Positions 1 through 64,000 of a stretch of 64,000 bases of DNA are shown here, piece by piece; within the stretch, counting starts at the first letter, position 1; every line of letters starts with the position of its first letter. A program made the translations under genes and the position numbers. This DNA is from Candidatus Undivivens industriae (lineage in GTDB: Bacteria; Omnitrophota; Gorgyraeia; Gygaellales; Profunditerraquicolaceae): the NCBI GenBank assembly GCA_012514745.1, contig JAAYZR010000025.1, positions 18,930-82,929 on the forward strand, given 5' to 3'. Under the pieces are notes generated by a model. The model did not search any database and was not told where the DNA came from. It was given only the letters and a program-made list of their open reading frames with translations.

Positions 1-30
1 AGCCATTCGCTCGTGTGATTGAGAAGATCG

Positions 31-567
31 CTAAGATTCATTGTCCCCGCCGTCCGTTGCCTGCCGTTTCTGGTTGTCTTCCATGTCCCTTATCTTGTCC
101 CGCAGCCCGGCCGCTTCCTCGAAATCCTCCCGCTCCACCGCCTTTAAGAGCCTGCGGCGCAGTTCCTGCAATTCGTTCTTGGCGCGCGGCTGTTCCGCTC
201 TCTGCTCCCGGTTGACAGGAAACTTGCCGGAATGCCTTACCGAACCGTGTATGCGTTTCAGCAAAGGCGCCAGGTACTGGCGGAAGGCGGCATAACAATC
301 GCCGCAACCCAGCCTGCCTATCTTTTTGAATTCGACGTAGGTCAACCCGCAATTCGGACATTTTAAAGAGACGGTCTCCGCCGCTTTCTGCGGCTTGTCG
401 AAATCCGCCATTCCGGCGAGTATATCGCTCAAACCGAACTGCTGCTCCATCTGCGCGCTTTTGTTCCTGGCGCACTCCTCACAAAGATGCAGTTCGCTCA
501 TCTGATCGTCCACGATCTCGGTCAGATGCACAGTCGCCTGGTTTTTTCCGCAAATATCGCAAAGCAT
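31..567 (-). CDS. mcsA: McsA-like UvrB/UvrC-motif protein (paired CxxC zinc fingers + C-terminal UVR helix)
   Basis: 178-aa ORF. Motifs CDICG...CEEC and CPNCG...CGDC, followed by a C-terminal ELQELRRRLLKAVEREDFEEAAGLRDKIRDME UVR-like helix. GGAGGAAGG SD 8 nt upstream of ATG(567). A further minus-strand gene appears to start at nt 6 and run off the window. Confidence 0.6.
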   Translation of the reverse strand: MLCDICGKNQATVHLTEIVDDQMSELHLCEECARNKSAQMEQQFGLSDILAGMADFDKPQKAAETVSLKCPNCGLTYVEFKKIGRLGCGDCYAAFRQYLAPLLKRIHGSVRHSGKFPVNREQRAEQPRAKNELQELRRRLLKAVEREDFEEAAGLRDKIRDMEDNQKRQATDGGDNES

Positions 568-597
568 AAAACGTCCTTCCTCCCGCGCCGGACGGCA

Positions 598-1473
598 TTA
601 TATTTTATATCTCACTCCGTCTTGGGCGGTGATAGTATGGAATTTCCCGATCAGCTTCCTGGTAGTCGGGCCGGGTTTGCCGCTGCCGATGACGCGCCCG
701 TCTATCTTGACCACCGGGATGATCTCTGCGGCAGTACCGGTCAGAAAACATTCATCGGAGATATAAACCTCATGCCTGGTAAGCACGTGCTCGTGCACCG
801 GTATGCGGTTTTTCTTGGCGAGTTCTATCACGGAATCCCTGGTGATACCGCGCAAGGTGCCCATGCACTGCGGAGGTGTGTAAAGACCGCCGTTCTTGAC
901 GATGAATATGTTATCTCCCGTGCACTCCGCCACGAATCCGAGGGCGTCAAGCATGATCGCTTCTTCGCAGCCCGCGTTCACCGCTTCAATCTTGGCCAGT
1001 ATGTTATTGAGATAATTCAGCGATTTTATCTGTGGATTCAACGCTTCCGGCATATTGCGCACCGTAGGCACGGTGACGATCGTCAACCCTTCCTTGTAAT
1101 GTTTTTCCGGGTAAAGAGTTATCTTATCGGCGATGATGATCACGGCCGGTTTCCCCGTGCACTTGCGCGGATCCATGCCGAGATCTCCCGTCCCGCGGCT
1201 GACCACCAGCCTGATGTAAGAATCCTTGAGCTTATTTGCCTTCAAAGTGTCGAGCACCGCCTTGATCATCTCCTGTTTAGTCATCCCTATATCGAGCATG
1301 ATGGTATGCGCGGATTCGTATAAACGGTCGATATGCTCCCTAAGCTTGAAAACCAGACAGTTATAAGAACGAATACCTTCGAACACCCCGTCGCCGTAAA
1401 GGAAACCGTGATCGAACACGGATATTTTGGCGTCTTCTCTCCCGTAAAACTTTCCATTGATGTAGATTTTCAT
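598..1473 (-). CDS. ilvE: Branched-chain amino acid aminotransferase (class IV PLP fold)
   Basis: 291 aa with class-IV aminotransferase motifs (FDHGFLYGDGVFEGIR, EAIMLD, ECTGDNIF, YISDECFLTGTAAEI). GGGAGG SD upstream of ATG(1473). Confidence 0.85.
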   Translation of the reverse strand: MKIYINGKFYGREDAKISVFDHGFLYGDGVFEGIRSYNCLVFKLREHIDRLYESAHTIMLDIGMTKQEMIKAVLDTLKANKLKDSYIRLVVSRGTGDLGMDPRKCTGKPAVIIIADKITLYPEKHYKEGLTIVTVPTVRNMPEALNPQIKSLNYLNNILAKIEAVNAGCEEAIMLDALGFVAECTGDNIFIVKNGGLYTPPQCMGTLRGITRDSVIELAKKNRIPVHEHVLTRHEVYISDECFLTGTAAEIIPVVKIDGRVIGSGKPGPTTRKLIGKFHTITAQDGVRYKI

Positions 1474-1627
1474 TACTTCCTCCCAAATTAAGATAATGAA
1501 TCCTCCCGGGCTTCAGTCCGGGGTTTCTTTCGCGATCAACCCAGATCGGCCGAGGTGTTATTCCCCGTCCGACAATCGACGGACGCGGTTGAAAAAAATC
1601 CGCTGTTCACGCCGCCGCGAATCGCTC

Positions 1628-2359
1628 TCATCTATGGGCTACGGCCTGCGGAGCGTGAACCGCTTTTGTCGCGTGCAGCAAACCGTCCCTCAACGAATAG
1701 ACCGCTTCGGCAACGCGCGCGAGGTCCTGGTTATGGGTCACCAGAACCAGGGTGGTGCCTTTCTCCCTGTTGATCCTCTTCAAAAGATCGGTGACTTCCG
1801 CCCCGGAAACAGAATCCAGGTTACCGGTAGGCTCGTCGCACAACAGGAACTCCGGCCTGTTTATCAAAGCCCTGGCGACCGCCGCCCTCTGCTGTTCCCC
1901 TCCGGAAAGCTGAGAAGGGAAATGCAACGCGCGCTTTTCCATCCCCACCGAACGGAGCAGTTCCTTAGCCTCTTTTTCCGTCTCGAAAGACGACCTGCCG
2001 CCGGCGATGTGCGCCGCCAGCATCACATTCTCCAGCACCGTGAATTCCGGAAGCAGATGATAAAATTGAAAAATGAACCCTATTCTGTTCGCGCGCAGGG
2101 CGCAAAGCGCGGCATCGTCCATGCCGTAAATGTTCCTGCCGCCGACCCAAACCTCCCCCTCTGTGGGCCTGTCCAGTCCCCCGAGTATATGCAAAAGGGT
2201 AGATTTTCCCGCTCCTGACGGCCCGACCAGGGCCGTGAAACTGCCGGCCGGAAGAAACAGATTTATGCCCTTGAGGATCTGCAGGTCGCTGCCGGAATGA
2301 AAATAAACCTTGTGGATATTCCTCGCTTCCAGCGCGCCCGGAGCGCCGGGATTATTCAT
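1628..2359 (-). CDS. lolD: ABC transporter ATP-binding protein, LolD/MacB-like
   Basis: Walker A GPSGAGKST, ABC signature LSGGEQQRAAVARAL, Walker B LLCDEPTGNLD. Overlaps the adjacent FtsX-type permease gene by 8 nt. Confidence 0.8.
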   Translation of the reverse strand: MNNPGAPGALEARNIHKVYFHSGSDLQILKGINLFLPAGSFTALVGPSGAGKSTLLHILGGLDRPTEGEVWVGGRNIYGMDDAALCALRANRIGFIFQFYHLLPEFTVLENVMLAAHIAGGRSSFETEKEAKELLRSVGMEKRALHFPSQLSGGEQQRAAVARALINRPEFLLCDEPTGNLDSVSGAEVTDLLKRINREKGTTLVLVTHNQDLARVAEAVYSLRDGLLHATKAVHAPQAVAHR

Positions 2360-3542
2360 AACGTATTGCCTCCACAGGTTCCAGGCGCGCGGCCTTGGCC
2401 GCCGGATAAAGGGTGGCCGCCATCACGATGGCCGCGGCGCAGCCGACGATCATTACCACGTCCGGCCAGATCTCCACCGCCACCGGGAGATGATCGAGAT
2501 AATAAATATCCTGCGGCAGTCTTATGAATCGGTATTTCTTCAAAAGCGCGCAGACCAGAAGGCCGCCTCCGGCTCCGAGCGCTATCCCCAGCCCGCCGAT
2601 CATCGCCCCGGCGTAAGTAAATATCTTTTTCACCTCCCGCGAGGTCATGCCCAGCGCCTTGAGTATGCCCACGTCGCGGGTCTTATCCACCACCATCACT
2701 ATAAGCGTACTGATGATGTTAAACGACGCCACCAATATTATCAAAGTCAGGATAATGAACATGGTAATCTTCTCCAACTGCAGGGCGGCGAGAAAATTCC
2801 GGTTCACGTCCATCCAGGTATTGACGTTATATTCCGCTCCCAGATCGCGCTCGAGAGCGGCCTTGACCCTGGCGGCCGACTCCAGCCTGTCCAGTTTGAC
2901 CGCCAGCGCGGTCAGGCGGTTCCCCGAGCCGAGGAGTTCTTGAGCGGCCTTGATGCCGGTGAAAGCCAGATTCATATCATAGTCGTACATTCCGGAGTTA
3001 AAGATACCGCACACCCTGAACTGGTACTGTTTCCCCAGCGGTGAATAGACGGTCAGCTGCGAATCCAGGCCGACGTTCAGAAATTTGGCGAGTTCACTGC
3101 CCAGGACCACTCCTTTTTCCGAAGGCTCCGGGAATCTGCCCTGTTTCAGGTATCCGAGGAACCCGCTCACCTTGCCGAGGCTCCCGGGATCCACTCCGCG
3201 CACAGCCACGGCGAAGAGCCTCTCCGCGTCCTTCAATAAAGCCTGCCCCTGCAGGTACGGGCTGACCGCGCGCACGCGCCGGTCGGACATTATCTTCTTC
3301 TCCAGTCCGGAGTAACCGGCCTCCTCTATACCGCGGTAAGAAGAGATGGTGATGTCGGAATAATTGCCGATTATCTTTGCCTTCAGGTCCTGGTCGAAAC
3401 CCGTCATTACCGCTATAACGATAATCAGCGCCATTACTCCTATGGCTATACCGAGCACCGAAATCAGGCTAATCAAAGAAATGAATTTTTCTTTTCTGGC
3501 GGTGAACAGATAACGCAGGCTGACAAAGAGGGCCGTGTTCAT
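2352..3542 (-). CDS. LolC/LolE-family lipoprotein-release permease (FtsX-like, MacB periplasmic domain)
   Basis: 396 aa. N-terminal TM, large periplasmic domain and C-terminal 3-TM FtsX module. Adjacent to and overlapping lolD. Confidence 0.8.
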   Translation of the reverse strand: MNTALFVSLRYLFTARKEKFISLISLISVLGIAIGVMALIIVIAVMTGFDQDLKAKIIGNYSDITISSYRGIEEAGYSGLEKKIMSDRRVRAVSPYLQGQALLKDAERLFAVAVRGVDPGSLGKVSGFLGYLKQGRFPEPSEKGVVLGSELAKFLNVGLDSQLTVYSPLGKQYQFRVCGIFNSGMYDYDMNLAFTGIKAAQELLGSGNRLTALAVKLDRLESAARVKAALERDLGAEYNVNTWMDVNRNFLAALQLEKITMFIILTLIILVASFNIISTLIVMVVDKTRDVGILKALGMTSREVKKIFTYAGAMIGGLGIALGAGGGLLVCALLKKYRFIRLPQDIYYLDHLPVAVEIWPDVVMIVGCAAAIVMAATLYPAAKAARLEPVEAIRYE

Positions 3543-5005
3543 GCCGGCGGTTCCTCCGCCGTCTTCTCCGGCCGCAGCAGCGGGAAAAGAATGACGTCCC
3601 GTATCGAAGGTTTATCGGTCAACAGCATTACCAGACGGTCTATACCTATGCCCAGCCCTCCGGCAGGAGGCATACCGTGCCCCAGAGCGACAACATAATC
3701 CTCGTCAACAGATTTCTCGTCTTCCGGACCGGCTTCCGCCGTTTCCTCGCGGAAACGCGCATTCTGTTCCTGCGGGTCGTTCAACTCAGAATAGGCGTTG
3801 CCCGTCTCCATCCCGGAGATAAAAAGCTCGAAACGCTCCGATAAAAGCGGATTGTCCGCTTTGGTCCTGGCCAGGGGGCACATACTGGTAAAATAATCGG
3901 TGATAAAAGTGGGATCCGGGGTCATCCCTTCTTCCAGGATGTCCTCGATGATCTTGGTGACCTGCGAACGGCTCAGGCGGTTCGCGCTTTTTGCCGCCCC
4001 GCCGGCGTGCAGTTTAGCGAGCATCTCCTCCGCCCCGTCGGAAGGCAAAATGCCGAACCGTTCCTTCACCGTGTCGGCGAAAGAAACCCTTCTCCAGGGG
4101 GTGGATACGTCTATCTCCTTGCCCTGGAAAACGAATTTGCTGCCGCCGTGCAGCTCTTTCACCAACCCGCAAATCATCTCCTCGCAAAGCCGCATCATCG
4201 AAGAGTAATCTTCGTAAGCGGCATAAACCTCCAGCATGGTGAATTCAGGGTTGTGCCTGGTGGATACGCCTTCGTTACGGAAACTGCGGTTTATCTCATA
4301 CACCTTCTCGAAACCGCCCACCAGCAGCCTCTTCAGATAAAGCTCGGGGGCTATGCGCAGGTAAAGCGGCATATCGTATTCATTGTGGTGCGTCTTGAAC
4401 GGCCGGCCGGCCGCTCCTCCGGGAATGGAATGCATCATGGGAGTCTCAACTTCCAGGAACCCCCTGCCGTCCAGGAAAGAACGGATGAAACCGGTGATCT
4501 TCGCCCTGGCCTTGAATACGCCGCGAACCTCCTCGTTGGATATCAGGTCGAGGTAACGCTGCCTGTAACGTATCTCGACGTCCTTGAGCCCGTGCCATTT
4601 CTCCGGCAGCGGCCTCAAGGCCTTGGAAAGCATGGACATTTTATCGACCTTAACGGTGATCTCTCCGGAGTGCGTCTTGAATATCTCTCCGCAAACCTCC
4701 AGGATATCCCCGATATCGAACTGTCCGAGCAGCACCAGGTCTTTGCCGTCGAAGGCGTCCGAACGCAGGTAAAGCTGTATCCTGCCGCCGGCATCACGCA
4801 GGTCCACGAAAGACACTTTGCCGTGGGAACGTTTGGCGGTAACTCTGCCGCAGATACAAACCCTGCTTCCCTCCGGCGAGACCAAGGCATCGGGAACGCT
4901 TACGCGCCCTTTACCGGCTGAGGCCTTATCGTAACCGGAGAATCCCTCTTTCCGCAGCGCGGCCAGTTTTTCTTCTCTTTGCGCGATCAATTCTTGCATG
5001 TCCAT
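3539..5005 (-). CDS. lysS: Lysyl-tRNA synthetase, class II
   Basis: 488 aa. N-terminal OB anticodon-binding domain and class II motifs (FRNEG, GGLGIGIDRLVMLL). Confidence 0.9.
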   Translation of the reverse strand: MDMQELIAQREEKLAALRKEGFSGYDKASAGKGRVSVPDALVSPEGSRVCICGRVTAKRSHGKVSFVDLRDAGGRIQLYLRSDAFDGKDLVLLGQFDIGDILEVCGEIFKTHSGEITVKVDKMSMLSKALRPLPEKWHGLKDVEIRYRQRYLDLISNEEVRGVFKARAKITGFIRSFLDGRGFLEVETPMMHSIPGGAAGRPFKTHHNEYDMPLYLRIAPELYLKRLLVGGFEKVYEINRSFRNEGVSTRHNPEFTMLEVYAAYEDYSSMMRLCEEMICGLVKELHGGSKFVFQGKEIDVSTPWRRVSFADTVKERFGILPSDGAEEMLAKLHAGGAAKSANRLSRSQVTKIIEDILEEGMTPDPTFITDYFTSMCPLARTKADNPLLSERFELFISGMETGNAYSELNDPQEQNARFREETAEAGPEDEKSVDEDYVVALGHGMPPAGGLGIGIDRLVMLLTDKPSIRDVILFPLLRPEKTAEEPPA

Positions 5006-5053
5006 TATTCATTCCTTAGAGGTTGTCGGAGATTTGTATATATAAGATAGATA

Positions 5054-5082
5054 ATTATATAGTAGTTTCCGCGGGGTGTCAA
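5054..5082 (-). promoter_or_regulatory. sigma70-like promoter of lysS (TTGACA-17-TATAAT)
   Basis: Minus-strand reading TTGACAccccgcggaaactactaTATAAT lies about 50 nt upstream of the lysS ATG. No T-box or L-box structure is evident in the short leader. Confidence 0.5.
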
Positions 5083-5213
5083 TAATACAGAACAGAATCC
5101 GGCAACCCCTGATCGACACTCCGCAGCAAGAACAGATATGGATTTGTTTCGCGGAATTTCCGTGGCCTATGGCCCGTGGACTATTTTGTCGTGCGCTATC
5201 CGGAGGCAGAATA

Positions 5214-6179
5214 TCAGCGATTATAGTCCGACAGTTTCTTGATACGGCGGAGCATGTTGGGATGGGTGCTCAGCGCCTCCATCAGTTTGTCGGCGAAGTT
5301 CAAGCGCACATTCTTATTTGAAAGCGCGGCGAGTTCCGCGAGGTCTATGCTGCCGTCGCTGTTGGTGTCCAACTGACGCAATTCGCGTATCTCGTTCATC
5401 GCCTGGGAAGGATCATTGACGAAAAACGCCTTGAGCCCTTCGTATTCGCGCACCTCTTCCTTGTCTGTCCGCGCCGAGCCGTAAACCAGCTTGTAAAGGC
5501 TGGAAGCCAGGTCCGAAGGGGAATTGCCGAGCTCCACCGATCCCCTGTCGGCGAAATACTCGCGGATCCTGGAGGCGTAAAGCACCAGCAGGTTCGTAAT
5601 GAAATAAAAGATGAAAGCCGCCAGCCCGATCAGCGCGGCTCCCCCGCCTGAACGGTTGTTGCTCCTGCCGCGGCCGAAAAACAGGAACTGCCAGGCGATG
5701 CGGTACATTATCAAAGGGATCACCGACAGTATGGTTATAGTCAGCACGTCGCGGTTCTTAATATGGCTTATTTCATGCCCGAGAACGGCCCTCAATTCTC
5801 CGGCGTTCAAAAGCCTCAAGATACCGGAAGTGACGCAGACCCTCCCGTCCTTCACCGAGCGGCCGAACGCGAAAGCGTTGGGAAGCGTTATGTCGGATAT
5901 TGCCACGCGCGGCATCGGAATGCCTGCCTGAACCGCAAGTCCTTCGACCATGTTGTAAAGGGCCGGATTGTCCTTTCTCTCTATATAACGCACCCGCATC
6001 GTCCACTGGACGATCAAGGGGCCCATCATATATTGCAGCAGCATTATCCCCACGGAGACAGCCAGATAAAAATAGAAATTGCTTATTCCGGCGTAATAGC
6101 CGAGCATAACTACCAAGGCGTATACTATACCGAAAAGAACGGTCACCAAAAGCCACATTTTCAGTCTAAGCATGAACAT
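5214..6179 (-). CDS. htpX: Zinc metalloprotease HtpX (peptidase M48)
   Basis: HEISHIKNRD (HExxH) motif with a downstream REYFADR motif, plus 4 TM segments. Has a C-terminal EF-hand-like DTNSDGSIDLAEL segment. Confidence 0.8.
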   Translation of the reverse strand: MFMLRLKMWLLVTVLFGIVYALVVMLGYYAGISNFYFYLAVSVGIMLLQYMMGPLIVQWTMRVRYIERKDNPALYNMVEGLAVQAGIPMPRVAISDITLPNAFAFGRSVKDGRVCVTSGILRLLNAGELRAVLGHEISHIKNRDVLTITILSVIPLIMYRIAWQFLFFGRGRSNNRSGGGAALIGLAAFIFYFITNLLVLYASRIREYFADRGSVELGNSPSDLASSLYKLVYGSARTDKEEVREYEGLKAFFVNDPSQAMNEIRELRQLDTNSDGSIDLAELAALSNKNVRLNFADKLMEALSTHPNMLRRIKKLSDYNR

Positions 6180-6294
6180 CGTATTATCCTCCAGTAATTC
6201 GGTAACGGTAACGAAACCTGTTTCGTCTCCCGGTTACGGTTACGCAAGTGTTCAGTCCTTCATGCCTCGCGCTTTGTCTTTCGTATAATGAAGC

Positions 6295-6723
6295 TCACCG
6301 GGGGACCACCACCGCTTTTATTATAAACTTCAGCGCCTGATTGTCAACATCATCGGTATTGACGTAAACGAACTGGGTAACCGCCCCGGAATACCCCTTG
6401 CTGTCGAACTTCACATCCAGGAACGTTTCTTCCCCAGGCGCGAGCGTGTTTTTTCTTAGCGACGCGGATGCGCAGCCGCAGGAAGCCACGGTGCCGGTTA
6501 TCGTTAATTTCCGCTTCCCCTCGTTCTGGATAAGAAAAGCGTGCTCCCGGATGTCTCCCTCCCGTATAGAGCCGAAATCATAGCTCACGCCCTCATTCCT
6601 GTTCTCTTGTCCTCCTGCCGGCACAAAAGATACCGCCGGGTTTTTGACCGCGGCGGACTTACGAGCGGCGCATCCGCACAAAAAAGAAGACACGAGCAAC
6701 CCGGAGATTATAAGTGTTTTCAT
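6295..6723 (-). CDS. DUF1573-like secreted lipoprotein
   Basis: The internal start MKTLIISGLLVSSFLCGC (lipobox) is chosen over the longer ORF. Its ATG overlaps the stop of the upstream gene (TAATG). Confidence 0.55.
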   Translation of the reverse strand: MKTLIISGLLVSSFLCGCAARKSAAVKNPAVSFVPAGGQENRNEGVSYDFGSIREGDIREHAFLIQNEGKRKLTITGTVASCGCASASLRKNTLAPGEETFLDVKFDSKGYSGAVTQFVYVNTDDVDNQALKFIIKAVVVPR

Positions 6724-7922
6724 TAAGGCCTCCTGATCAAAAGAAAACCCATTATGAAGAAGACGGCGGCCATAGCCGCTTTTAAAACAGGAATTTTTCT
6801 GCTCACGAACGATGCCATCCTGGACGAAGTCACCCCCCAAAGGGCTATGGTAAGCACCGCGGCCAGAGGTAAGATGAACATTATATTGTAAAGAAAGAGA
6901 TAAAACCACGCTTTGGCCTTGAACTCCGCGGTCTTCAACACGAAGACGATCGTAGGCAGATACATCTGTCCGGTGCATACCGACTCCAGCAAAGAAACAA
7001 GGAATCCGGTGGAAAAAGCGGTCACGGCGTGCGCGCGCAGGCTGCGCCGTTCCAGCCCGGGGTCCCTTCCTCTGCGGTAAGAATCGCCTATGATTCCCTG
7101 TATCCTGGCTTTGACCGCGGCTGGAAGACGAAGCGCCATCTTATCGCCGCCTCCCCTGGAATAAAAAACGATTATGTCGTATACCGCCGCTACTCCCAGC
7201 GCCAGGCTGAAGATACCGAAAACGAAATTAACGGTGTTGGCAACCTGCCAGAACCGGTTAAGTTTATAGAGAAATCCGAATATGCCCAAACCGATCATTA
7301 CATAAGCGAAGAATACAGCCAGAATGAATACCGCACCCACGAAAAGCAGTTCTTTGCGGGAGTACTTCTGCAGGGCGAGGAACGAAATGAAGAAAACGAT
7401 CACGGTGAAAGCGCAGGGATTGATGCCGTCCACCAGTCCGGCGGAAACGATCGCCAGCATCCCCAGTCCGGCAAAGTTATCTTTGATATCCATCGGAGCG
7501 GACCCGGAGCCGGTTTTGCCCGCGGCACCGCCATTCTGTATGATCCTGCGCACGAACGATTCCGGCGGTTCCTTGCTTTTTCCGGACAGAAATTGCCCCT
7601 CAAGAAAAAACACCGGCCAATGATCGTTTTGCAGAGCATAATAATACTGCCGGCGCAGTGAGAGATAAAATTTATATTGTTCGGGCAGGCTTATGTCCAG
7701 TTCAACAACGTCAATCTTCTCGCCGAAAAGCGACCGCAGAGAAGGTAGAGTCGTCATCCTGGCATCGGCGCACTCCCTGCAGGTCGGAGAATAGAAGAAA
7801 TAAAGCTGTTTCTTACCTTTGTCCTGTGCCGGCTGCGCACGGACAGCGCTTATCCAGCCGAGCGACAGTAAAAATATACCGCATAGCGCAAGAACCAGAT
7901 CTACTCTTCCGCGACACCTCAT
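6723..7922 (-). CDS. DsbD/CcdA-like thiol:disulfide interchange membrane protein with N-terminal thioredoxin-like CxxC domain
   Basis: Signal peptide, then YSPTCRECADA (CxxC). Multi-TM CcdA-like core with GINPCAFTV and ESVCTGQMY cysteines. Confidence 0.7.
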   Translation of the reverse strand: MRCRGRVDLVLALCGIFLLSLGWISAVRAQPAQDKGKKQLYFFYSPTCRECADARMTTLPSLRSLFGEKIDVVELDISLPEQYKFYLSLRRQYYYALQNDHWPVFFLEGQFLSGKSKEPPESFVRRIIQNGGAAGKTGSGSAPMDIKDNFAGLGMLAIVSAGLVDGINPCAFTVIVFFISFLALQKYSRKELLFVGAVFILAVFFAYVMIGLGIFGFLYKLNRFWQVANTVNFVFGIFSLALGVAAVYDIIVFYSRGGGDKMALRLPAAVKARIQGIIGDSYRRGRDPGLERRSLRAHAVTAFSTGFLVSLLESVCTGQMYLPTIVFVLKTAEFKAKAWFYLFLYNIMFILPLAAVLTIALWGVTSSRMASFVSRKIPVLKAAMAAVFFIMGFLLIRRP

Positions 7923-7949
7923 CTGTCTTCCTTAGCGTTAAGTTCCGAG

Positions 7950-8075
7950 TTCCGGGGACACAATACTTAATTATACGGGGACACGATACTTAAAGAGTAT
8001 CGTGTCCCCGGAATTCAAGTAGTATAACATAGAGAAAGAAGTGTGGCTATAATTAAGTATTGTGTCCCCGGAATT
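7950..8075. repeat. Composite REP-like element between addB and the dsbD-like gene
   Basis: Two 23-25 bp copies of AATTCCGGGGACACAATACTTAATT in inverted orientation (7950-7972 and 8051-8075) flank a central 14-bp-stem hairpin (7977-8009). The addB TAA stop overlaps the first copy. Confidence 0.7.
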
Positions 8076-10944
8076 ACACGCACATCGCCCCGAACGGGCA
8101 ATAAGAACACGCCTGGGGGTCGCTTTTATCCGGGCTGAAAGGCACTTCCGGAGCCAGTATCCCGCGAGTAAAAAGAGATCCCAACGCCGACAAATAGTCC
8201 TTCATCGCTTCTTCCCGCGCCTGCGCCTGCAGATCGTCTCCGAAAAGCTTCATCAGCGCGGCCGAGCGGTCAGCGTCCCTGAGACTGTAAAGGGCGGCGT
8301 TAACCAGCCGAAATTCGGGGTAATCGCGGGAGGCGAAATAAACGTATACCGGAAGTTGGAAAGATCCGATCTCCTTCTTTATCTCTTCCCTCCCCGGAAA
8401 AGCGCCCGAGAAACGGAATTTGCCGCCCGGGACCTCCGCTCCTCCTGTTTTATAGTCCAGAACCATCAGCGATCCGTCTTCCAGGCCGTCTATCCTGTCA
8501 ACCCTGGCTTTGAACGACACATCCACGCCGGCTAAAGGAATGCTTCCGCGGAAATCCTTCTCCAAAGCCAGAAGAGAAGCCACCGGGCGCGCCCCTTCCG
8601 CAAGAAGGAACTTCTCAAGACGGTGACGCATTATCTCCTTGACCATAAAGGCGTCTGATTTCATACGCTTGCCGAGTTCGGAATCAAACTTTTTCTCGAA
8701 AATCCCGAAAAAGAAATCCCTGAACCTGCCGTCTATTAACGGCTTTCTGCCCAGGAAACCGCCGAACGTTTGTTCCAGCAAAGAGTGCAGGAACGTGCCT
8801 ATGTCGGCGCCGTCCGGGTCCTGCAAAGAGTCCTCTTTTTCCTTCAATCCCAGGACATAACGGTAATAGAATTTCAACGGGCAGGACAGGTAGGCGTTCA
8901 CCGATGAAGCCGAATAAGTCATGCCGTGAAGATGTTCGAGCACACGTTTGTTTTTCTCGATAACAACTCCCCGGGGGTTAAAACCGACATTGAATCCGGC
9001 CCTGGATACGGCCGGCTGCTGCCGGTAGCCGGAAAGTTTCTGCCGTTCCCAGACAAGCTCCTCTATAAAACGGCTTCTTTCATTCTCCGGGCATTCGCGG
9101 TAAACCAGGTTGACTTTCTCGGCGCCGGCGATGAGCCTGCGGAAGAGATACCGCTGTATCTCTTCTTCTTTCTCCAGCCGGTTGATGCCCAGGCTGATCA
9201 ATATCTCTCTGGGTATCAAAGGCTCGTAAAGGCGCAATCTTGGCAGATAGCGTTCGTTGGCCTCCATGACGATTATCTCGCGGAACTTAAGGCATCTCGT
9301 CTCCAGTAGTCCCAGTATCTGCAGCCCTTTCAAAGGCGATCCGCTGAAAGCGACGGACGCCTTTTCCAGTCTTTCCAGGAAAAGCGTGAACAGGTCCTGC
9401 CTGGAGAAGTCTTCCCCGGCAAAAGGCGCGGAAGCGAACTCCCCCGCTATGCGCAGCAATCTCTCGATCGCCGCCGAGTTCAAAGGATACGTCTCGAACA
9501 TGCCTCGCTGCACCAATGCTCCGGCAGCCTCTTCCAGAAGCAGCGAGAACGCCTTGATACTCTCCACCTTTTCCCATTTTCTGAAAAAAAGCCCGTGCAC
9601 CGCCGATAAGATTTGCGCAAGTCCGTCCCTGTCCGCCGCCTCTTCCGATTCCGCCGCGAGATCGTAGATCAAAGCGGTTTTCTCTATTTCATCGAGAGAA
9701 ACAAACAGTCTGCCTCCCAGATCGGAATCCAGCCTGCCGCGCAGGACTTCTTCCGTTTTATGCATCAATATTCTGGTCACCGAAGGCGCGTAAGAAAACC
9801 TGAGATTCTTCACCAGAGGATGCAATATCACCCGCAGGTAATCGGAGGCGTAATATCTGCCCGAAGCGTCCCTGCTTTCCTGCGCCTCGCAGACCGCCCG
9901 GAACAAAGAATAGACCGGGCTCCTTTTTAAAGGATACCCCATGGAAACGTTGAAATCATCCATCAGGCTTGAGACCTCGGACAACAACGGGACCAGTCCC
10001 TCCGGTTCAGGCAATACCACCGCCGTGCCGGAGAAACCGCCGTCCTTCTTCCCGGCAAGCAGACCGCGGACCACCCCGACTTGAGAATGCAGGTCGAATC
10101 CGGCATAAAGCGATATCTCGGGCGCCCTGACCGGGTCCGCGCGGCCTTCGCTCCGCGAATGGCCGAAAAACGACATGGTTTTGCTCAATACCGGCCACTC
10201 CCGCGGATCACCCTGGAATACCGGGACCGCCTGCCCGCGGGAATAAAGACTACCGATGATATTCTCCTCGCAGGAATGCAGATAGAACAACCCGCAGAAA
10301 TATATCCTCTCGAAACCGGGGACGGGCGCGCGGGCGGCGCACTCGGCCGCCCGCAGGTAGAGCATTCCGCGCGAATAACGCCTATTATCGGACTGATAGG
10401 CGTGATACTCTTTTCTTATTGAATTCACGCTTTTCAACAGCTTGTTGACGTGTTCCGGCACGTCGTAACCGATCTCGGCTTTAAGCTTCAGATCCTCCAG
10501 CACCGGTTCCTTTATTCCTTCCAAATCGAGCTGCTCTATCATATCCAGTATCTCCCCGGCCCAGGGATAAAAACGGGAAAAACTCTGCGCTCCGCCGAGG
10601 ATAGAAGGCGAGATACCTTTAGCCAGCGAATACACCAGATGCGCGGCTTCCAGCTCCGGCATGCGGGTAAACTGTTCGTTCTTCGAAACGATATGCGAAA
10701 TGAATTCGTCCATGGAAAAAAACGACGGCGGGTAAAAACTCCCGCCCAGACGGCGCGCCAGTTCCTTTTTCAAGAAAAGAGCCGGGCGTCTGCCCCCGAA
10801 GACCAGGGCGGCGCCGCCGAGCCCCGGGAAGGAACCGGCGGGAAATTCCCGCAGTAATTCATCCGCCAGGAAACTTATCATATCGTCTTCCATCCGCAGC
10901 AAGATCGTCTTATCCGCCACCGACCGCCTCCGTCTCCAGCTCAT
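8074..10944 (-). CDS. addB: AddB-like helicase-nuclease subunit (PD-(D/E)xK nuclease with C-terminal Fe-S cysteines)
   Basis: 956 aa with a C-terminal nuclease region ending CSYCPFGAMCV. Sits directly downstream of the UvrD-family AddA-like gene. The start is ambiguous between M1 (10944) and M18 (10893). Confidence 0.65.
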   Translation of the reverse strand: MSWRRRRSVADKTILLRMEDDMISFLADELLREFPAGSFPGLGGAALVFGGRRPALFLKKELARRLGGSFYPPSFFSMDEFISHIVSKNEQFTRMPELEAAHLVYSLAKGISPSILGGAQSFSRFYPWAGEILDMIEQLDLEGIKEPVLEDLKLKAEIGYDVPEHVNKLLKSVNSIRKEYHAYQSDNRRYSRGMLYLRAAECAARAPVPGFERIYFCGLFYLHSCEENIIGSLYSRGQAVPVFQGDPREWPVLSKTMSFFGHSRSEGRADPVRAPEISLYAGFDLHSQVGVVRGLLAGKKDGGFSGTAVVLPEPEGLVPLLSEVSSLMDDFNVSMGYPLKRSPVYSLFRAVCEAQESRDASGRYYASDYLRVILHPLVKNLRFSYAPSVTRILMHKTEEVLRGRLDSDLGGRLFVSLDEIEKTALIYDLAAESEEAADRDGLAQILSAVHGLFFRKWEKVESIKAFSLLLEEAAGALVQRGMFETYPLNSAAIERLLRIAGEFASAPFAGEDFSRQDLFTLFLERLEKASVAFSGSPLKGLQILGLLETRCLKFREIIVMEANERYLPRLRLYEPLIPREILISLGINRLEKEEEIQRYLFRRLIAGAEKVNLVYRECPENERSRFIEELVWERQKLSGYRQQPAVSRAGFNVGFNPRGVVIEKNKRVLEHLHGMTYSASSVNAYLSCPLKFYYRYVLGLKEKEDSLQDPDGADIGTFLHSLLEQTFGGFLGRKPLIDGRFRDFFFGIFEKKFDSELGKRMKSDAFMVKEIMRHRLEKFLLAEGARPVASLLALEKDFRGSIPLAGVDVSFKARVDRIDGLEDGSLMVLDYKTGGAEVPGGKFRFSGAFPGREEIKKEIGSFQLPVYVYFASRDYPEFRLVNAALYSLRDADRSAALMKLFGDDLQAQAREEAMKDYLSALGSLFTRGILAPEVPFSPDKSDPQACSYCPFGAMCV

Positions 10945-13900
10945 CCATATAAACTATCACTCCCGATACCTTCCTGCCGGGGTATATACCGGACACGGCT
11001 CCGATATACTCCTTTATCTGATCCAGATACCTTTCCCGTCCGGCACGCGAACTCTTGTAATCCACCACGACGATATTATCCTTTTCTTCTATAAGCCTGT
11101 CTATCCTCAGGCTGCGCCCGGAGGCGAGGACGATTTCTTTCTCGCAGTAAACTCTTCTGCCTCCGGACGTCCCTTCGAATATCCACGCCGCAGCATCGCT
11201 TTGCAACAAAGCCAGCGCCTTTTTTCGAGCGTTCCCCACTCTCTTTTCCTCTTCCGCCAGGAACGCGCAGGCCGCGTCCAGTTCTTCTTCGGAAGAAAGA
11301 CGCCCGTCGGACGAGCCTACTGCCGACAATAGATAATGGAGCGTTTCCCCTTCCGCTATCGCCTCCCTGTTCTTCAATTCCTCTCCGGAAAGGAATTCCT
11401 CCCGCAGTAACTCCATCCAGCTGCCGTAACGGGGGGGCGGAAGCGGAAGATGCCCTCCGGGTAAGACCCTGTTAACACGGTATTTCACCGGGGCCCCGGC
11501 GGCGTATCCGCCCGGAGGAAACAATGCCGCCGCCGGATTGGCCTTACCGGTAACCGGAATTATTACGTGCAGTTCGCAGACCGCCCTGGTGCAGGCGACG
11601 TAAGCGGCGCAGAGCTCGTCTCCCACCGCCCCGTAATATTCCCTTAAGTGGAGGCTTTTAAGAACGGGAGAGAAATCGAAGGCTTCCCGGGAAGCCAGAT
11701 GCACGAGGTGAGCGGAATCCTTACCGGCTTCGAATATGAACGACTCCGTCCCTTCGATTCCGCGGGATCCCGTCTTAAACCTGAATTCCATGAAAGGGAC
11801 TATCACCAGGGGGAACTCCAGTCCCTTCGCTTTATGTATCGTAAGCACCTTCACCGAACCGCTGGAAGGGACGCGCAGGTTAAGCCTGTCCGCGGGGAGC
11901 AAAGCGAACCATTCCAGGAATATCCCGGCGGACCCGCGGCATTCAGGTTCGCTTTCTTTTATCAGTTCCAGAAGTCCGCAGATAAAACCGCTCTCTTCGG
12001 AAAAATTGGCGGAGAGCGAAAAACGGGAAACGATATCCACGGCCATCTCGTAAAGCGGCATCAATCCGGCATTCTTGAAGAAAGGCTCAAACAATTCCTT
12101 CCAGGCCCGCGGGAATTCCTTCTGAAATTCGCGGTAATAATACAGCCCCCCTGCGGAACGATCGCGCGCCCCGGCAAGACGGAAAAAGAAATCGTGGAGA
12201 GAACCAGCCGGGATGCCTGAAGCCGCCGGGAATATCCTGCCGAGGATAAAAGATGCGAAAGAAAGATTGTCGAGCGGCGAGTCGAGGAACGCCAACAGCG
12301 AAACGATCTCCCTGACCAGGCCGTTATCGCGGATATTCATGGTCTTTTCCGACTCAACCGATATTCCCCTTTCCAGCAGGCTTGCGGTGATCCGTCCGGC
12401 TTCGCTGTTGGAACGGCAGAGCACCGCCATATCTTCGAAACCGAATCTTCCTGATTCGCGCGCTTCCCCGATTATCTCCGCAGTCCTGACGCATATATTC
12501 TCCCGGCAGGCGTCCTTATCATCTCCGCATTCCTCGCGGATAGAGACATATCCCGGGGGTATTTCCGGTCCGGCCGAAGCCTGCTGGCCGGCGTTGGCGA
12601 ATATGTCCAACACCGTTTCCGCCTGCGGAGATCCCCCCGTCTCCTGCGGAGAAAGCGCGGACAAGAATTTCCCGAGATTCTCTCGTGAAAAGACTTGATT
12701 ATTGAATTCCACTATGACGCGGCCGCTGCGGTAGTTGCGGTTAAGTACATCGGGGGATACATTGAAACGGGATAATGAAAGAGGAACAGCCTGCATCAAC
12801 GAGGTGTCGCCGCCCCGGAAACGGTATATTCCCTGCTTCCTGTCCCCGACCAGAAAAAGAGAACCTCCATTGGCCAACGCCTCCTCCGCCATAGGCAGCA
12901 GATTCTGCCACTGGATGACGCTGGTATCCTGGAATTCGTCTATAAGAAAATGCCGGTAGCGGGTGGCAAGTCTGTAATACAATTCCGGGACGTCTACGTT
13001 CCCTTCTTCCCATAACAGATGAAGCCGGCTGTTCAGTTCATGAAGGAACAGGACGTTCTCCTTCCTGGACAAAGACGACAGATTCTTTCTTACGCCTTCG
13101 AAAATATCCACGTAACAATTGAACCGCGAATAAGCGGACCACTCGCAATACTCCGATATCTCCTTCTTTATCCTGCCCCAGAGCGCCTCGGCCTCCGCCG
13201 GGGCGCGTTCTCCCTTTCGCATCTTTAATTCTTCCTTGGAAAAAGGCTTCCAGAATCTCTCCATCTTCGACTGTTCCGCCTCGGGGGTCAATTTTTCCAT
13301 GAAGGTCCGCCAGGTGGACATATTGATCCCTTCGGAAAGCAGCGGCTTCAATTCCAGCATCAGGGAAAAGATATCGCCGCGTTTCTTGATCAGCTCCGCC
13401 GGTTCCACGGGATATTTAGCCAGCGGAAGGCCGTAGGAATTGCTCTTTTCGAATAATCCCGATATTATCGAGATTATGTCTTTTCTGGGAATCCAACTTT
13501 TACGGTTTTCGAGATAAATATACTGCTTCAGGAAACGAAGAAGAACCTCGCGTTCCCTGCCCGGGACTCCGGCGTCGTCCACCATCCTGTCGAAACCGTA
13601 GGCGATATACCGCCTAAAGTCGTCTTTTATGCGGAAAGAAGGGGAAATATCCAGGCGAAAGGCGCAGCCCGAAAGCACCGCGTTTATAAAACTGTCTATC
13701 GTCTGTATCTGGAGGAAATTGTACCCGGCCAGGATGCCGTCTAAGGCCGAGAAAGCGGCGACGCGCACGTCCCCGGAAGCCTGGAGATAATCGTAAAGAG
13801 ACTTTTTGCTCTTTTCGTCGCGGAAAGAGTCGAGCGCGATCCTTTTCAGCAGATCAAGGATACGGCTCTTCATCTCGACAGCCGCTTTATTGGAGAACGT

Positions 13901-14038
13901 GATCGCCAGGATACTGCGCGGCGCGACGCCGGAAAGAAGAAGCTTGACGTATCTGCCTGCCAGGGCGTAAGTCTTGCCTGAACCGGCCGAGGCTTCCACC
14001 ACGCGCACTTCGGAAGTCTTGAATCCTCGATTTTCCAT
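10910..14038 (-). CDS. addA: AddA/UvrD-family ATP-dependent helicase-nuclease subunit
   Basis: Walker A ASAGSGKTY and UvrD helicase motifs throughout. The start is set at MENRGFKT (14038) rather than the Arg-rich upstream extension. Confidence 0.75.
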   Translation of the reverse strand: MENRGFKTSEVRVVEASAGSGKTYALAGRYVKLLLSGVAPRSILAITFSNKAAVEMKSRILDLLKRIALDSFRDEKSKKSLYDYLQASGDVRVAAFSALDGILAGYNFLQIQTIDSFINAVLSGCAFRLDISPSFRIKDDFRRYIAYGFDRMVDDAGVPGREREVLLRFLKQYIYLENRKSWIPRKDIISIISGLFEKSNSYGLPLAKYPVEPAELIKKRGDIFSLMLELKPLLSEGINMSTWRTFMEKLTPEAEQSKMERFWKPFSKEELKMRKGERAPAEAEALWGRIKKEISEYCEWSAYSRFNCYVDIFEGVRKNLSSLSRKENVLFLHELNSRLHLLWEEGNVDVPELYYRLATRYRHFLIDEFQDTSVIQWQNLLPMAEEALANGGSLFLVGDRKQGIYRFRGGDTSLMQAVPLSLSRFNVSPDVLNRNYRSGRVIVEFNNQVFSRENLGKFLSALSPQETGGSPQAETVLDIFANAGQQASAGPEIPPGYVSIREECGDDKDACRENICVRTAEIIGEARESGRFGFEDMAVLCRSNSEAGRITASLLERGISVESEKTMNIRDNGLVREIVSLLAFLDSPLDNLSFASFILGRIFPAASGIPAGSLHDFFFRLAGARDRSAGGLYYYREFQKEFPRAWKELFEPFFKNAGLMPLYEMAVDIVSRFSLSANFSEESGFICGLLELIKESEPECRGSAGIFLEWFALLPADRLNLRVPSSGSVKVLTIHKAKGLEFPLVIVPFMEFRFKTGSRGIEGTESFIFEAGKDSAHLVHLASREAFDFSPVLKSLHLREYYGAVGDELCAAYVACTRAVCELHVIIPVTGKANPAAALFPPGGYAAGAPVKYRVNRVLPGGHLPLPPPRYGSWMELLREEFLSGEELKNREAIAEGETLHYLLSAVGSSDGRLSSEEELDAACAFLAEEEKRVGNARKKALALLQSDAAAWIFEGTSGGRRVYCEKEIVLASGRSLRIDRLIEEKDNIVVVDYKSSRAGRERYLDQIKEYIGAVSGIYPGRKVSGVIVYMDELETEAVGGG

Positions 14039-14290
14039 AAAACCTGTCCGTGTCCCGGGAACCCGCTGCTGCCTCCGGGTAGGCCCCGGAGCGCGCAATA
14101 AAGCTCCCCGGTTTAATCCCCTGGTAGTGGAACCTGAGATAGACCCGACTCTTATCCCTTTAGCCGTGTTTTGGCCAAGGGCCGCGGACTGTTTCGATTA
14201 CGATATCCCCGGCTTGCGCGCCGGCGGCAAAGTATATGACCGGCTGTGGCATTATCCTGAACATCCCGCTTCCAGGCGGCCCGCTCAAAA

Positions 14291-14677
14291 TCATTTCTTT
14301 TTTTCCTGTTTCTTGATCTTCTCCCAGTTGCTGAGGATCTGCCTCGTCGAAGAGACCTTCTCGTTCCCGAAGACGTGCGGATGCCTTCTTTTCAATTTGT
14401 TTATAAGCCCGCCTATGACATCCTCTATATCGAAAAGCCCGTTCTTCCCCGCTATCTGAGAATAAAACATCACGTGAAGAAGCACGTCTCCGAGTTCCTC
14501 TTTGATATGCTCTTTCTTTCCGCCGCGCACCGCCTTTATCAACTCCCCGGATTCTTCCTTGAAATGCGAAATAAGCGTGGCGAAAGTCTGCTTTTTATCC
14601 CACAGGCATCCCCGAGGGCCGTGCAGTATGTCGAATATTTCCTTAAGCTCTATGAATGCCGTCTTTCTATTTTTCAT
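14291..14677 (-). CDS. mazG: MazG-family nucleotide pyrophosphohydrolase
   Basis: 128 aa with EExGELxxA and EELGDVLLHV MazG motifs. Confidence 0.75.
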   Translation of the reverse strand: MKNRKTAFIELKEIFDILHGPRGCLWDKKQTFATLISHFKEESGELIKAVRGGKKEHIKEELGDVLLHVMFYSQIAGKNGLFDIEDVIGGLINKLKRRHPHVFGNEKVSSTRQILSNWEKIKKQEKKK

Positions 14678-14779
14678 ATTTTGATCCCCTCGCCCAGGAA
14701 TCCCCGGGTTTTAACTTTGGCCAATGGGAGAAACACCTTGCCTTGTGTCGAAAATCGAGATTCGATCAGAATGTAATAG

Positions 14780-14846
14780 TTTCTGAAATAAAGAATCCGG
14801 CTGCGGGGGGATGATAAGCAGAGTGTCCGCCGCCGCAGCCGGAATC
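14780..14846 (-). terminator. Rho-independent terminator-like hairpin
   Basis: 14-bp stem GAUUCCGGCUGCGG/CCGCAGCCGGAUUC followed by UUUAUUUC on the minus strand. Sits 8 nt after the stop of the lysine-rich reading frame at 14855. Confidence 0.45.
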
Positions 14847-14854
14847 AGAAACAA

Positions 14855-14960
14855 TTTATTTCTTTTTCTTCTTGGCCGCTTTCTTCACTGGTCTCTTCGC
14901 GGCTTTCTTAACCGCCTTCTTAGCCGGCTTTTTCTTTTTGGTGCAGCAGCATTTCGCCAT
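14855..14960 (-). CDS. Candidate small lysine-rich protein gene with an apparent frameshift
   Basis: GGAGG SD 7 nt upstream of ATG(14960). Frame 0 encodes MAKCCCTQKEKAG* (13 aa, stop at 14919). The +1 frame continues as PKKKKPAKKAVKKAAKRPVKKAAKKKKK* and ends at 14855, just before the terminator. The shift occurs in a CCCAAAAAG homopolymer tract. Confidence 0.3.
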
Positions 14961-15047
14961 GACTATACCTCCTCTCTTCTGTTGGCCCCCGGGCAGTTAA
15001 CCCGGGGACATCCGTTGTTTATCGCTCTACAACAGCTAAGGATACCG

Positions 15048-15764
15048 TCATTTACGCAAAGGATATTTCCCGCAGGTGAACTTCTCCCCTTCCGGGCAGT
15101 AACCAAGCCCTCGGCATTTTGCGCCGGCGCCGAAAAAAACCTCCGGCAGTTCGCGCCTGCACAGTTCAAGCATACGGTCGGCAAGCGCTTTTATCTCCCA
15201 CTGCGCGCGCGAACAGCAGCGGAGCTTAAAAAAATGCAGCAGCTCTCGGCAATTCATAGTCACGACTATTTTGGTTTCCGTCGCCTGGGGTAAAACGAAA
15301 CGCGCGTCTTCATTGGCTTTCTCAGCGGAAACCCCCGAAGCCCTGATGGCTTCTCTCAATCTGTTGTAACTTTGCTGTATCGCCCCCATCGCCGAAACGA
15401 ACTCTTGCTTCAACGCCCGGTCATTCTCGATCGCCGGCGGGACGACGTAATCGAACGAATCTTCCTTCACGTAACGCTGGCTCTGCTGGGAATAAGAAGC
15501 GAGCCGGTGGCGGACCAACTGGTGCGTCAACGCCCGGGAAACCCCCTCGACCGCAAAAGTGAATTTCACGTGCTCCAGCGGGCTGTCGTGCCCGGAAGCG
15601 ACTATCTTTTTGACGAACTGCGACTTCTTTCCTCCGTCGACGGTTGCACGCATGAGCGACCCGGCGAATTCCTCCGAATAACACTGCCGGCACGCCGCGT
15701 ATATCAGATCCAGGGCATTACGGGTAACCTCCAGGACTACGACGTTAAGTTTTGCCTGCGACAC
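15048..15764 (-). CDS. thyX: Flavin-dependent thymidylate synthase ThyX
   Basis: 238 aa containing the ThyX RHRxxSxxQxSQRY signature (THQLVRHRLASYSQQSQRY). Confidence 0.85.
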   Translation of the reverse strand: MSQAKLNVVVLEVTRNALDLIYAACRQCYSEEFAGSLMRATVDGGKKSQFVKKIVASGHDSPLEHVKFTFAVEGVSRALTHQLVRHRLASYSQQSQRYVKEDSFDYVVPPAIENDRALKQEFVSAMGAIQQSYNRLREAIRASGVSAEKANEDARFVLPQATETKIVVTMNCRELLHFFKLRCCSRAQWEIKALADRMLELCRRELPEVFFGAGAKCRGLGYCPEGEKFTCGKYPLRK

Positions 15765-17005
15765 TATATCTCCATACCGGCCGGGATGGCCGTGTTTTTC
15801 GGAACTATTATTATTCCGTTGCGGATCACGCAGAATTCGTTCTCGAAATCGCTCACCTGCTTATCATTTATCAATTTAACCCCGTCGCCCATCATAACGT
15901 TCTTGTCTATTATAGCCTTTTTGATTATACAGCCGCGGCCTATGGCAGGGACCGGGATATCAAGCCTCTGTTCGCCGTCACCGGTATACAGGCCGTAATA
16001 ATCATTCCCCATCAATATGGAATCCTCGATGACCGCGCCGCTGCCGATCCTGCTGCGAAGCCCGACTATGGAATGGGCTATTCTGGCGCTCTCTATCAGA
16101 GCGCCGTCGGCTATGCTGGAGCTCTCCACTGTGCTGTCCGTTATCCTGGAGCAAGGCAGGTAACGCGGCCTGGTGAAAAACGGCCATCCTTCGTTGAAAA
16201 GGTCGAGCGGCGGATCCGTGCGGGTGAACGCCAGGTTCTCTTCGTAGAAAGAATTGATCGAACCTATGTCTTTCCAGTATCCGTCGTGCAGGAAGGCGTG
16301 CACCTGTTTGGTCTGGAGCGCCGCCGGGATAATGTCCCTGCCGAAATCCACCGCCTTGCTGCCGAAGAGCAGATCGAAAAGAACGTCCTTATTGAAAAGA
16401 TATATGCCCATCGATGCCGGATACTTGCCGCCGGGGACACGCAGATGCGCGATATCGGAACCCGCGGCCGGTTTCTCTACGAACTCCCGTATACGCAGGC
16501 TGCCGTCCATACCCATTATTCCCAGTTCCGGCGTCTCCTCTTCCGGCACCGGGTTACAGACCACGGTGATCTCGCTGTTTTTCTCCATATGCCTGCGCAG
16601 CAATTCCTGGAAATTAAGCTTGTACAGCTGATCTCCGGAAAGTATCAATATATATTTTACCGACGGATCGTTGAAATGCCTGAATGACTTACGCACGGCG
16701 TCGGCCGACCCCTGGAACCAGTCGGCGTGCTCCATCGACTGTTCCGCCGCTATTATCTCCACGAAACTTTCGGAAAAGATGTCGAAACGGTAGGCCCTGG
16801 TTATGTGCTTATTAAGAGATTCGGAATTGAACTGGGTCAGTATGAATATCTTCCTGAGACCGGAATTAAGACAGTTGCTGACCGGCACGTCGATAAGCCT
16901 GTATTTACCGGCTACGGGGACTGCCGGTTTGGCGCGGTATTTGGTAAGAGGATAGAGCCTGGTCCCCCTGCCGCCTCCGAGTATCACGCAAAGCACGTCT
17001 TTCAT
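15764..17005 (-). CDS. glgC: Glucose-1-phosphate adenylyltransferase
   Basis: ILGGGRGTRLYPLTKYRAKPAVP and the GlgC nucleotidyltransferase core, plus a C-terminal left-handed beta-helix. The start is set at MKDVL (17005), not the upstream extension. Confidence 0.8.
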   Translation of the reverse strand: MKDVLCVILGGGRGTRLYPLTKYRAKPAVPVAGKYRLIDVPVSNCLNSGLRKIFILTQFNSESLNKHITRAYRFDIFSESFVEIIAAEQSMEHADWFQGSADAVRKSFRHFNDPSVKYILILSGDQLYKLNFQELLRRHMEKNSEITVVCNPVPEEETPELGIMGMDGSLRIREFVEKPAAGSDIAHLRVPGGKYPASMGIYLFNKDVLFDLLFGSKAVDFGRDIIPAALQTKQVHAFLHDGYWKDIGSINSFYEENLAFTRTDPPLDLFNEGWPFFTRPRYLPCSRITDSTVESSSIADGALIESARIAHSIVGLRSRIGSGAVIEDSILMGNDYYGLYTGDGEQRLDIPVPAIGRGCIIKKAIIDKNVMMGDGVKLINDKQVSDFENEFCVIRNGIIIVPKNTAIPAGMEI

Positions 17006-17040
17006 ACAATGACCGCCTTTATTGTGCCCGTCAACCGCCG

Positions 17041-17847
17041 TTAACTTCGTTCCCCGGCCGCCTGCTCTTCTCCCGCGGGATTCTTGGGGAATTCTCCCCG
17101 CAGTGCTTTCTCCGCAAGTTCCTTGACCGAAAGGCTGAAATCCGCCGAGACTATCCATTCCAGATATTTTCTGTCTTCCCTGGCCAGATCTTCCAGGCTG
17201 TATTTCCTCGCGTATTTGCCGAACATGATGTAAAGCTTGCCGTTCCACCATCTGAATCTGCGTTCTTCGTCGTAGAACTCCGGCTTCGGCTTATAATCGA
17301 ACTTGCCGAGCTCTTCTATACCGGAGCCCTCTCCTATATACTTTGAGGCCTGGGAAACGAGGACCTCCAGGCAAGCGCGGGTGTCGGCAAGCGCCGAATG
17401 CGCGTTTTCCAGCGTCTTGCCGCAGTAAAATCTGTAAGCCGCGGAGAGGTCCCGTTTTTCGTTAAGATGATAAATCTTCTTGGCGTCGTATATCCGTCGC
17501 CCCTGCGCAGAAAACTTGTACCCGCAGGAATTAAGCTCTTTTCCCAGCAGCGGCAGGTCAAAGGCCTCTATGTTGAACCCGGCCAGATCCGCGTCACCGA
17601 GGAAAGCGCTGACCTCGCCCGCGATCTCGCCGAAAGCCGGCGCCTCTTTAACTGCTTCGTCGTCTATACCGGTCAACTCGGTCACCGCAGGCGGAATATT
17701 CATCCCGGGATTCACCCGCTTGCTGTAAACCTGTTCTTCTCCGGAAGGAAAACTTTTTATCATGGCGATCTCGATAATTTTATCTTTTTCTATCCACGTT
17801 CCGGTGGTTTCCAGGTCGAGAGTAATAAGTTCCTTGGAGAGTTTCAT
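17041..17847 (-). CDS. DnaQ-like 3'-5' exonuclease (DEDDh)
   Basis: Exo I LITLDLETTG, Exo II-like segment and Exo III HSALADTRAC motifs. The start is set at MKLSKEL (17847). Confidence 0.65.
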   Translation of the reverse strand: MKLSKELITLDLETTGTWIEKDKIIEIAMIKSFPSGEEQVYSKRVNPGMNIPPAVTELTGIDDEAVKEAPAFGEIAGEVSAFLGDADLAGFNIEAFDLPLLGKELNSCGYKFSAQGRRIYDAKKIYHLNEKRDLSAAYRFYCGKTLENAHSALADTRACLEVLVSQASKYIGEGSGIEELGKFDYKPKPEFYDEERRFRWWNGKLYIMFGKYARKYSLEDLAREDRKYLEWIVSADFSLSVKELAEKALRGEFPKNPAGEEQAAGERS

Positions 17848-18020
17848 AAGGCCTCTTAATGGTAAACGCTTCCTTGCTTTCACAAAACGCAGCAGTAAAC
17901 TGCTCGCTGATTTCGGTTCGCAAGTCAAAAATTTCTGTGGTTTGAGCAAAAAAATAAATCTATATGATTTACTATACCATCCATCTCGATTTTAGTAAAC
18001 GCAATTTTATTTTTTTGGGG

Positions 18021-18129
18021 GAATTCCGGGGACACAATACTTAATTCGGTAACGAAGCCCGTTAGTACGCTGTTTGGCGAGACGAACTAATTTCTATTTT
18101 CGATTATCCGAAACTTTGGTAACAATGTA
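18021..18129. repeat. MITE-like element: 25-bp REP plus conserved module of about 85 bp
   Basis: REP AATTCCGGGGACACAATACTTAATT (18021-18045) is followed by a module that is about 80% identical to 62400-62468. The element ends exactly at the dnaE TAG stop (TAG-TACATTGTTACC). Confidence 0.6.
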
Positions 18130-21100
18130 CTATATCGTTATCGAGACCCTGTCCTCGCCGAGGATATCTTCCATCTCGTGGATGAGGTTCTCGCCGGGGG
18201 CGACGAAAAGTCCGTCTCCGACGATGACCCTGGCGCGGGATTTTGCCGAAGTATCCACATGAAGATAAACCGGCGTCTGCCCGGGGTTGGCGGCAAGCAA
18301 TTGTTTCAGCGTTTCCAGGACATTCTGCCTTAACCCGGTCAGGTTGACGTTAACGCAGGAAATAAGCCGGTAAACTTCCTCGACCGGGATCACGTCGTTC
18401 ACCACTATCTTGGGCGGTTCCTCTTTGAGATTAAGCCGGCCCTTGACGATAACCACCGCCCCGCTCAAAAGATACCTGGAGACCTTCTGAAAGGTCTGCG
18501 GAAAAACGAGCCCTTCGATAAAACCTTCCAGGTCTTCCAGTTTGAGTATCGCCATTTTCTCCTGTTTGGCGCGGGTAACGGTCTGCTTGATCTTTGCCAG
18601 CAACCCCGCTATTTTGACTTCCTCTCCGTCGGCGTGGTTTTTAAGCTTGCCGGTAGTGGTGGATGCGAAACGGGAAAGCTGACCGGCGTACCGAGCCAGA
18701 GGATGGCCGCTGACGTAAAACCCGAGCATCTCCTTCTCGAAAGCGAGTATCTGCGGCTCCGGCCACTCCTTGACTTCGGGGAGTTTGACGCTGCCGCCGC
18801 CGAGGGAAGCCTCCAGCGAGCCTCCATCGTCGAAGAAAGACAATTGGCCGCTGTTCTGCTGTTTCTGGATGCGGGCAACCGTATCCAGTATCTGCTCCAG
18901 TCCCATCACCATCGCCGCCCTCACCGGAGAGATCGAATCAAGAGCCCCGCATTTTATCAAACTCTCCAGCACCTTCTTGTTCACCGCTCTCAAGTCTATC
19001 CTGCGGCAGAGATCATACAACGATTCGAAGCGCCCGCCGGATTTTCTCGCCGCGATTATAGATTCCACCGCCGCCGCCCCCACATTCTTCACCGCCAGCA
19101 GCCCGAAACGGATGCTCTTTTCCCCGGCTACGGTGAAGAACGCGTCGCTCTCGTTGACGTCCGGGGGAAGTATGCCGATCCCCATGCGCACGGATTCGTT
19201 TATGTATTCCACTATCTTATCGGTATTGTCGCGTTCGGAAGTAAGCAGCGCCGTCATAAATTCCACCGGATAATTCGCCTTGAGATATGCGGTGCGGTAA
19301 GAAATCAACGCATACGCGGTACTGTGCGATTTATTGAAACCGTAACCGGAGAAATATTCTATGAAATCGAATATCCTGCCGGCCACGGCGGAGGATATCG
19401 AGTTTTTCGCCGCCCCCTGCAGAAAAGCGCTCCTCTGCTGCTCCATTACCTCGGGATTCTTCTTGCTCATCGCCCTGCGCAGAAGGTCCGCCTGGCTCAG
19501 GCTGAAGCCTGCCAGCGCGGAAGCGATCTGCATGATCTGTTCCTGGTAAACTATGATCCCGTAGGTCTCCCTGAGTATCCCTTCCAGCAGTTTATGGTCG
19601 TACTTTATCGGAACGAGCTTATGTTTGCGCTTGATGAAATCTTCAAGCATGCCGGAACCTATGGGCCCCGGGCGGTAAAGGGCGAGCAGGGCGATTATGT
19701 CCTCGAAACGTTCGGGTTCCAGCTTTCTCAGCAGATCGCGCATCCCGGAGCTTTCCACCTGGAATATGCCGACGGTCTGAGCGGAACTGAACAGCTTATA
19801 AGTGGCCGGGTCGTCCAGAGGGATATTGTCTATGTCTATGGTTATCCCCTGCCTTTCCAGGATGTTTTTCAACGCCATCTCGATAACGGTCAGCGTTCTC
19901 AACCCGAGAAAATCCATCTTCAACAGGCCGATCTTCTCAAGAGAAGACATGCTGTAACCGGTGGTGATCTGTTCGTCCTGCGTCTTGAAGAGCGGGGCGT
20001 AGTTGTCGAGCGGCTTATCGCCGATCACCACTCCCGCGGCGTGTATCGAAGCGTGCCTGTTGAGCCCTTCCAGATTCAAAGCCACGTCCATCAGCTCGGT
20101 AAAAGAAGGGTCGCTTTTATAAAGTCCCTTTAGCTCCGGCTCGTTCTGAAGCGCGTCCTTGAGCGTTATGTTGGGATCGGAAGGTATCAGCTTGGCGATC
20201 CTGTCCACATCCGCGTAACTCATGCCCATTACCCTGCCCACGTCGCGCACCACGCCTCGCGCCTGCATGGTGCCGAAGGTTATGATCTGCGCGACGTTGC
20301 TGCGCCCGTATTTGCGCGTTACGTAATCTATTACCTCCTGGCGGCGTTCGAAACAAAAATCTATGTCTATATCCGGCATGCTGACCCTGGCGGGGTTGAG
20401 GAACCGCTCGAAAAGCAGGCCGTATTGCAAAGGATTGACGTCCGTTATCCCGAGAAGATATCCCACCAGGCTGCCGGCCGCGCTGCCTCTTCCGGGCCCC
20501 ACGGCGATATCGCGGCTCCTGGCGTAATTGATGAAATCGCAGACGATAAGAAAATACCCGGTGAATCCCATTTGAGCTATCATCTTCAACTCGTAATCCA
20601 GGCGCTCTTTTATCTCCGCGGTGCAGGATTCCCCGAATCGTTTCTTCAGCCCGCCGGCGCAAAGCTCGCCCAGGTATTCCTCCTTGCTCTTGCCGCCGGG
20701 GACCTCGTATTTGGGGAGGTGATGACCTTTGAAATCCAGTTCCAGATTGCAACGGCCGGCTATCTCCCTGGTGTTGGCAATCGCTTCCGGTATCTCCGCG
20801 AATGCGCCGCGCATCTCTTCCGGAGACTTGAAATAGAACTCGTCGCTCTGAAAACGGAACCGGTTCTTGTCCTCTATGGTGGACTGGGTCTGTATGCACA
20901 GCATTATTTCGTGGCTGCGGGCGTGTTCTTTTTTAAGATAATGGACGTCGTTTGTGGCTACGAGCGGAATGCCCAGCTCGGAAGATACCCTGACCAGACC
21001 TTCGTTGACCGCGCGCTGATCCGGGATGGAATTCTCCTGCAGTTCAAGATAAAAGTTGTCGCGCCCGAATATAGAGCGCAGGTCGTCCGCCGATTTGAGC

Positions 21101-21564
21101 GCGTCGTTAAAACGTTTCTCTCTTATCAAAGACGGGACCTCTCCTTTTATGCAGGCGGTCAGCGCGATCAATCCCTGGCTGTGGGCCGAAAGCGCTTCTT
21201 TATCCACCCTCGGACGGTAATAAAACCCTTCCAGATAACCTATGGAAACCAGTTTCATCAGGTTGTGGTATCCTGTTTCATCCTTGGCAAGAAGTATCAG
21301 ATGGTTGGAGGACTCTTCCGAGGTCCTGTCCAGGCGGCCGCGCGGCGCGACATATACTTCGCAGCCTATGATCGGCTTTATGCCGGCTTTCTGCGCGGCG
21401 AGGTAGAACTCGATGGCGCCGAACATATTGCCGTGGTCGGTTATCGCCAGGGAGTCCATCTTATAATGGGAAGCCGTCTGCAGCAATTCGTCTATCCGGC
21501 AGGCTCCGTCCAGAAGGCTGTATTGCGTGTGCAGATGAAGATGGATGAATTCGGAATGGGACAT
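18130..21564 (-). CDS. dnaE: DNA polymerase III alpha subunit
   Basis: 1144 aa with the N-terminal PHP domain (HLHLHTQYSLLDG) and polymerase core. Confidence 0.9.
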   Translation of the reverse strand: MSHSEFIHLHLHTQYSLLDGACRIDELLQTASHYKMDSLAITDHGNMFGAIEFYLAAQKAGIKPIIGCEVYVAPRGRLDRTSEESSNHLILLAKDETGYHNLMKLVSIGYLEGFYYRPRVDKEALSAHSQGLIALTACIKGEVPSLIREKRFNDALKSADDLRSIFGRDNFYLELQENSIPDQRAVNEGLVRVSSELGIPLVATNDVHYLKKEHARSHEIMLCIQTQSTIEDKNRFRFQSDEFYFKSPEEMRGAFAEIPEAIANTREIAGRCNLELDFKGHHLPKYEVPGGKSKEEYLGELCAGGLKKRFGESCTAEIKERLDYELKMIAQMGFTGYFLIVCDFINYARSRDIAVGPGRGSAAGSLVGYLLGITDVNPLQYGLLFERFLNPARVSMPDIDIDFCFERRQEVIDYVTRKYGRSNVAQIITFGTMQARGVVRDVGRVMGMSYADVDRIAKLIPSDPNITLKDALQNEPELKGLYKSDPSFTELMDVALNLEGLNRHASIHAAGVVIGDKPLDNYAPLFKTQDEQITTGYSMSSLEKIGLLKMDFLGLRTLTVIEMALKNILERQGITIDIDNIPLDDPATYKLFSSAQTVGIFQVESSGMRDLLRKLEPERFEDIIALLALYRPGPIGSGMLEDFIKRKHKLVPIKYDHKLLEGILRETYGIIVYQEQIMQIASALAGFSLSQADLLRRAMSKKNPEVMEQQRSAFLQGAAKNSISSAVAGRIFDFIEYFSGYGFNKSHSTAYALISYRTAYLKANYPVEFMTALLTSERDNTDKIVEYINESVRMGIGILPPDVNESDAFFTVAGEKSIRFGLLAVKNVGAAAVESIIAARKSGGRFESLYDLCRRIDLRAVNKKVLESLIKCGALDSISPVRAAMVMGLEQILDTVARIQKQQNSGQLSFFDDGGSLEASLGGGSVKLPEVKEWPEPQILAFEKEMLGFYVSGHPLARYAGQLSRFASTTTGKLKNHADGEEVKIAGLLAKIKQTVTRAKQEKMAILKLEDLEGFIEGLVFPQTFQKVSRYLLSGAVVIVKGRLNLKEEPPKIVVNDVIPVEEVYRLISCVNVNLTGLRQNVLETLKQLLAANPGQTPVYLHVDTSAKSRARVIVGDGLFVAPGENLIHEMEDILGEDRVSITI

Positions 21565-21685
21565 TTGTGTACCGGTTTTATCCCTTGATTCTCAAAAGGA
21601 ACTTCTTTCCGGGATTATGACAAGAGCGGAATTCTACCGCGAATTACGGGATAAAATATGCCGTAATGACCCGCCTTTAAGACGT

Positions 21686-23227
21686 TCATTCCCACTCTAT
21701 GGTGGCGGGAGGCTTGGAACTGATATCGTAGACTACGCGGTTAATGCCTTTAACCTCGTTTATGATGCGGTTGGATATTTTCTGCAGCAGTTCCGGGGCA
21801 AGCCTGGCCCAGTCCGCCGTCATGCCGTCTATGCTCGTCACGCAGCGTAAAGCGGCCACGTTCTCATAGGTGCGTTCGTCGCCCATGACTCCCACGCTCT
21901 TGACCGGAAGAAGTATCGCGAAGGACTGCCATATCTGTTCGTAACAGCCCGCGGCTTTTATTTCCTCGATCACGCGCTTGTCGGCTTCCCTGAGTATATC
22001 AAGCCGGGCTTTCGTCACTTCCCCGATGATCCTGACGGCAAGCCCCGGACCGGGAAAAGGCTGGCGGTAAAGAACGAAATCCGGCAGCCCCAGCTCTTTG
22101 CCTACGGCCCTGACCTCGTCCTTGAACAGTTCGCGCAAAGGTTCCAGGAGCTTCAACTTCATGTGCTCCGGCAGACCGCCCACATTGTGGTGGCTCTTGA
22201 TACGGCTGCTGGGAGCGCCGGTGGGAGAAACAGATTCTATGACGTCCGGATAAAGCGTCCCCTGACCGAGGAACTTCACGCCCTTGACCCTGGCCGCCTC
22301 CTCCTCGAAAATCTTGACGAATTCGTTGCCGATGATCTTTCTTTTCTGCTCCGGATCGCTCACGCCTTCGAGCTTGGTCAAAAACCTTTTAGCGGCGTCC
22401 ACGCAGTAGAGATTGAGACGAAAATTGCTGGTGAATACTTTCTTTACCTGCTGCGCTTCGTCTTTTCTAAGCAATCCGTTGTCTATAAAAATGCAGCGCA
22501 GGTTCTTGCCGATGGCGCGGTGTATGAGCAGCGCGGCTACGGAAGAATCAACTCCGCCGCTCAAACCCAGCACCACTTTATCCTTTCCGACGGTTTTCTT
22601 GATATTCTCCACCGATTCTTTAACGAAGGAGGCCATGGTCCAGCGGCTCAAACAGCCGCAGATCTTGAAAAGAAAATTGCCGAGTATCTGACTTCCTTTT
22701 TCGGTATGGGTCACTTCCGGATGGAACTGCACCGCGTAAATCCTGCGGTTCTTGTTGGCGACCGCCGCGATCGGGCTGTTCATGGAGTGGGCAAGCGTCC
22801 GGAAACCGTCCGGAAGCTTCTTCACCAGGTCCCCGTGGCTGGCCCAACAGGTAAGGTTGCCGGGCAGATGATGGAAAAGATCGGAATTGTCGTCTATAAA
22901 CAACTCGGTGCTCCCGAATTCCCTGTCTTTGCCGACCCTGACCTTGCCTCCGAGCATCTCGGTGATGACCTGCATACCATAGCATATCCCGAGTATGGGA
23001 ATGCCGAGCTTGAATATACCTTTATCCGGGTAGTGTCCTTTGCCTCCGGCTACCGAAGAAGGGCTTCCGGAAAGGATCAAACCTTTCGGGGCCATGGCGG
23101 CTATCTGCCCGGCGGGGGTGTTATATGGTATTATACGGGAGAAAACCTTGTTTTCCCTGACCCTGCGCGCGATCAACTGTGTGTACTGCGATCCGAAATC
23201 AAGTATAAGTATCGTTTGTCTGCTCAT
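21686..23227 (-). CDS. guaA: GMP synthase (glutamine-hydrolysing)
   Basis: N-terminal GATase domain, ATP-PPase SGGVDSSV motif and C-terminal dimerisation domain ending ATIEWE. Confidence 0.9.
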
Positions 23228-24384
23228 TTCCCCATTCCGACTCTCTGTCCTACCTGGAAGATCTTCCCTTCCGTCTGTATGGAAGGAGCGATGATGATCT
23301 CCACGTTATGCATCTCCTTAAGATTAGTCGCCCCCAGAGATCCCATGGATGTCTTCAGGGCCCCGATAAGGTTCTGTGAACCGTCGTCCACCTTGGCCGG
23401 CCCGAAAAGTATCTCCTTCAGGCTTCCGGTGGTGCCGACGTAAATACGAGTTCCCCTGGGCAGGTTCATGTGCGAAGTGGCCATACCCCAGTGGTAACCC
23501 CTGCCCGGGGCTTCCTTGGCGCGCGCGAAACTGGAGCCGATCATGACCGCGTCCGCTCCGCTGGCGAACGCCTTGCAGATATCTCCGCCGCGGTTCATTC
23601 CTCCGTCGGTTATGATGGGAACATACCTGCCCTTCGTCTTAAAGTAAAAATCCCTGGCAGCGGCGGCGTCCACAGTCGTGGTAACCTGCGGCACTCCTAT
23701 GCCGAGCACGCCCCGGGTAGTGCAGGCCGCGCCGGGCCCCACCCCGACCAGCAAGCCGGAAGCTCCGGTCTCCATAAGAGCGAGGGTGGTCTCGTAAGTA
23801 ACGCAGTTGCCGAGAATAACCGGGATCTTCATCTTCCTGCAAAAAGCCTCCAGATCCAGGCTCTTATATTCCTTGGCGATATGCTTTGTGGTGGTAACGG
23901 TGGATTGGACGACAAAGATGTCGGCCCCTGCGCCGATCGCTATCTTTGCGAAAGCCTCGGCGTGAGCGGGAATGCAGCTGACTACCGCTATGCCTTTACG
24001 CTGCTTTATCTGCTCCACTCGTTTCTTTATAAGCTTTTCTTTAATAGGAGTCGTGTAGATTTTCTGTATAAGCTCGGTGGCTTCTTGAGGAGAAGCCTTG
24101 GCTATACGATCCAGCACTTCTCCGGGGTTCTCATAACGGGTCTGCACGCCGTCCAGGTTCAACACCGCTATACCACCGAGCTTGGACATAGCCACGGCAA
24201 AATCCACGTCCACCACGCCGTCCATGGCCGCGGCCATTATAGGAATAGAGAATTTTCTGCCCACTATTTCCAGGGAAGTATCCACTTCCGCCGGATTTAC
24301 AGTCTTATCCCCGGGGACAAGAGCTATTTCGTCGAACCCATAACACCTGCGCGCGCGTTTCCCTATGCCGATCCACTCACCCAT
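23224..24384 (-). CDS. IMP dehydrogenase/GMP reductase-family protein lacking the CBS pair
   Basis: 386 aa with catalytic loop [11 protein letters not shown] and [19 protein letters not shown]. There is no CBS subdomain insertion. Confidence 0.7.
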
Positions 24385-24483
24385 TCTTCCCCCTTATGTG
24401 CTATTCAGCGCCGACAGTGCGGCGTTGTTGTAACTATCTAAAAATCAACGGGTTGCCGAATAACATTATAAATTATTTATAAA

Positions 24484-24512
24484 ATTTTACTATATCCGGG
24501 AGTGATTGTCAA
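24484..24512 (-). promoter_or_regulatory. sigma70-like promoter (TTGACA-17-TAAAAT) upstream of the IMPDH-family gene
   Basis: Minus-strand reading TTGACAatcactcccggatatagTAAAAT within the 414-bp AT-rich spacer. Confidence 0.45.
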
Positions 24513-24798
24513 CTGTTTTTAACCTGCCTTCTGCAACGGGGTATCACAGTTTTGTCTTAACATACTGCGGCTCAATATGATAATTCTGCCGCGCTGGACA
24601 AGACTGCGGAAGAGAGCACGTTACGGTTATATCTATCAACTAACGTCCCAGAGCCTGAAGGCGGAGGGTTACTTATAATCCTGATACTGATCCGAGCCTA
24701 AATCCTCCGCGCCCTGAAAGGCGTGGTTCAGGCGCTGTCGAGGTATAAAACCGGCAAATTTTTCACCTTTTCCGCTCCTTCCTCGACCTGGGCGGCGT

Positions 24799-25215
24799 TC
24801 ATTGCTCCCAATTCACCACATCATCCGAACTCTCTACCCCGTCCTTGCCGTAGGAATAAAGATCGTAATCATACGCGCGGTGTGTCCCCGGGGATTTATA
24901 CTGATACGCGTTACCCCAGGGATCAAGCGGCTTCTTCTCCACATAAGGCCCTTTCCAGTTCTTTGCCGATGGCGGCGGGGACTGCAGGGACGCCAGCCCT
25001 TCTTCCGTGGTAGGAAAAGCGCCGTTGTCTATTTCATAGAGCTTTAAAGCCATGGGGATATTCATGCCTATATCCGCCTTGGCCACCTCTATCCTGGCCT
25101 GCTCAGACCTTCCGGCCATTCTGGGGACTACCATGGATACCAGCACGCCCAGAATGATCACTACCAGCATCAGCTCAATAAGCGTAAAACCTCTGTCTGT
25201 ATCTTTATAAAACAT
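24799..25215 (-). CDS. gspG: Major pseudopilin GspG-like (type IV pilin N-terminus)
   Basis: Prepilin motif G|FTLIELMLVVIILGVL and a GspG-like C-terminus (GNAYQYKSPGTHRAYDYDLYSYGKDG). The start is set at MFYKD (25215). Confidence 0.75.
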   Translation of the reverse strand: MFYKDTDRGFTLIELMLVVIILGVLVSMVVPRMAGRSEQARIEVAKADIGMNIPMALKLYEIDNGAFPTTEEGLASLQSPPPSAKNWKGPYVEKKPLDPWGNAYQYKSPGTHRAYDYDLYSYGKDGVESSDDVVNWEQ

Positions 25216-25235
25216 ACCCCGCCTCCTAATGATGG

Positions 25236-26090
25236 TTAGCGCTCGCGCCATTCCAGCACGCTCCCTTTGCCGATGAGCGCCTCATAATTCATCGCCTCTT
25301 TGTTGAAAACATAAGTTTTGATCTTGACGCGGTAATACCGGGAGCCGGCCGTGAGCAGATCGGTGATCGCCGCAAGCGTTTGTTCCTGCGCGGTCATGAA
25401 AGAAACTCTGGAACGCATCCGGCTGAGGACCTCGGACGGGCTCTCGAACACCTCGTCGTCGGAGGTCCCTTCTTTTCCGTCCGCTCCTTTACGGAATTCA
25501 ACTATCGCGGCCGCCAGGGACTTCTCTATGCCCAGAGCGGTCAACACCTCCGCGGGAGCCGTATTTATGTTGACCTTCCCTCCGGAATAAACGCTGACGA
25601 AATTCTTCAGACCTTCGAATATCTCCCCGCTGATGCCTTCCACAAGCAGGAGTTCTTCTTTCGCCGCGAAAGGCCGCAGGGAAGAATTGACCAGCGCTTG
25701 CGCAAGTTCGGAGTTCAAACCGGGCAGCCCGGCAATGATCTCCGCCGGGCTCTGGTTGACATCTATTCTTCTTTCCTCGTCCTCTACCGTATAAACGAAT
25801 CTTCCGCCGCCTACGGACTTGTCATGTTCTTCCGACAGGCTAAAAAGAGTATCGTAGGCGGGCTTGTCGTTTACGAACAGAACGGCCTCCGCGTCGTTCA
25901 CGGCCGACTTGGCCAGATAATACGACACTATCCTGGATTCTACCGCCTGCGACATCAGGATCCTGGCCGAGGCTATACGGTATAACCCGGCGCCGAATAT
26001 TGTAAGCATCACCAATATCCATATCGCGGCGATCAGCACGCTCCCCGGGCTACCTGCCCGGCACCATAATGATCCTGCTGAATTCTTCAT
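25236..26090 (-). CDS. GspK-like minor pseudopilin
   Basis: N-terminal hydrophobic segment and HhH motif NINTAPAEVLTALGIEKSLAAAIVEFR. The start is uncertain; the ORF overlaps the upstream gene by 41 nt. Confidence 0.55.
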   Translation of the reverse strand: MKNSAGSLWCRAGSPGSVLIAAIWILVMLTIFGAGLYRIASARILMSQAVESRIVSYYLAKSAVNDAEAVLFVNDKPAYDTLFSLSEEHDKSVGGGRFVYTVEDEERRIDVNQSPAEIIAGLPGLNSELAQALVNSSLRPFAAKEELLLVEGISGEIFEGLKNFVSVYSGGKVNINTAPAEVLTALGIEKSLAAAIVEFRKGADGKEGTSDDEVFESPSEVLSRMRSRVSFMTAQEQTLAAITDLLTAGSRYYRVKIKTYVFNKEAMNYEALIGKGSVLEWRER

Positions 26091-26670
26091 CCCCGGCCTT
26101 GAAAGTTAATCTTACGGCGCCGAAAGCGCCGAGGGACTTGTCCCAGGTTTCCTGCCAGACGAACGATTGATTGTCTTTATCAAAACTCCGGTACTCCGCC
26201 GATAAACCGTTGAAGCATTCGACGTAGCGCTCCGAAGTTTCCTCATCTTCGGCGAGAATAGAAGCCATATCGGTCTCCGAACGTTTGAGCCTGTTCTCCT
26301 CCCGGAGAAATTTATAGTTTACCCGCACCACCCTGCCTCCGGGGGAGACGAATGGAAAGCTTATCTCGTCCTTCTTTCCGGAACAGCCGACGGACTGCAG
26401 CGGCAAACACTGCCTGATTTCCGAGCAGATCCTCTCGGCCTCAAGCGAGGCGGACATGCGGGAAAAACCGCCGCCGGAAGCCCTTTTCCATATTCTCACC
26501 CCGGCGAAAAAAACCGACATCAATCCCGCGGCGATTACCGCAATAATGCTCACGCAAACGAGCATCTCCACCAGAGAAAAACCGCTGCGCGCCTCCGGTC
26601 CGCTCCCGGTAACCGGGGGATGCCGGTCACTCTTCCTTTTTTTGCTTAAAATACGCGGCCAGAACGGCAT
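26050..26670 (-). CDS. Minor pseudopilin (GspJ-like) with prepilin-type N-terminus
   Basis: G|FSLVEMLVCVSIIAVIAAG prepilin motif after an unusually long leader of about 30 aa. Confidence 0.5.
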   Translation of the reverse strand: MPFWPRILSKKRKSDRHPPVTGSGPEARSGFSLVEMLVCVSIIAVIAAGLMSVFFAGVRIWKRASGGGFSRMSASLEAERICSEIRQCLPLQSVGCSGKKDEISFPFVSPGGRVVRVNYKFLREENRLKRSETDMASILAEDEETSERYVECFNGLSAEYRSFDKDNQSFVWQETWDKSLGAFGAVRLTFKAGDEEFSRIIMVPGR

Positions 26671-27043
26671 TCTTGTTTTTATTCCCTTCTTTCCAGCTCA
26701 CGGTAAGGATATCCTCTACCAGAGAAATATCCTCCTCATCCGCTTGAGGATTGTCCACAACGGTCGCCCGGTTTATGCATACTGCGGCCCTGTTTCCCAG
26801 TTGCAGGCTATTTTCCTCCTCCGCCTCCGCGATGCCGGCCTCCTCTTTTTCCCGCAGTTCCGTCTCTGCCATCTTCGCAGCCATGAACCGCACGGCGGCA
26901 ACGCGGTTGTCGCAATTGTCCAGCGCGGCCGCGATCGAAGAAAAAGAACGGACCACAAGGGCTATACCGGAGGCCAGGATGGATACCGCAACCATCAGCT
27001 CCACGAGGGTGAATCCTTCGCGCACTTCATTCTTCGTTTTCAT
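26627..27043 (-). CDS. Minor pseudopilin (GspH/I-like)
   Basis: Classic leader MKTKNEVREG|FTLVELMVAVSILA. Confidence 0.6.
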   Translation of the reverse strand: MKTKNEVREGFTLVELMVAVSILASGIALVVRSFSSIAAALDNCDNRVAAVRFMAAKMAETELREKEEAGIAEAEEENSLQLGNRAAVCINRATVVDNPQADEEDISLVEDILTVSWKEGNKNKNAVLAAYFKQKKEE

Positions 27044-27084
27044 ATCGCCCTCTTGTGCGGATCCCTCCCATTACAAATCGCGGG

Positions 27085-27621
27085 TTAAAGAACCACTATG
27101 CTGATTACTCCTTCCAGCTTGATCGATAACCCGGTCTCGTCTTTCGGCGCGAGCAATAGCCTATCGAAACCTATAAGCAGTTGATTATCCTTTACTCCGT
27201 TCATAAAAGTCAGCACCTGCGCAAGATTACCTTCCATCTTGAAATCGGCCTTGAACTTCAGCGTGTCCTTTAACTTCTCCGGTTCGGAATGCGGGCTTAA
27301 CGCCACTATGGACACTCCCGTTTCTTTGGCCAACCGTTCTATTTCCTTCATAAAATCGGAGATGACTTGAGTATGGTCTTTTTCAGCGTATTTAAAATAA
27401 CCCTGGTATGACTTGTATTCTTGGACCAGATTATCTTTATCCTGTTCTATCCCGATGTCCCTGGCGAGTCTGGCTTCCGACAGCTTGATCTGTTTATCCA
27501 GCGACCTCATCTTTTCGCCGATACCGCCGATTATGATCTTGTTAAAGAACAAGAGCAGCAATATGCCTGCGACGGCGGAGGCGATTATCTTCTGTTTTTT
27601 CTCGAGTTTGAAAGCGGCCAT
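27085..27621 (-). CDS. PilO/GspM-like bitopic assembly protein
   Basis: Single N-terminal TM, a coiled-coil segment and a periplasmic alpha/beta domain. Confidence 0.45.
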   Translation of the reverse strand: MAAFKLEKKQKIIASAVAGILLLLFFNKIIIGGIGEKMRSLDKQIKLSEARLARDIGIEQDKDNLVQEYKSYQGYFKYAEKDHTQVISDFMKEIERLAKETGVSIVALSPHSEPEKLKDTLKFKADFKMEGNLAQVLTFMNGVKDNQLLIGFDRLLLAPKDETGLSIKLEGVISIVVL

Positions 27622-27759
27622 ATAACGTCCTATCCTTTGATGCCCCCTCCGATAACTAAGGGTGCTGTTCTATTCCTCAATGCATATGTGGAAAATAGCT
27701 CAAAAGAGCACTACCTATGCCGATCCTTCGCCGGGCCTTGGCAGTAAAGTGGTCCCCTC

Positions 27760-27784
27760 AATTAAGTATCGTGTCCCCGGAATT
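27760..27784. repeat. REP-like repeat copy (variant GGGGACACGATACTTAATT)
   Basis: AATTAAGTATCGTGTCCCCGGAATT on the plus strand. The TGA stop of the gspL/pilMN-like gene overlaps the element (tTGAATTCCGGGG on the minus strand). Confidence 0.6.
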
Positions 27785-29184
27785 CAAATAACGAGCTCCA
27801 GTTCAAAATCGGTAAATTCCCCGTCCTTGGTCTTTTTTTTGCGGGTATATTTCGTCTGTATATCTTTGAAATATTTGGATTCCTCAAGGGTAGTCACGAA
27901 TTTATAAACGTCCGACAACTGGGGCCCCCTGCCCCTGATCTTTACGCTCCGCTGGTCCATATCGAAAGCGGTGACCGATATCTCCGCAGGAATGGCGTTG
28001 AACAATTGTTTCATAACCGATAACGGTTTGTTCCTGGCGGAGAGATAATCCCTGATGAAACCGATCTTGCCCAGCCTGCCGAACAATTCCCCCATATCTC
28101 CTTCTATTCCCGCAGCTTTGCCTTCAAGCTCCTGAAGATAATTCTGGCGGGCATACATCCTGGAAAGAAATACCGCGCATACAACTGTGAGTATGTATAT
28201 TAACGTGCTGCCTAAAACGAGCAGCAGCCGTATTTTTTCCTTCAAAGACTTGCGTATCTGTATTTCCGGCACGAGGAAAAAGAAACCTTCTTCCTCCTGG
28301 TGAGAGGCCAGGGCGGCGACCCCGGAAAAAGAAACGTCCCTTTTGCCCGGAGCGGCCATATTCTGCCCGCAGGGCGCCGAAAAAAGCGTGACCGGGATGT
28401 TAAGCTCCGAACCTACCGTAGAGCTGAAATGCCCGACAAGATCAGCCCCTCCCAGGAATATACGCGCCGGCTTGCGGTTGATCTCCTCGTTATAAAAAAT
28501 TATGAGCGACTGTTTCAACTCGCCTATGAGCTTGGATATACCGGCTTCCGGAGTCATCTCGATGTCCCTGGCGCCGATGTTTATACTGCGGGTAAAAATA
28601 AGCTTATCGCGGTCGCAGATAATAAAATCCGTAAAGTCACGGTCCACATCCAGCAAAATATAGATATCCTGTCCGGAAAGTTCCCCGCGATAGACGGAGA
28701 CCACCGATCTCCACACCCCGTATGAACTCAAGCTAACCCTGTCGATGAAAAGGCCGGCCTTTTCCAGCATATTCACCTGTTTTCTCACCGCCCCGATATT
28801 GATGATCGCCAGAAGCACCTTGCCGTACCCCATCTCGTCCACGCCGAGAAAACTGTAGGAATAAATGATCTCCTCTTTTTTGTAGGGAACGATCCTGACC
28901 ATGTGCAGTTCTACCATCTCCGCTATTTCTTTTGGGTCCTGAGAAGGCAAATGCAGGTTCCTGACGGTAACCAGGCTGCGCTGCAGGCAGAGCGTAGCCT
29001 TTCCGGGGACAATCTTGTGGCGGTCAAGCAGTTCAGCCGCTTTTACGGAGATCTGCTCGTCCGTGAGCGAAACTATGTTCTCGGAAAGACAAAGCGAATC
29101 CCTAAGTCTGCCTTCGTTATCCGGGAAGCCGGAAACAAGTTTCAGGCTGGATTGGTCTATTTCTATGGCAACGGGTGATTTCAT
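27784..29184 (-). CDS. GspL-like / PilM-PilN fusion (cytoplasmic actin-like ATPase fold + TM + periplasmic domain)
   Basis: 466 aa. N-terminal PilM-like actin-fold region, one TM (LLLVLGSTLIYILTVVCAVFL) and a C-terminal PilN/GspL periplasmic region. Confidence 0.6.
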   Translation of the reverse strand: MKSPVAIEIDQSSLKLVSGFPDNEGRLRDSLCLSENIVSLTDEQISVKAAELLDRHKIVPGKATLCLQRSLVTVRNLHLPSQDPKEIAEMVELHMVRIVPYKKEEIIYSYSFLGVDEMGYGKVLLAIINIGAVRKQVNMLEKAGLFIDRVSLSSYGVWRSVVSVYRGELSGQDIYILLDVDRDFTDFIICDRDKLIFTRSINIGARDIEMTPEAGISKLIGELKQSLIIFYNEEINRKPARIFLGGADLVGHFSSTVGSELNIPVTLFSAPCGQNMAAPGKRDVSFSGVAALASHQEEEGFFFLVPEIQIRKSLKEKIRLLLVLGSTLIYILTVVCAVFLSRMYARQNYLQELEGKAAGIEGDMGELFGRLGKIGFIRDYLSARNKPLSVMKQLFNAIPAEISVTAFDMDQRSVKIRGRGPQLSDVYKFVTTLEESKYFKDIQTKYTRKKKTKDGEFTDFELELVI

Positions 29185-29238
29185 ATCTTCTACGGTAAAA
29201 ACGGCGTTCTATCAGATTATATTTATACTCTCTTTCCC

Positions 29239-29690
29239 TAAATTCCGGGGGAACCTCGCAAATACAGTGATTCTCTTTCGAGAATCCCTTGCGACCTTTC
29301 GCTCCGCTCTGTACCTTAGCCTAATCTAAATAGCCCCTTGCCCTTATGCGGAATTGGGCAAGTGTTCCCCCGTGGGAAGCGAATTTTGCCACTGCAAAAA
29401 TGTATCCCCGGAATTTGTTATAGCTTTCGCTTTCCCTTCTCACAGCAACAAATCAATGCTTACCTCTATTCTACAAATTCCGGGGGAACCTCGCAAATAC
29501 AGTGATTCTCTTTCGAGAATCCCTTGCGACCTTTCGCTCCGCTCTGTACCTTAGCCTAATCTATAACACCCTGCCCTAATTGAGAAACAGGTGTTCACCA
29601 GTGTGAAAGTATTCCCCAGCGATAGCACCTTGCCCTTATGCGGAATTGGGCAAGTGTTCCCCCGTGGGAAGCGACTTTTGCCACTGCAAA
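29239..29690. repeat. Duplicated intergenic module (A1-B1 ... A2-B2) between gspF and the gspL-like gene
   Basis: Unit A (about 88 bp; 29241-29328 and 29476-29563) and unit B (about 64 bp; 29336-29400 and 29628-29690) each occur twice at over 95% identity. A1-B1 is bounded by inverted AAATTCCGGGGG / CCCCGGAATTT ends (29239-29251 and 29408-29421) that share the REP core. Confidence 0.7.
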
Positions 29691-29698
29691 ATTCGGGT

Positions 29699-30919
29699 TC
29701 AATGCACCAGTTCCGTTATCTGGAATATGGGAAGGAGAACGGAAAGGACTATTGTCCCCAGTATCGCCCCCATCCCGAGTATAAGCATCGGTTCAAGCAA
29801 AGAAGAAACGAGCGCTATATCGGATTCCACTTCCTGGGTATAGGAAGACGCCACCTCGTCGAGCACCTCGGACAGCCTGCCCGACTCCTCTCCGACGGCT
29901 ACCATCCTGGTGAAAAAAACCGGCAGGTCCGTGTAATTCTGCAGGCATTTGGCGATGCTCTGCCCGGAGGCTATGTCCCTCCCCGCCTTTGCCAGCCCTT
30001 CCTTCAACCTGTTGTCCTCCACGGTGAGCGTCGCGATATCCAGCGACTTCAGCGCGGGGACGCCGCTTTTTAAAAGCAGGCTCAACCCGCTGGCAAAATA
30101 CGCCAGTTCCTGATTCATTGCCATCCTTTTCAACAGCGGCACGCGCCGTTTCAATCTGGTGGCCGTGTCGCGAAAAAAACGGTTGCCCTTCACGCGCAGC
30201 AAAAGCAGGATCCCCGCCGCGCATCCGATCACTACCGCGGGCCACCACTTCCGGCTGAAATCGCTTACCCGGAAAATAACCCCTGTTATGAAAGGGAGCT
30301 TCCCTCCCATGCCGGAAAATACCGGTTTAAGGCTGGGGAGCACGTAGTTTATGAGAATGAATATGCTGACCGCTCCGACTATCAGCAGGACGGCCGGATA
30401 CGCCAGAGCGGTCTTGACCTTATTGGACAAGGCGGCGTCCCTGCCCATAAATCCGGCTATCTGCTCGAAACTCAAGTCAAGCCTTCCGCTGGTCTCTCCG
30501 GCCTTGATGATGTTGATAAAAAGCGGAGAGAAGTATTCCGGATAAACGGCAAGGGCCGCGGAAAAAACCTTCCCTTCCTTGACGCTGTTATAAAGTCCCT
30601 GCACGACTTCGCGCATCTTCTGATTATCGGTCTGCTCGTAGATTATCTTGAGACTGGCGAGCAGTTCCACCCGCGCGCGTATAAGCGTGGTAAGTTTCTT
30701 GGTGAAGATATGGATGTCGGCGGGAGAAACGCGTTTATTCATCAGCCAGGAGCCGGCGGAGTTCCGCGATTTTGCTTCCGGCGGAAGCTCGCGTATAGAG
30801 ATAGGGAAAAGTTCTGCGGCGATAATTTTATTCAGCGCCTCGGCTTCGCTGGAGGATTCGATCACGCCTTCTACATGTTTGTCCAGCCCGCGCTTGGCTT
30901 TATAGGCGAACTTGGGCAT
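29699..30919 (-). CDS. gspF: Type II secretion / type IV pilus platform protein GspF/PilC
   Basis: 406 aa with two T2SS-F domains and 3 TM segments. Confidence 0.85.
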   Translation of the reverse strand: MPKFAYKAKRGLDKHVEGVIESSSEAEALNKIIAAELFPISIRELPPEAKSRNSAGSWLMNKRVSPADIHIFTKKLTTLIRARVELLASLKIIYEQTDNQKMREVVQGLYNSVKEGKVFSAALAVYPEYFSPLFINIIKAGETSGRLDLSFEQIAGFMGRDAALSNKVKTALAYPAVLLIVGAVSIFILINYVLPSLKPVFSGMGGKLPFITGVIFRVSDFSRKWWPAVVIGCAAGILLLLRVKGNRFFRDTATRLKRRVPLLKRMAMNQELAYFASGLSLLLKSGVPALKSLDIATLTVEDNRLKEGLAKAGRDIASGQSIAKCLQNYTDLPVFFTRMVAVGEESGRLSEVLDEVASSYTQEVESDIALVSSLLEPMLILGMGAILGTIVLSVLLPIFQITELVH

Positions 30920-30920
30920 G

Positions 30921-32612
30921 TTATTCCCTTCCCCACTCTACCACGCGCAGCAGCTCTTCCGGAGTTGTCTGTCCCAGGCGGACCTTTTCCAACCCGGCTT
31001 TCTTCAACGTGGTCGCCCCCAACTCCAGGGCCTTGGCCTTGATCTGCGATGCGGAAGCTTTATTCAGGATAAGGGAACGTATCTCTTCATCCACGAAGAA
31101 TATCTCATGGATAGCGGTGCGGCCTTTATAGCCGATGAATTTGCAAAGTTCGCACCCCTTGCCGCGGTATATCTTCATATCGCGGAATTCCTCCGGGAGC
31201 GCCCCTTTATCCTTGACTTCCTCCTTGCAAGCCGGGCAGATTACCCGGACAAGACGCTGGGAAATAAAGGCGTTTACCGAAGAAGCGACGAGATACGGTT
31301 CTATGCCTATATCAAGCAGCCTGGTCGCTCCGCTGGCCGCGTCGTTGGTATGCAGGGTGGAGAAAATCAGGTGGCCCGTCAAAGAAGTCCTTATGGCGAG
31401 TTCCGCCGTTTCCAGGTCCCTGACCTCTCCGACCATCATTATGTCCGGGTCATGCCTGAGTATGCTGCGCAGGGCGTTGGCGAAAGTAAACCCTATCTCC
31501 GGCTTGATCTGGATCTGCATCACGCCGCCGAGCTCGTATTCGATAGGGTCCTCTATGGTTATGATCTTCACAGCTTCTTTGTTGAGTTTGCTGAGGCAGG
31601 CATACAAGGTGGTGGTTTTTCCGCTGCCGGTGGGGCCGGTCACAAAGATTATCCCGTGCGGTTTCTGCATCATGGTCTCTATTTTCTTCAGGTCTTCCGG
31701 GAAGAAACCGAGGTCATCCAGGTTGAAAAGCAGCTGCACCGGCAGGATCCTTATAACCACGTTCTCCCCGTATATGGAGGGGATAATCGAGATACGCAAG
31801 TCCACCTGGCGGTCCTGTATCTTGATGATCGCCCTGCCGTCCTGGGGAAGCCGTTTTTCCACCACGTTCAGGTTGGAGATTATCTTTATACGCGAGACGA
31901 CGGCGGAATGCAGATGTTTGATCGCCTCCGGCACGCGCATATCATATAAAATACCGTCTATCCTGTATCTAACCCGCACGTAATCGCGGAATGTTTCCAG
32001 GTGTATATCCGTGGCCCTGGCGTTGACCGATTCCGAGAGGATCTGGTTGACCAGCTTTATGACCGAAGCGTCCTCGGCGGTCTTGCCCATATCCCCGATA
32101 TCCTGTATCTCCTCCAGCGTTTCGTATCTGGATTGTTTGCCTTTGCCGGTTTTTTCCTGAGTGAGGATCTCCTCCACGGTATCCGCGCCGACCCCGTAAT
32201 AACGTTTTATGCCGGCGAGGATCTCTTCCTGCGTGGCCAGCACTCTTTCGATGTCGAATCCAAGATGCAGCTTTAGATCTTCCAGAAGCCAAACCGCCAG
32301 GGGATCGGAGACGGCGACGGTAAGGACATTCCCTTTCAGTTTTACCGGCATGAATTTGTAATGCTGGATGAACTTCGGGGACACGGCGTTGATGACTTCC
32401 TGCGGAATATCAAGCTGCTGAAGACTGGGATAATACGGGATACCCAGCTGCTCTCCCAGCGCCATAAGTAATTTCTCCTGGGTCACAAGCTTCATGCGAA
32501 GCAGGGTTTTACCGATCAATTCTCCGCTGATGCGGCTTTCCTTGAGAGCGCGCTCCAACTGCTCGCGGTTGAGCAGCCCTCTCTGCACCAGAAATTCCCC
32601 TATCTTGGTCAT
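30921..32612 (-). CDS. gspE: Type II secretion / type IV pilus assembly ATPase GspE/PilB
   Basis: N-terminal GSPII_E_N domain, Walker A GPTGSGKTT, Asp box, His box and tetracysteine CPAC...CELC. AAGGGAG SD sits in the 11-nt gap after the atpD stop. Confidence 0.85.
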   Translation of the reverse strand: MTKIGEFLVQRGLLNREQLERALKESRISGELIGKTLLRMKLVTQEKLLMALGEQLGIPYYPSLQQLDIPQEVINAVSPKFIQHYKFMPVKLKGNVLTVAVSDPLAVWLLEDLKLHLGFDIERVLATQEEILAGIKRYYGVGADTVEEILTQEKTGKGKQSRYETLEEIQDIGDMGKTAEDASVIKLVNQILSESVNARATDIHLETFRDYVRVRYRIDGILYDMRVPEAIKHLHSAVVSRIKIISNLNVVEKRLPQDGRAIIKIQDRQVDLRISIIPSIYGENVVIRILPVQLLFNLDDLGFFPEDLKKIETMMQKPHGIIFVTGPTGSGKTTTLYACLSKLNKEAVKIITIEDPIEYELGGVMQIQIKPEIGFTFANALRSILRHDPDIMMVGEVRDLETAELAIRTSLTGHLIFSTLHTNDAASGATRLLDIGIEPYLVASSVNAFISQRLVRVICPACKEEVKDKGALPEEFRDMKIYRGKGCELCKFIGYKGRTAIHEIFFVDEEIRSLILNKASASQIKAKALELGATTLKKAGLEKVRLGQTTPEELLRVVEWGRE

Positions 32613-32623
32613 TTACTCCCTTT

Positions 32624-34885
<2,262 letters not shown>

Positions 34886-34889
<4 letters not shown>

Positions 34890-36370
34890 CCCCGGTTCTC
34901 CTGATCCCGGAGCGAAGAGAAGAACTCCTCGATCTCCGCGTCCAGGGCGGTTTTTATTTCGTCGCTGAGATCGCGCTTGGAATCCAGGAGTCCGGCGAGC
35001 TCCGAATCCGTGTCCGTCAGATAAGTGAAAAATCCCTCTTTGAACGCCTTGACTTCTTGCGCGCCGCGTTTTTCCAGGGCGCCGCTCTTAAGGGCGTAGA
35101 AAGTCACGATCTCCTCTATCGTCGAGACCGGCCTGCCGTTCTCCTGGGTGAGAAGCTCCCTCAATATCTCGCCGCGTTTCATCTGGCGCATGGCCTCATC
35201 GGAAAGTTTGGTCCTCAACCTGGTCAAGCGCAGCAATTCCCGGTATTGCGCGTATTCCAAACGCAGCCCGCCGCTGACCTTTTTTACCGCGGGGCACTGC
35301 ACCTTGCTTCCGATACGGGAGACGGAAAGCCCCATGTCTATGGCCGGCTTGAAACCTTCGTGAAAAAGCGACGCGTTAAGATAAACCTGCCCGTCGGTCA
35401 TGGAAACGAGGTTGGACTGCACGTAACCGGTGATGTCGCCCTGCAGGGTGGAAACGATCGGCAGAAAAGTCATGGTCCCGCCTCCGTGTTCCGGTTTGAG
35501 CTTGCCCGCCCTTTCCATAAGCTGCGAATGGATATAAAAGATATCTCCCGGATAAGCCTCTCTTCCGGGCGGGCGCTCCAGCAGAAGCGACATCTGCCTG
35601 TAAGCCCAGGCGTGCTTTATGAGATCATCGAATACCACCAGCACATCGCGGCCATGGAACATAAAATATTCTCCGATGGCGGAGGCGGAATACGGGCAGA
35701 GATATTGTTCCGCCGAGGATGTGGCGGCGGTCGAAGCCATCACAATGGTATAATCCAGCGCGTCCTTCTGCGCCAGAAGCGAGACAGCGCGTTTGAGGCT
35801 GGTATAGCTGCCGCCTATGCAGACGTATATACAGACGACGTCTTTGCCTTTCTGGTTTATGATGGCGTCTATGCCGATGCTGCTCTTTCCGGTCTGGCGG
35901 TCCCCTATCAGCAGTTCCCTCTGGCCTTTGCCTACCGGAATGGCCAGATCGATGATCTTGATGCCGGTCTCAAGCGGATCTACGACCGGGTCACGCTCTA
36001 TAACTCCCATCGCCTCGCGGAACACAGGGTAGTGCTCGGACGCGGTTATCACGCCTTTATCATCGAGAGGCCTGCCGGCGCAATCCACTACCCTTCCCAG
36101 GTAACCGTCCCCCACCGGGACGGTCAATAACTCGGAACGGCTGACCAGAGTATCCCCCATCCTGATATTGCTGTCGTCTCCCAGGGAAACGATAAGCACC
36201 GACTCGGGGTTAAAACCGAGTATCAACCCCTTGGTCCCGTTGGAGAGATCCACAAGCTGGCCGTAAATACAGGAAGGCAGTCCCGATGCCATGACTATAC
36301 CCTGGCGCACCTCCTGCACCCGTCCTACTTCGCTGATGTCCAGATTAGGTATATGCGGTTGATTGCTCAT
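34886..36370 (-). CDS. atpA: F-type ATP synthase alpha subunit
   Basis: GDRQTGKS P-loop with F1 alpha core. Overlaps atpG by 4 nt. Confidence 0.9.
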
Positions 36371-36432
36371 GCTGTTCCTTAAGCAGCCCCGAAGAATGGG
36401 GCAGAATGATGTCCGCGGGGAAAAAGAAAACG

Positions 36433-37161
36433 CTATTTGCCCGGGCCGTTCTTGAGAAAAGGTATGACCTTGCGTAATTTATTCCTGAGACTGGCGTCTA
36501 TCACCAGGTCTCCGGTCTGAATCACTATACCGGTGATCAAATCCGGGTCCACATCTTCGTTTATTTCGACATCCGTCTTCATCTTGCGCGAAAGCAGGTC
36601 TTTCAGCTTCGCGCGCTCTTCTTCCTCCAGCGGGCAGCTCGAGGATATCCTCACCGAGCCTGTGCCAACCGAGAACTTCTCTTCGTCAAGTCCCTCTATC
36701 TCGCCGGTGATCTCTTTTATGATCTGCCTCTGGAGACTGCTTCTTCCATCGCCGCTGAAGGCGTACCTGATCATCTCCGTGGCCAGAGCTATTGCCTTTT
36801 CTGCCGTCTGAGATTCCATGCTCTGCCGGAGCTTATCCAGTTCTTCCTTACCGTGCAGAACGGCCTTGCGGCTGTTCTCCCTGGCCTGCTCTTCGGAGTG
36901 GGCAAGGATGCTTTCCGTCTCTTTCTTGGCCGCCTCGACCATGCTTTTCGCCTCCTGCCTGCCTTTTTCGACCTCAGCGATCCTCTCCGCCTTGGCTTTC
37001 TCCAACTCCTCCCGCAGCGCGGCTTCCTTCATCAGCGCCTTTTCGTTAAGATCGCGCAGGCGCCGCAAAGCGGAATTAAGATGGTTGTAGAAAAGGAACC
37101 GCAGTATGAATATCAATCCCACGAAAGTCACGATCTGTATCAAGGCCAGCTGAAGAAGCAT
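36433..37161 (-). CDS. F-type ATP synthase b subunit fused to a delta (OSCP)-like C-terminal domain
   Basis: N-terminal TM plus a long charged helix typical of subunit b. The C-terminal part (EIEGLDEEKFSVGTGSVRISSSCPLEEEERAKLKDLLSRKMKTDVEINEDVDPDLITGIVIQTGDLVIDASLRNKLRKV) resembles the delta C-terminus. Confidence 0.6.
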   Translation of the reverse strand: MLLQLALIQIVTFVGLIFILRFLFYNHLNSALRRLRDLNEKALMKEAALREELEKAKAERIAEVEKGRQEAKSMVEAAKKETESILAHSEEQARENSRKAVLHGKEELDKLRQSMESQTAEKAIALATEMIRYAFSGDGRSSLQRQIIKEITGEIEGLDEEKFSVGTGSVRISSSCPLEEEERAKLKDLLSRKMKTDVEINEDVDPDLITGIVIQTGDLVIDASLRNKLRKVIPFLKNGPGK

Positions 37162-37220
37162 CTGCTTCGCTCCGGGTTAAAGTCCCGGCCAGGCCCATTA
37201 CGGGGCCCGGCGCCGGGATG

Positions 37221-37430
37221 TCATTTAAAAAGATTGAATACTATAAGCAGGGCGATGACGGCGATCGCCTCCGCGAATAAAAAAGCGCTGATCATGGCCA
37301 GCATGACCCTCGGGGTGGCGGAAGGATTACGCCCTATGGCCTGGACGGAAGCATACCCCACAAAGGCTATTACAAGGGCGGGCCCCAGGGTGCTCAAGAA
37401 CATTATCAGGAGTATGGTCAGGTTACGCAT
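37221..37430 (-). CDS. atpE: F-type ATP synthase c subunit (proteolipid)
   Basis: 69-aa two-helix hairpin. The conserved carboxylate lies in AFLFAEAIAVIALL. Confidence 0.85.
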   Translation of the reverse strand: MRNLTILLIMFLSTLGPALVIAFVGYASVQAIGRNPSATPRVMLAMISAFLFAEAIAVIALLIVFNLFK

Positions 37431-37435
37431 AATAT

Positions 37436-37687
37436 CTATCCTTCCACAAGGATATCCAGAGAATTGTCCTGCAGAGCCGCGACCCCGTCCTTTATGAAAA
37501 TATTACGTTCCTGTCCCGGCATAGCGGAAGAGGCCGTTCTCAGCTTGACGTACCCGCTGCGCAGACGATACAGAAAAGGCTGGTGAAAATCGAGCACGCA
37601 AACCTCTCCGTCGCAGCCGGGAAGGATGACTTCTTTCGCCTCGCCCTCGAAAAGCTTCTCGTAAATGGTCAAAACCCTGGTCTTCAT
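37436..37687 (-). CDS. atpC: F-type ATP synthase epsilon subunit, N-terminal beta-sandwich domain only
   Basis: 83 aa. LFEGEAKEVILPGCDGEVCVLDFHQPFLYRLRSGYVKL aligns to the epsilon N-domain. The C-terminal inhibitory helices are absent. Confidence 0.65.
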   Translation of the reverse strand: MKTRVLTIYEKLFEGEAKEVILPGCDGEVCVLDFHQPFLYRLRSGYVKLRTASSAMPGQERNIFIKDGVAALQDNSLDILVEG

Positions 37688-37699
37688 GCCGTATGCGCG

Positions 37700-38497
37700 T
37701 TATTTGAACAGATACGCCTTCCAACGCTCACCCATATCCGTCATATCCCTGAATCCGTATATCTCCATAAAGAACGTTCTCCAGTCATTGTTGAGCTTAT
37801 TATCCCTTAGGGCCCTGCAAAAATCAATGAATTTCTCCTTCCCGTATTCCTGAATCAGGAATTCTACCACCGCCGCGGACTCCGCGTAGAAAACCTCCGG
37901 CATGAACAACCCGGGTTTGGTTATTTCCGTCAGTTTATCCAGATGAATGAACATGCTGGTCTTCACCAGCACCCGGGCTATCGCCGTGTATTGTCCGCCG
38001 TCTTTCTCCTGCGAACAGGCGATACCTTCGTCCAGCCATAAAGGAAGACGGCGGTCGTAGCCCACGAACTCCCTGAAAATAAGATGGGTCATTTCATGCG
38101 GCAGGGTGGTGTCCAGGAAACTCTTGGCGTAGAAAAAGGTGTCGATCCTGCGTTTGCGGACATTGGCGATGCCCCCCGACCAATGCGGCTGTTTGGTGCC
38201 GGCGAGATAGTCTTCCCGGGAAGGATAAAGATTAATGGTGCAGGCGTTGTCCCAGGTCCAGAAATTGAAACGCCGGAAACCCAGATTCTCGGTGATACTA
38301 TCGTAGTATTTCTCGGCCTTTTCAAGGACCTCGTCAACATAATGCTCCGGGTCGGACTTGTAATAGACCTTGAAATGCGTGCTTTTCTTTACCTGCCAGA
38401 GCTCGTTCGCCTCCCCGCGCCGGACAGGTAAAAGGAAGAAGGAGATCGGGATCAAAAGCGCCAAGAAGGGGCTTAGCGATCTATGGAGACACTGCAT
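37700..38497 (-). CDS. Secreted HExxH zinc metallopeptidase-like protein (gluzincin/peptidase-MA-like)
   Basis: Signal-like N-terminus, HEMTH motif and a downstream EGIACSQE as a candidate third ligand. The start is set at M25 (38497), 10 nt after the upstream stop. Confidence 0.5.
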   Translation of the reverse strand: MQCLHRSLSPFLALLIPISFFLLPVRRGEANELWQVKKSTHFKVYYKSDPEHYVDEVLEKAEKYYDSITENLGFRRFNFWTWDNACTINLYPSREDYLAGTKQPHWSGGIANVRKRRIDTFFYAKSFLDTTLPHEMTHLIFREFVGYDRRLPLWLDEGIACSQEKDGGQYTAIARVLVKTSMFIHLDKLTEITKPGLFMPEVFYAESAAVVEFLIQEYGKEKFIDFCRALRDNKLNNDWRTFFMEIYGFRDMTDMGERWKAYLFK

Positions 38498-38507
38498 AAG
38501 CGCTCTT

Positions 38508-39251
38508 TCATACCGCCGGTTTGCCGTCGTCCTGCTGAGAGGCGTTTTCTTTATCTTCGGAGGTCTCACGGCTCTCTTCGCCGAAAGTGGGCGTGGAGAT
38601 TACTTTGATCTGCGTCTGCCAGATAAAGTAGGAAGCGATTCCGATGAATCCGAGGAACAGTATTATTATCAGGATCAGTCTCCAGACCGCGGCAGCGGGA
38701 ACCGGTTTGGCCTGGGCGAGCAGTCCTCTGGCCGTGGACAGGTCCTCTTTCGCCGATTCCATCAGACGCTGGTTATCGCGGAACAGGGAGATGTGTCTTT
38801 CCGGGTTTACCGACTCGACTTTCTGGTTCTCCTCAATCATCTTGAGTTTGCGTTCGATGTTTTCTTTCAGAAAATTCACCCTCTCCCGAAAGTCCGTTTC
38901 CGCCAGCAGTTTTACCGTCTTATCGAGTTCAGAACGCATCGACTCTATCTCAGCCGCCGGGACCATCCAGACATCCATCATCTCTATTTCCCGTTCCACG
39001 CTCTCGCCCGGCGCCAGTTCATACTGACCGTAAACGAAATAAGACCCCTGCTGGTTGTCGTAACCCACTTCCAGGTCGCCTCTATCTATGATATGCTCCG
39101 GTTTGACTTCCTTGGGCAGATATACCTTGATGGGGACCGACTGCTTCTCGGTCTTGGAAGGGTTGAAAGCCATGGCCTTCAGGACTATGCCCGCGTGAGC
39201 GTCCGCGGCGCAGGCGAATAGGAAAAACAACAGGATGAATATCTTCTTCAT
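38508..39251 (-). CDS. Secreted protein with C-terminal TM anchor, unknown function
   Basis: Signal peptide MKKIFILLFFLFACAADAHA, a coiled-coil middle and a C-terminal TM (WRLILIIILFLGFIGIASYFIW) with an acidic tail. Confidence 0.5.
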   Translation of the reverse strand: MKKIFILLFFLFACAADAHAGIVLKAMAFNPSKTEKQSVPIKVYLPKEVKPEHIIDRGDLEVGYDNQQGSYFVYGQYELAPGESVEREIEMMDVWMVPAAEIESMRSELDKTVKLLAETDFRERVNFLKENIERKLKMIEENQKVESVNPERHISLFRDNQRLMESAKEDLSTARGLLAQAKPVPAAAVWRLILIIILFLGFIGIASYFIWQTQIKVISTPTFGEESRETSEDKENASQQDDGKPAV

Positions 39252-39380
39252 ATCGATCCCCCCTTCAATTCAAAATATCGCTCCATAGCCTATCGCGCTT
39301 GTTATGGATAAAACAACCGCTATTGCTAAAACATTACGGATTCTTCCGGTATTTACTATGGACAACGAGCCGGACCGCTG

Positions 39381-42300
39381 CTATTTAAACTCGAACCACG
39401 TCTGAGTGACGGGTTTATTGGCGATGTTGTCTATCATCTTCTGGTTGATGTCCATTACCGCCTTCAATTCCTGGGTTTTGTTCTTCAAATAGGTCATATC
39501 GCTCTTTTTCTCTTCGTTGACCTCCAGAAGCTTTTCCAGGCTGACGTTCTGTTCCGTGCTGACTTTCTTCAATTCCCTGCCGATATTTACCAGCTGCATG
39601 TAAACCGAATTGATATCGGTAGCGCTTCCCGCCACCTCCTTGACCTGATCTACAAGGTCTTTGCTGATCTTGCCCAGGGCCGACTCTATCACGGCGAACT
39701 GGCTGCTGAGAGTATCGGCGACTTTTGAAAAGTTATTCAGGCCGGATGTGGTGCCGAGCACGGCGGAGACCTGCCCGGCTATCTGCTCGATGTCCGAACG
39801 GATCACCGAAATGATCATCGCGTCCAGAGAGCCGTATGTGGATTCCGAACAAACGACTGTAAAATCACCCCTGCCCCAGCCGGAAGAGACGGTAATGGTG
39901 TATTCGTAGATACCTCCGGAGACCTCGGTCATCACGCCTTTAGACACGCGCTGGACGTTATTCGGGTCGTAGAAGTCCACCGTCGGCTGGACCCCCGGGT
40001 ACGTCCGGTAACGCACCACCAGGTCCGTGCCGCTCCTGACCGAATTCTCCCGGTTCAATATCTCCGATCTTATGTCCGTTTCCTGCTGCCGGCGCTCCTC
40101 CTCTATCTTCTCGGGGATGTCGGTCTCGGTGGCGGTGAGTATCCTGGCGGTATCCTCCCTTATCTCCTCCTTGGCCTGAGTGATCTTCTGCGGTATGTCC
40201 TGCGTGACCTGTGACTGAATGGTCGCGGTCTGCGTCTGCAGGTTTTGCAGTATGGCCGTCTGGCCCTTGGCGGTCAATTCCGTCGTTACGTCTATCGAAG
40301 CCCCGGAATTGTAAGTGCTGCCGCGGAAGACGACCGTGGATTTGACGAAATAAGTCTTGCCGGAAGTAAGGCCGGTATCGGCCCAGGTGAACCAGAAGGC
40401 GCCGTTGCCGTCCGGCGTGCCGGAGGTCAATGTCTTTATCAACGTTTCCCCGTCGTAAACGCTTAAGGTCGCGGAAGTGAGATCCGCCCTGTCGATGTCG
40501 TTCAAGCCCACGATCTTTCCCCTTCTTTCCAGCCAGGAAGAGGCGCTGATGGTATCGGTGGCGGAGTTGTAGGCCGTGGAAAGCAGGACGTGCCACTCGA
40601 TCTGCGCGCTTATGGAATTTTCCAGCAGGAGCGTGATGCTTTTATTGCCGTCGGCTATCCAGTCCGTGCTTCTTTCTATATAACCCTCTTTCGACCAGAA
40701 GGTGGTGTAATGCCCGTAGGGATACTCCTGCGTGACCGGACAGATAATGGTAGCGCTGGGGTCGGACCACCAGGTATCCCTGACGCTGAGGTTCTGCAAA
40801 TTATCCATATTATCGTAATCCTTGACCATCCAGGTGATCCGGTAATAGATGATGTTGAAAGAAGGCGATACGGAATAGACGGTGTCGTCCGTCGGGTCGG
40901 AAACCTTGAGCAACGCCTTTTGCCCGTGGTAATCCGGAGGCGCCCAGGTATAGACGCCGGTATTTGGAGTGCTGGTAACTATGGTCGTCCAGGTGTTCCC
41001 GGCATCCACGCTGTAATCAAGCTTGACGTTGGGGATCTGCCCTCTGGTCTGCCAGGTGACGGAGCGCGGTTCGTTAACCGCCCAATCGATGTTCGCCGCA
41101 GGATAGGTTATATTGAATCCGCCGCGTATCCTGAAATTGTTGTTTGAGGCGTCCGAGATAACGGTGCGCGTGGGATCATATATCTTTATCTTCAGGGTAT
41201 TGACGCAGATGGTGTCGTCCGGGATCACCCAGTTGTAACTGCCGGTATTAGGCGCCCCGGTCTTTATGGTGTGCGTGGTGGCGAAATTATCGGAAGAATA
41301 AACTATGGTCAGCGGATTGATCGACAACCCTTTGCTGGTCCAGGTGATGTTCACGCTGTCTCCTACGACATACTCCTCTCCGCCGTTGGGAGAAGTAACG
41401 GCGATCTGCGGATATTGCAGGACGTTGAATGCCTCCGAGGTGGCAATCGTCGCCGGCCGGTTGCCGTCCACGATGCGGATCTTCATATTGTTGGTCGGTT
41501 CGTCCGGCACGCTCCAGTTATAGCTGCCGTCGTTCGCCTCGCCCACACCTATCGTTTCTAAAGTGATGAAGTTATCGGTGGAATACTGCAGCAGCAGATT
41601 ATCGCTGACCGCACCCTCGGAGACCCAGGTGATGACCGCCGGGTCTCCTACAGCCCAGGAAGTGGCGGAGACCGGAGCGGTAATGGTTATCTTGGGATAA
41701 TCGATGATGAATGCGGCGTCCGAATGATCGACTGTGGTGGCGCGCTGGTTGTCGGTTATCCTCACCACGGCGTTGACGGAATAATCCTCGGGAATGGTCC
41801 ATTCGTAAGAGCCGCTGTTGGGGACCCCGCCGGATATCGGTTTCCAGTTCGAGCCGCCGTCCACGGAGTATTGAAGCACAAGGTTGTTGCTCAAGGGGCC
41901 GCCGTTATCGTGCCAGGTGATATTGTGTTTGGTTCCTATCCTCCACCTTTCGCCTCCGTTGGGGGAATCGATGGTAACCACCGGGAACGGCAGGATCGAA
42001 AAACCGGCGTTGGACTTATCCGTTATCTGGGGGACGGAATTGTCGGTGATCCTGACCCTCAAAACGGTAGAAAGGACTTCCGGGACGCGCCAGATATAGA
42101 CCCCGGTGTTGGCTACGTTATCCGCGATCTCGTTTATGTCCAGCACGAAGTTGTCGCGGGAATACTCGATCTTCAGGCTGTTGCTGACCGTCCCCTCCGT
42201 GGACCAGGTGATGTTCTCGTTGTCGGTGACCACGAGGATTTCCCCGCCGTTCGGCCGCGTAACCGTGATGATGGGATACGCTATGGAAAAGACGGTGTCG

Positions 42301-45300
42301 GTCGTATCCTCGATATACGGAGGTTCATTATCCTTGATCTTGATCTTGCAGGTCGAAGAGATATTTTCCGGAACGTTCCAGGCGTAGGAATGGTTGTTGG
42401 TAGGCCCGCTATAGACCGGCAGCCAGGTTGTTCCGCCGTTGACGCTGTAGGTAATGGTCACGTCGTCGGAGACCTGCCCGATGATATTCCAGAGTATCTC
42501 ATGGTTTGTCCCGTAAGGCCAGGCCTCCCCGCCGTTGGGCGTGGTGATGGTGATACTGGGAGCGGATATCTTGAAGACCGCGTCGGATGTATCCTGCGTC
42601 GCGGTGCGGGAATAATCGTATATGCGCACCTTACAATTATCCGAAATATCGTTCGGTATATGCCAGATATAGGTACCATCGTTGGGAATACCGCCGGCAA
42701 TGCTTTTCCAGGTGCTGCCGTTGTTGACCGAATATTGCAGAACGAGATTGTTGCTGATTGAATTATGGTCCCCGACGGAAGTCCAGGTCACGGGGTAATC
42801 GATGCCGACCACCCATAATTCACCTCCGTTGGGGGAGGTCAAAGTCAGCGAGGGCGCGATGATGGAGTTGTTATTTTTGGATTCTCCTTTGACTCCGGGC
42901 TGAGAGTCATCGGAGACTCTGATCTTCAACTCGCTGGTAGGCGAATCGGCGGTCTTCCAGGAATAACTGCCGCTGTTGGCCAGGCCGCCGCTGATCATCT
43001 GCCAGGTGCTCCCGCCGTTGACGCTGTATTCAAGTTTGATGGCGTTCAACCCGATGCTCCCCACCGACTCCCAGGTAATACTGTAGGTCCCGGCGGCGTA
43101 AAGAGACTCCCCGCCGTTGGGCCAGGTAAGCGTAAGCTGCGGTTTCTGAATGGTGAAGTCGGCGTCGGAAGAGTCTTCCACCCAGGGGAAATTCTCGCTA
43201 TCGTCGCATTTGATCTTGATCCTGGCGGTGCTGATCTCCACCTCCGGAGGTATCCAGAAATAAGAACCGTTATTGGGCCTCTGGTCGGAAATGACCTCAT
43301 AATGCTCGCCGGAATCGGGAGAGAAATAAACGGTGAGGAACTGGTCGTCCAGGGCATCCCCGATGGTGAACCATTTAACCTCATAGGGGGCGCCGATGGT
43401 GGTCTTTTCCCCGCCGTTCGGCTGCACCAGCACGATTATAGGCTTATCCAGCACCTCGAAATAGGCGTCGCTTTCATCAAAGACTTCCGGCCTGCTGGTA
43501 TCGGTTATCCTGATCTTGACGTTGCCGCCTACAGCGCCCTGAGGTATCACCCAGGAGTAACTGCCGTCGTCCGCCTCGTCCTCGGAAACCGCCGCCCAGT
43601 TCTCTTCCTCATCCACGGAATATTCTATACGCAGGGCGTTCTCTCCTATGGCCCCGTCCGAAGACCAGGCGATCTCGCGAGTATCTCCTCTCACCCACTT
43701 CTCGGAACCGTTGGGAGAGGAGAGCTTGATCGTCGGCAGTGTAATGGTGAAATCGCCTTCGGACGCGGTCTCCATTTGGGCCTGGGTGTCCCTTCCCGGC
43801 GGGACGGCGGTCTCCGCGATGCGGATCCTCACCCGCGAAGAGAGGACGTTCGGGACCGTGCAGGCGTAGGTCCCGGTGTTGCTCACCGATGACTGCAACA
43901 GCGTCCAGTTCGAGCCGCTGTCAACGGAATAATACACGTTAACCAGCGGATTGACGTTACCCCTGTTGTCCCAGGTGATATCCTTCGCGCTGCCGGCTTT
44001 CCACACCTCTCCTCCCACCGGAGAAGTGATGGTCATGGACGGTTTCGGCACGATGGAAAAGACGGTGTTGGAACGATCGGTAATATTGGTATTGTTCATA
44101 TCCGTGATGCGCATTAAACAAACGGAAGAAATATAGCTTTCCCTGTTCGGTATATTCCAGGTGTATAACCCGTTATTGATACGCTGGTCGGCGACCGGCG
44201 GATAGAGCCAGGTAGTCCCTCCGTCGAGCGAACATTCTATCTTCAGGTTGTTGGATACGGTGCCGTAGGAAGACCAGGTGATATTGTGCGTGGAACCGAT
44301 CTCCCACTGATTGCCGCCGTTGGGAGAATTCAATATCAACCCCATTATACCGAACGCGGCGTCCGAAGTATCCCGGATGGCGGAATACTTCTTGCTGGTT
44401 ACCCTGATCAGGGCGTTGGGAGAAGGATTGTTCGCCACCTGCCACTCATAAGCGCCGTTATTGGCCAGATTATCCACTATCAGCATCCAGGTGGAGCCCC
44501 CGTCGGTGGAATACTCGATCTTTACCTGATTATCCGCCCCGTCGATACCCTGCGACGTCCAGGTTATCAAAACGGTGGTGCCGATAGGCAGGGACTCTCC
44601 TCCGTTGGGGGAGGTTATCGTCAACACGGCGTCGAGATAAGAAAATCCCACGTTCTGCAGGACCGGGGTCTCCTGCCCGTAGGAATTCAGTACGGCCTTA
44701 TACTGCACCCAGCGGTCGTTAACGATATCGGAATTCAGAAAATTGACTAAGCTTCCGGAGGGCGTGATGTAATAAGTCGGCTCGGAAGTGGTAAAAACGC
44801 TGACCGTGTCCAGCAGAGGCGTGCCGACGCCGTCGGCGGAATTCAGGAAAGCGCGGAAAAAGAATTCCCCGCTGGGGAATTTTGTCTGGAAAGCGGCGAG
44901 ATTATTATTGATCTCCGGGGCCTCGTTGGTCTGGCTGAACCCGCCGCTCACCTCCTTCCAGGCGGTCCCGTCCCACCAGTGCCAGTTGTAACCGTCGCAG
45001 GAAACCTGGTACTTGATATCGGTGTCCAGCGGTATGGTGTTCACTTCCTGGAAAGCCGTGAGGTTATTGTCATAGAACACCCCCAGCACCGGCTGGATGA
45101 CCGGATTGGTGGTGTAATAAACCTCCATACCGGTGGGATTGGCGGTCTCGGTAAAGACGAAACCCACGTAAGGCTTGACCACGGCCTTCTTATAGACCAT
45201 TATCTTGTCCACGTAGATGGCATCGCTGGAAGAGCGTATGGTCGGCTTTATCGCCAGGCCCGGGCCCGCTACGTATCCGGCGTTATAGGTGAGCTTGTCG

Positions 45301-48300
45301 CCGGTGCTCAACTCGAAGATTACCTGGCCGGTCTGTCCGTTCAGCGTGTCGTGCGGTTTCCAGGACATCTTGTCTTTGTTCCACATGGCGAAGGTATACG
45401 GCGTGCGTATAGAATTCCAGGTCGTGTAGCCGTTGCCGGACTCGGCGTAATAGTAACCGTTGGAACTGATCAACACGTCGTAACCGGCCTTGTAATTGGA
45501 ATTGTTTATGCCGGTGGAGACCTTGGCGTTGGGGTCGCAGATGCCGATGAAATGCCTGCCGGTCTTGTTGGCCGTCTGCCAGGTCACCTCGGTGGTGATA
45601 TCGTAATTCGGGCTGACGTTGGATTTCGCCTGCAGATAACCGTTATGCGCGACCTTGGCCACGCTGCGGCCGCCCTGCGTGGTATCGGTAAGGGTGAATC
45701 TCCAGAAAAGGCTGTTCAGAGAAACCTCGGCGGCATTATCGAAGGTGCCGCTGATGGAGGCGCTCGTGCCGCCGGTAACGGAAGAAGGCAGAACCGGCCC
45801 CGAGCTCAATTGGAATTTACAGGCGATATTGAACAGTGCCGCCGGCGCCGCGGAACTGGAAAAGAGCTGGTTATTGTTCTGGTCGAGGACTGCCCATGAC
45901 CAGGAATAAAGATGCCCTGCGGTCAGGCCGGAAGGCATAGTTATGGAAATATTGCTGATTGTGCTGGTCCCGACCGGTACATTGAAGGTGGTACTGTCTA
46001 TCTCCTGGAAAGATGCCCCTGTGTCCACATCGGTCAGCGTGAAACGGAATCTTAATCCGTTCATGGCTATGGAATAGTTGTTTGTAAAGGTGCCGCCGAT
46101 GGTAGTTATGACCTGCCCCGGCGCCACGTTCTTCTCCATAAAAGGACCGGCCGTCATTCTCAAAAGGTCGTGGTAAAGGGTGAACGGCTGCGCTATACTC
46201 TGCGCCTCCACCAGGGCGCCGTTGGGCCAGCGCAGTTCCCAGTACCAGTCATACGTCCTGCCCGCGACTATGCCGGAAGGGATAGCGACCGTGGTCGAGA
46301 CCGTGCTCGCGCCGGCGGAAAGGTTAAAAGGGCTGCTGTCCATACCGAAGATAGAGGAAATAGTGGTCAGGTTGCAATACTGCGAATCCCATTTGTCCAA
46401 TCCGGCGTCGAAATCATCGAAAAACTCGAAAACGCCGTCCCCGTCGCTAAGGCTGGCCGCGTCTGCCTTGCCGTAATACATATAGATGATCTTCTGCTCC
46501 GTGTACGGCAATACCGGTATCTTCACCCAGAAACGCGCCTCTTTCCCGGTATAAGAGAAAGATTCCGCGTAATAATTCAGCAGGGCGCTTCCGTCTCCGT
46601 CCACGAAACGCACATCCCCGCCGTCGGCCAGGCAGTGCAGCCAGAAATCCCTGTGGTTCTTGTCCACGTCCACCGCCACCTGGAAATCGGTGAGCTCTTG
46701 CGTGTTCAAGGTATTGTCTATCTTGATGGTCTCTTTGTAAAGCCAGCCGGCAAGAGCGGGGCCGTCCGCGGGTTCCTCTTTCGCCACCAGGTAGGTGGAG
46801 ATAAGGTGATTGAACTCCGTGGGTTTCAACACCGGGGTGATCGCCTCTCCGTAAGAACTGTAGGCGTAAACGGCGAACTTTTTCGTGCCGGTCAAATGAA
46901 GGTTGCGCCAGGTGCTCCCGGGATCGAGAGTAGCCATACCTCCCCTGGCCGAAAGGGTCAAAGTGGTGGGGGACGGGCTGATGTCCCCGGTGACGGTGAT
47001 ATTGTTGGCGCCTTCTTCATAATCTATGAGCTTCAGATAACGCGCGCCTCCGGTATTTATATAATAATCCTTGCCCACGCTCACCAGTGTATCGGCGCTC
47101 TGATAGATCTGCCCCTTGCCTCCGTTCATATCGTCTGCCACCGCGCACAGCGGCTTGTCGGCGCTCAAACGCGCGCGCAGGGTCATGGCGCTCCCGGAGT
47201 TCGGGATATGCCTGTAACTCTGCCCTTTGTTCAACGTGCCGCTGTAATCCCCGGTGACCCCGTCCAGATTGTCGAAAACGATGTTGGTGTTATCCTCATA
47301 GGCGGTAAAGGTAACGTTGGCGTCCGGGCAATAGAAATAATACTCCCGCATATCGGGAGAACGCATCTGCTCCGAGGAATCGCCGTGGCCGATCAGCCCG
47401 GCCTGGACCGTGACCGGCTTGGTCGCCTCTATATGCCAAACCTCGCCCCTGGAATCCACCCTGTTCCAGCCGAACCAGAAATTTCCGGCGTCAAGCGTCA
47501 GGGTGCCGGTATCGTCGCCCTTGCCGTAGTCGGTGATCTTGATCTGGGTATCGTCGTTGTAGGCGGTGATGATCACGTCCCCGTCGTAGTTGTAAGCCGG
47601 ACACCAAAGCCAGAGGTCGTTGCCGCTGGCGGTGTAGTAATCGTCGTCCGAGGTGCTGCTCGGTTCTATGGATGAGGCGAATAAGGTAATCGGTTTCTGG
47701 GAATAGACGTGGTAGCAGGTCAGCGCCGTGTCCGTGTATCTCTGCGTTTCTCCCACGGAGGTGAAGTCCAGGAAGGTGGATGCCACCACCTGGCCTTCGG
47801 CGTTCAGTTTCTCTATATAGACGCGGTTGGGGGCATCGGTGGAGATGATGTCGAGGAAAGTGAAGGTCAGGGCGTAGAAATCAGTGCCTATCATAGATTC
47901 CGCCAGACTGGCGTCCGATTCCGAAGTCGCGCTCCATTTACCGTATAACAGGTATATCTCTTTTGCCGTCCCCTGCGGGATACTCGGCACGGTGACCCAG
48001 CAGGAGGCGCTTTTTTTGTCCTTGCTGAAACCCATTACGCGGTATTTCAAAGGCGTTTTGCCGTCGGAATCGGTGAAACGGATGTCGGAGCCGTCGTCTG
48101 CCACATGGTCCCAGAAGTCTATGTCCGCCGAGGGGATCTCCACCTTGACGGTGGTATTTGCGTAGGAGGAGCTCCCCGATGTGTTATCTACCACGATCTT
48201 CTGCCGGTAGAGATAATCTGCCAGCACCTTGGAGAGTTTAGCCGTGCCTGCGGAAAGCACCACCTCGGAGGTGTTGGCGTATTCATAGGCATTCTCGAAG

Positions 48301-51300
48301 TCATAAGTAATTTCCTGCACTCCCTCCGGGCCCAGCCAGGAAGACCAGGCCCCGGGAGAACCGTTGGAATCAGGCGCGGTGCGCATCTGAAAACGGATGT
48401 CGGTACCGGAAGGCAGCGTGGAGGTCCAGAAAAGGCTTTTCAGCCTGTCGGTGGTAAAAGTGGTGTCGTAAGCAGTGGAGACAAGCGTTTCCTGCGCTGG
48501 ATACTTGTTATAATTTATGGTAATACTATCCATCTGCGGCGGGCTGGCAAGGTCGTAGCAGAAGAACCTAAGCCTGTATTGCAGGTATTTGTCCTTGTCG
48601 TTCACCGAGCTGTATGAGGACAGGTCCCTACCCTTGGTTATCTTGCCGGCGTATCCCCAGGCAATGGCGTCGGATAAGGAACTGTTGTTTCCGGTGCGCA
48701 CGCGCACCTCGATCTGCCCCTGGGAGTTATCCTGCCAGGTAACGGCACCGTATCCGGCGTTGTTGCCGATCTCCTTTATCTCCGAGGTGTATTCCCCGGA
48801 AGAAAACAGCAGATACTTCATCAGCGAATAGTTGCCGTATCCGCTGGAGACATAGATGTAATCACCGCTGCCGGGATACATGGCGTTGGCCTGTCCGTCC
48901 ATGGAAAAAGGCATATCCTCGTTCTTCTCCCAGGTATTACTGCTGATGGAATACCTGTAAAAATACGGGGTGCCATAGGCAATATCGTAATTATAGGAAA
49001 CAAAAAGATAGATATAGTCGCCGAACCCGGGGCTGAACAGGCTCGCTCCGACGTTGAGCATCGGCAGAACGGTCAATGTTGACCAGGTGTTGGCCACCGT
49101 ATCGTATTTCCAGAAAGCGGTGGAGCCGTTGCCCGGAGTAACGTAGATGTAATCCCCGCTTCCCGGATATACCAGGTTTGCTCCCAGAGCACAGGCGGAA
49201 GGAGCTGAAGCCACTTCCTTCCAGTCGTTGTTGGCGATCGAATACCTCCATAAGGTAGTGGTGGAACCGCCGCGCAGGACGTAAATATAACCGTCTTTAT
49301 ACTCGATCGCCTGGCCGGTGGAGAAAGTGGCGGGCGGGGCGGCGAGGTTGGTCCAGAGGTCGGTGCTCACCGTGTATTTCCAGAAATCGGAATAACCGCG
49401 CCCCCTGGTAACGTAGATGTCGTCTCCTGTGCCCGGGTAAACGCTCTTGGAATCGTAATAAACGCCCGAAGGCGTGGATTGCAGGGTGTACCACACCGAG
49501 GAAGAAAGATTGTATTTATAACAGGAGGTGGAGTTGCCGCCGCGCAGATAGAATACGTCGTCCCCGGAAGGCATCGGGCATATCGAGGCCCCGTAACTGG
49601 CGCTGGCAGGATAGACTATGGTTTCGTCCCACCTGTTCTGGCTGATGGAATAACGGTTGAAATTAGTGCCCAAATCTCCGTGCCCGGTGCCGAGATAGAA
49701 ATAAATGATATCACCGCTGCCCGGGTAATAACCGCCCGGCATACCGGAGACGGAAAGCGGGGCCTCGGTAAGAATAGTCCAGGAGTTCTGGCTTAAGGAA
49801 TACCTGGCGAAATCCCTGCCCCCGCCCTTCAGGCAGTAGAGATAATCCCCCGCGCCCGGATACATCAGATAACAATAATCGGCGATAGACCAGGGGGCGT
49901 CGGAGAGATATCCCCAGGTATCGCTGTCAATACTGTATTTAGTGAATTTGACCGCCCCGGCCTGTTTAAGCATATAAATACCTTTATACGGGCCGTCGGG
50001 GATGAGACAGGTGCCGTTGCCCTCACTGGAGATCCCCTCCAGCATCGAGGTAAGCGCGACCCAGGAACCGCCGGACTCGTCGTCAGTGAACTTGAGAAAA
50101 GTGGTGGAGTTATAGTACCCGGGGCAGACGTAGATACTGCTTTCGTCGCTGACCATACGCGCGCCATAGGTGAACATATAGGGGCTGGAATTTATCTGCA
50201 TCCAGATCCCGGTCTCGGTGTTGTATTTCCAGAAATTCTTGTTCATATTCCCTTCCGAGACATAGATGTAATCCCCGCTGCCCGGATAAACCGCCCTGTG
50301 CCCTGCCCCGTGCACGATAAAGGGGAGTTTTATAAGATTCACCCATTTTTTTCGGCTGATAGAGTATTTCCAGACGTAGTTCGACCATCTGTTCGAGAAG
50401 AGATACATATAATCGCCTTTTACCACCAGACTACCGGAGACGTTCCTGCCCGGCCCGAAGTTATAATTCACCAGCGGATTGTTCCACTCTCCTGTGGCAA
50501 AAGTATAAGTCTGCACTCCTCCATATCCGTAGTAACCTACGTTATACAACTTTGTGTCGCTGGCGCACAGCTTGCCTTTTTGAAACACCGGAGGGAAAAA
50601 AAGCGTCTGCCAGGAATTGGTGGATATATTGTATTTAAAGAAAGCTCTGCGAAATTCCAGGTTGCATGCCCCTCCCTCGCTGTAATAAATGGCGTTCTCG
50701 GAAGATGAATAAACGAGTCTCCCCTGGCATTGCGACCTCCAGCAGTCGGGAAGGTTGGCCCTGCGCTCCCAGGTACCGGTAGAGAGCCTGTAACTCATGA
50801 ACTCCGTGCGGGCACTGGCGCGGAACATATATATGTAATCCGAACCGTCGTAAGCGGCGCAGACCCCGGTCTGAAAGGTCCCGTAGGGATTGGTGCTCAC
50901 CGTGGCCCAGGCGCGGCCGGTTTTATCGTACCTGTATAGATTCGCGGTATAGGTGACCGTGCCGCCGGTATTATTCCTGCCTCCCAGACAATACACGTAA
51001 TCATCCGTAACCACCAGCCTATTCCCCCCATAAGCCAAGTTCTGCGGCAAGGCCGGCAGCTGTTCCCAGCTCTGGGATGTGAGACTATAGCGGGAAAATC
51101 CATCCTGCTCATACCCCTGGAGGCAATATATATAATCATCTCCCTGTTTATACCCCAGACATCCTCCTCTGTGGATTCCTAAAGTATTGCCGGCGAAAGT
51201 AACATCCGAAAGCTTCTCCCATTGAAAGGAGACTGCGGTATTGCTGGAATTGACGGGATTGAAAGTAAGGAAATACCGATAGAAGTTTCTGGTGCCTTCG

Positions 51301-52700
51301 CCCCTGGTCAGATAAATGGCGTCCTGCGAAGCCACATACACGGCATCGCCGCCGTAGCGCAGTTCAAAAGCCGCCGCCGACTCTTCCCTCCACTTCTTTT
51401 GCGCGGGATAATACCGGTAAGTGGAGCTGTAGCTGTGGTTGCTCAACAGGCGCAGTTCGCTGCCGCTGCCGTCCGGGTCGTAAATATACATCCTGCCATA
51501 GATGTAGAACGGCAGAGCCGGCATCTCCACGTTTTTGGCGAGCGTGGATGAATAAGCCGAACTCTCCCAGGTGTCGGAGCCTATGGAATATCTGCCGAAC
51601 CACCTGCCGGCGCCGTACCAAGAGTAAAGGTAGTCCCCGGAACCGGGATAGACCACATCGGAATCCCAAGTCTGGCCGGTGGGACAGTTGGAAAGCGTGG
51701 TCCAGGCGTTGGAGCCGGCGGTATAATCGAATTTGGCGAAAGTGACGGAACCGCCGCCCGCGGTAGCGTAGATATAGGGAGAATCGGCTTTGGGATAACA
51801 AAGAGAAGCGCCGACACCCACGGTAAAAGGCGCGGATTCCACCGCCGACCAGGAACCGGTGGCGTTGATGTCCAAAGGCATCACGAACCTGTAGAAGACC
51901 GAAGTGTTGTTGCCGCAAAAGGCGTATGCCCGGCCGATGGAAGACACGATAGCGATCGTCCCGCCGTAACCTACGGTGGAAGGGACGTTGGCCTTGACAT
52001 GCCAGGTATTGGTGGATATTTTATAAGCGTAAAACTCCTTGCGATTACCTCCTATCAAGGCATATATTACGTCGCTGCCGTCGTAAGCCAAAGCGGCTCC
52101 CTGGCCTGTGCTCACGGGTATGCTTTCCATCAATTCCCATTTCTCTTCGTCAATGGACCAACGGGCAAACGCCTTATTGTCGTTGCCGCACTGCCATAAG
52201 GAATAGATGTAATTCCCGGCCTTGACCAGCGGTGATGTCCTGCCCATATAAGGAGAGAAAGGAAGACTGGACCATTGGCCGAGAGAACTGCAGAAAGGGT
52301 CCTGGTAAACCGTGTTGATCTCTACCCTGGCGGAGGCGCCGCTGCCTCCGACCACCACGTTGTTTTTCGTCCCCAGGGAAAAGTCCGTATCCGTGTCGTC
52401 TGTCAGTGCGAGGGTCAGCGGAGACATCACCAACTTGCCCGTAACGCTGGTGGTAAGATTGGAGCTTTTGGAGGAATATTTGGTCCAGTTGCTCTTGTTG
52501 GTAGGGTGTTTGGCTGTATCGGTGGAGGCTCCGCCTCTCCAGTCGCCCTGGCTGAAGTTATAGTATTCTTCACAGAAGGCGCCGGAACAGAGACAAAGAG
52601 AACAGACCAGGAGCGCCGCCAGCGGCATTATCATTATCAATATTCCGGGGTATCCCCTTTTCTTCATCTCTATCTTTCCTTCAGCGCCATACTTACGCAT
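39381..52700 (-). CDS. Giant (4,439 aa) secreted multi-domain protein: beta-propeller blades, DUF2341-like regions, tandem Ig-like modules, coiled-coil C-terminus
   Basis: Uninterrupted 13.3-kb ORF with a signal-like N-terminus. It has more than 15 Kelch-like blades marked by (V/M)YPGSGDY(I/L)Y. Two regions carry D-x-RF-x-D-x-DG...L-x-Y motifs. At least 12 tandem modules of about 85 aa have the form TSPNGGE-W--G----ITW---G-------YS-D-G-TW--I------G-Y-W-VP. The last 300 aa or so are coiled coil. Its ATG overlaps the upstream radical SAM stop (ATGCGTAA). Confidence 0.8.
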   Translation of the reverse strand: MRKYGAEGKIEMKKRGYPGILIMIMPLAALLVCSLCLCSGAFCEEYYNFSQGDWRGGASTDTAKHPTNKSNWTKYSSKSSNLTTSVTGKLVMSPLTLALTDDTDTDFSLGTKNNVVVGGSGASARVEINTVYQDPFCSSLGQWSSLPFSPYMGRTSPLVKAGNYIYSLWQCGNDNKAFARWSIDEEKWELMESIPVSTGQGAALAYDGSDVIYALIGGNRKEFYAYKISTNTWHVKANVPSTVGYGGTIAIVSSIGRAYAFCGNNTSVFYRFVMPLDINATGSWSAVESAPFTVGVGASLCYPKADSPYIYATAGGGSVTFAKFDYTAGSNAWTTLSNCPTGQTWDSDVVYPGSGDYLYSWYGAGRWFGRYSIGSDTWESSAYSSTLAKNVEMPALPFYIYGRMYIYDPDGSGSELRLLSNHSYSSTYRYYPAQKKWREESAAAFELRYGGDAVYVASQDAIYLTRGEGTRNFYRYFLTFNPVNSSNTAVSFQWEKLSDVTFAGNTLGIHRGGCLGYKQGDDYIYCLQGYEQDGFSRYSLTSQSWEQLPALPQNLAYGGNRLVVTDDYVYCLGGRNNTGGTVTYTANLYRYDKTGRAWATVSTNPYGTFQTGVCAAYDGSDYIYMFRASARTEFMSYRLSTGTWERRANLPDCWRSQCQGRLVYSSSENAIYYSEGGACNLEFRRAFFKYNISTNSWQTLFFPPVFQKGKLCASDTKLYNVGYYGYGGVQTYTFATGEWNNPLVNYNFGPGRNVSGSLVVKGDYMYLFSNRWSNYVWKYSISRKKWVNLIKLPFIVHGAGHRAVYPGSGDYIYVSEGNMNKNFWKYNTETGIWMQINSSPYMFTYGARMVSDESSIYVCPGYYNSTTFLKFTDDESGGSWVALTSMLEGISSEGNGTCLIPDGPYKGIYMLKQAGAVKFTKYSIDSDTWGYLSDAPWSIADYCYLMYPGAGDYLYCLKGGGRDFARYSLSQNSWTILTEAPLSVSGMPGGYYPGSGDIIYFYLGTGHGDLGTNFNRYSISQNRWDETIVYPASASYGASICPMPSGDDVFYLRGGNSTSCYKYNLSSSVWYTLQSTPSGVYYDSKSVYPGTGDDIYVTRGRGYSDFWKYTVSTDLWTNLAAPPATFSTGQAIEYKDGYIYVLRGGSTTTLWRYSIANNDWKEVASAPSACALGANLVYPGSGDYIYVTPGNGSTAFWKYDTVANTWSTLTVLPMLNVGASLFSPGFGDYIYLFVSYNYDIAYGTPYFYRYSISSNTWEKNEDMPFSMDGQANAMYPGSGDYIYVSSGYGNYSLMKYLLFSSGEYTSEIKEIGNNAGYGAVTWQDNSQGQIEVRVRTGNNSSLSDAIAWGYAGKITKGRDLSSYSSVNDKDKYLQYRLRFFCYDLASPPQMDSITINYNKYPAQETLVSTAYDTTFTTDRLKSLFWTSTLPSGTDIRFQMRTAPDSNGSPGAWSSWLGPEGVQEITYDFENAYEYANTSEVVLSAGTAKLSKVLADYLYRQKIVVDNTSGSSSYANTTVKVEIPSADIDFWDHVADDGSDIRFTDSDGKTPLKYRVMGFSKDKKSASCWVTVPSIPQGTAKEIYLLYGKWSATSESDASLAESMIGTDFYALTFTFLDIISTDAPNRVYIEKLNAEGQVVASTFLDFTSVGETQRYTDTALTCYHVYSQKPITLFASSIEPSSTSDDDYYTASGNDLWLWCPAYNYDGDVIITAYNDDTQIKITDYGKGDDTGTLTLDAGNFWFGWNRVDSRGEVWHIEATKPVTVQAGLIGHGDSSEQMRSPDMREYYFYCPDANVTFTAYEDNTNIVFDNLDGVTGDYSGTLNKGQSYRHIPNSGSAMTLRARLSADKPLCAVADDMNGGKGQIYQSADTLVSVGKDYYINTGGARYLKLIDYEEGANNITVTGDISPSPTTLTLSARGGMATLDPGSTWRNLHLTGTKKFAVYAYSSYGEAITPVLKPTEFNHLISTYLVAKEEPADGPALAGWLYKETIKIDNTLNTQELTDFQVAVDVDKNHRDFWLHCLADGGDVRFVDGDGSALLNYYAESFSYTGKEARFWVKIPVLPYTEQKIIYMYYGKADAASLSDGDGVFEFFDDFDAGLDKWDSQYCNLTTISSIFGMDSSPFNLSAGASTVSTTVAIPSGIVAGRTYDWYWELRWPNGALVEAQSIAQPFTLYHDLLRMTAGPFMEKNVAPGQVITTIGGTFTNNYSIAMNGLRFRFTLTDVDTGASFQEIDSTTFNVPVGTSTISNISITMPSGLTAGHLYSWSWAVLDQNNNQLFSSSAAPAALFNIACKFQLSSGPVLPSSVTGGTSASISGTFDNAAEVSLNSLFWRFTLTDTTQGGRSVAKVAHNGYLQAKSNVSPNYDITTEVTWQTANKTGRHFIGICDPNAKVSTGINNSNYKAGYDVLISSNGYYYAESGNGYTTWNSIRTPYTFAMWNKDKMSWKPHDTLNGQTGQVIFELSTGDKLTYNAGYVAGPGLAIKPTIRSSSDAIYVDKIMVYKKAVVKPYVGFVFTETANPTGMEVYYTTNPVIQPVLGVFYDNNLTAFQEVNTIPLDTDIKYQVSCDGYNWHWWDGTAWKEVSGGFSQTNEAPEINNNLAAFQTKFPSGEFFFRAFLNSADGVGTPLLDTVSVFTTSEPTYYITPSGSLVNFLNSDIVNDRWVQYKAVLNSYGQETPVLQNVGFSYLDAVLTITSPNGGESLPIGTTVLITWTSQGIDGADNQVKIEYSTDGGSTWMLIVDNLANNGAYEWQVANNPSPNALIRVTSKKYSAIRDTSDAAFGIMGLILNSPNGGNQWEIGSTHNITWSSYGTVSNNLKIECSLDGGTTWLYPPVADQRINNGLYTWNIPNRESYISSVCLMRITDMNNTNITDRSNTVFSIVPKPSMTITSPVGGEVWKAGSAKDITWDNRGNVNPLVNVYYSVDSGSNWTLLQSSVSNTGTYACTVPNVLSSRVRIRIAETAVPPGRDTQAQMETASEGDFTITLPTIKLSSPNGSEKWVRGDTREIAWSSDGAIGENALRIEYSVDEEENWAAVSEDEADDGSYSWVIPQGAVGGNVKIRITDTSRPEVFDESDAYFEVLDKPIIVLVQPNGGEKTTIGAPYEVKWFTIGDALDDQFLTVYFSPDSGEHYEVISDQRPNNGSYFWIPPEVEISTARIKIKCDDSENFPWVEDSSDADFTIQKPQLTLTWPNGGESLYAAGTYSITWESVGSIGLNAIKLEYSVNGGSTWQMISGGLANSGSYSWKTADSPTSELKIRVSDDSQPGVKGESKNNNSIIAPSLTLTSPNGGELWVVGIDYPVTWTSVGDHNSISNNLVLQYSVNNGSTWKSIAGGIPNDGTYIWHIPNDISDNCKVRIYDYSRTATQDTSDAVFKISAPSITITTPNGGEAWPYGTNHEILWNIIGQVSDDVTITYSVNGGTTWLPVYSGPTNNHSYAWNVPENISSTCKIKIKDNEPPYIEDTTDTVFSIAYPIITVTRPNGGEILVVTDNENITWSTEGTVSNSLKIEYSRDNFVLDINEIADNVANTGVYIWRVPEVLSTVLRVRITDNSVPQITDKSNAGFSILPFPVVTIDSPNGGERWRIGTKHNITWHDNGGPLSNNLVLQYSVDGGSNWKPISGGVPNSGSYEWTIPEDYSVNAVVRITDNQRATTVDHSDAAFIIDYPKITITAPVSATSWAVGDPAVITWVSEGAVSDNLLLQYSTDNFITLETIGVGEANDGSYNWSVPDEPTNNMKIRIVDGNRPATIATSEAFNVLQYPQIAVTSPNGGEEYVVGDSVNITWTSKGLSINPLTIVYSSDNFATTHTIKTGAPNTGSYNWVIPDDTICVNTLKIKIYDPTRTVISDASNNNFRIRGGFNITYPAANIDWAVNEPRSVTWQTRGQIPNVKLDYSVDAGNTWTTIVTSTPNTGVYTWAPPDYHGQKALLKVSDPTDDTVYSVSPSFNIIYYRITWMVKDYDNMDNLQNLSVRDTWWSDPSATIICPVTQEYPYGHYTTFWSKEGYIERSTDWIADGNKSITLLLENSISAQIEWHVLLSTAYNSATDTISASSWLERRGKIVGLNDIDRADLTSATLSVYDGETLIKTLTSGTPDGNGAFWFTWADTGLTSGKTYFVKSTVVFRGSTYNSGASIDVTTELTAKGQTAILQNLQTQTATIQSQVTQDIPQKITQAKEEIREDTARILTATETDIPEKIEEERRQQETDIRSEILNRENSVRSGTDLVVRYRTYPGVQPTVDFYDPNNVQRVSKGVMTEVSGGIYEYTITVSSGWGRGDFTVVCSESTYGSLDAMIISVIRSDIEQIAGQVSAVLGTTSGLNNFSKVADTLSSQFAVIESALGKISKDLVDQVKEVAGSATDINSVYMQLVNIGRELKKVSTEQNVSLEKLLEVNEEKKSDMTYLKNKTQELKAVMDINQKMIDNIANKPVTQTWFEFK

Positions 52701-53562
52701 GAAAATACTCCGAACTCCCCGCCGGTTTCTTCTCTTCCAGGCCGGGGATACCGCAGGCGTCGGCCCTGCACTGCCTGCACTTCCTGAACTGGTTTATGCA
52801 AAGCTCACACGCGCTCCTGGCCTCCTGCAGCTCCACGCAGGTGGGAGGCCGCTTATCCTTCATCTGCGAGACCGGGATAAGCGGGATAATATTCATTATG
52901 TGCGCGCCCAGCGCCGAATACTCCTTGGCTATCGCAAAAACCTGCTGCTTGTTGATCTCCGGGATAAGCACGGTATTGACCTTCACCGTGAAGCCGGCCT
53001 TGACGGCTTTTCCGACCCCGTCCTTCTGCCGCTCTATGAGAAGCGCGGCGCCTTCTTCTCCTGTATATGTCTTACCTTTAAAGTTGACGAACCCGTATAT
53101 CTGCGCGCCTATTGCGGCATCGAGGGTATTGACGGTGACCGTGACCGTCCCCACCTTAAGTTCCTTCAATACGGCGATCTTATCCGCAAGCAGCAGCCCG
53201 TTGGTGGAGAGGCACTTCATCAGATCCGGATGGTGTTTCTCCATCAGCCTGAAAGTCTCGAAGGTCTCCTCGTTGGCCAGGGACTCTCCCGGCCCGGCTA
53301 TGCCGGCAACGGTTATACAGTATTTCCTGCGCGCCTCGCTCACTTTTTCCAGCGCCTCGGCCGGTGAAATTATCTTCTCCGACACCCCGGGCCTGTCTTC
53401 AGTCAGATTAAGAGAGCGCAGACAGTATTTACAGCCGATATTGCAGTCGCGCGCCACCGGAAGATGCACCCTGCCGTAGCGGGAATGCGCCGCCTCCGAG
53501 AAACAGGGGTGCCTGTCGAGAGAAAAGGTCTTTTTACGCAGGAACCTGCCGAGAATATTCAT
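52693..53562 (-). CDS. NifB-like radical SAM protein (radical SAM core only)
   Basis: RHPCFSEAAHSRYGRVHLPVARDCNIGCKYCLRSLNLTEDRPGVSE resembles the NifB N-terminus with a CxxxCxxC cluster motif. 289 aa with no NifX-like C-domain. The stop overlaps the giant gene start. Confidence 0.7.
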   Translation of the reverse strand: MNILGRFLRKKTFSLDRHPCFSEAAHSRYGRVHLPVARDCNIGCKYCLRSLNLTEDRPGVSEKIISPAEALEKVSEARRKYCITVAGIAGPGESLANEETFETFRLMEKHHPDLMKCLSTNGLLLADKIAVLKELKVGTVTVTVNTLDAAIGAQIYGFVNFKGKTYTGEEGAALLIERQKDGVGKAVKAGFTVKVNTVLIPEINKQQVFAIAKEYSALGAHIMNIIPLIPVSQMKDKRPPTCVELQEARSACELCINQFRKCRQCRADACGIPGLEEKKPAGSSEYFHA

Positions 53563-54137
53563 CTGACGGCCCCTCCGGATTTATATATGTAAAGCGCTCC
53601 CGTCAACACAAGTATGACCCCTCCCGCTCTTTTTATGACGTGCCTGTGCGGCGCCACCCTCCCCAGCAGACCGGCTGAAACAAATCCCAGAGAAAGATAG
53701 ACCGAAGAGCTTAAGGCGTAAGCCAGCGAAACAAGCATGCCCTGGAACAGCTTTGTGCCCAGTATCAAAGGCACAAGATAAATGTATTTTCTGCCGGGAT
53801 TCAGCATACCCCGCATAAGTCCCATCCCGAACCCCACCCTGCCCTGCAGAGAGCCGCCGTTTTTTTCCCGGTGATTCCCGACGGACAAAAGGGAATATAT
53901 CCCCATTGCGGCGACCGCTATGCCGAACAGCAGATTCACGGCCCTTTTATCTATAGTCAAAGAACGCCCCAGCAAAGCGACTATCAGGCCGAAAATGAGC
54001 AGACCGATCAGCCTGCCGAGAAGGAATTTCAGGCCCGCGTACCTGTCCGATAGAGTGAGCCCGAAAGCCAGGAATGGGCAGATGAACAGCCCTTCCGCGG
54101 ACAACCCTATCACCAGCGCCGTTAATATCCTCTCCAT
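53559..54137 (-). CDS. Polytopic membrane protein (about 6 TM), unknown function
   Basis: 192 aa, hydrophobic throughout. Overlaps the downstream radical SAM gene by 4 nt. Confidence 0.5.
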   Translation of the reverse strand: MERILTALVIGLSAEGLFICPFLAFGLTLSDRYAGLKFLLGRLIGLLIFGLIVALLGRSLTIDKRAVNLLFGIAVAAMGIYSLLSVGNHREKNGGSLQGRVGFGMGLMRGMLNPGRKYIYLVPLILGTKLFQGMLVSLAYALSSSVYLSLGFVSAGLLGRVAPHRHVIKRAGGVILVLTGALYIYKSGGAVR

Positions 54138-54155
54138 ACGCTCTGCCCGCCCTTT

Positions 54156-54695
54156 TCAATGGCACTTAAAACTCTCCACGATACCCCGGAATTCGCTTTT
54201 AGTGACCGTTCCCAGCAGATCCAGAAAAAGGAATTGCCTGCCGGTCTCCGGACAACTGAAGCGGCAAAGCAGTATCTCCTCTTCGGAAGACTTCCCGCAG
54301 GGGCGCGTAACGTTCACGCTCCCTTTCGAGAAAGATACCGCGTGCCCGTTTACCCGGGTCTCTTTATCATCCTCACGTTCTCCGGAAGAAAGCCTATACC
54401 TTTCCGCGGGGAAAAAAGACATTACCTCCTGTCTCTGTTTTCCCCAGGAAACGGCGAATAAACGCTCGAACATCCCCCGCTCTGTCGTGCTTACGAAGAT
54501 CACCGTCCCTTTCTCTTCGCCGCCTTCCACCGTTTCCGGAGGAAGGAACGCGGGGACTTCAAAACTTATGTTGCTGTCCTTCTTCCGATCTATCTGTCTC
54601 TTGTCGCCGGCTCCCGGAGCGTCCTGCGCGGCTAAAAGCAGAAAAACCAGGGACAAAAAGAACGTCCATGAGCTTCTGTATCCGGGGATTCTCAC
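54156..54695 (-). CDS. Secreted hypothetical protein
   Basis: Signal peptide WTFFLSLVFLLLAAQDAPGA. The GTG start overlaps the stop of the upstream HUH gene (GTGA). Confidence 0.45.
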   Translation of the reverse strand: MRIPGYRSSWTFFLSLVFLLLAAQDAPGAGDKRQIDRKKDSNISFEVPAFLPPETVEGGEEKGTVIFVSTTERGMFERLFAVSWGKQRQEVMSFFPAERYRLSSGEREDDKETRVNGHAVSFSKGSVNVTRPCGKSSEEEILLCRFSCPETGRQFLFLDLLGTVTKSEFRGIVESFKCH

Positions 54696-55678
54696 TTCTT
54701 CCCGCCTTTTGCCTTTTCTCTTTCTTCCGTGAGTTCTTTCACCTTCTGTTTCTCTATATCAAGGCGCTTCTGCATCGCCTGATAGGATACCAGGTCGGCG
54801 CGGTACAATTCCTGCAGGTCCTTCTTGATGAATTCCCTGTCCTTCATCAACCTTTCGCTGTACTCCATATCCTTACGGCGAGAGATGTTTTTAAGCCTGT
54901 TTTTCAGATTGACCTGCACGATCAGCAGCGAAACGGCGATAACACAGAAAACCGGGATAAGCATCTTCGCCCGGCGCAGGGAGACCTCGTTTTCGCCGTG
55001 CGCTCCGGCCGCGGCGGAAGTTTTCTCGCTCTCGACTTCCGCTCTCACTTTAGCCACGAAATCATCGCTGCCGAGGATGTTCTTCCTGACCAGCTCTTTA
55101 CCGAGCGCTTCCATCTCCGGAGCCGAAAGAAACCCCATATATTCCGGATACGTCAAAGGCGCGTCTGCGGCCTGCGACAAAAGCGCTTCCATTTCCCTGC
55201 GCTCCGCCTGCATATCGAAAAGACTGCCCTGCCCTTGCCCGGCGAATGCCCGATAACTGCTGAATTCATAGGCCCCGGGATCATCGGCAAACCCCAGTTT
55301 GCAAGGGTTCTTGTGCATATACGCGCTTACCCCGGGTAAATAACCGCTTTTTTCCAGAATGGTGATCTTCGCCCTTTCCTGGAGAAGATGCCCTTTCCTG
55401 CCGTAACGGGAATTGAAATATTTGGTGTAATTGGAGTTCAAGGCGTGCATTATCCGGGAAACCGTGCATCCCTCCCTGGGCTCGATAAGCAGATGCACGT
55501 GGTTCGGAAGCAGAACAAAAGAAAACACCCTGCAGCCGAACTGTTCTTTATATTTTCTTAATAATTCAATGTATGTCCGAAAGTCCCGGCTGTCTTTGAA
55601 AATGACTTCTTCATTATCTCCGCGGGAGGTAACGTAATAAACGGAGCCCTCGATGTAAATGCGTGGTATCTTCTCCAT
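54692..55678 (-). CDS. HUH/Y1 transposase-like (IS200/RAYT-like) domain protein with C-terminal TM + coiled-coil extension
   Basis: The N-terminal 150 aa carry YYVTSRG, HuH motif LLPNHVHLL and tyrosine motif AYMHKNPCKLGFADDPGAYEFSSYRAF. A TM segment LIPVFCVIAVSLLIVQ and a K/E-rich coiled coil follow. GAGGAGTG SD precedes the chosen ATG(55678). Confidence 0.6.
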   Translation of the reverse strand: MEKIPRIYIEGSVYYVTSRGDNEEVIFKDSRDFRTYIELLRKYKEQFGCRVFSFVLLPNHVHLLIEPREGCTVSRIMHALNSNYTKYFNSRYGRKGHLLQERAKITILEKSGYLPGVSAYMHKNPCKLGFADDPGAYEFSSYRAFAGQGQGSLFDMQAERREMEALLSQAADAPLTYPEYMGFLSAPEMEALGKELVRKNILGSDDFVAKVRAEVESEKTSAAAGAHGENEVSLRRAKMLIPVFCVIAVSLLIVQVNLKNRLKNISRRKDMEYSERLMKDREFIKKDLQELYRADLVSYQAMQKRLDIEKQKVKELTEEREKAKGGKK

Positions 55679-55716
55679 TTTCACTCCTCTATGCGTGGCA
55701 CGCCGCCGCAAAACAT

Positions 55717-55743
55717 AAAAAAAACCGGGCAGTCCTGCCCGGG
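55717..55743 (-). terminator. Intrinsic terminator (candidate riboswitch expression platform)
   Basis: Minus-strand CCCGGGCAGGACUGCCCGG followed by U8. Lies about 30 nt after the aptamer-like segment and 27 nt upstream of the RBS/ATG at 55678. Confidence 0.7.
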
Positions 55744-55774
55744 ATCGTCAAATCAAGCATATCCCAAGTCTTCG

Positions 55775-55862
55775 GCAGTCTGCCGTTCCTTATAAACAGC
55801 CAAGGAAGCATGACTTTGCGCCCTCCGGTTACCCGGAGTTTGCCTTTTCGGATCGAGATACA
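55775..55862 (-). ncRNA. c-di-GMP-I (GEMM)-like riboswitch aptamer
   Basis: Minus strand: AAAAGGCAAAC-UCCGGGUAACCGGAG-GGCGCAAAGUC-AUGCUUCCUUGGCUGUUUAUAAGGAAC-GGCAGAC. This parallels the Vibrio cholerae Vc2 aptamer, whose sequence is given here from memory: GGGCAAACC, a P2 hairpin with GNRA tetraloop, GACGCAAAGCC, a P3 hairpin, then GGUAGC. Confidence 0.55.
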
Positions 55863-55876
55863 ATCTACCTGTATAA

Positions 55877-55904
55877 AGTATACCACAAATAGCGCTTTTA
55901 TCAA
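55877..55904 (-). promoter_or_regulatory. Extended -10 sigma70-like promoter driving the riboswitch leader
   Basis: Minus strand TTGATA-16 nt-TATACT, with TG immediately upstream of the -10 hexamer (TGGTATACT). The predicted TSS is near 55870. Confidence 0.45.
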
Positions 55905-56087
55905 TCCAGCGGCGTTCGCCCGGATCTCTTTCGGGATATTCTCCCAATATCCCGGAAAAACGGACTTGAACGCCTCCCAATACGCCCAGATCTCCAGAAG
56001 TGGTGCCCGGCCGCGCTCCCATTTAAAAGAAACCCCCTATAAGTAGTGCGCTGTTGAAAATTTATGTTACACTACGGTAACTGCTAT

Positions 56088-57017
56088 TCAGCTCGCGGTG
56101 ATAATGTCGAAGAAACTCCTGATCCTCGCCTTCAAATCCTCATATCCCTTCTCTTCCAACAGGTTCTTGGACAACAGCCTGTTTTCGAAAACCTGCCTGT
56201 TCCCGTTCACGGTCCGGATCGCGAAAAGATATCTGCCGGCGAAATTGTATTTTTTGGTCACGGTGACCGCGATCACGAAATTGTCCTTATCGAATACGCC
56301 GTTCACGTCTTCGACCACGATAGCCAGCAGATAATTCTTCTTTATAAGCAGCGGAAAGGCCGTGGAAATGGGCAGGGTCATGTCTCTCTCTTTGTCCTCA
56401 ACAAAACCCACGTTGGCCATCCGCTCATGGAACAGATAGTCCTCGAATTCATCAAGCCTGCCGTAACGGTGAAAAGAAGGATCCAGCACGAAAATATCGT
56501 TGTCGCCCCGCGCCCCGCCGGCCGGCGTTATGAACAGTACCATGTGAGTGGCTTTCGGGGTCTGGAAATAACCGGACTGCACGGCGCGCGCGAACTGGAT
56601 ATCATAGGCGTCCCCGAACAGAGGCTTGACGTACTTATAGGTATAAGAAGCGAGCTCGCCGCAGGTGCCGTATCTGCCGCCTTCCAGGATAAGATTCCCG
56701 TCCTCGCCGAAACGATGTATATTGCGGACTGTCCAGAGCCTGTTTTCAGGGTCTATGCTCACGGAAACGTCTTTCTGTTCCAGCATCGGCAAACCGGAAT
56801 ATACCAGTTTCTCGATGATGCCCTCCACTTCTTTCCGAAAAGGCGGAACTGCCTCCGACTGTTTATACGATCTATCCACTTCCGGAGTCACGCGGGAGGA
56901 GAGGATGAACCATATTAGGCCGGCGACCGCCGCTGAAAGAAAAAAACAAAGCCATTTCAAAACACGTTCCTTTCTCCGCATCCGCGCGATGATGATTTTT
57001 TCCTGCTGGGAATTCAA
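56088..57017 (-). CDS. Membrane-anchored transglutaminase-like cysteine peptidase-fold protein
   Basis: N-terminal TM, then GRYGTCGELASYTY (candidate Cys), THMVLFI (His) and VLDPSF (Asp) in transglutaminase-core order. Confidence 0.4.
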   Translation of the reverse strand: MNSQQEKIIIARMRRKERVLKWLCFFLSAAVAGLIWFILSSRVTPEVDRSYKQSEAVPPFRKEVEGIIEKLVYSGLPMLEQKDVSVSIDPENRLWTVRNIHRFGEDGNLILEGGRYGTCGELASYTYKYVKPLFGDAYDIQFARAVQSGYFQTPKATHMVLFITPAGGARGDNDIFVLDPSFHRYGRLDEFEDYLFHERMANVGFVEDKERDMTLPISTAFPLLIKKNYLLAIVVEDVNGVFDKDNFVIAVTVTKKYNFAGRYLFAIRTVNGNRQVFENRLLSKNLLEEKGYEDLKARIRSFFDIITAS

Positions 57018-57036
57018 GTTTCTCTCCTCTCGACTG

Positions 57037-57387
57037 TCATTTTACCGCAGCCGCCGCAGGCCCCTTCAAGGCGGGTGCGGACGGCTTGTTTTTCTTTTTT
57101 TTCGCTGCGGCTTCCGCTTCAAGCTCCGACCGGATCTCCCGAAAAAGATCCTTTTCTCTTTCCAGCTCTTTGGCTTTTCTGCCGTATTCTTCCGTGAAGG
57201 CCCGGTGTTCCCGCGAGAGGTCTTTTACGAAAGCGTCCCTCGCCTCTTTCAGCTTCGCGGCATGTTTCGCTTTCGCGATACCGTCTATATTACCGATCTT
57301 CACCGCCGTGATGATGCAGGAAAAGAGCAGATACGCAAAACAGGCGGCTGTTAGAACGGCAATAATTTTCATCTTATGTATCCGCAT
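57037..57387 (-). CDS. Small membrane-anchored coiled-coil protein
   Basis: 116 aa with an N-terminal TM and a K/E/A-rich tail. Confidence 0.4.
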   Translation of the reverse strand: MRIHKMKIIAVLTAACFAYLLFSCIITAVKIGNIDGIAKAKHAAKLKEARDAFVKDLSREHRAFTEEYGRKAKELEREKDLFREIRSELEAEAAAKKKKNKPSAPALKGPAAAAVK

Positions 57388-57556
57388 ATCTCACCGGAAT
57401 CCATGCTGGGGCGCGGACAATATGGCCGCCGCTCGCTGTTCATTTTAGCGCGGCGTCAAATCTCGCTGATCCGACGGCGCGCAGTTTACTCCCCTCGCCC
57501 GGAAATCCCGGAGCTTGAAGCCCGGGGAGTTTCATTGTTGAACCGGGAAAACTCCG

Positions 57557-58249
57557 TTATTTGAGTCTTTCGATCGCCGCGCGGATATCCCCGGCTTCGG
57601 AGGCGTCCGGTTTCAACTCCAGGTACTTACTATAGTGCTCCACCGCCTTCTCCGGGTCCTGTCTGAAGGCGTCGTAAACAACGGCAAGATTGTAATGGGC
57701 GTCGGCGTTGGACGGATCCAATTCAAGAGAACGCCGGTAGGCCTCGACCGCCTCGTCATAATATCCGGCGCCGGTATAAGCCACCCCGAGATTATAACTA
57801 TAAACGGAGCGTTCCTGTTTTATATGTTTCTGCAAAAGTAACAAGCCCTGCTGAGCTTTTTGCGCGGTATTGACGTAATTGCCGCTTTTCTTCAACTCCC
57901 CCCTGGTCTCCTCCAGCTGGCTCTTCAACAACCGCAGGTCGTTCTCCTTTTCGCTTATGCTCTGCTGGAACGCTTTCAGGTTTTTCTGCAGTGTTTCGTT
58001 GTCGTTCTGAAGTTTCGTGCTCAACGACAGGTAGGACACCGAGTCGCTCTGCAGGCGTTCGTTTTCTTTCTCTACCTTCTCTCTCTCGGCCTGCATCACG
58101 GCCAATTCTTCCTGCGCCTTCTGCATCATTTTATTCAGCTGGCCGAGCTGGCCGGTAAGATACACGTTCTTCGAATAAATACCCACCCCGATTCCCAGCG
58201 ATATTGCCAGCACCATACCCGCGGCGGCGATCAACAGTATTTTTTTCAT
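57557..58249 (-). CDS. TPR-repeat protein with N-terminal TM and coiled coil
   Basis: Signal/TM at the N-terminus, a long Q/E/L-rich coiled coil and C-terminal TPRs (AYNLGVAYTGAGYYDEAVEAYRRSLELDP...). Confidence 0.6.
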   Translation of the reverse strand: MKKILLIAAAGMVLAISLGIGVGIYSKNVYLTGQLGQLNKMMQKAQEELAVMQAEREKVEKENERLQSDSVSYLSLSTKLQNDNETLQKNLKAFQQSISEKENDLRLLKSQLEETRGELKKSGNYVNTAQKAQQGLLLLQKHIKQERSVYSYNLGVAYTGAGYYDEAVEAYRRSLELDPSNADAHYNLAVVYDAFRQDPEKAVEHYSKYLELKPDASEAGDIRAAIERLK

Positions 58250-58818
58250 GGATAAGACGTCCCGCTATACTCCAGCATCCGGATAAGATACTTCACATCT
58301 TCGGCGTCTCTGGCCAGAGGGGCAAGCGTGAGATAACGCTTTAAATAAGCCGCCGCCTTTTTGTTGTCGTTCCGCTGGTGTTTATACAACAGACCCAGGT
58401 CGTAACAGACGGCTGCGTCATCGTGGTCAAACGATAACGCTTTCTCGAAAGCGTTTATCGCCTGCTCGAACTGTTTTTCTTTCAGGTACCCCTGCCCGAG
58501 CTCTTTATACAAAATGGCCTCTTCCGCTGCCGCCGCTGCGGCGGTGTCTTTTTCAGCAGAAACGGTTGTCTTAACCTTCTTTTCGCTTTTCCCCGCGGCT
58601 GCCTTGCGCCCAAGCCGCTGTTTAAGCCCCGGATCAACCTTCCCGGACTTTGAGAGAGCCGCGTTCTGCGCGTGCAGTTCCGCCACCAAGCCGGCGTTCT
58701 CCCGCTGCAGCTCTTCTATTATCCTGCGCAGTTGTTTTTCGCTATCCGAAGCGGCAAAAAGACTGCTTTGAGAAAGCAAAATACCGGCCGCCAGGACGCT
58801 CAATATTTTTCCCGACAT
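58246..58818 (-). CDS. Secreted TPR-repeat protein
   Basis: The start is set at MSGKILSVLAAGILL (signal peptide). Coiled coil plus TPRs. Overlaps the downstream TPR gene by 4 nt. Confidence 0.55.
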   Translation of the reverse strand: MSGKILSVLAAGILLSQSSLFAASDSEKQLRRIIEELQRENAGLVAELHAQNAALSKSGKVDPGLKQRLGRKAAAGKSEKKVKTTVSAEKDTAAAAAAEEAILYKELGQGYLKEKQFEQAINAFEKALSFDHDDAAVCYDLGLLYKHQRNDNKKAAAYLKRYLTLAPLARDAEDVKYLIRMLEYSGTSYP

Positions 58819-58849
58819 TCCCACCTCCACAGCGAAACAAAGCCGCTCT

Positions 58850-58874
58850 AATTCCGGGGACACAATACTTAATT
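58850..58874. repeat. REP-like repeat copy
   Basis: AATTCCGGGGACACAATACTTAATT lies about 32 nt upstream of the TPR gene start and about 65 nt downstream of the secretin stop. Confidence 0.6.
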
Positions 58875-58940
58875 AAGAAGGACTTAGGAGGAGTATCATC
58901 GTCCTCATCTCTGCCCTCCGGGAGAAGGGGAATAAAGTAA

Positions 58941-60839
58941 TCAATACTTCTTCAACCCCTTCAATTGTAACTCCGGCCGGTTCTCCGCCGGCCCCCCGGA
59001 CGCGGGCCTGACGACTTTCTCTCCGCCGGGTGAGGATTTTTCATCCCGGCCCTCCGAAGGTGTTATTTTCTGCATCCTGCGGTTCAATATATCTTCCTTC
59101 ATACTGTCTGTAAGGACCTCGGGCGAGACCCATTTCTCCGGTTCCATCCCGGACGCCATAGCCTCTCCCGTGACTATGTGGGGCGTGAGGAAGATGACCA
59201 ATTCTGTCTTCTTGTGCAGCGAAGCCTTGCCGCCGAAGAGTCCGCCGATCACCGGTATCTTAGACAACAAAGGCACTCCGGTTATGTCGTTTCTCTTATC
59301 GTCTTTCATCAATCCGGCGATCATGATCATCGAACCGTCCTTTACCTTGACAACGGTCTCGGCTTCTGAAGTCTCGACAATAGGCACGATACTTCCCAGA
59401 CCGGTCTTAAGCGTCTCCCGGACCGAACTGACTTCCGGCTTAATCTTCAAGGTGACAAAACCGTCCTGGTTTATGGTCGGGGAAACGTTAAGCTTCACCC
59501 CCACGTCTATAAACTGGATGCTCTCGGAAGTAACGGTGGTGGTGTCTCCCTGGCTCAATGTCTGGGTCACGTAAGCCTCTCTCGCCCCGACCATTACCTT
59601 TGCTTCCTGGTTATTGAGAGCGGTAATGCGGGGGCTGGAAAGTATCTTGGTCTCGCCGTAAGTCTGCAGCAGCTGCAAAGTGGCGGTATAATCGTCGTCA
59701 TTCAGCACGCCCATGGTCATCTTCAGGTTATCCGCGGTCAACAAAGGAGACGGGGTAAAAGAAGGCGAGGCGGGAAAAGTCCCCGCGAACTTCAAGGAAT
59801 CGCTGAACACATCTTCCCAGTTGATGCCGCGCTGGTATTCGTCCTTCAGCGTGATCTGGACTATCTCCGCTTCGATAAATACCTGGCGGCTGGATTCGTC
59901 GAACGCCTTGACCATGCGCCGGATCTTCTTCATTTTATCCGGGAGGTCCGAAACGACGAGCTTGCTGGACCTCTCATCCACGTATACCTCTCCGGCGCCT
60001 CCGGTTATCACGTTCGACAGCTGCGTCTTTATGTCCGCGGCCTTTGCGTACTTGAGATCGAAGACCTCAGTTTGCAGCGGCTGGTCAAGGTCCTCGACGG
60101 TCTTCTCCATGAGATCCAATTTCTCGGGAATATCTATCAAAAGCAGGGTGCCGGAGGTCTCGTCGGCGATGATCTTGCCTATATCCGACTTGACCAGGCT
60201 CAACGCGTTGAAGACGTTGGAAGGTTTGGCGTATTTAAGCTTTACGCTCCTAAAACCGCGTTTTTCGTTGAACCTTCTGCCGTAGAGCTTCTCATACTCG
60301 GCGGAGGTCATTATATTGACTATATTCCCTTTTCTATCGCAGGCGAGGTCCTGGCTCATCAGAATGACATCCAGGGCGTCATCGAAGGTAAGTGAATTCA
60401 TGAAGATATTCACCCTGCCGGCGACGCTTTTACTCGGTACGATGGTGAGGTTCATCTTCATGGAGAGGATACGGAACAATTCCACGATATCTATCCCTTT
60501 CAGATCAAGGGATATCCTTTCCCCGGAGGTCTTGACCCCGTCCATCTTGGCCGCTGCATCCGCCGTTCCGGCGCCCTGCGGCGCAGTATCGGCTGGGGCT
60601 GGCCCGGGTAAAGATTGCCCGGGGTCCACAGGCGCTTGTCCGTTCTGCGGGCGGATGTCCGCCGAGTCTATCGGTGTGTCTCCGGGCGAACCGGCCGGCG
60701 GAGGAGACTCGGGAACTCCCCCGGATTGATCTGCGGGAGGATCCGCGGAAAAAACCGGGAAGCAGACAGCCGTCAAAAGAAAAGAAAACACGGCTATCCT
60801 TAACCGCCTCGACAATCTGCATCCTGGATTGATAGGCAT
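58941..60839 (-). CDS. gspD: Secretin (GspD/PilQ family)
   Basis: Signal peptide, a Pro-rich low-complexity linker, N-domains and a C-terminal secretin domain (VIFLTPHIVTGEA). Confidence 0.85.
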   Translation of the reverse strand: MPINPGCRLSRRLRIAVFSFLLTAVCFPVFSADPPADQSGGVPESPPPAGSPGDTPIDSADIRPQNGQAPVDPGQSLPGPAPADTAPQGAGTADAAAKMDGVKTSGERISLDLKGIDIVELFRILSMKMNLTIVPSKSVAGRVNIFMNSLTFDDALDVILMSQDLACDRKGNIVNIMTSAEYEKLYGRRFNEKRGFRSVKLKYAKPSNVFNALSLVKSDIGKIIADETSGTLLLIDIPEKLDLMEKTVEDLDQPLQTEVFDLKYAKAADIKTQLSNVITGGAGEVYVDERSSKLVVSDLPDKMKKIRRMVKAFDESSRQVFIEAEIVQITLKDEYQRGINWEDVFSDSLKFAGTFPASPSFTPSPLLTADNLKMTMGVLNDDDYTATLQLLQTYGETKILSSPRITALNNQEAKVMVGAREAYVTQTLSQGDTTTVTSESIQFIDVGVKLNVSPTINQDGFVTLKIKPEVSSVRETLKTGLGSIVPIVETSEAETVVKVKDGSMIMIAGLMKDDKRNDITGVPLLSKIPVIGGLFGGKASLHKKTELVIFLTPHIVTGEAMASGMEPEKWVSPEVLTDSMKEDILNRRMQKITPSEGRDEKSSPGGEKVVRPASGGPAENRPELQLKGLKKY

Positions 60840-60873
60840 AATTAGTTTTAGGAAAAACGGCGGCAGGGTCCCT

Positions 60874-61491
60874 TCATCGGAGTTCCCATTCTCTGCCGTC
60901 CTTGCTTAATACCACCTTATCCACGTATATCTTCTTGACCTTAAGTTCGTTGACGGAATCTCCGTCATTGAGCAAATAGGTCTTGGAATTCTTGGTATCT
61001 TCTACCATCGCCTGAGGTTTCTCGGACCACAGGATACCGACCAGCTTCAAAGTGCTGACCGCCTGGGCCGTTTCCGCGGAAAGCAGATTCTCGGCCTTGG
61101 CAGGCTCTACGGAAAATATATTGTGCTTACCAGCCGAGCCAAGCAGATCTTTGAATGCCGGCGCTTTTTCCGCCGCGGCCACGGAATGAACATCCGCCGT
61201 TCCGCGGGAAAAGGCCTTCTTGAGCCTCACCGATGAATCGCTTGAAACGGATACGTAATCGTACAACAGGAACAAAGTAACCAACACCGCGGAGACAACG
61301 GACAGCTGGACCGCCGTTCTCAAAGTGAAACCTCCGGCTGGGAACTGCGAAAAACGGAAGGCAGCGCTATCCGCGTTTTCTTTGCCTCCGGCATCCGCCA
61401 GGGGACGTCTGACGGCGCCGGACGCCTGATTGCCGGGATTCTCTATTATCTTCAGCAGCCTTTCTTCCGGGGTCAGATTCTTATTTTCCAT
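60874..61491 (-). CDS. Bitopic GspC/PilP-like protein
   Basis: N-terminal cytoplasmic segment, one TM and a C-terminal beta-domain (TYLLNDGDSVNELKVKKIYVDKVVLSKDGREWEL) resembling PilP/GspC HR. Confidence 0.45.
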   Translation of the reverse strand: MENKNLTPEERLLKIIENPGNQASGAVRRPLADAGGKENADSAAFRFSQFPAGGFTLRTAVQLSVVSAVLVTLFLLYDYVSVSSDSSVRLKKAFSRGTADVHSVAAAEKAPAFKDLLGSAGKHNIFSVEPAKAENLLSAETAQAVSTLKLVGILWSEKPQAMVEDTKNSKTYLLNDGDSVNELKVKKIYVDKVVLSKDGREWELR

Positions 61492-61497
61492 ATAATA

Positions 61498-62343
61498 TCA
61501 TATATTTGCCGTGGCCGCCGTAAGTTTTACATCATTATTTATGATATCCCAGATGACCCTCGCGTCAACCGAAACCCGGTTGGACATAATCAGCGCCTTG
61601 AGCGCGTTGTGACAAAGCATTGATATCCTGCGCGGGTACCCTTTAGTATATCTGTGTATTTCGGCTATCGCGTCGTTTGTGAACAGACTTCCTCTTGAAT
61701 CGAACCCGGCAACTTTCAACCGGTAATTGATCATTTCTTTTGTCTCCCTCTCATCCAGCGGATTAAGCATATATTTCAGGCTTATCCTGTCCCAGAGATT
61801 GGGCATCTGGTTGAGTTTCGGCAGCACCTCCAGCTGAGATAACAGAACCAGCTGCAGGAGCTTATATTCGTTGGTCTCGTAATTGAGCAGCACGCGCAGC
61901 ACTTCCAGAGACGCCTGGTTAAGTTTCTGGCATTCATCCACCACCAGAACTACCGTTTTATTTTCCTGCACCCCTTTCATAAAGAGATAATCTTTCAATA
62001 TCTCCTTATAATCCAGGGTCGTGGGAGAAGGTTTCGCCGTCTCTATCTTGAAAGTCCTCACCAGCGACTCCAGAAAAATATGCTCGTTGTCGTACGTCGG
62101 ATCCAGTATAAGATGGAAGATAATGTCTTCCCTCTCCTTAAGCATTTGAAGCAATCTGCGGGAGAGCGTGGTCTTCCCCACTCCCACGTCCCCGAGTATA
62201 AGGCTCAAGCCGCGTTTAAGACGGATCTCCACCAGCAGGCGCATCAACGCCGCGCGGTGTTCCTGCGATTCATAGAAGAACTCCGGATCCGGGCTGGTCG
62301 AAAACGGCTCTTTCTCCAACCCGAGGAGCCGATAATAACTCAT
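61498..62343 (-). CDS. gspA: ExeA/GspA-like AAA ATPase
   Basis: Walker A GDVGVGKTT, Walker B VLVVDE and AAA_16/ExeA architecture. 281 aa. Confidence 0.7.
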   Translation of the reverse strand: MSYYRLLGLEKEPFSTSPDPEFFYESQEHRAALMRLLVEIRLKRGLSLILGDVGVGKTTLSRRLLQMLKEREDIIFHLILDPTYDNEHIFLESLVRTFKIETAKPSPTTLDYKEILKDYLFMKGVQENKTVVLVVDECQKLNQASLEVLRVLLNYETNEYKLLQLVLLSQLEVLPKLNQMPNLWDRISLKYMLNPLDERETKEMINYRLKVAGFDSRGSLFTNDAIAEIHRYTKGYPRRISMLCHNALKALIMSNRVSVDARVIWDIINNDVKLTAATANI

Positions 62344-62468
62344 ATTCCCCCTTCCGATAGTGCGCTGTTGAATAAGTTCTTTGAACAGCGCACTGAGTCC
62401 GCCAACGTTTCAGTGGCGAGACGATCTAATTTCGATTCTCGACTATGAGAAACTTATGTAACAATGCA
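62344..62468. repeat. MITE-like element copy with terminal 13-bp-stem hairpin
   Basis: 62400-62468 is about 80% identical to 18061-18129 and begins at the TAG stop of the MerR-like gene (TAG-TGCATTGTTACA). Hairpin TAGTGCGCTGTTGAA/TTGAACAGCGCACT (62355-62392) lies 4 nt upstream of the gspA RBS. Confidence 0.55.
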
Positions 62469-62696
62469 CTAAATACCGACTATCTTTTTGCGGATCAGAT
62501 GCAAAGGATAACCTTCCTTGCTCAAGGCATTTATCCTGCGCAGACGCGACCTGACCTCTTTTTCCTCATACATACGCTGGTTACCGGACTTGGCGAGAAC
62601 CTGCAGAAGCCCCATGGCCGTGTAATAATTCAGCGTATGGTAAGGAATGTTGAATTTCCTGACCACTTCCTGCGCCGTTATCTCTTTCTTCATCAT
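62469..62696 (-). CDS. Small MerR-family/HTH_17 DNA-binding protein
   Basis: 75 aa with HTH ITAQEVVRKFNIPYHTLNYYTAMGLL and no effector domain. Confidence 0.55.
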   Translation of the reverse strand: MMKKEITAQEVVRKFNIPYHTLNYYTAMGLLQVLAKSGNQRMYEEKEVRSRLRRINALSKEGYPLHLIRKKIVGI

Positions 62697-62758
62697 CTTC
62701 TCTATGGCTTGGAGTTTGAGTAGTTACTATAACTACCGCATTTCTCTAACTTGCGATA

Positions 62759-62786
62759 AATATAGCATATCCAGAAAAAAAGTCAA
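62759..62786 (-). promoter_or_regulatory. sigma70-like promoter (TTGACT-16-TATATT) upstream of the MerR-like gene
   Basis: Minus-strand TTGACTttttttctggatatgcTATATT. The leader contains the palindrome GTAGTTATAGTAACTAC (62717-62733). Confidence 0.4.
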
Positions 62787-62880
62787 GACATATCGTCACC
62801 GGTGGCATGCCGTTACCGGCTTACCGGCCATGATGTCGGACGCTTTATAGCGAGAATGGATATTGGGATTTTACTATGTG

Positions 62881-63237
62881 TTACTGTATGCTTCTTCGCA
62901 GAAGCACGAGGATGGCTGAATGCGGGACGACCATGTATTTCTTGCCGTCGTATTCCATTTCGATCGCCGAAGCGCGCAGGAAGACGCACTTGTCTCCTTC
63001 TTGTGCCTGGAGCGGGAAATACTTCTGGCCCAACTCCGGCGCCGCCCAAGGTTCCGCTTCCAGGGCCGAAGGATCGGGCACGGGATACCCGGGGCCGGTC
63101 TTTACCACGGTCCCGGACTGTATCTTCTCTTTCTCCCTCACCCCCTGAGGCAGATAGAGGCCGCTTCCGGTCATCTCCTCCCCTTCATCCGGCAGTATCA
63201 ATACCCTGTCGCCGACCACTAAAAGTTCTTTATTCAT
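62881..63237 (-). CDS. GroES/Cpn10-like protein with extended loop (no GroEL partner adjacent)
   Basis: 118 aa. The N-terminus (VGDRVLIL...EEMTGSGLYLP...GTVVKTGPG) and C-terminus (GDKCVFL...YDGKKYMVVPHSAILVLL) align to GroES. An insertion of about 30 aa sits at the roof-loop position. Confidence 0.45.
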   Translation of the reverse strand: MNKELLVVGDRVLILPDEGEEMTGSGLYLPQGVREKEKIQSGTVVKTGPGYPVPDPSALEAEPWAAPELGQKYFPLQAQEGDKCVFLRASAIEMEYDGKKYMVVPHSAILVLLRRSIQ

Positions 63238-63932
63238 TCCCGTCCCGTCTTTAATTTATCGAGTTCTCCGTTCTTCTCTTCCAGCAAAACGAGAACCCTG
63301 GTGTATTCTTCTTTAGATATCCATTCGCTCTCCGCAGCGCGCCTGCGCTGTTCCGACAACGCTTTTCCCTGTTCCGCGGATACCTTCTTCAAAACGGCTT
63401 CCCTGTTTTCCGTGTCCCTTAATTTTTCGCAGAGTTCCTTGTTCCTGCGGGAAATATCCTGGATATGTTTCTCTTTCTCCTGAAGTTCGCGGCGCAGGGC
63501 CAGATTGGAAGAAAACTCCTTTTCGGCGTCTTTCTGCGTCTGCAAAAAGCGGGACTGAAGAGAATTATTTTCTTTGCGAAGTTTATCCAGTTCGCTCTTT
63601 TCCTTATCCCCCCAGCCCTTCAACCTCTGTATCTCTTTTTTGAATTCTTCTTCCTGCCTGCGCTTGACGTTCAGCTCCTTTTCCATCTCGTCGTGCAGCA
63701 ACTGGTAGTCGTCGTTTGCCTTTTCCAGTTCGGCTCGCAGCCTCTTGAGCTCTTCTTCAAAGCCGTGCTTCAGGGAAAACAATCCATCCTTGACAGACGC
63801 GGAGTCGGGAACGCCGCGCGGTTTTTCTTTTTTCTTCCCGGCTCCTGCGGGTTTACGTTTATGCGGCCACAGAAAAAGAAGGACCCCGGAGCTCAAAAGC
63901 ATTACTATCAATATAATTATAAGGCTATCCAT
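63234..63932 (-). CDS. Membrane-anchored coiled-coil protein
   Basis: The start is set at MDSLIIILIVMLL. One TM, a KKKEKPRG linker and roughly 190 aa of coiled coil. Confidence 0.45.
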   Translation of the reverse strand: MDSLIIILIVMLLSSGVLLFLWPHKRKPAGAGKKKEKPRGVPDSASVKDGLFSLKHGFEEELKRLRAELEKANDDYQLLHDEMEKELNVKRRQEEEFKKEIQRLKGWGDKEKSELDKLRKENNSLQSRFLQTQKDAEKEFSSNLALRRELQEKEKHIQDISRRNKELCEKLRDTENREAVLKKVSAEQGKALSEQRRRAAESEWISKEEYTRVLVLLEEKNGELDKLKTGRE

Positions 63933-63937
63933 AGTGG

Positions 63938-64000
63938 AATTCCGGGGACACAATACTTAATTCGGCAACGGCTGCGGTCGCCAACAGATTTCAACCTGTC
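63938..64000. repeat. REP-like repeat plus start of a third MITE-like module (truncated by window end)
   Basis: AATTCCGGGGACACAATACTTAATT at 63938-63962 lies 6 nt upstream of the ATG at 63932. The following CGGCAACGGCTGCGGTCGCCAACAGATTTCAAC parallels 18046-18080 and 62380-62410. Confidence 0.55.

Follow-up and report, generated by a model that had tools for sequence, protein, structure and literature searches.

A predicted class I cyclic-di-GMP riboswitch in the leader of an Omnitrophota operon that encodes a giant protein

Described class I riboswitches and the Omnitrophota locus

The second messenger cyclic di-GMP (c-di-GMP) commonly induces adhesins. Class I riboswitches for this ligand include the Vc2 RNA of Vibrio cholerae, which belongs to Rfam family RF01051, and other members of the class are transcriptional switches with a downstream terminator. 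In Bacillus thuringiensis, the class I aptamer Bc2 is followed by an intrinsic terminator and then by cap, which encodes a collagen adhesion protein of the cell surface; most transcripts end in the leader, and experiments have shown Bc2 to be an ON switch in which the ligand-bound RNA forms an anti-terminator (PMC4933901). The class I switches of C. difficile, such as that of flgB (Cd1), are OFF switches in which ligand induces premature termination, and one of them precedes the gene for a calcium-binding adhesion protein (PMC11477304). Variants of the GEMM fold that respond to c-AMP-GMP carry an A at the G20 position as their signature (PMC9481103).

The locus described here lies in a 64-kb window (the whole stretch of DNA that was analyzed) from Candidatus Undivivens industriae, of the phylum Omnitrophota. 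Members of this phylum are uncultured, very small, and partly predatory bacteria that carry giant genes. PilZ genes adjacent to Omnitrophota giant genes and GGDEF domains within many giant proteins have been reported (bioRxiv 10.1101/2023.11.21.568195), and published work on these genes also describes neighboring secretion systems. In the literature that we searched, no riboswitch has been linked to IS200-like genes or to the giant genes of Omnitrophota, riboswitches and Omnitrophota were mentioned together only in the two versions of an unrelated ComFB receptor study, and the giant-gene papers that we checked make no mention of a riboswitch.

On the minus strand of the window, a promoter and leader precede five genes, the last of which encodes the giant protein (Table 1). 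The original prediction for this DNA had proposed a promoter, a c-di-GMP-I aptamer, a terminator with a U8 tract, a Shine-Dalgarno sequence, and an ATG, and all of these elements are present where it placed them, with GAGGAG beginning 28 nt past the U-tract. In our judgment, the arrangement is probably best explained as an operon leader with a canonical class I c-di-GMP riboswitch that acts on transcription elongation. For riboswitch biology, this uncultured Omnitrophota bacterium adds a routine further member to a known class. Its placement upstream of genes for an HUH protein and a giant protein offers a direct and testable link between c-di-GMP and giant-protein expression.

Table 1. Features of the leader and operon, with positions in the 64-kb window
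Feature	Position	Strand	Basis or remarks
Proposed promoter and 5' leader of the five-gene operon	55904-55676	-	Sequence
-35 hexamer TTGATA	55899-55904	-	Consensus scan; 10/12 matches jointly with -10
Extended -10, TG-g-TATACT, after a 16-nt spacer	55877-55885	-	Consensus scan
Possible extended P1, 5' strand GUAUCUCGA	55853-55861	-	Tentative; centroid and MFE folds
c-di-GMP-I aptamer	55770-55853	-	RF03167, 60.4 bits; covariation; thermodynamic folding
Aptamer junction AAAAG with G20 equivalent	G at 55844	-	Alignment to model consensus
Aptamer P2 with GUAA loop	55838-55823	-	Also recovered by thermodynamic folding
Aptamer A47 equivalent	55817	-	Alignment to model consensus
Aptamer P3	55815-55777	-	Also recovered by thermodynamic folding
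Aptamer C92 equivalent	55775	-	Alignment to model consensus
Switching segment CUUGGGAUAU (extended-P1 3' strand or putative anti-terminator 5' strand)	55759-55768	-	Step-wise folding
Candidate anti-terminator 3' strand	55745-55738	-	Shared with terminator segment
Intrinsic terminator: AUC, then stem CCGGGCA/UGCCCGG (55742-55725) with GGAC loop, then U8 (55724-55717)	55717-55745	-	Terminator scan, folding
Leader box GTGCCACGCA, between terminator and Shine-Dalgarno	55692-55701	-	Sole exact match in window
Shine-Dalgarno GAGGAG and gene 1 ATG	55689-55684 and 55678-55676	-	Sequence; kept in orthologues
Second box copy ATACCACGCA, one mismatch, 32 nt downstream of first	55660-55669	-	Codons 4-7 of gene 1
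Gene 1, 328 aa: RAYT-like HUH/Y1 domain at the N-terminus, a single transmembrane helix (~234-260), coiled-coil-like tail at the C-terminus	54692-55678	-	
Gene 2, 179 aa: hydrophobic N-terminus, no family	54156-54695	-	4-nt overlap with gene 1
Gene 3, 192 aa: membrane protein, ~5 hydrophobic segments	53559-54137	-	Weak DsbD_2-like match
Gene 4, 289 aa: NifB-like radical SAM protein	52693-53562	-	
Gene 5, 4439 aa: giant protein with N-terminal signal/anchor	39381-52700	-	

Aptamer identity and conservation

An Infernal search of both strands of the 64-kb window with 4227 Rfam families returned a single match, which is the aptamer at 55853-55770 on the minus strand (E value of 9.3e-12 at this search scope). 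The match is full length, spanning positions 1-80 of the 80 positions in model RF03167, and the aptamer is far beyond chance occurrence. The region reaches the Rfam gathering thresholds of the c-di-GMP-I clan, whereas the c-di-GMP-II model (RF01786), which had been suggested as a negative comparator, gave no match in a covariance-model search of 55500-56100 even at E <= 10.

The structure is also borne out by related sequences. In an RNAalifold analysis of 18 leaders, 15 of the 21 base pairs carry compensatory changes. When 49 distinct sequences were used, double changes were observed in 18 of the 21 base pairs, a count reached by none of 500 shuffles, and the fraction of paired cells was 95%, compared to 80.5% in the shuffled sequences and 29-45% when the pairing partners were slid. 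Thus, the class I aptamer that the original prediction had recognized from its sequence elements is upheld both by the clan thresholds and by covariation in P2 and P3. The leader is conserved in the manner of an RNA, with compensatory changes. Spurious ORFs do overlap the leader on both strands (55753-56022 on the minus strand and 55663-56046 on the plus strand).

The association of the aptamer with its neighboring gene is likewise conserved. Among the 75 homologous loci for which 300 nt or more of upstream sequence was available, 47 carry the aptamer on the same strand within 400 nt upstream of the gene for the RAYT-like HUH membrane protein. Scores above the Rfam thresholds were obtained for at least 37 related loci, and the riboswitch association is kept in relatives whose protein identity is as low as 33%.

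Which family of the clan the aptamer belongs to requires closer consideration. The top-scoring model is the GGC variant family RF03167, which the window exceeds by 1.4 bits (60.4 bits versus a gathering threshold of 59), and a second family of the clan lies above its own threshold on the same bases. Only the best-scoring family of each clan is displayed, but we identify the second family as RF01051 because the count of hidden matches always equals the count of matches for which RF03167 is best. The RF01051 score of the window is therefore bounded, being at least 35 bits, which is the gathering threshold, and below 60.4 bits. On RF01051, the score is 56.6 bits for the orthologous leader L001 and 58.9 bits for L002, and the orthologues for which RF01051 is the best model differ from the window aptamer by 2-4 bases. 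Since so few differences flip the best model, the preference for RF03167 is a near tie, and it probably reflects P1 columns that are found in that model alone (cacg...cgaag), which fit the window leader.

The consensus sequences of the two families differ at one core position, where RF03167 has CGC-G-AA and RF01051 has CGC-A-AA. The window reads CGCAAAG, and so carries A at the variant-defining position as in RF01051. All 54 related aptamers examined also have A after CGC, and the G of the GGC variant is absent both from them and from the window, where the match line is blank. The remaining pocket strings in the window are AAAAG-GC and CUGCCG. By alignment to the model consensus, G55844, A55817, and C55775 occupy the positions of G20, A47, and C92, for which we take the Vc2 numbering and the ligand contacts to be those of the published crystal structures.

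These details bear on whether the RNA might be a specificity variant for another ligand, either of the GGC type or a c-AMP-GMP binder. Such a variant would accord with the best-scoring model, and six related leaders (L020, L039, L041, L046, L050, and L055) have A at the G20 equivalent. We nevertheless regard this possibility as very unlikely, given that the position separating the two families is A in the window and in every relative, that sequences only 2-4 bases away have RF01051 as their best model, and that the window has C at the C92 equivalent and reads AAAAG-GC, with G rather than the A of c-AMP-GMP (GEMM-Ib) aptamers at the G20 equivalent. With the RF01051 threshold passed according to the clan bookkeeping and with orthologues at 57-59 bits on that model, we file the RNA as a canonical c-di-GMP-I aptamer. 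The leader is accordingly a canonical class I c-di-GMP riboswitch as identified by models and covariation, and binding of the ligand is predicted from this identity.

The window aptamer resembles Vc2 in its three-helix junction, in the core strings AAAAG-GCAAAC and ACGCAAAG, in the GNRA loop that caps P2, and in having G, A, and C at the ligand-contacting positions. The differences, apart from the bacterial host, are that the P2 loop of the window is GUAA (nearly all relatives have GNRA loops) and that the classic 11-nt GAAA receptor that Vc2 has in P3, represented in the RF01051 consensus as CUAAgg...cuAuG, is missing, with an invariant UCC/GGA in its place. As a more general observation, RF03167 matches that are just over threshold can be ordinary c-di-GMP-I aptamers.

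Promoter, terminator, and direction of switching

The promoter-like match is by itself not significant, as one such match was found and 1.2 were expected. Regardless, TTGAnA and TGnTATACT are kept at the same place in distant orthologous leaders, and TGnTATACT is invariant or nearly so in the leaders of loci with 33-48% protein identity. The TTGATA and TATACT hexamers with the extended -10 TG, as originally proposed, are therefore both present in the sequence and conserved. Judging from the spacing, the transcript probably starts near 55870.

The terminator begins 27 nt past the aptamer, between the aptamer and the start codon, and this placement is kept in relatives. Six of its seven stem pairs are G-C by the terminator scan. 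In the full leader folded with no ligand term, six of the seven pairs form with probabilities of 0.96-0.998, and the loop-closing A-U pair forms with a probability of 0.81. A hairpin followed by U6-U9 is found in all 41 related leaders (41/41), even though the stem sequences differ. From these features, control is likely to be exerted through termination, as in the C. difficile switches, which otherwise differ from this system in phylum and in the genes that they regulate.

An earlier proposal for how ligand might be coupled to termination was based on the near-repeat GGCAGACUGCC / GGCAGGACUGCC, which is indeed present in the sequence and had suggested mutually exclusive pairing. This idea stands only in part. 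The GGCAG/CUGCC repeat alone is not the best-supported competition, whereas folding does reveal a competing pairing of a different segment, CUUGGGAU (55768-55761), although not above the level of shuffled sequences. The partner of this segment can be either the 5' flank of the aptamer, which yields an outer P1, or AUCCCGGG, which lies in the terminator 5' arm.

The centroid and MFE folds of the window both form the outer P1 between 55861-55853 and 55767-55759. On step-wise folding, the switching segment is paired with the 5' flank at transcript lengths of 112-128 nt and with AUCCCGGG at 132-144 nt, where the anti-terminator displaces the outer P1 and becomes the MFE structure of the window; at 146 nt and beyond, the terminator prevails. 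The core aptamer can coexist with the anti-terminator hairpin, whose competition is with the outer P1 alone, and the two states are 1.4 kcal/mol apart. When P1 is enforced, pairing of the 5' arm drops from 0.73-0.86 to 0.18-0.58.

Four comparisons with shuffled sequences qualify this picture. First, complementarity of the P1 flanks was not above that of shuffles among 40 leaders (mean z of -0.18, with the window at -0.24 and one leader below -1.64), and the extended P1 is therefore tentative and a candidate in the window only. Second, the duplex energy of the terminator 5' arm with upstream sequence gave a mean z of only -0.31. Third, the corresponding energy of the loop and 3' arm with the aptamer gave a mean z of -1.28, with 16 of 41 leaders below -1.64. 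This pairing of the 3' arm may act as an alternative terminator rather than as an anti-terminator, as in L021. Fourth, the 5' arm was sequestered with a probability of 0.62 at lengths that still lack the 3' arm, compared to 0.54 in shuffles (mean z of 0.46). Taken as support for an anti-terminator, the duplex-energy and sequestration tests are suggestive only.

With these results in hand, we propose the following course of events. A sigma-70-type promoter would start the RNA near 55870, and nucleotides 55853-55770 would fold into the three-helix GEMM aptamer with its ligand-contacting G, A, and C, followed by the self-contained terminator. Binding of c-di-GMP would lock the aptamer and P1, so that CUUGGGAU is kept in P1 and the terminator 5' arm is free; the terminator would then form and a leader RNA of ~150 nt would be released, which is the OFF state. 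Without ligand, CUUGGGAU would pair with AUCCCGGG before the terminator 3' arm is made, and the delay of the hairpin would permit polymerase to read into the operon genes, among them the two (genes 2 and 3) taken to encode small envelope proteins. Because the terminator forms at equilibrium even with no ligand term, this model depends on kinetic competition.

We favor the OFF direction, and consider it somewhat more probable than its opposite and all else combined, because the aptamer and the terminator share no bases, either in the window or in any of the 41 relatives. The same riboswitch could instead be an ON switch like Bc2, in which termination is the default and c-di-GMP promotes read-through and so induces the giant protein. 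That the terminator is thermodynamically dominant with no ligand term would suit such a switch, as would the weak statistical support for a specific apo-state anti-terminator, the common induction of adhesins by c-di-GMP, and the experimental precedent of Bc2 itself. However, an ON switch requires that the bound fold remove a terminator arm, and the terminator stem shares no bases with the aptamer, including any P1. Indeed, the aptamer and terminator coexist in the MFE structures of 32 of the 41 leaders, and the terminator forms fully when the aptamer and P1 are enforced. Furthermore, CUUGGGAU, which is the sole competitor of the terminator 5' arm found in the window, is released when P1 opens and not when it closes, and in C. 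difficile, class I switches that have a terminator downstream act as OFF switches. For these reasons, we judge an ON switch to be unlikely.

Thus, in its predicted OFF direction and in the separation of its terminator from the aptamer, the Omnitrophota leader differs from Bc2, and it also differs in that the operon begins with an HUH protein gene. The architecture points to a switch like those of C. difficile rather than to an adhesin that is induced by c-di-GMP. The original prediction had placed a giant adhesin-like protein under c-di-GMP control; control of the operon is a reasonable expectation in light of its closely packed genes, but the predicted effect is repression.

Operon genes and the conserved leader box

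The gene list of the original prediction is also correct, and the five genes are those for an HUH membrane protein, a 179-aa protein, a membrane protein with five hydrophobic segments, a NifB-like radical SAM protein, and a 4439-aa protein. Gene 1 matches Pfam Y1_Tnp (3e-11) and, at 66.6 bits, falls under the cut-off of 80 for NCBIfam REP_Tyr_transpos. Gene 4 matches Pfam Radical_SAM (4e-16) and scores 265.8 bits with TIGR01290 (nifB), which is under the cut-off of 343.65. The giant protein includes DUF2341, Kelch, Kre9_KNH Ig-like, and Reelin-B domains. Genes 2 and 3 are seen in close relatives only.

All five genes are on one strand and either overlap by 4-8 nt or are separated by a gap of 18 nt, which makes control of the whole operon by the leader reasonable. 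Of the 26 riboswitch-bearing loci with at least 3 kb of downstream sequence, 24 have a homologue of the giant protein after the HUH gene, and in L012, L015, L017, L019, and L052 the giant gene begins 42-250 nt past the HUH gene. In L016, a separate riboswitch lies between the HUH gene and the giant gene, immediately ahead of the latter. The RAYT-like membrane protein is thereby flagged as a fixed partner of giant proteins.

It is conceivable that the riboswitch governs only the first gene or genes, with the giant gene expressed mainly from its own promoter and linked to c-di-GMP indirectly. The full-length transcript is proposed from sequence, an mRNA of 16 kb is long, and the L016 arrangement implies that a giant gene can have its own control region. 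Against such a division stand the tight packing of the genes on one strand and the recurrence of the order riboswitch, HUH gene, and giant gene, and L016 itself supports the giant gene as a conserved riboswitch target. We therefore consider restricted control to be quite unlikely and retain the reading in which the leader serves the entire operon.

The closest described relative of the gene 1 product is the RAYT protein TnpA-REP of E. coli (PDB 4ER8), to which it has a profile match, with the HUH motif LPNHVHLL and the Tyr motif AYMHKNP aligned. As with RAYT genes, a short conserved DNA motif is repeated beside the gene. The protein differs from RAYTs in falling below the NCBIfam cut-off, in its added transmembrane helix and coiled-coil tail, and in its fixed synteny with the giant gene. 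The motif is also unlike a mobile REP system because it is a 10-mer that is confined to one strand and does not occur scattered through the window.

Across 88 loci, this 10-nt box is enriched ~230-fold on the sense strand immediately ahead of the homologous genes. Its second copy extends over the I-P-R codons of gene 1 and one base into the codon that follows, and 11 box pairs in other loci are likewise 31-33 nt apart. We considered several conventional roles for the box. A sigma-54 site was rejected since TGGCAC occurs in a palindromic variant with no TTGC at the right spacing. An upstream ORF of six codons (MPRIEE*) has no Shine-Dalgarno sequence and is unlikely to have a coding role, and the box is constant at the nucleotide level whereas varied codons encode the same residues in the main gene. 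A palindrome that surrounds the window copy (GCGTG-C-CACGC) was also rejected, since two close relatives, L003 and L004, do not share it.

These observations permit a broader reading, which we hold to be speculative and rather improbable, that the locus represents an undescribed Omnitrophota module of fixed order. The module would begin with a c-di-GMP aptamer and terminator and continue with the box, RTGCCASGCA, often repeated around the start codon at a 32-nt spacing. Next would come a domesticated HUH membrane protein of the RAYT-like type and, last, a giant surface protein. The HUH protein would no longer move DNA but would bind the box, as DNA or RNA, in its own leader and would work with the giant protein, perhaps in its export, anchoring, or processing. 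If this reading is true, the cell would combine a second-messenger signal with HUH feedback to time the production of a giant protein for attachment or predation.

Among the window ORFs that were scanned, none was found to be a GGDEF, EAL, HD-GYP, or PilZ gene, and synthesis of c-di-GMP in this organism is therefore assumed from its phylum. The same 64-kb window encodes a T2SS-E ATPase with a c-di-GMP-binding MshEN domain.

The aptamer and its class

The minus-strand leader had been proposed to carry, in order, a promoter, a GEMM-like core, a hairpin followed by U8, GAGGAG and an ATG, and the sequence reads as claimed (see table). Consensus scans pick out exactly the predicted promoter, including its TG extended -10, and the predicted terminator. 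The promoter-like match alone is not significant in its scan (1 observed versus 1.2 expected); TTGA..A and TGnTATACT are invariant in a whole-leader alignment of six loci, across which the aptamer is also conserved. If transcription starts near 55870, as predicted, termination would yield a transcript of about 150 nt, which agrees with the leader length originally put forward.

Features of the leader, operon and surrounding locus, with A20-type aptamers of related loci (L numbers, loci encoding gene-1 homologues)
Feature	Position	Strand	Remarks
-35 TTGATA	55904-55899	-	sequence, consensus scan
Extended -10 TG-g-TATACT	55885-55877	-	after 16-nt spacer; sequence, consensus scan
GEMM-like core (aptamer)	55853-55770	-	sequence, Rfam match
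Terminator hairpin CCGGGCA-GGAC-UGCCCGG	55742-55725	-	sequence, consensus scan
U8 tract	55724-55717	-	directly after terminator hairpin
10-nt box copies	55692-55701 and 55660-55669	-	
GAGGAG (Shine-Dalgarno)	55689-55684	-	about 27 nt past U8
ATG of gene 1	55678	-	sequence
Gene 1	55678-54692	-	328 aa, Y1/HUH transposase-like domain
Genes 2 and 3	downstream of gene 1	-	small envelope proteins, no family assignment
Gene 4	52693-53562	-	289-aa NifB-like radical SAM protein
Gene 5	downstream of gene 4	-	4439 aa; N-terminal anchor, DUF2341, Kelch and Ig-like domains
Secretin, T2SS-C-like, AAA ATPase, TPR proteins	57557-62343		upstream of operon
F-type ATP synthase gene cluster	32624-37687		between the two halves of the secretion/pilus set
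T2SS-E/PilB-type ATPase	30921-32612	-	N-terminal MshEN domain; downstream of operon
T2SS-F, G, K, PilM/N	24799-30919		downstream of operon
A20-type aptamer	L020:512-604		
A20-type aptamer	L039:5760-5875		
A20-type aptamer	L041:511-607	-	
A20-type aptamer	L046:1889-1984		
A20-type aptamer	L050:5717-5870		
A20-type aptamer	L055:5799-5894		

When all 64 kb were scanned with Rfam 15 at curated thresholds, the core was the sole match, assigned to RF03167 (c-di-GMP-I-GGC, threshold 59) with 60.4 bits and E 9.3e-12 over all model positions (1-80 of 80). On these bases, a further family from the same clan likewise exceeded its own threshold. Because passes of this kind equal the RF03167-best matches in each of four scans (1/1, 3/3, 3/3 and 2/2), we infer that the further family is RF01051, the canonical c-di-GMP-I model (threshold 35). 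RF01051 is the best model for the leaders of two related loci, L001 and L002, that are a few bases off the window (56.6 and 58.9 bits). A permissive scan of 55500-56100 gave nothing else of note, and the class II model RF01786, the intended negative comparator, had no match there at E <= 10.

The aptamer fold is recovered by several routes. RNAalifold on 18 leaders returned P2, P3 and the closing G-C/C-G pairs; of the 21 pairs, 15 show compensatory changes. In an alignment of 49 distinct sequences, which was fitted to the model and is thus biased towards the structure, standard pairs fill 95.0% of cells versus 80.5% in column shuffles, and both sides change at 18 of the 21 pairs. Sliding the partners by 1-3 columns leaves only 29-45% of cells paired, and none of 500 shuffles matches any of five measures. 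The independent MAFFT/RNAalifold result agrees with this alignment, and P2 and P3 also appear when the window is folded thermodynamically by itself. The feature originally proposed is real, and it was essentially rightly interpreted.

Assignment to the GGC variant was considered and rejected. The printed consensus sequences of RF03167 and RF01051 have a single core difference (GGGACGC-G-AAgCc versus ggGACGC-A-AAgCc). At this site the window reads GGGCGC-A-AAGUC, the match line to RF03167 is blank at that column, and all 54 related aptamers have A, so that the defining G after CGC is absent throughout. The margin of 1.4 bits over the RF03167 threshold probably reflects P1 columns that RF01051 does not model.

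Aligned to the models, the window has G55844 just before the paired GC, A55817 and C55775, which we take, from Vc2 crystal structures, to be the ligand-contacting G20, A47 and C92. Six relatives carry A rather than G at the G20-equivalent position, and four of them exceed the RF01051 threshold (L020, 48.9; L039, 49.9; L046, 56.2; L055, 49.8 bits). An A at this position is a signature of c-AMP-GMP-sensing GEMM variants (PMC9481103), and some leaders of this gene family in Omnitrophota may therefore, judging by this base, sense a different cyclic dinucleotide.

Distribution and the probable target module

The closest genomic relatives of gene 1 are found in Candidatus Omnitrophota metagenome-assembled genomes (73-92% identity), which places the window in this phylum. 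Two scans, one of genomes and one of metagenomes, together provided 88 loci encoding gene-1 relatives, at least 37 of which have c-di-GMP-I clan matches above the Rfam threshold. A covariance model built from 18 related leaders and run over 636 kb found 54 aptamers, 49 of them on the same strand as the HUH gene and no more than 400 nt upstream of that gene. Among the 75 loci whose upstream sequence reaches 300 nt or more, 47 have the aptamer; by HUH-protein identity, it occurs in 7/8 at >60%, 22/29 at 40-60% and 14/22 at 35-40%. Large structured P2 insertions extend the aptamer matches to 120-180 nt in L019, L028, L043, L050, L058 and L064. These hold repeated hairpins (e.g., CCGCCA...UGGCGG) and leave the core intact, but they reduce or abolish the Rfam score, with L050 and L058 falling below threshold. 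In L046, two aptamers lying about 900 nt from each other (900-1016 and 1889-1984) precede one HUH gene.

The genes named as regulated (HUH membrane protein, secreted protein, membrane protein, NifB-like radical SAM enzyme and 4,439-aa protein) are indeed five packed genes on one strand: genes 1 and 2 overlap by 4 nt, as do genes 3 and 4, genes 4 and 5 overlap by 8 nt, and an 18-nt gap separates genes 2 and 3. No clear terminator was found after gene 5, so the transcript may extend beyond it. Gene 1 shares its HUH (HVH) and Tyr (AYMHKNP) motifs with E. coli TnpA-REP (PDB 4ER8), to which they align, and scores under the NCBIfam RAYT cut-off; its protein has one transmembrane helix and a charged C-terminal tail. 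With about 150 homologues it makes up a RAYT-like HUH/Y1 family in which this added helix is joined by a conserved C-terminus of coiled-coil-like character. Residues that are invariant or nearly so include the HUH histidines and the motif Tyr. The family stays in fixed synteny with giant protein genes and is not dispersed in the manner of a mobile element. Gene 4, which lies directly upstream of the giant gene and overlaps it, is nearest to the NifB core (TIGR01290, 265.8 bits, under the cut-off of 343.65) and has no nitrogenase context.

Genes 2-4 occur only in close relatives. By contrast, of the 26 riboswitch loci with 3 kb or more of downstream sequence, 24 have a giant-protein homologue after the HUH gene; in several it begins within 250 nt of that gene. 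At L016, the riboswitch (4594-4685) comes after the HUH gene and immediately precedes the giant gene. Therefore, the conserved unit is the riboswitch, the HUH membrane protein gene and the giant protein gene.

The operon sits within a type II secretion/type IV pilus-like locus whose T2SS-E ATPase carries an MshEN domain, a known c-di-GMP-binding module. Among the window ORFs scanned, no GGDEF, EAL, HD-GYP or PilZ gene turned up. Omnitrophota giant genes have been described with conserved secretion loci upstream and PilZ genes downstream, and many of the giant proteins contain GGDEF domains (10.1101/2023.11.21.568195). Riboswitches are mentioned neither in that preprint nor in a 2026 preprint on complete Omnitrophota genomes. 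Full-text searches returned no link between riboswitches and Omnitrophota giant genes, both words occurring only in an unrelated ComFB study (two versions), and never returned c-di-GMP riboswitch together with IS200. The riboswitch class is long known and this new member of it is detectable by a standard Rfam scan, so it is not surprising in kind. The added value lies in the phylum, in an association with a RAYT-like membrane protein and giant surface proteins that is deeply conserved, in control that is probably negative, and in a second conserved leader element, the 10-nt box treated below.

Termination and the predicted direction of control

The intrinsic terminator claimed for the window has counterparts throughout the family: in 41 of 41 leaders, a hairpin (6-13 predicted pairs) with a U6-U9 run behind it stands between aptamer and start codon. 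In the six-locus alignment, the stem sequence varies and the hairpin and U-run persist; the terminator of L005, for example, is UCUCAAAGGC-AGUC-GCCUUUGAGA followed by U9. We regard control by termination as probable.

Aptamer and terminator have no bases in common in the window or any relative, and the two occur together in the minimum free energy (MFE) structure of 32/41 leaders. A ligand-locked aptamer is thus compatible with termination, which speaks against an ON design like that of Bc2 (PMC4933901), from which the window leader differs in having this separate terminator.

Step-wise folding of the window points to the opposite sign. At 112-128 nt, a long P1 pairs GUAUCUCGA (55861-55853) with UUGGGAUAU (55767-55759). 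At 132-144 nt, the MFE structure is a hairpin of CUUGGGAU (55768-55761) with AUCCCGGG (55745-55738) that takes the terminator 5' arm and disrupts outer P1, and from 146 nt onward the full terminator forms and P1 is restored. When the core aptamer and outer P1 are enforced, the 5' arm pairs less with upstream sequence (0.18-0.58, down from 0.73-0.86). In the logic of an OFF switch, ligand stabilizes P1, no anti-terminator forms and termination follows; here, bound ligand would stabilize P1, the putative anti-terminator would then not form, and transcription would terminate. Class I switches of C. difficile are OFF switches of the termination kind (PMC11477304), and OFF is, on the predicted folds, somewhat the better-favored direction for the window leader as well.

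Several results weaken the OFF reading. The terminator is favored at equilibrium without any ligand term (0.96-0.998 for six of seven pairs, 0.81 for the loop-closing A-U), and the putative anti-terminator does not overlap the core aptamer and is only 1.4 kcal/mol from the P1 state. Across the family, P1 flank complementarity (mean z -0.18), terminator 5'-arm duplex strength (mean z -0.31) and 5'-arm sequestration (0.62 versus 0.54) are not clearly greater than in shuffles. Enriched complementarity is confined to the terminator loop and 3' arm against the aptamer (mean z -1.28, with 16/41 below -1.64), a pairing that could equally act as a second terminator.

A conserved 10-nt box

A 10-nt box, RTGCCASGCA, lies between the riboswitch terminator and the Shine-Dalgarno sequence. 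Counted just upstream of the HUH gene in loci L001-L068, exact sense-strand copies number 62 between -300 and +30 of the gene start versus 11 in the remaining 1.08 Mb of strand-bases, or about 230-fold enrichment. The usual positions are -23 and about -54; paired boxes have a spacing of 31-33 nt, the second of them often supplying the (M/I)-P-R codons. An extra copy just upstream of the -35 is seen in some loci (L005, L015 and L052), and other lineages have a palindromic form, GTGCCAGGCAC. The box could be an operator or an RNA site, and the HUH protein itself possibly binds it. In the window, it starts a 6-codon ORF (MPRIEE*) that spans the Shine-Dalgarno sequence. At two loci (L012:177-360 and L013:3730-3912), the box (ATGCCACGCAT..., MPRIKGEE...) opens an ORF of about 60 codons, which occupies the extra 160 nt that separate the terminator from the HUH gene.
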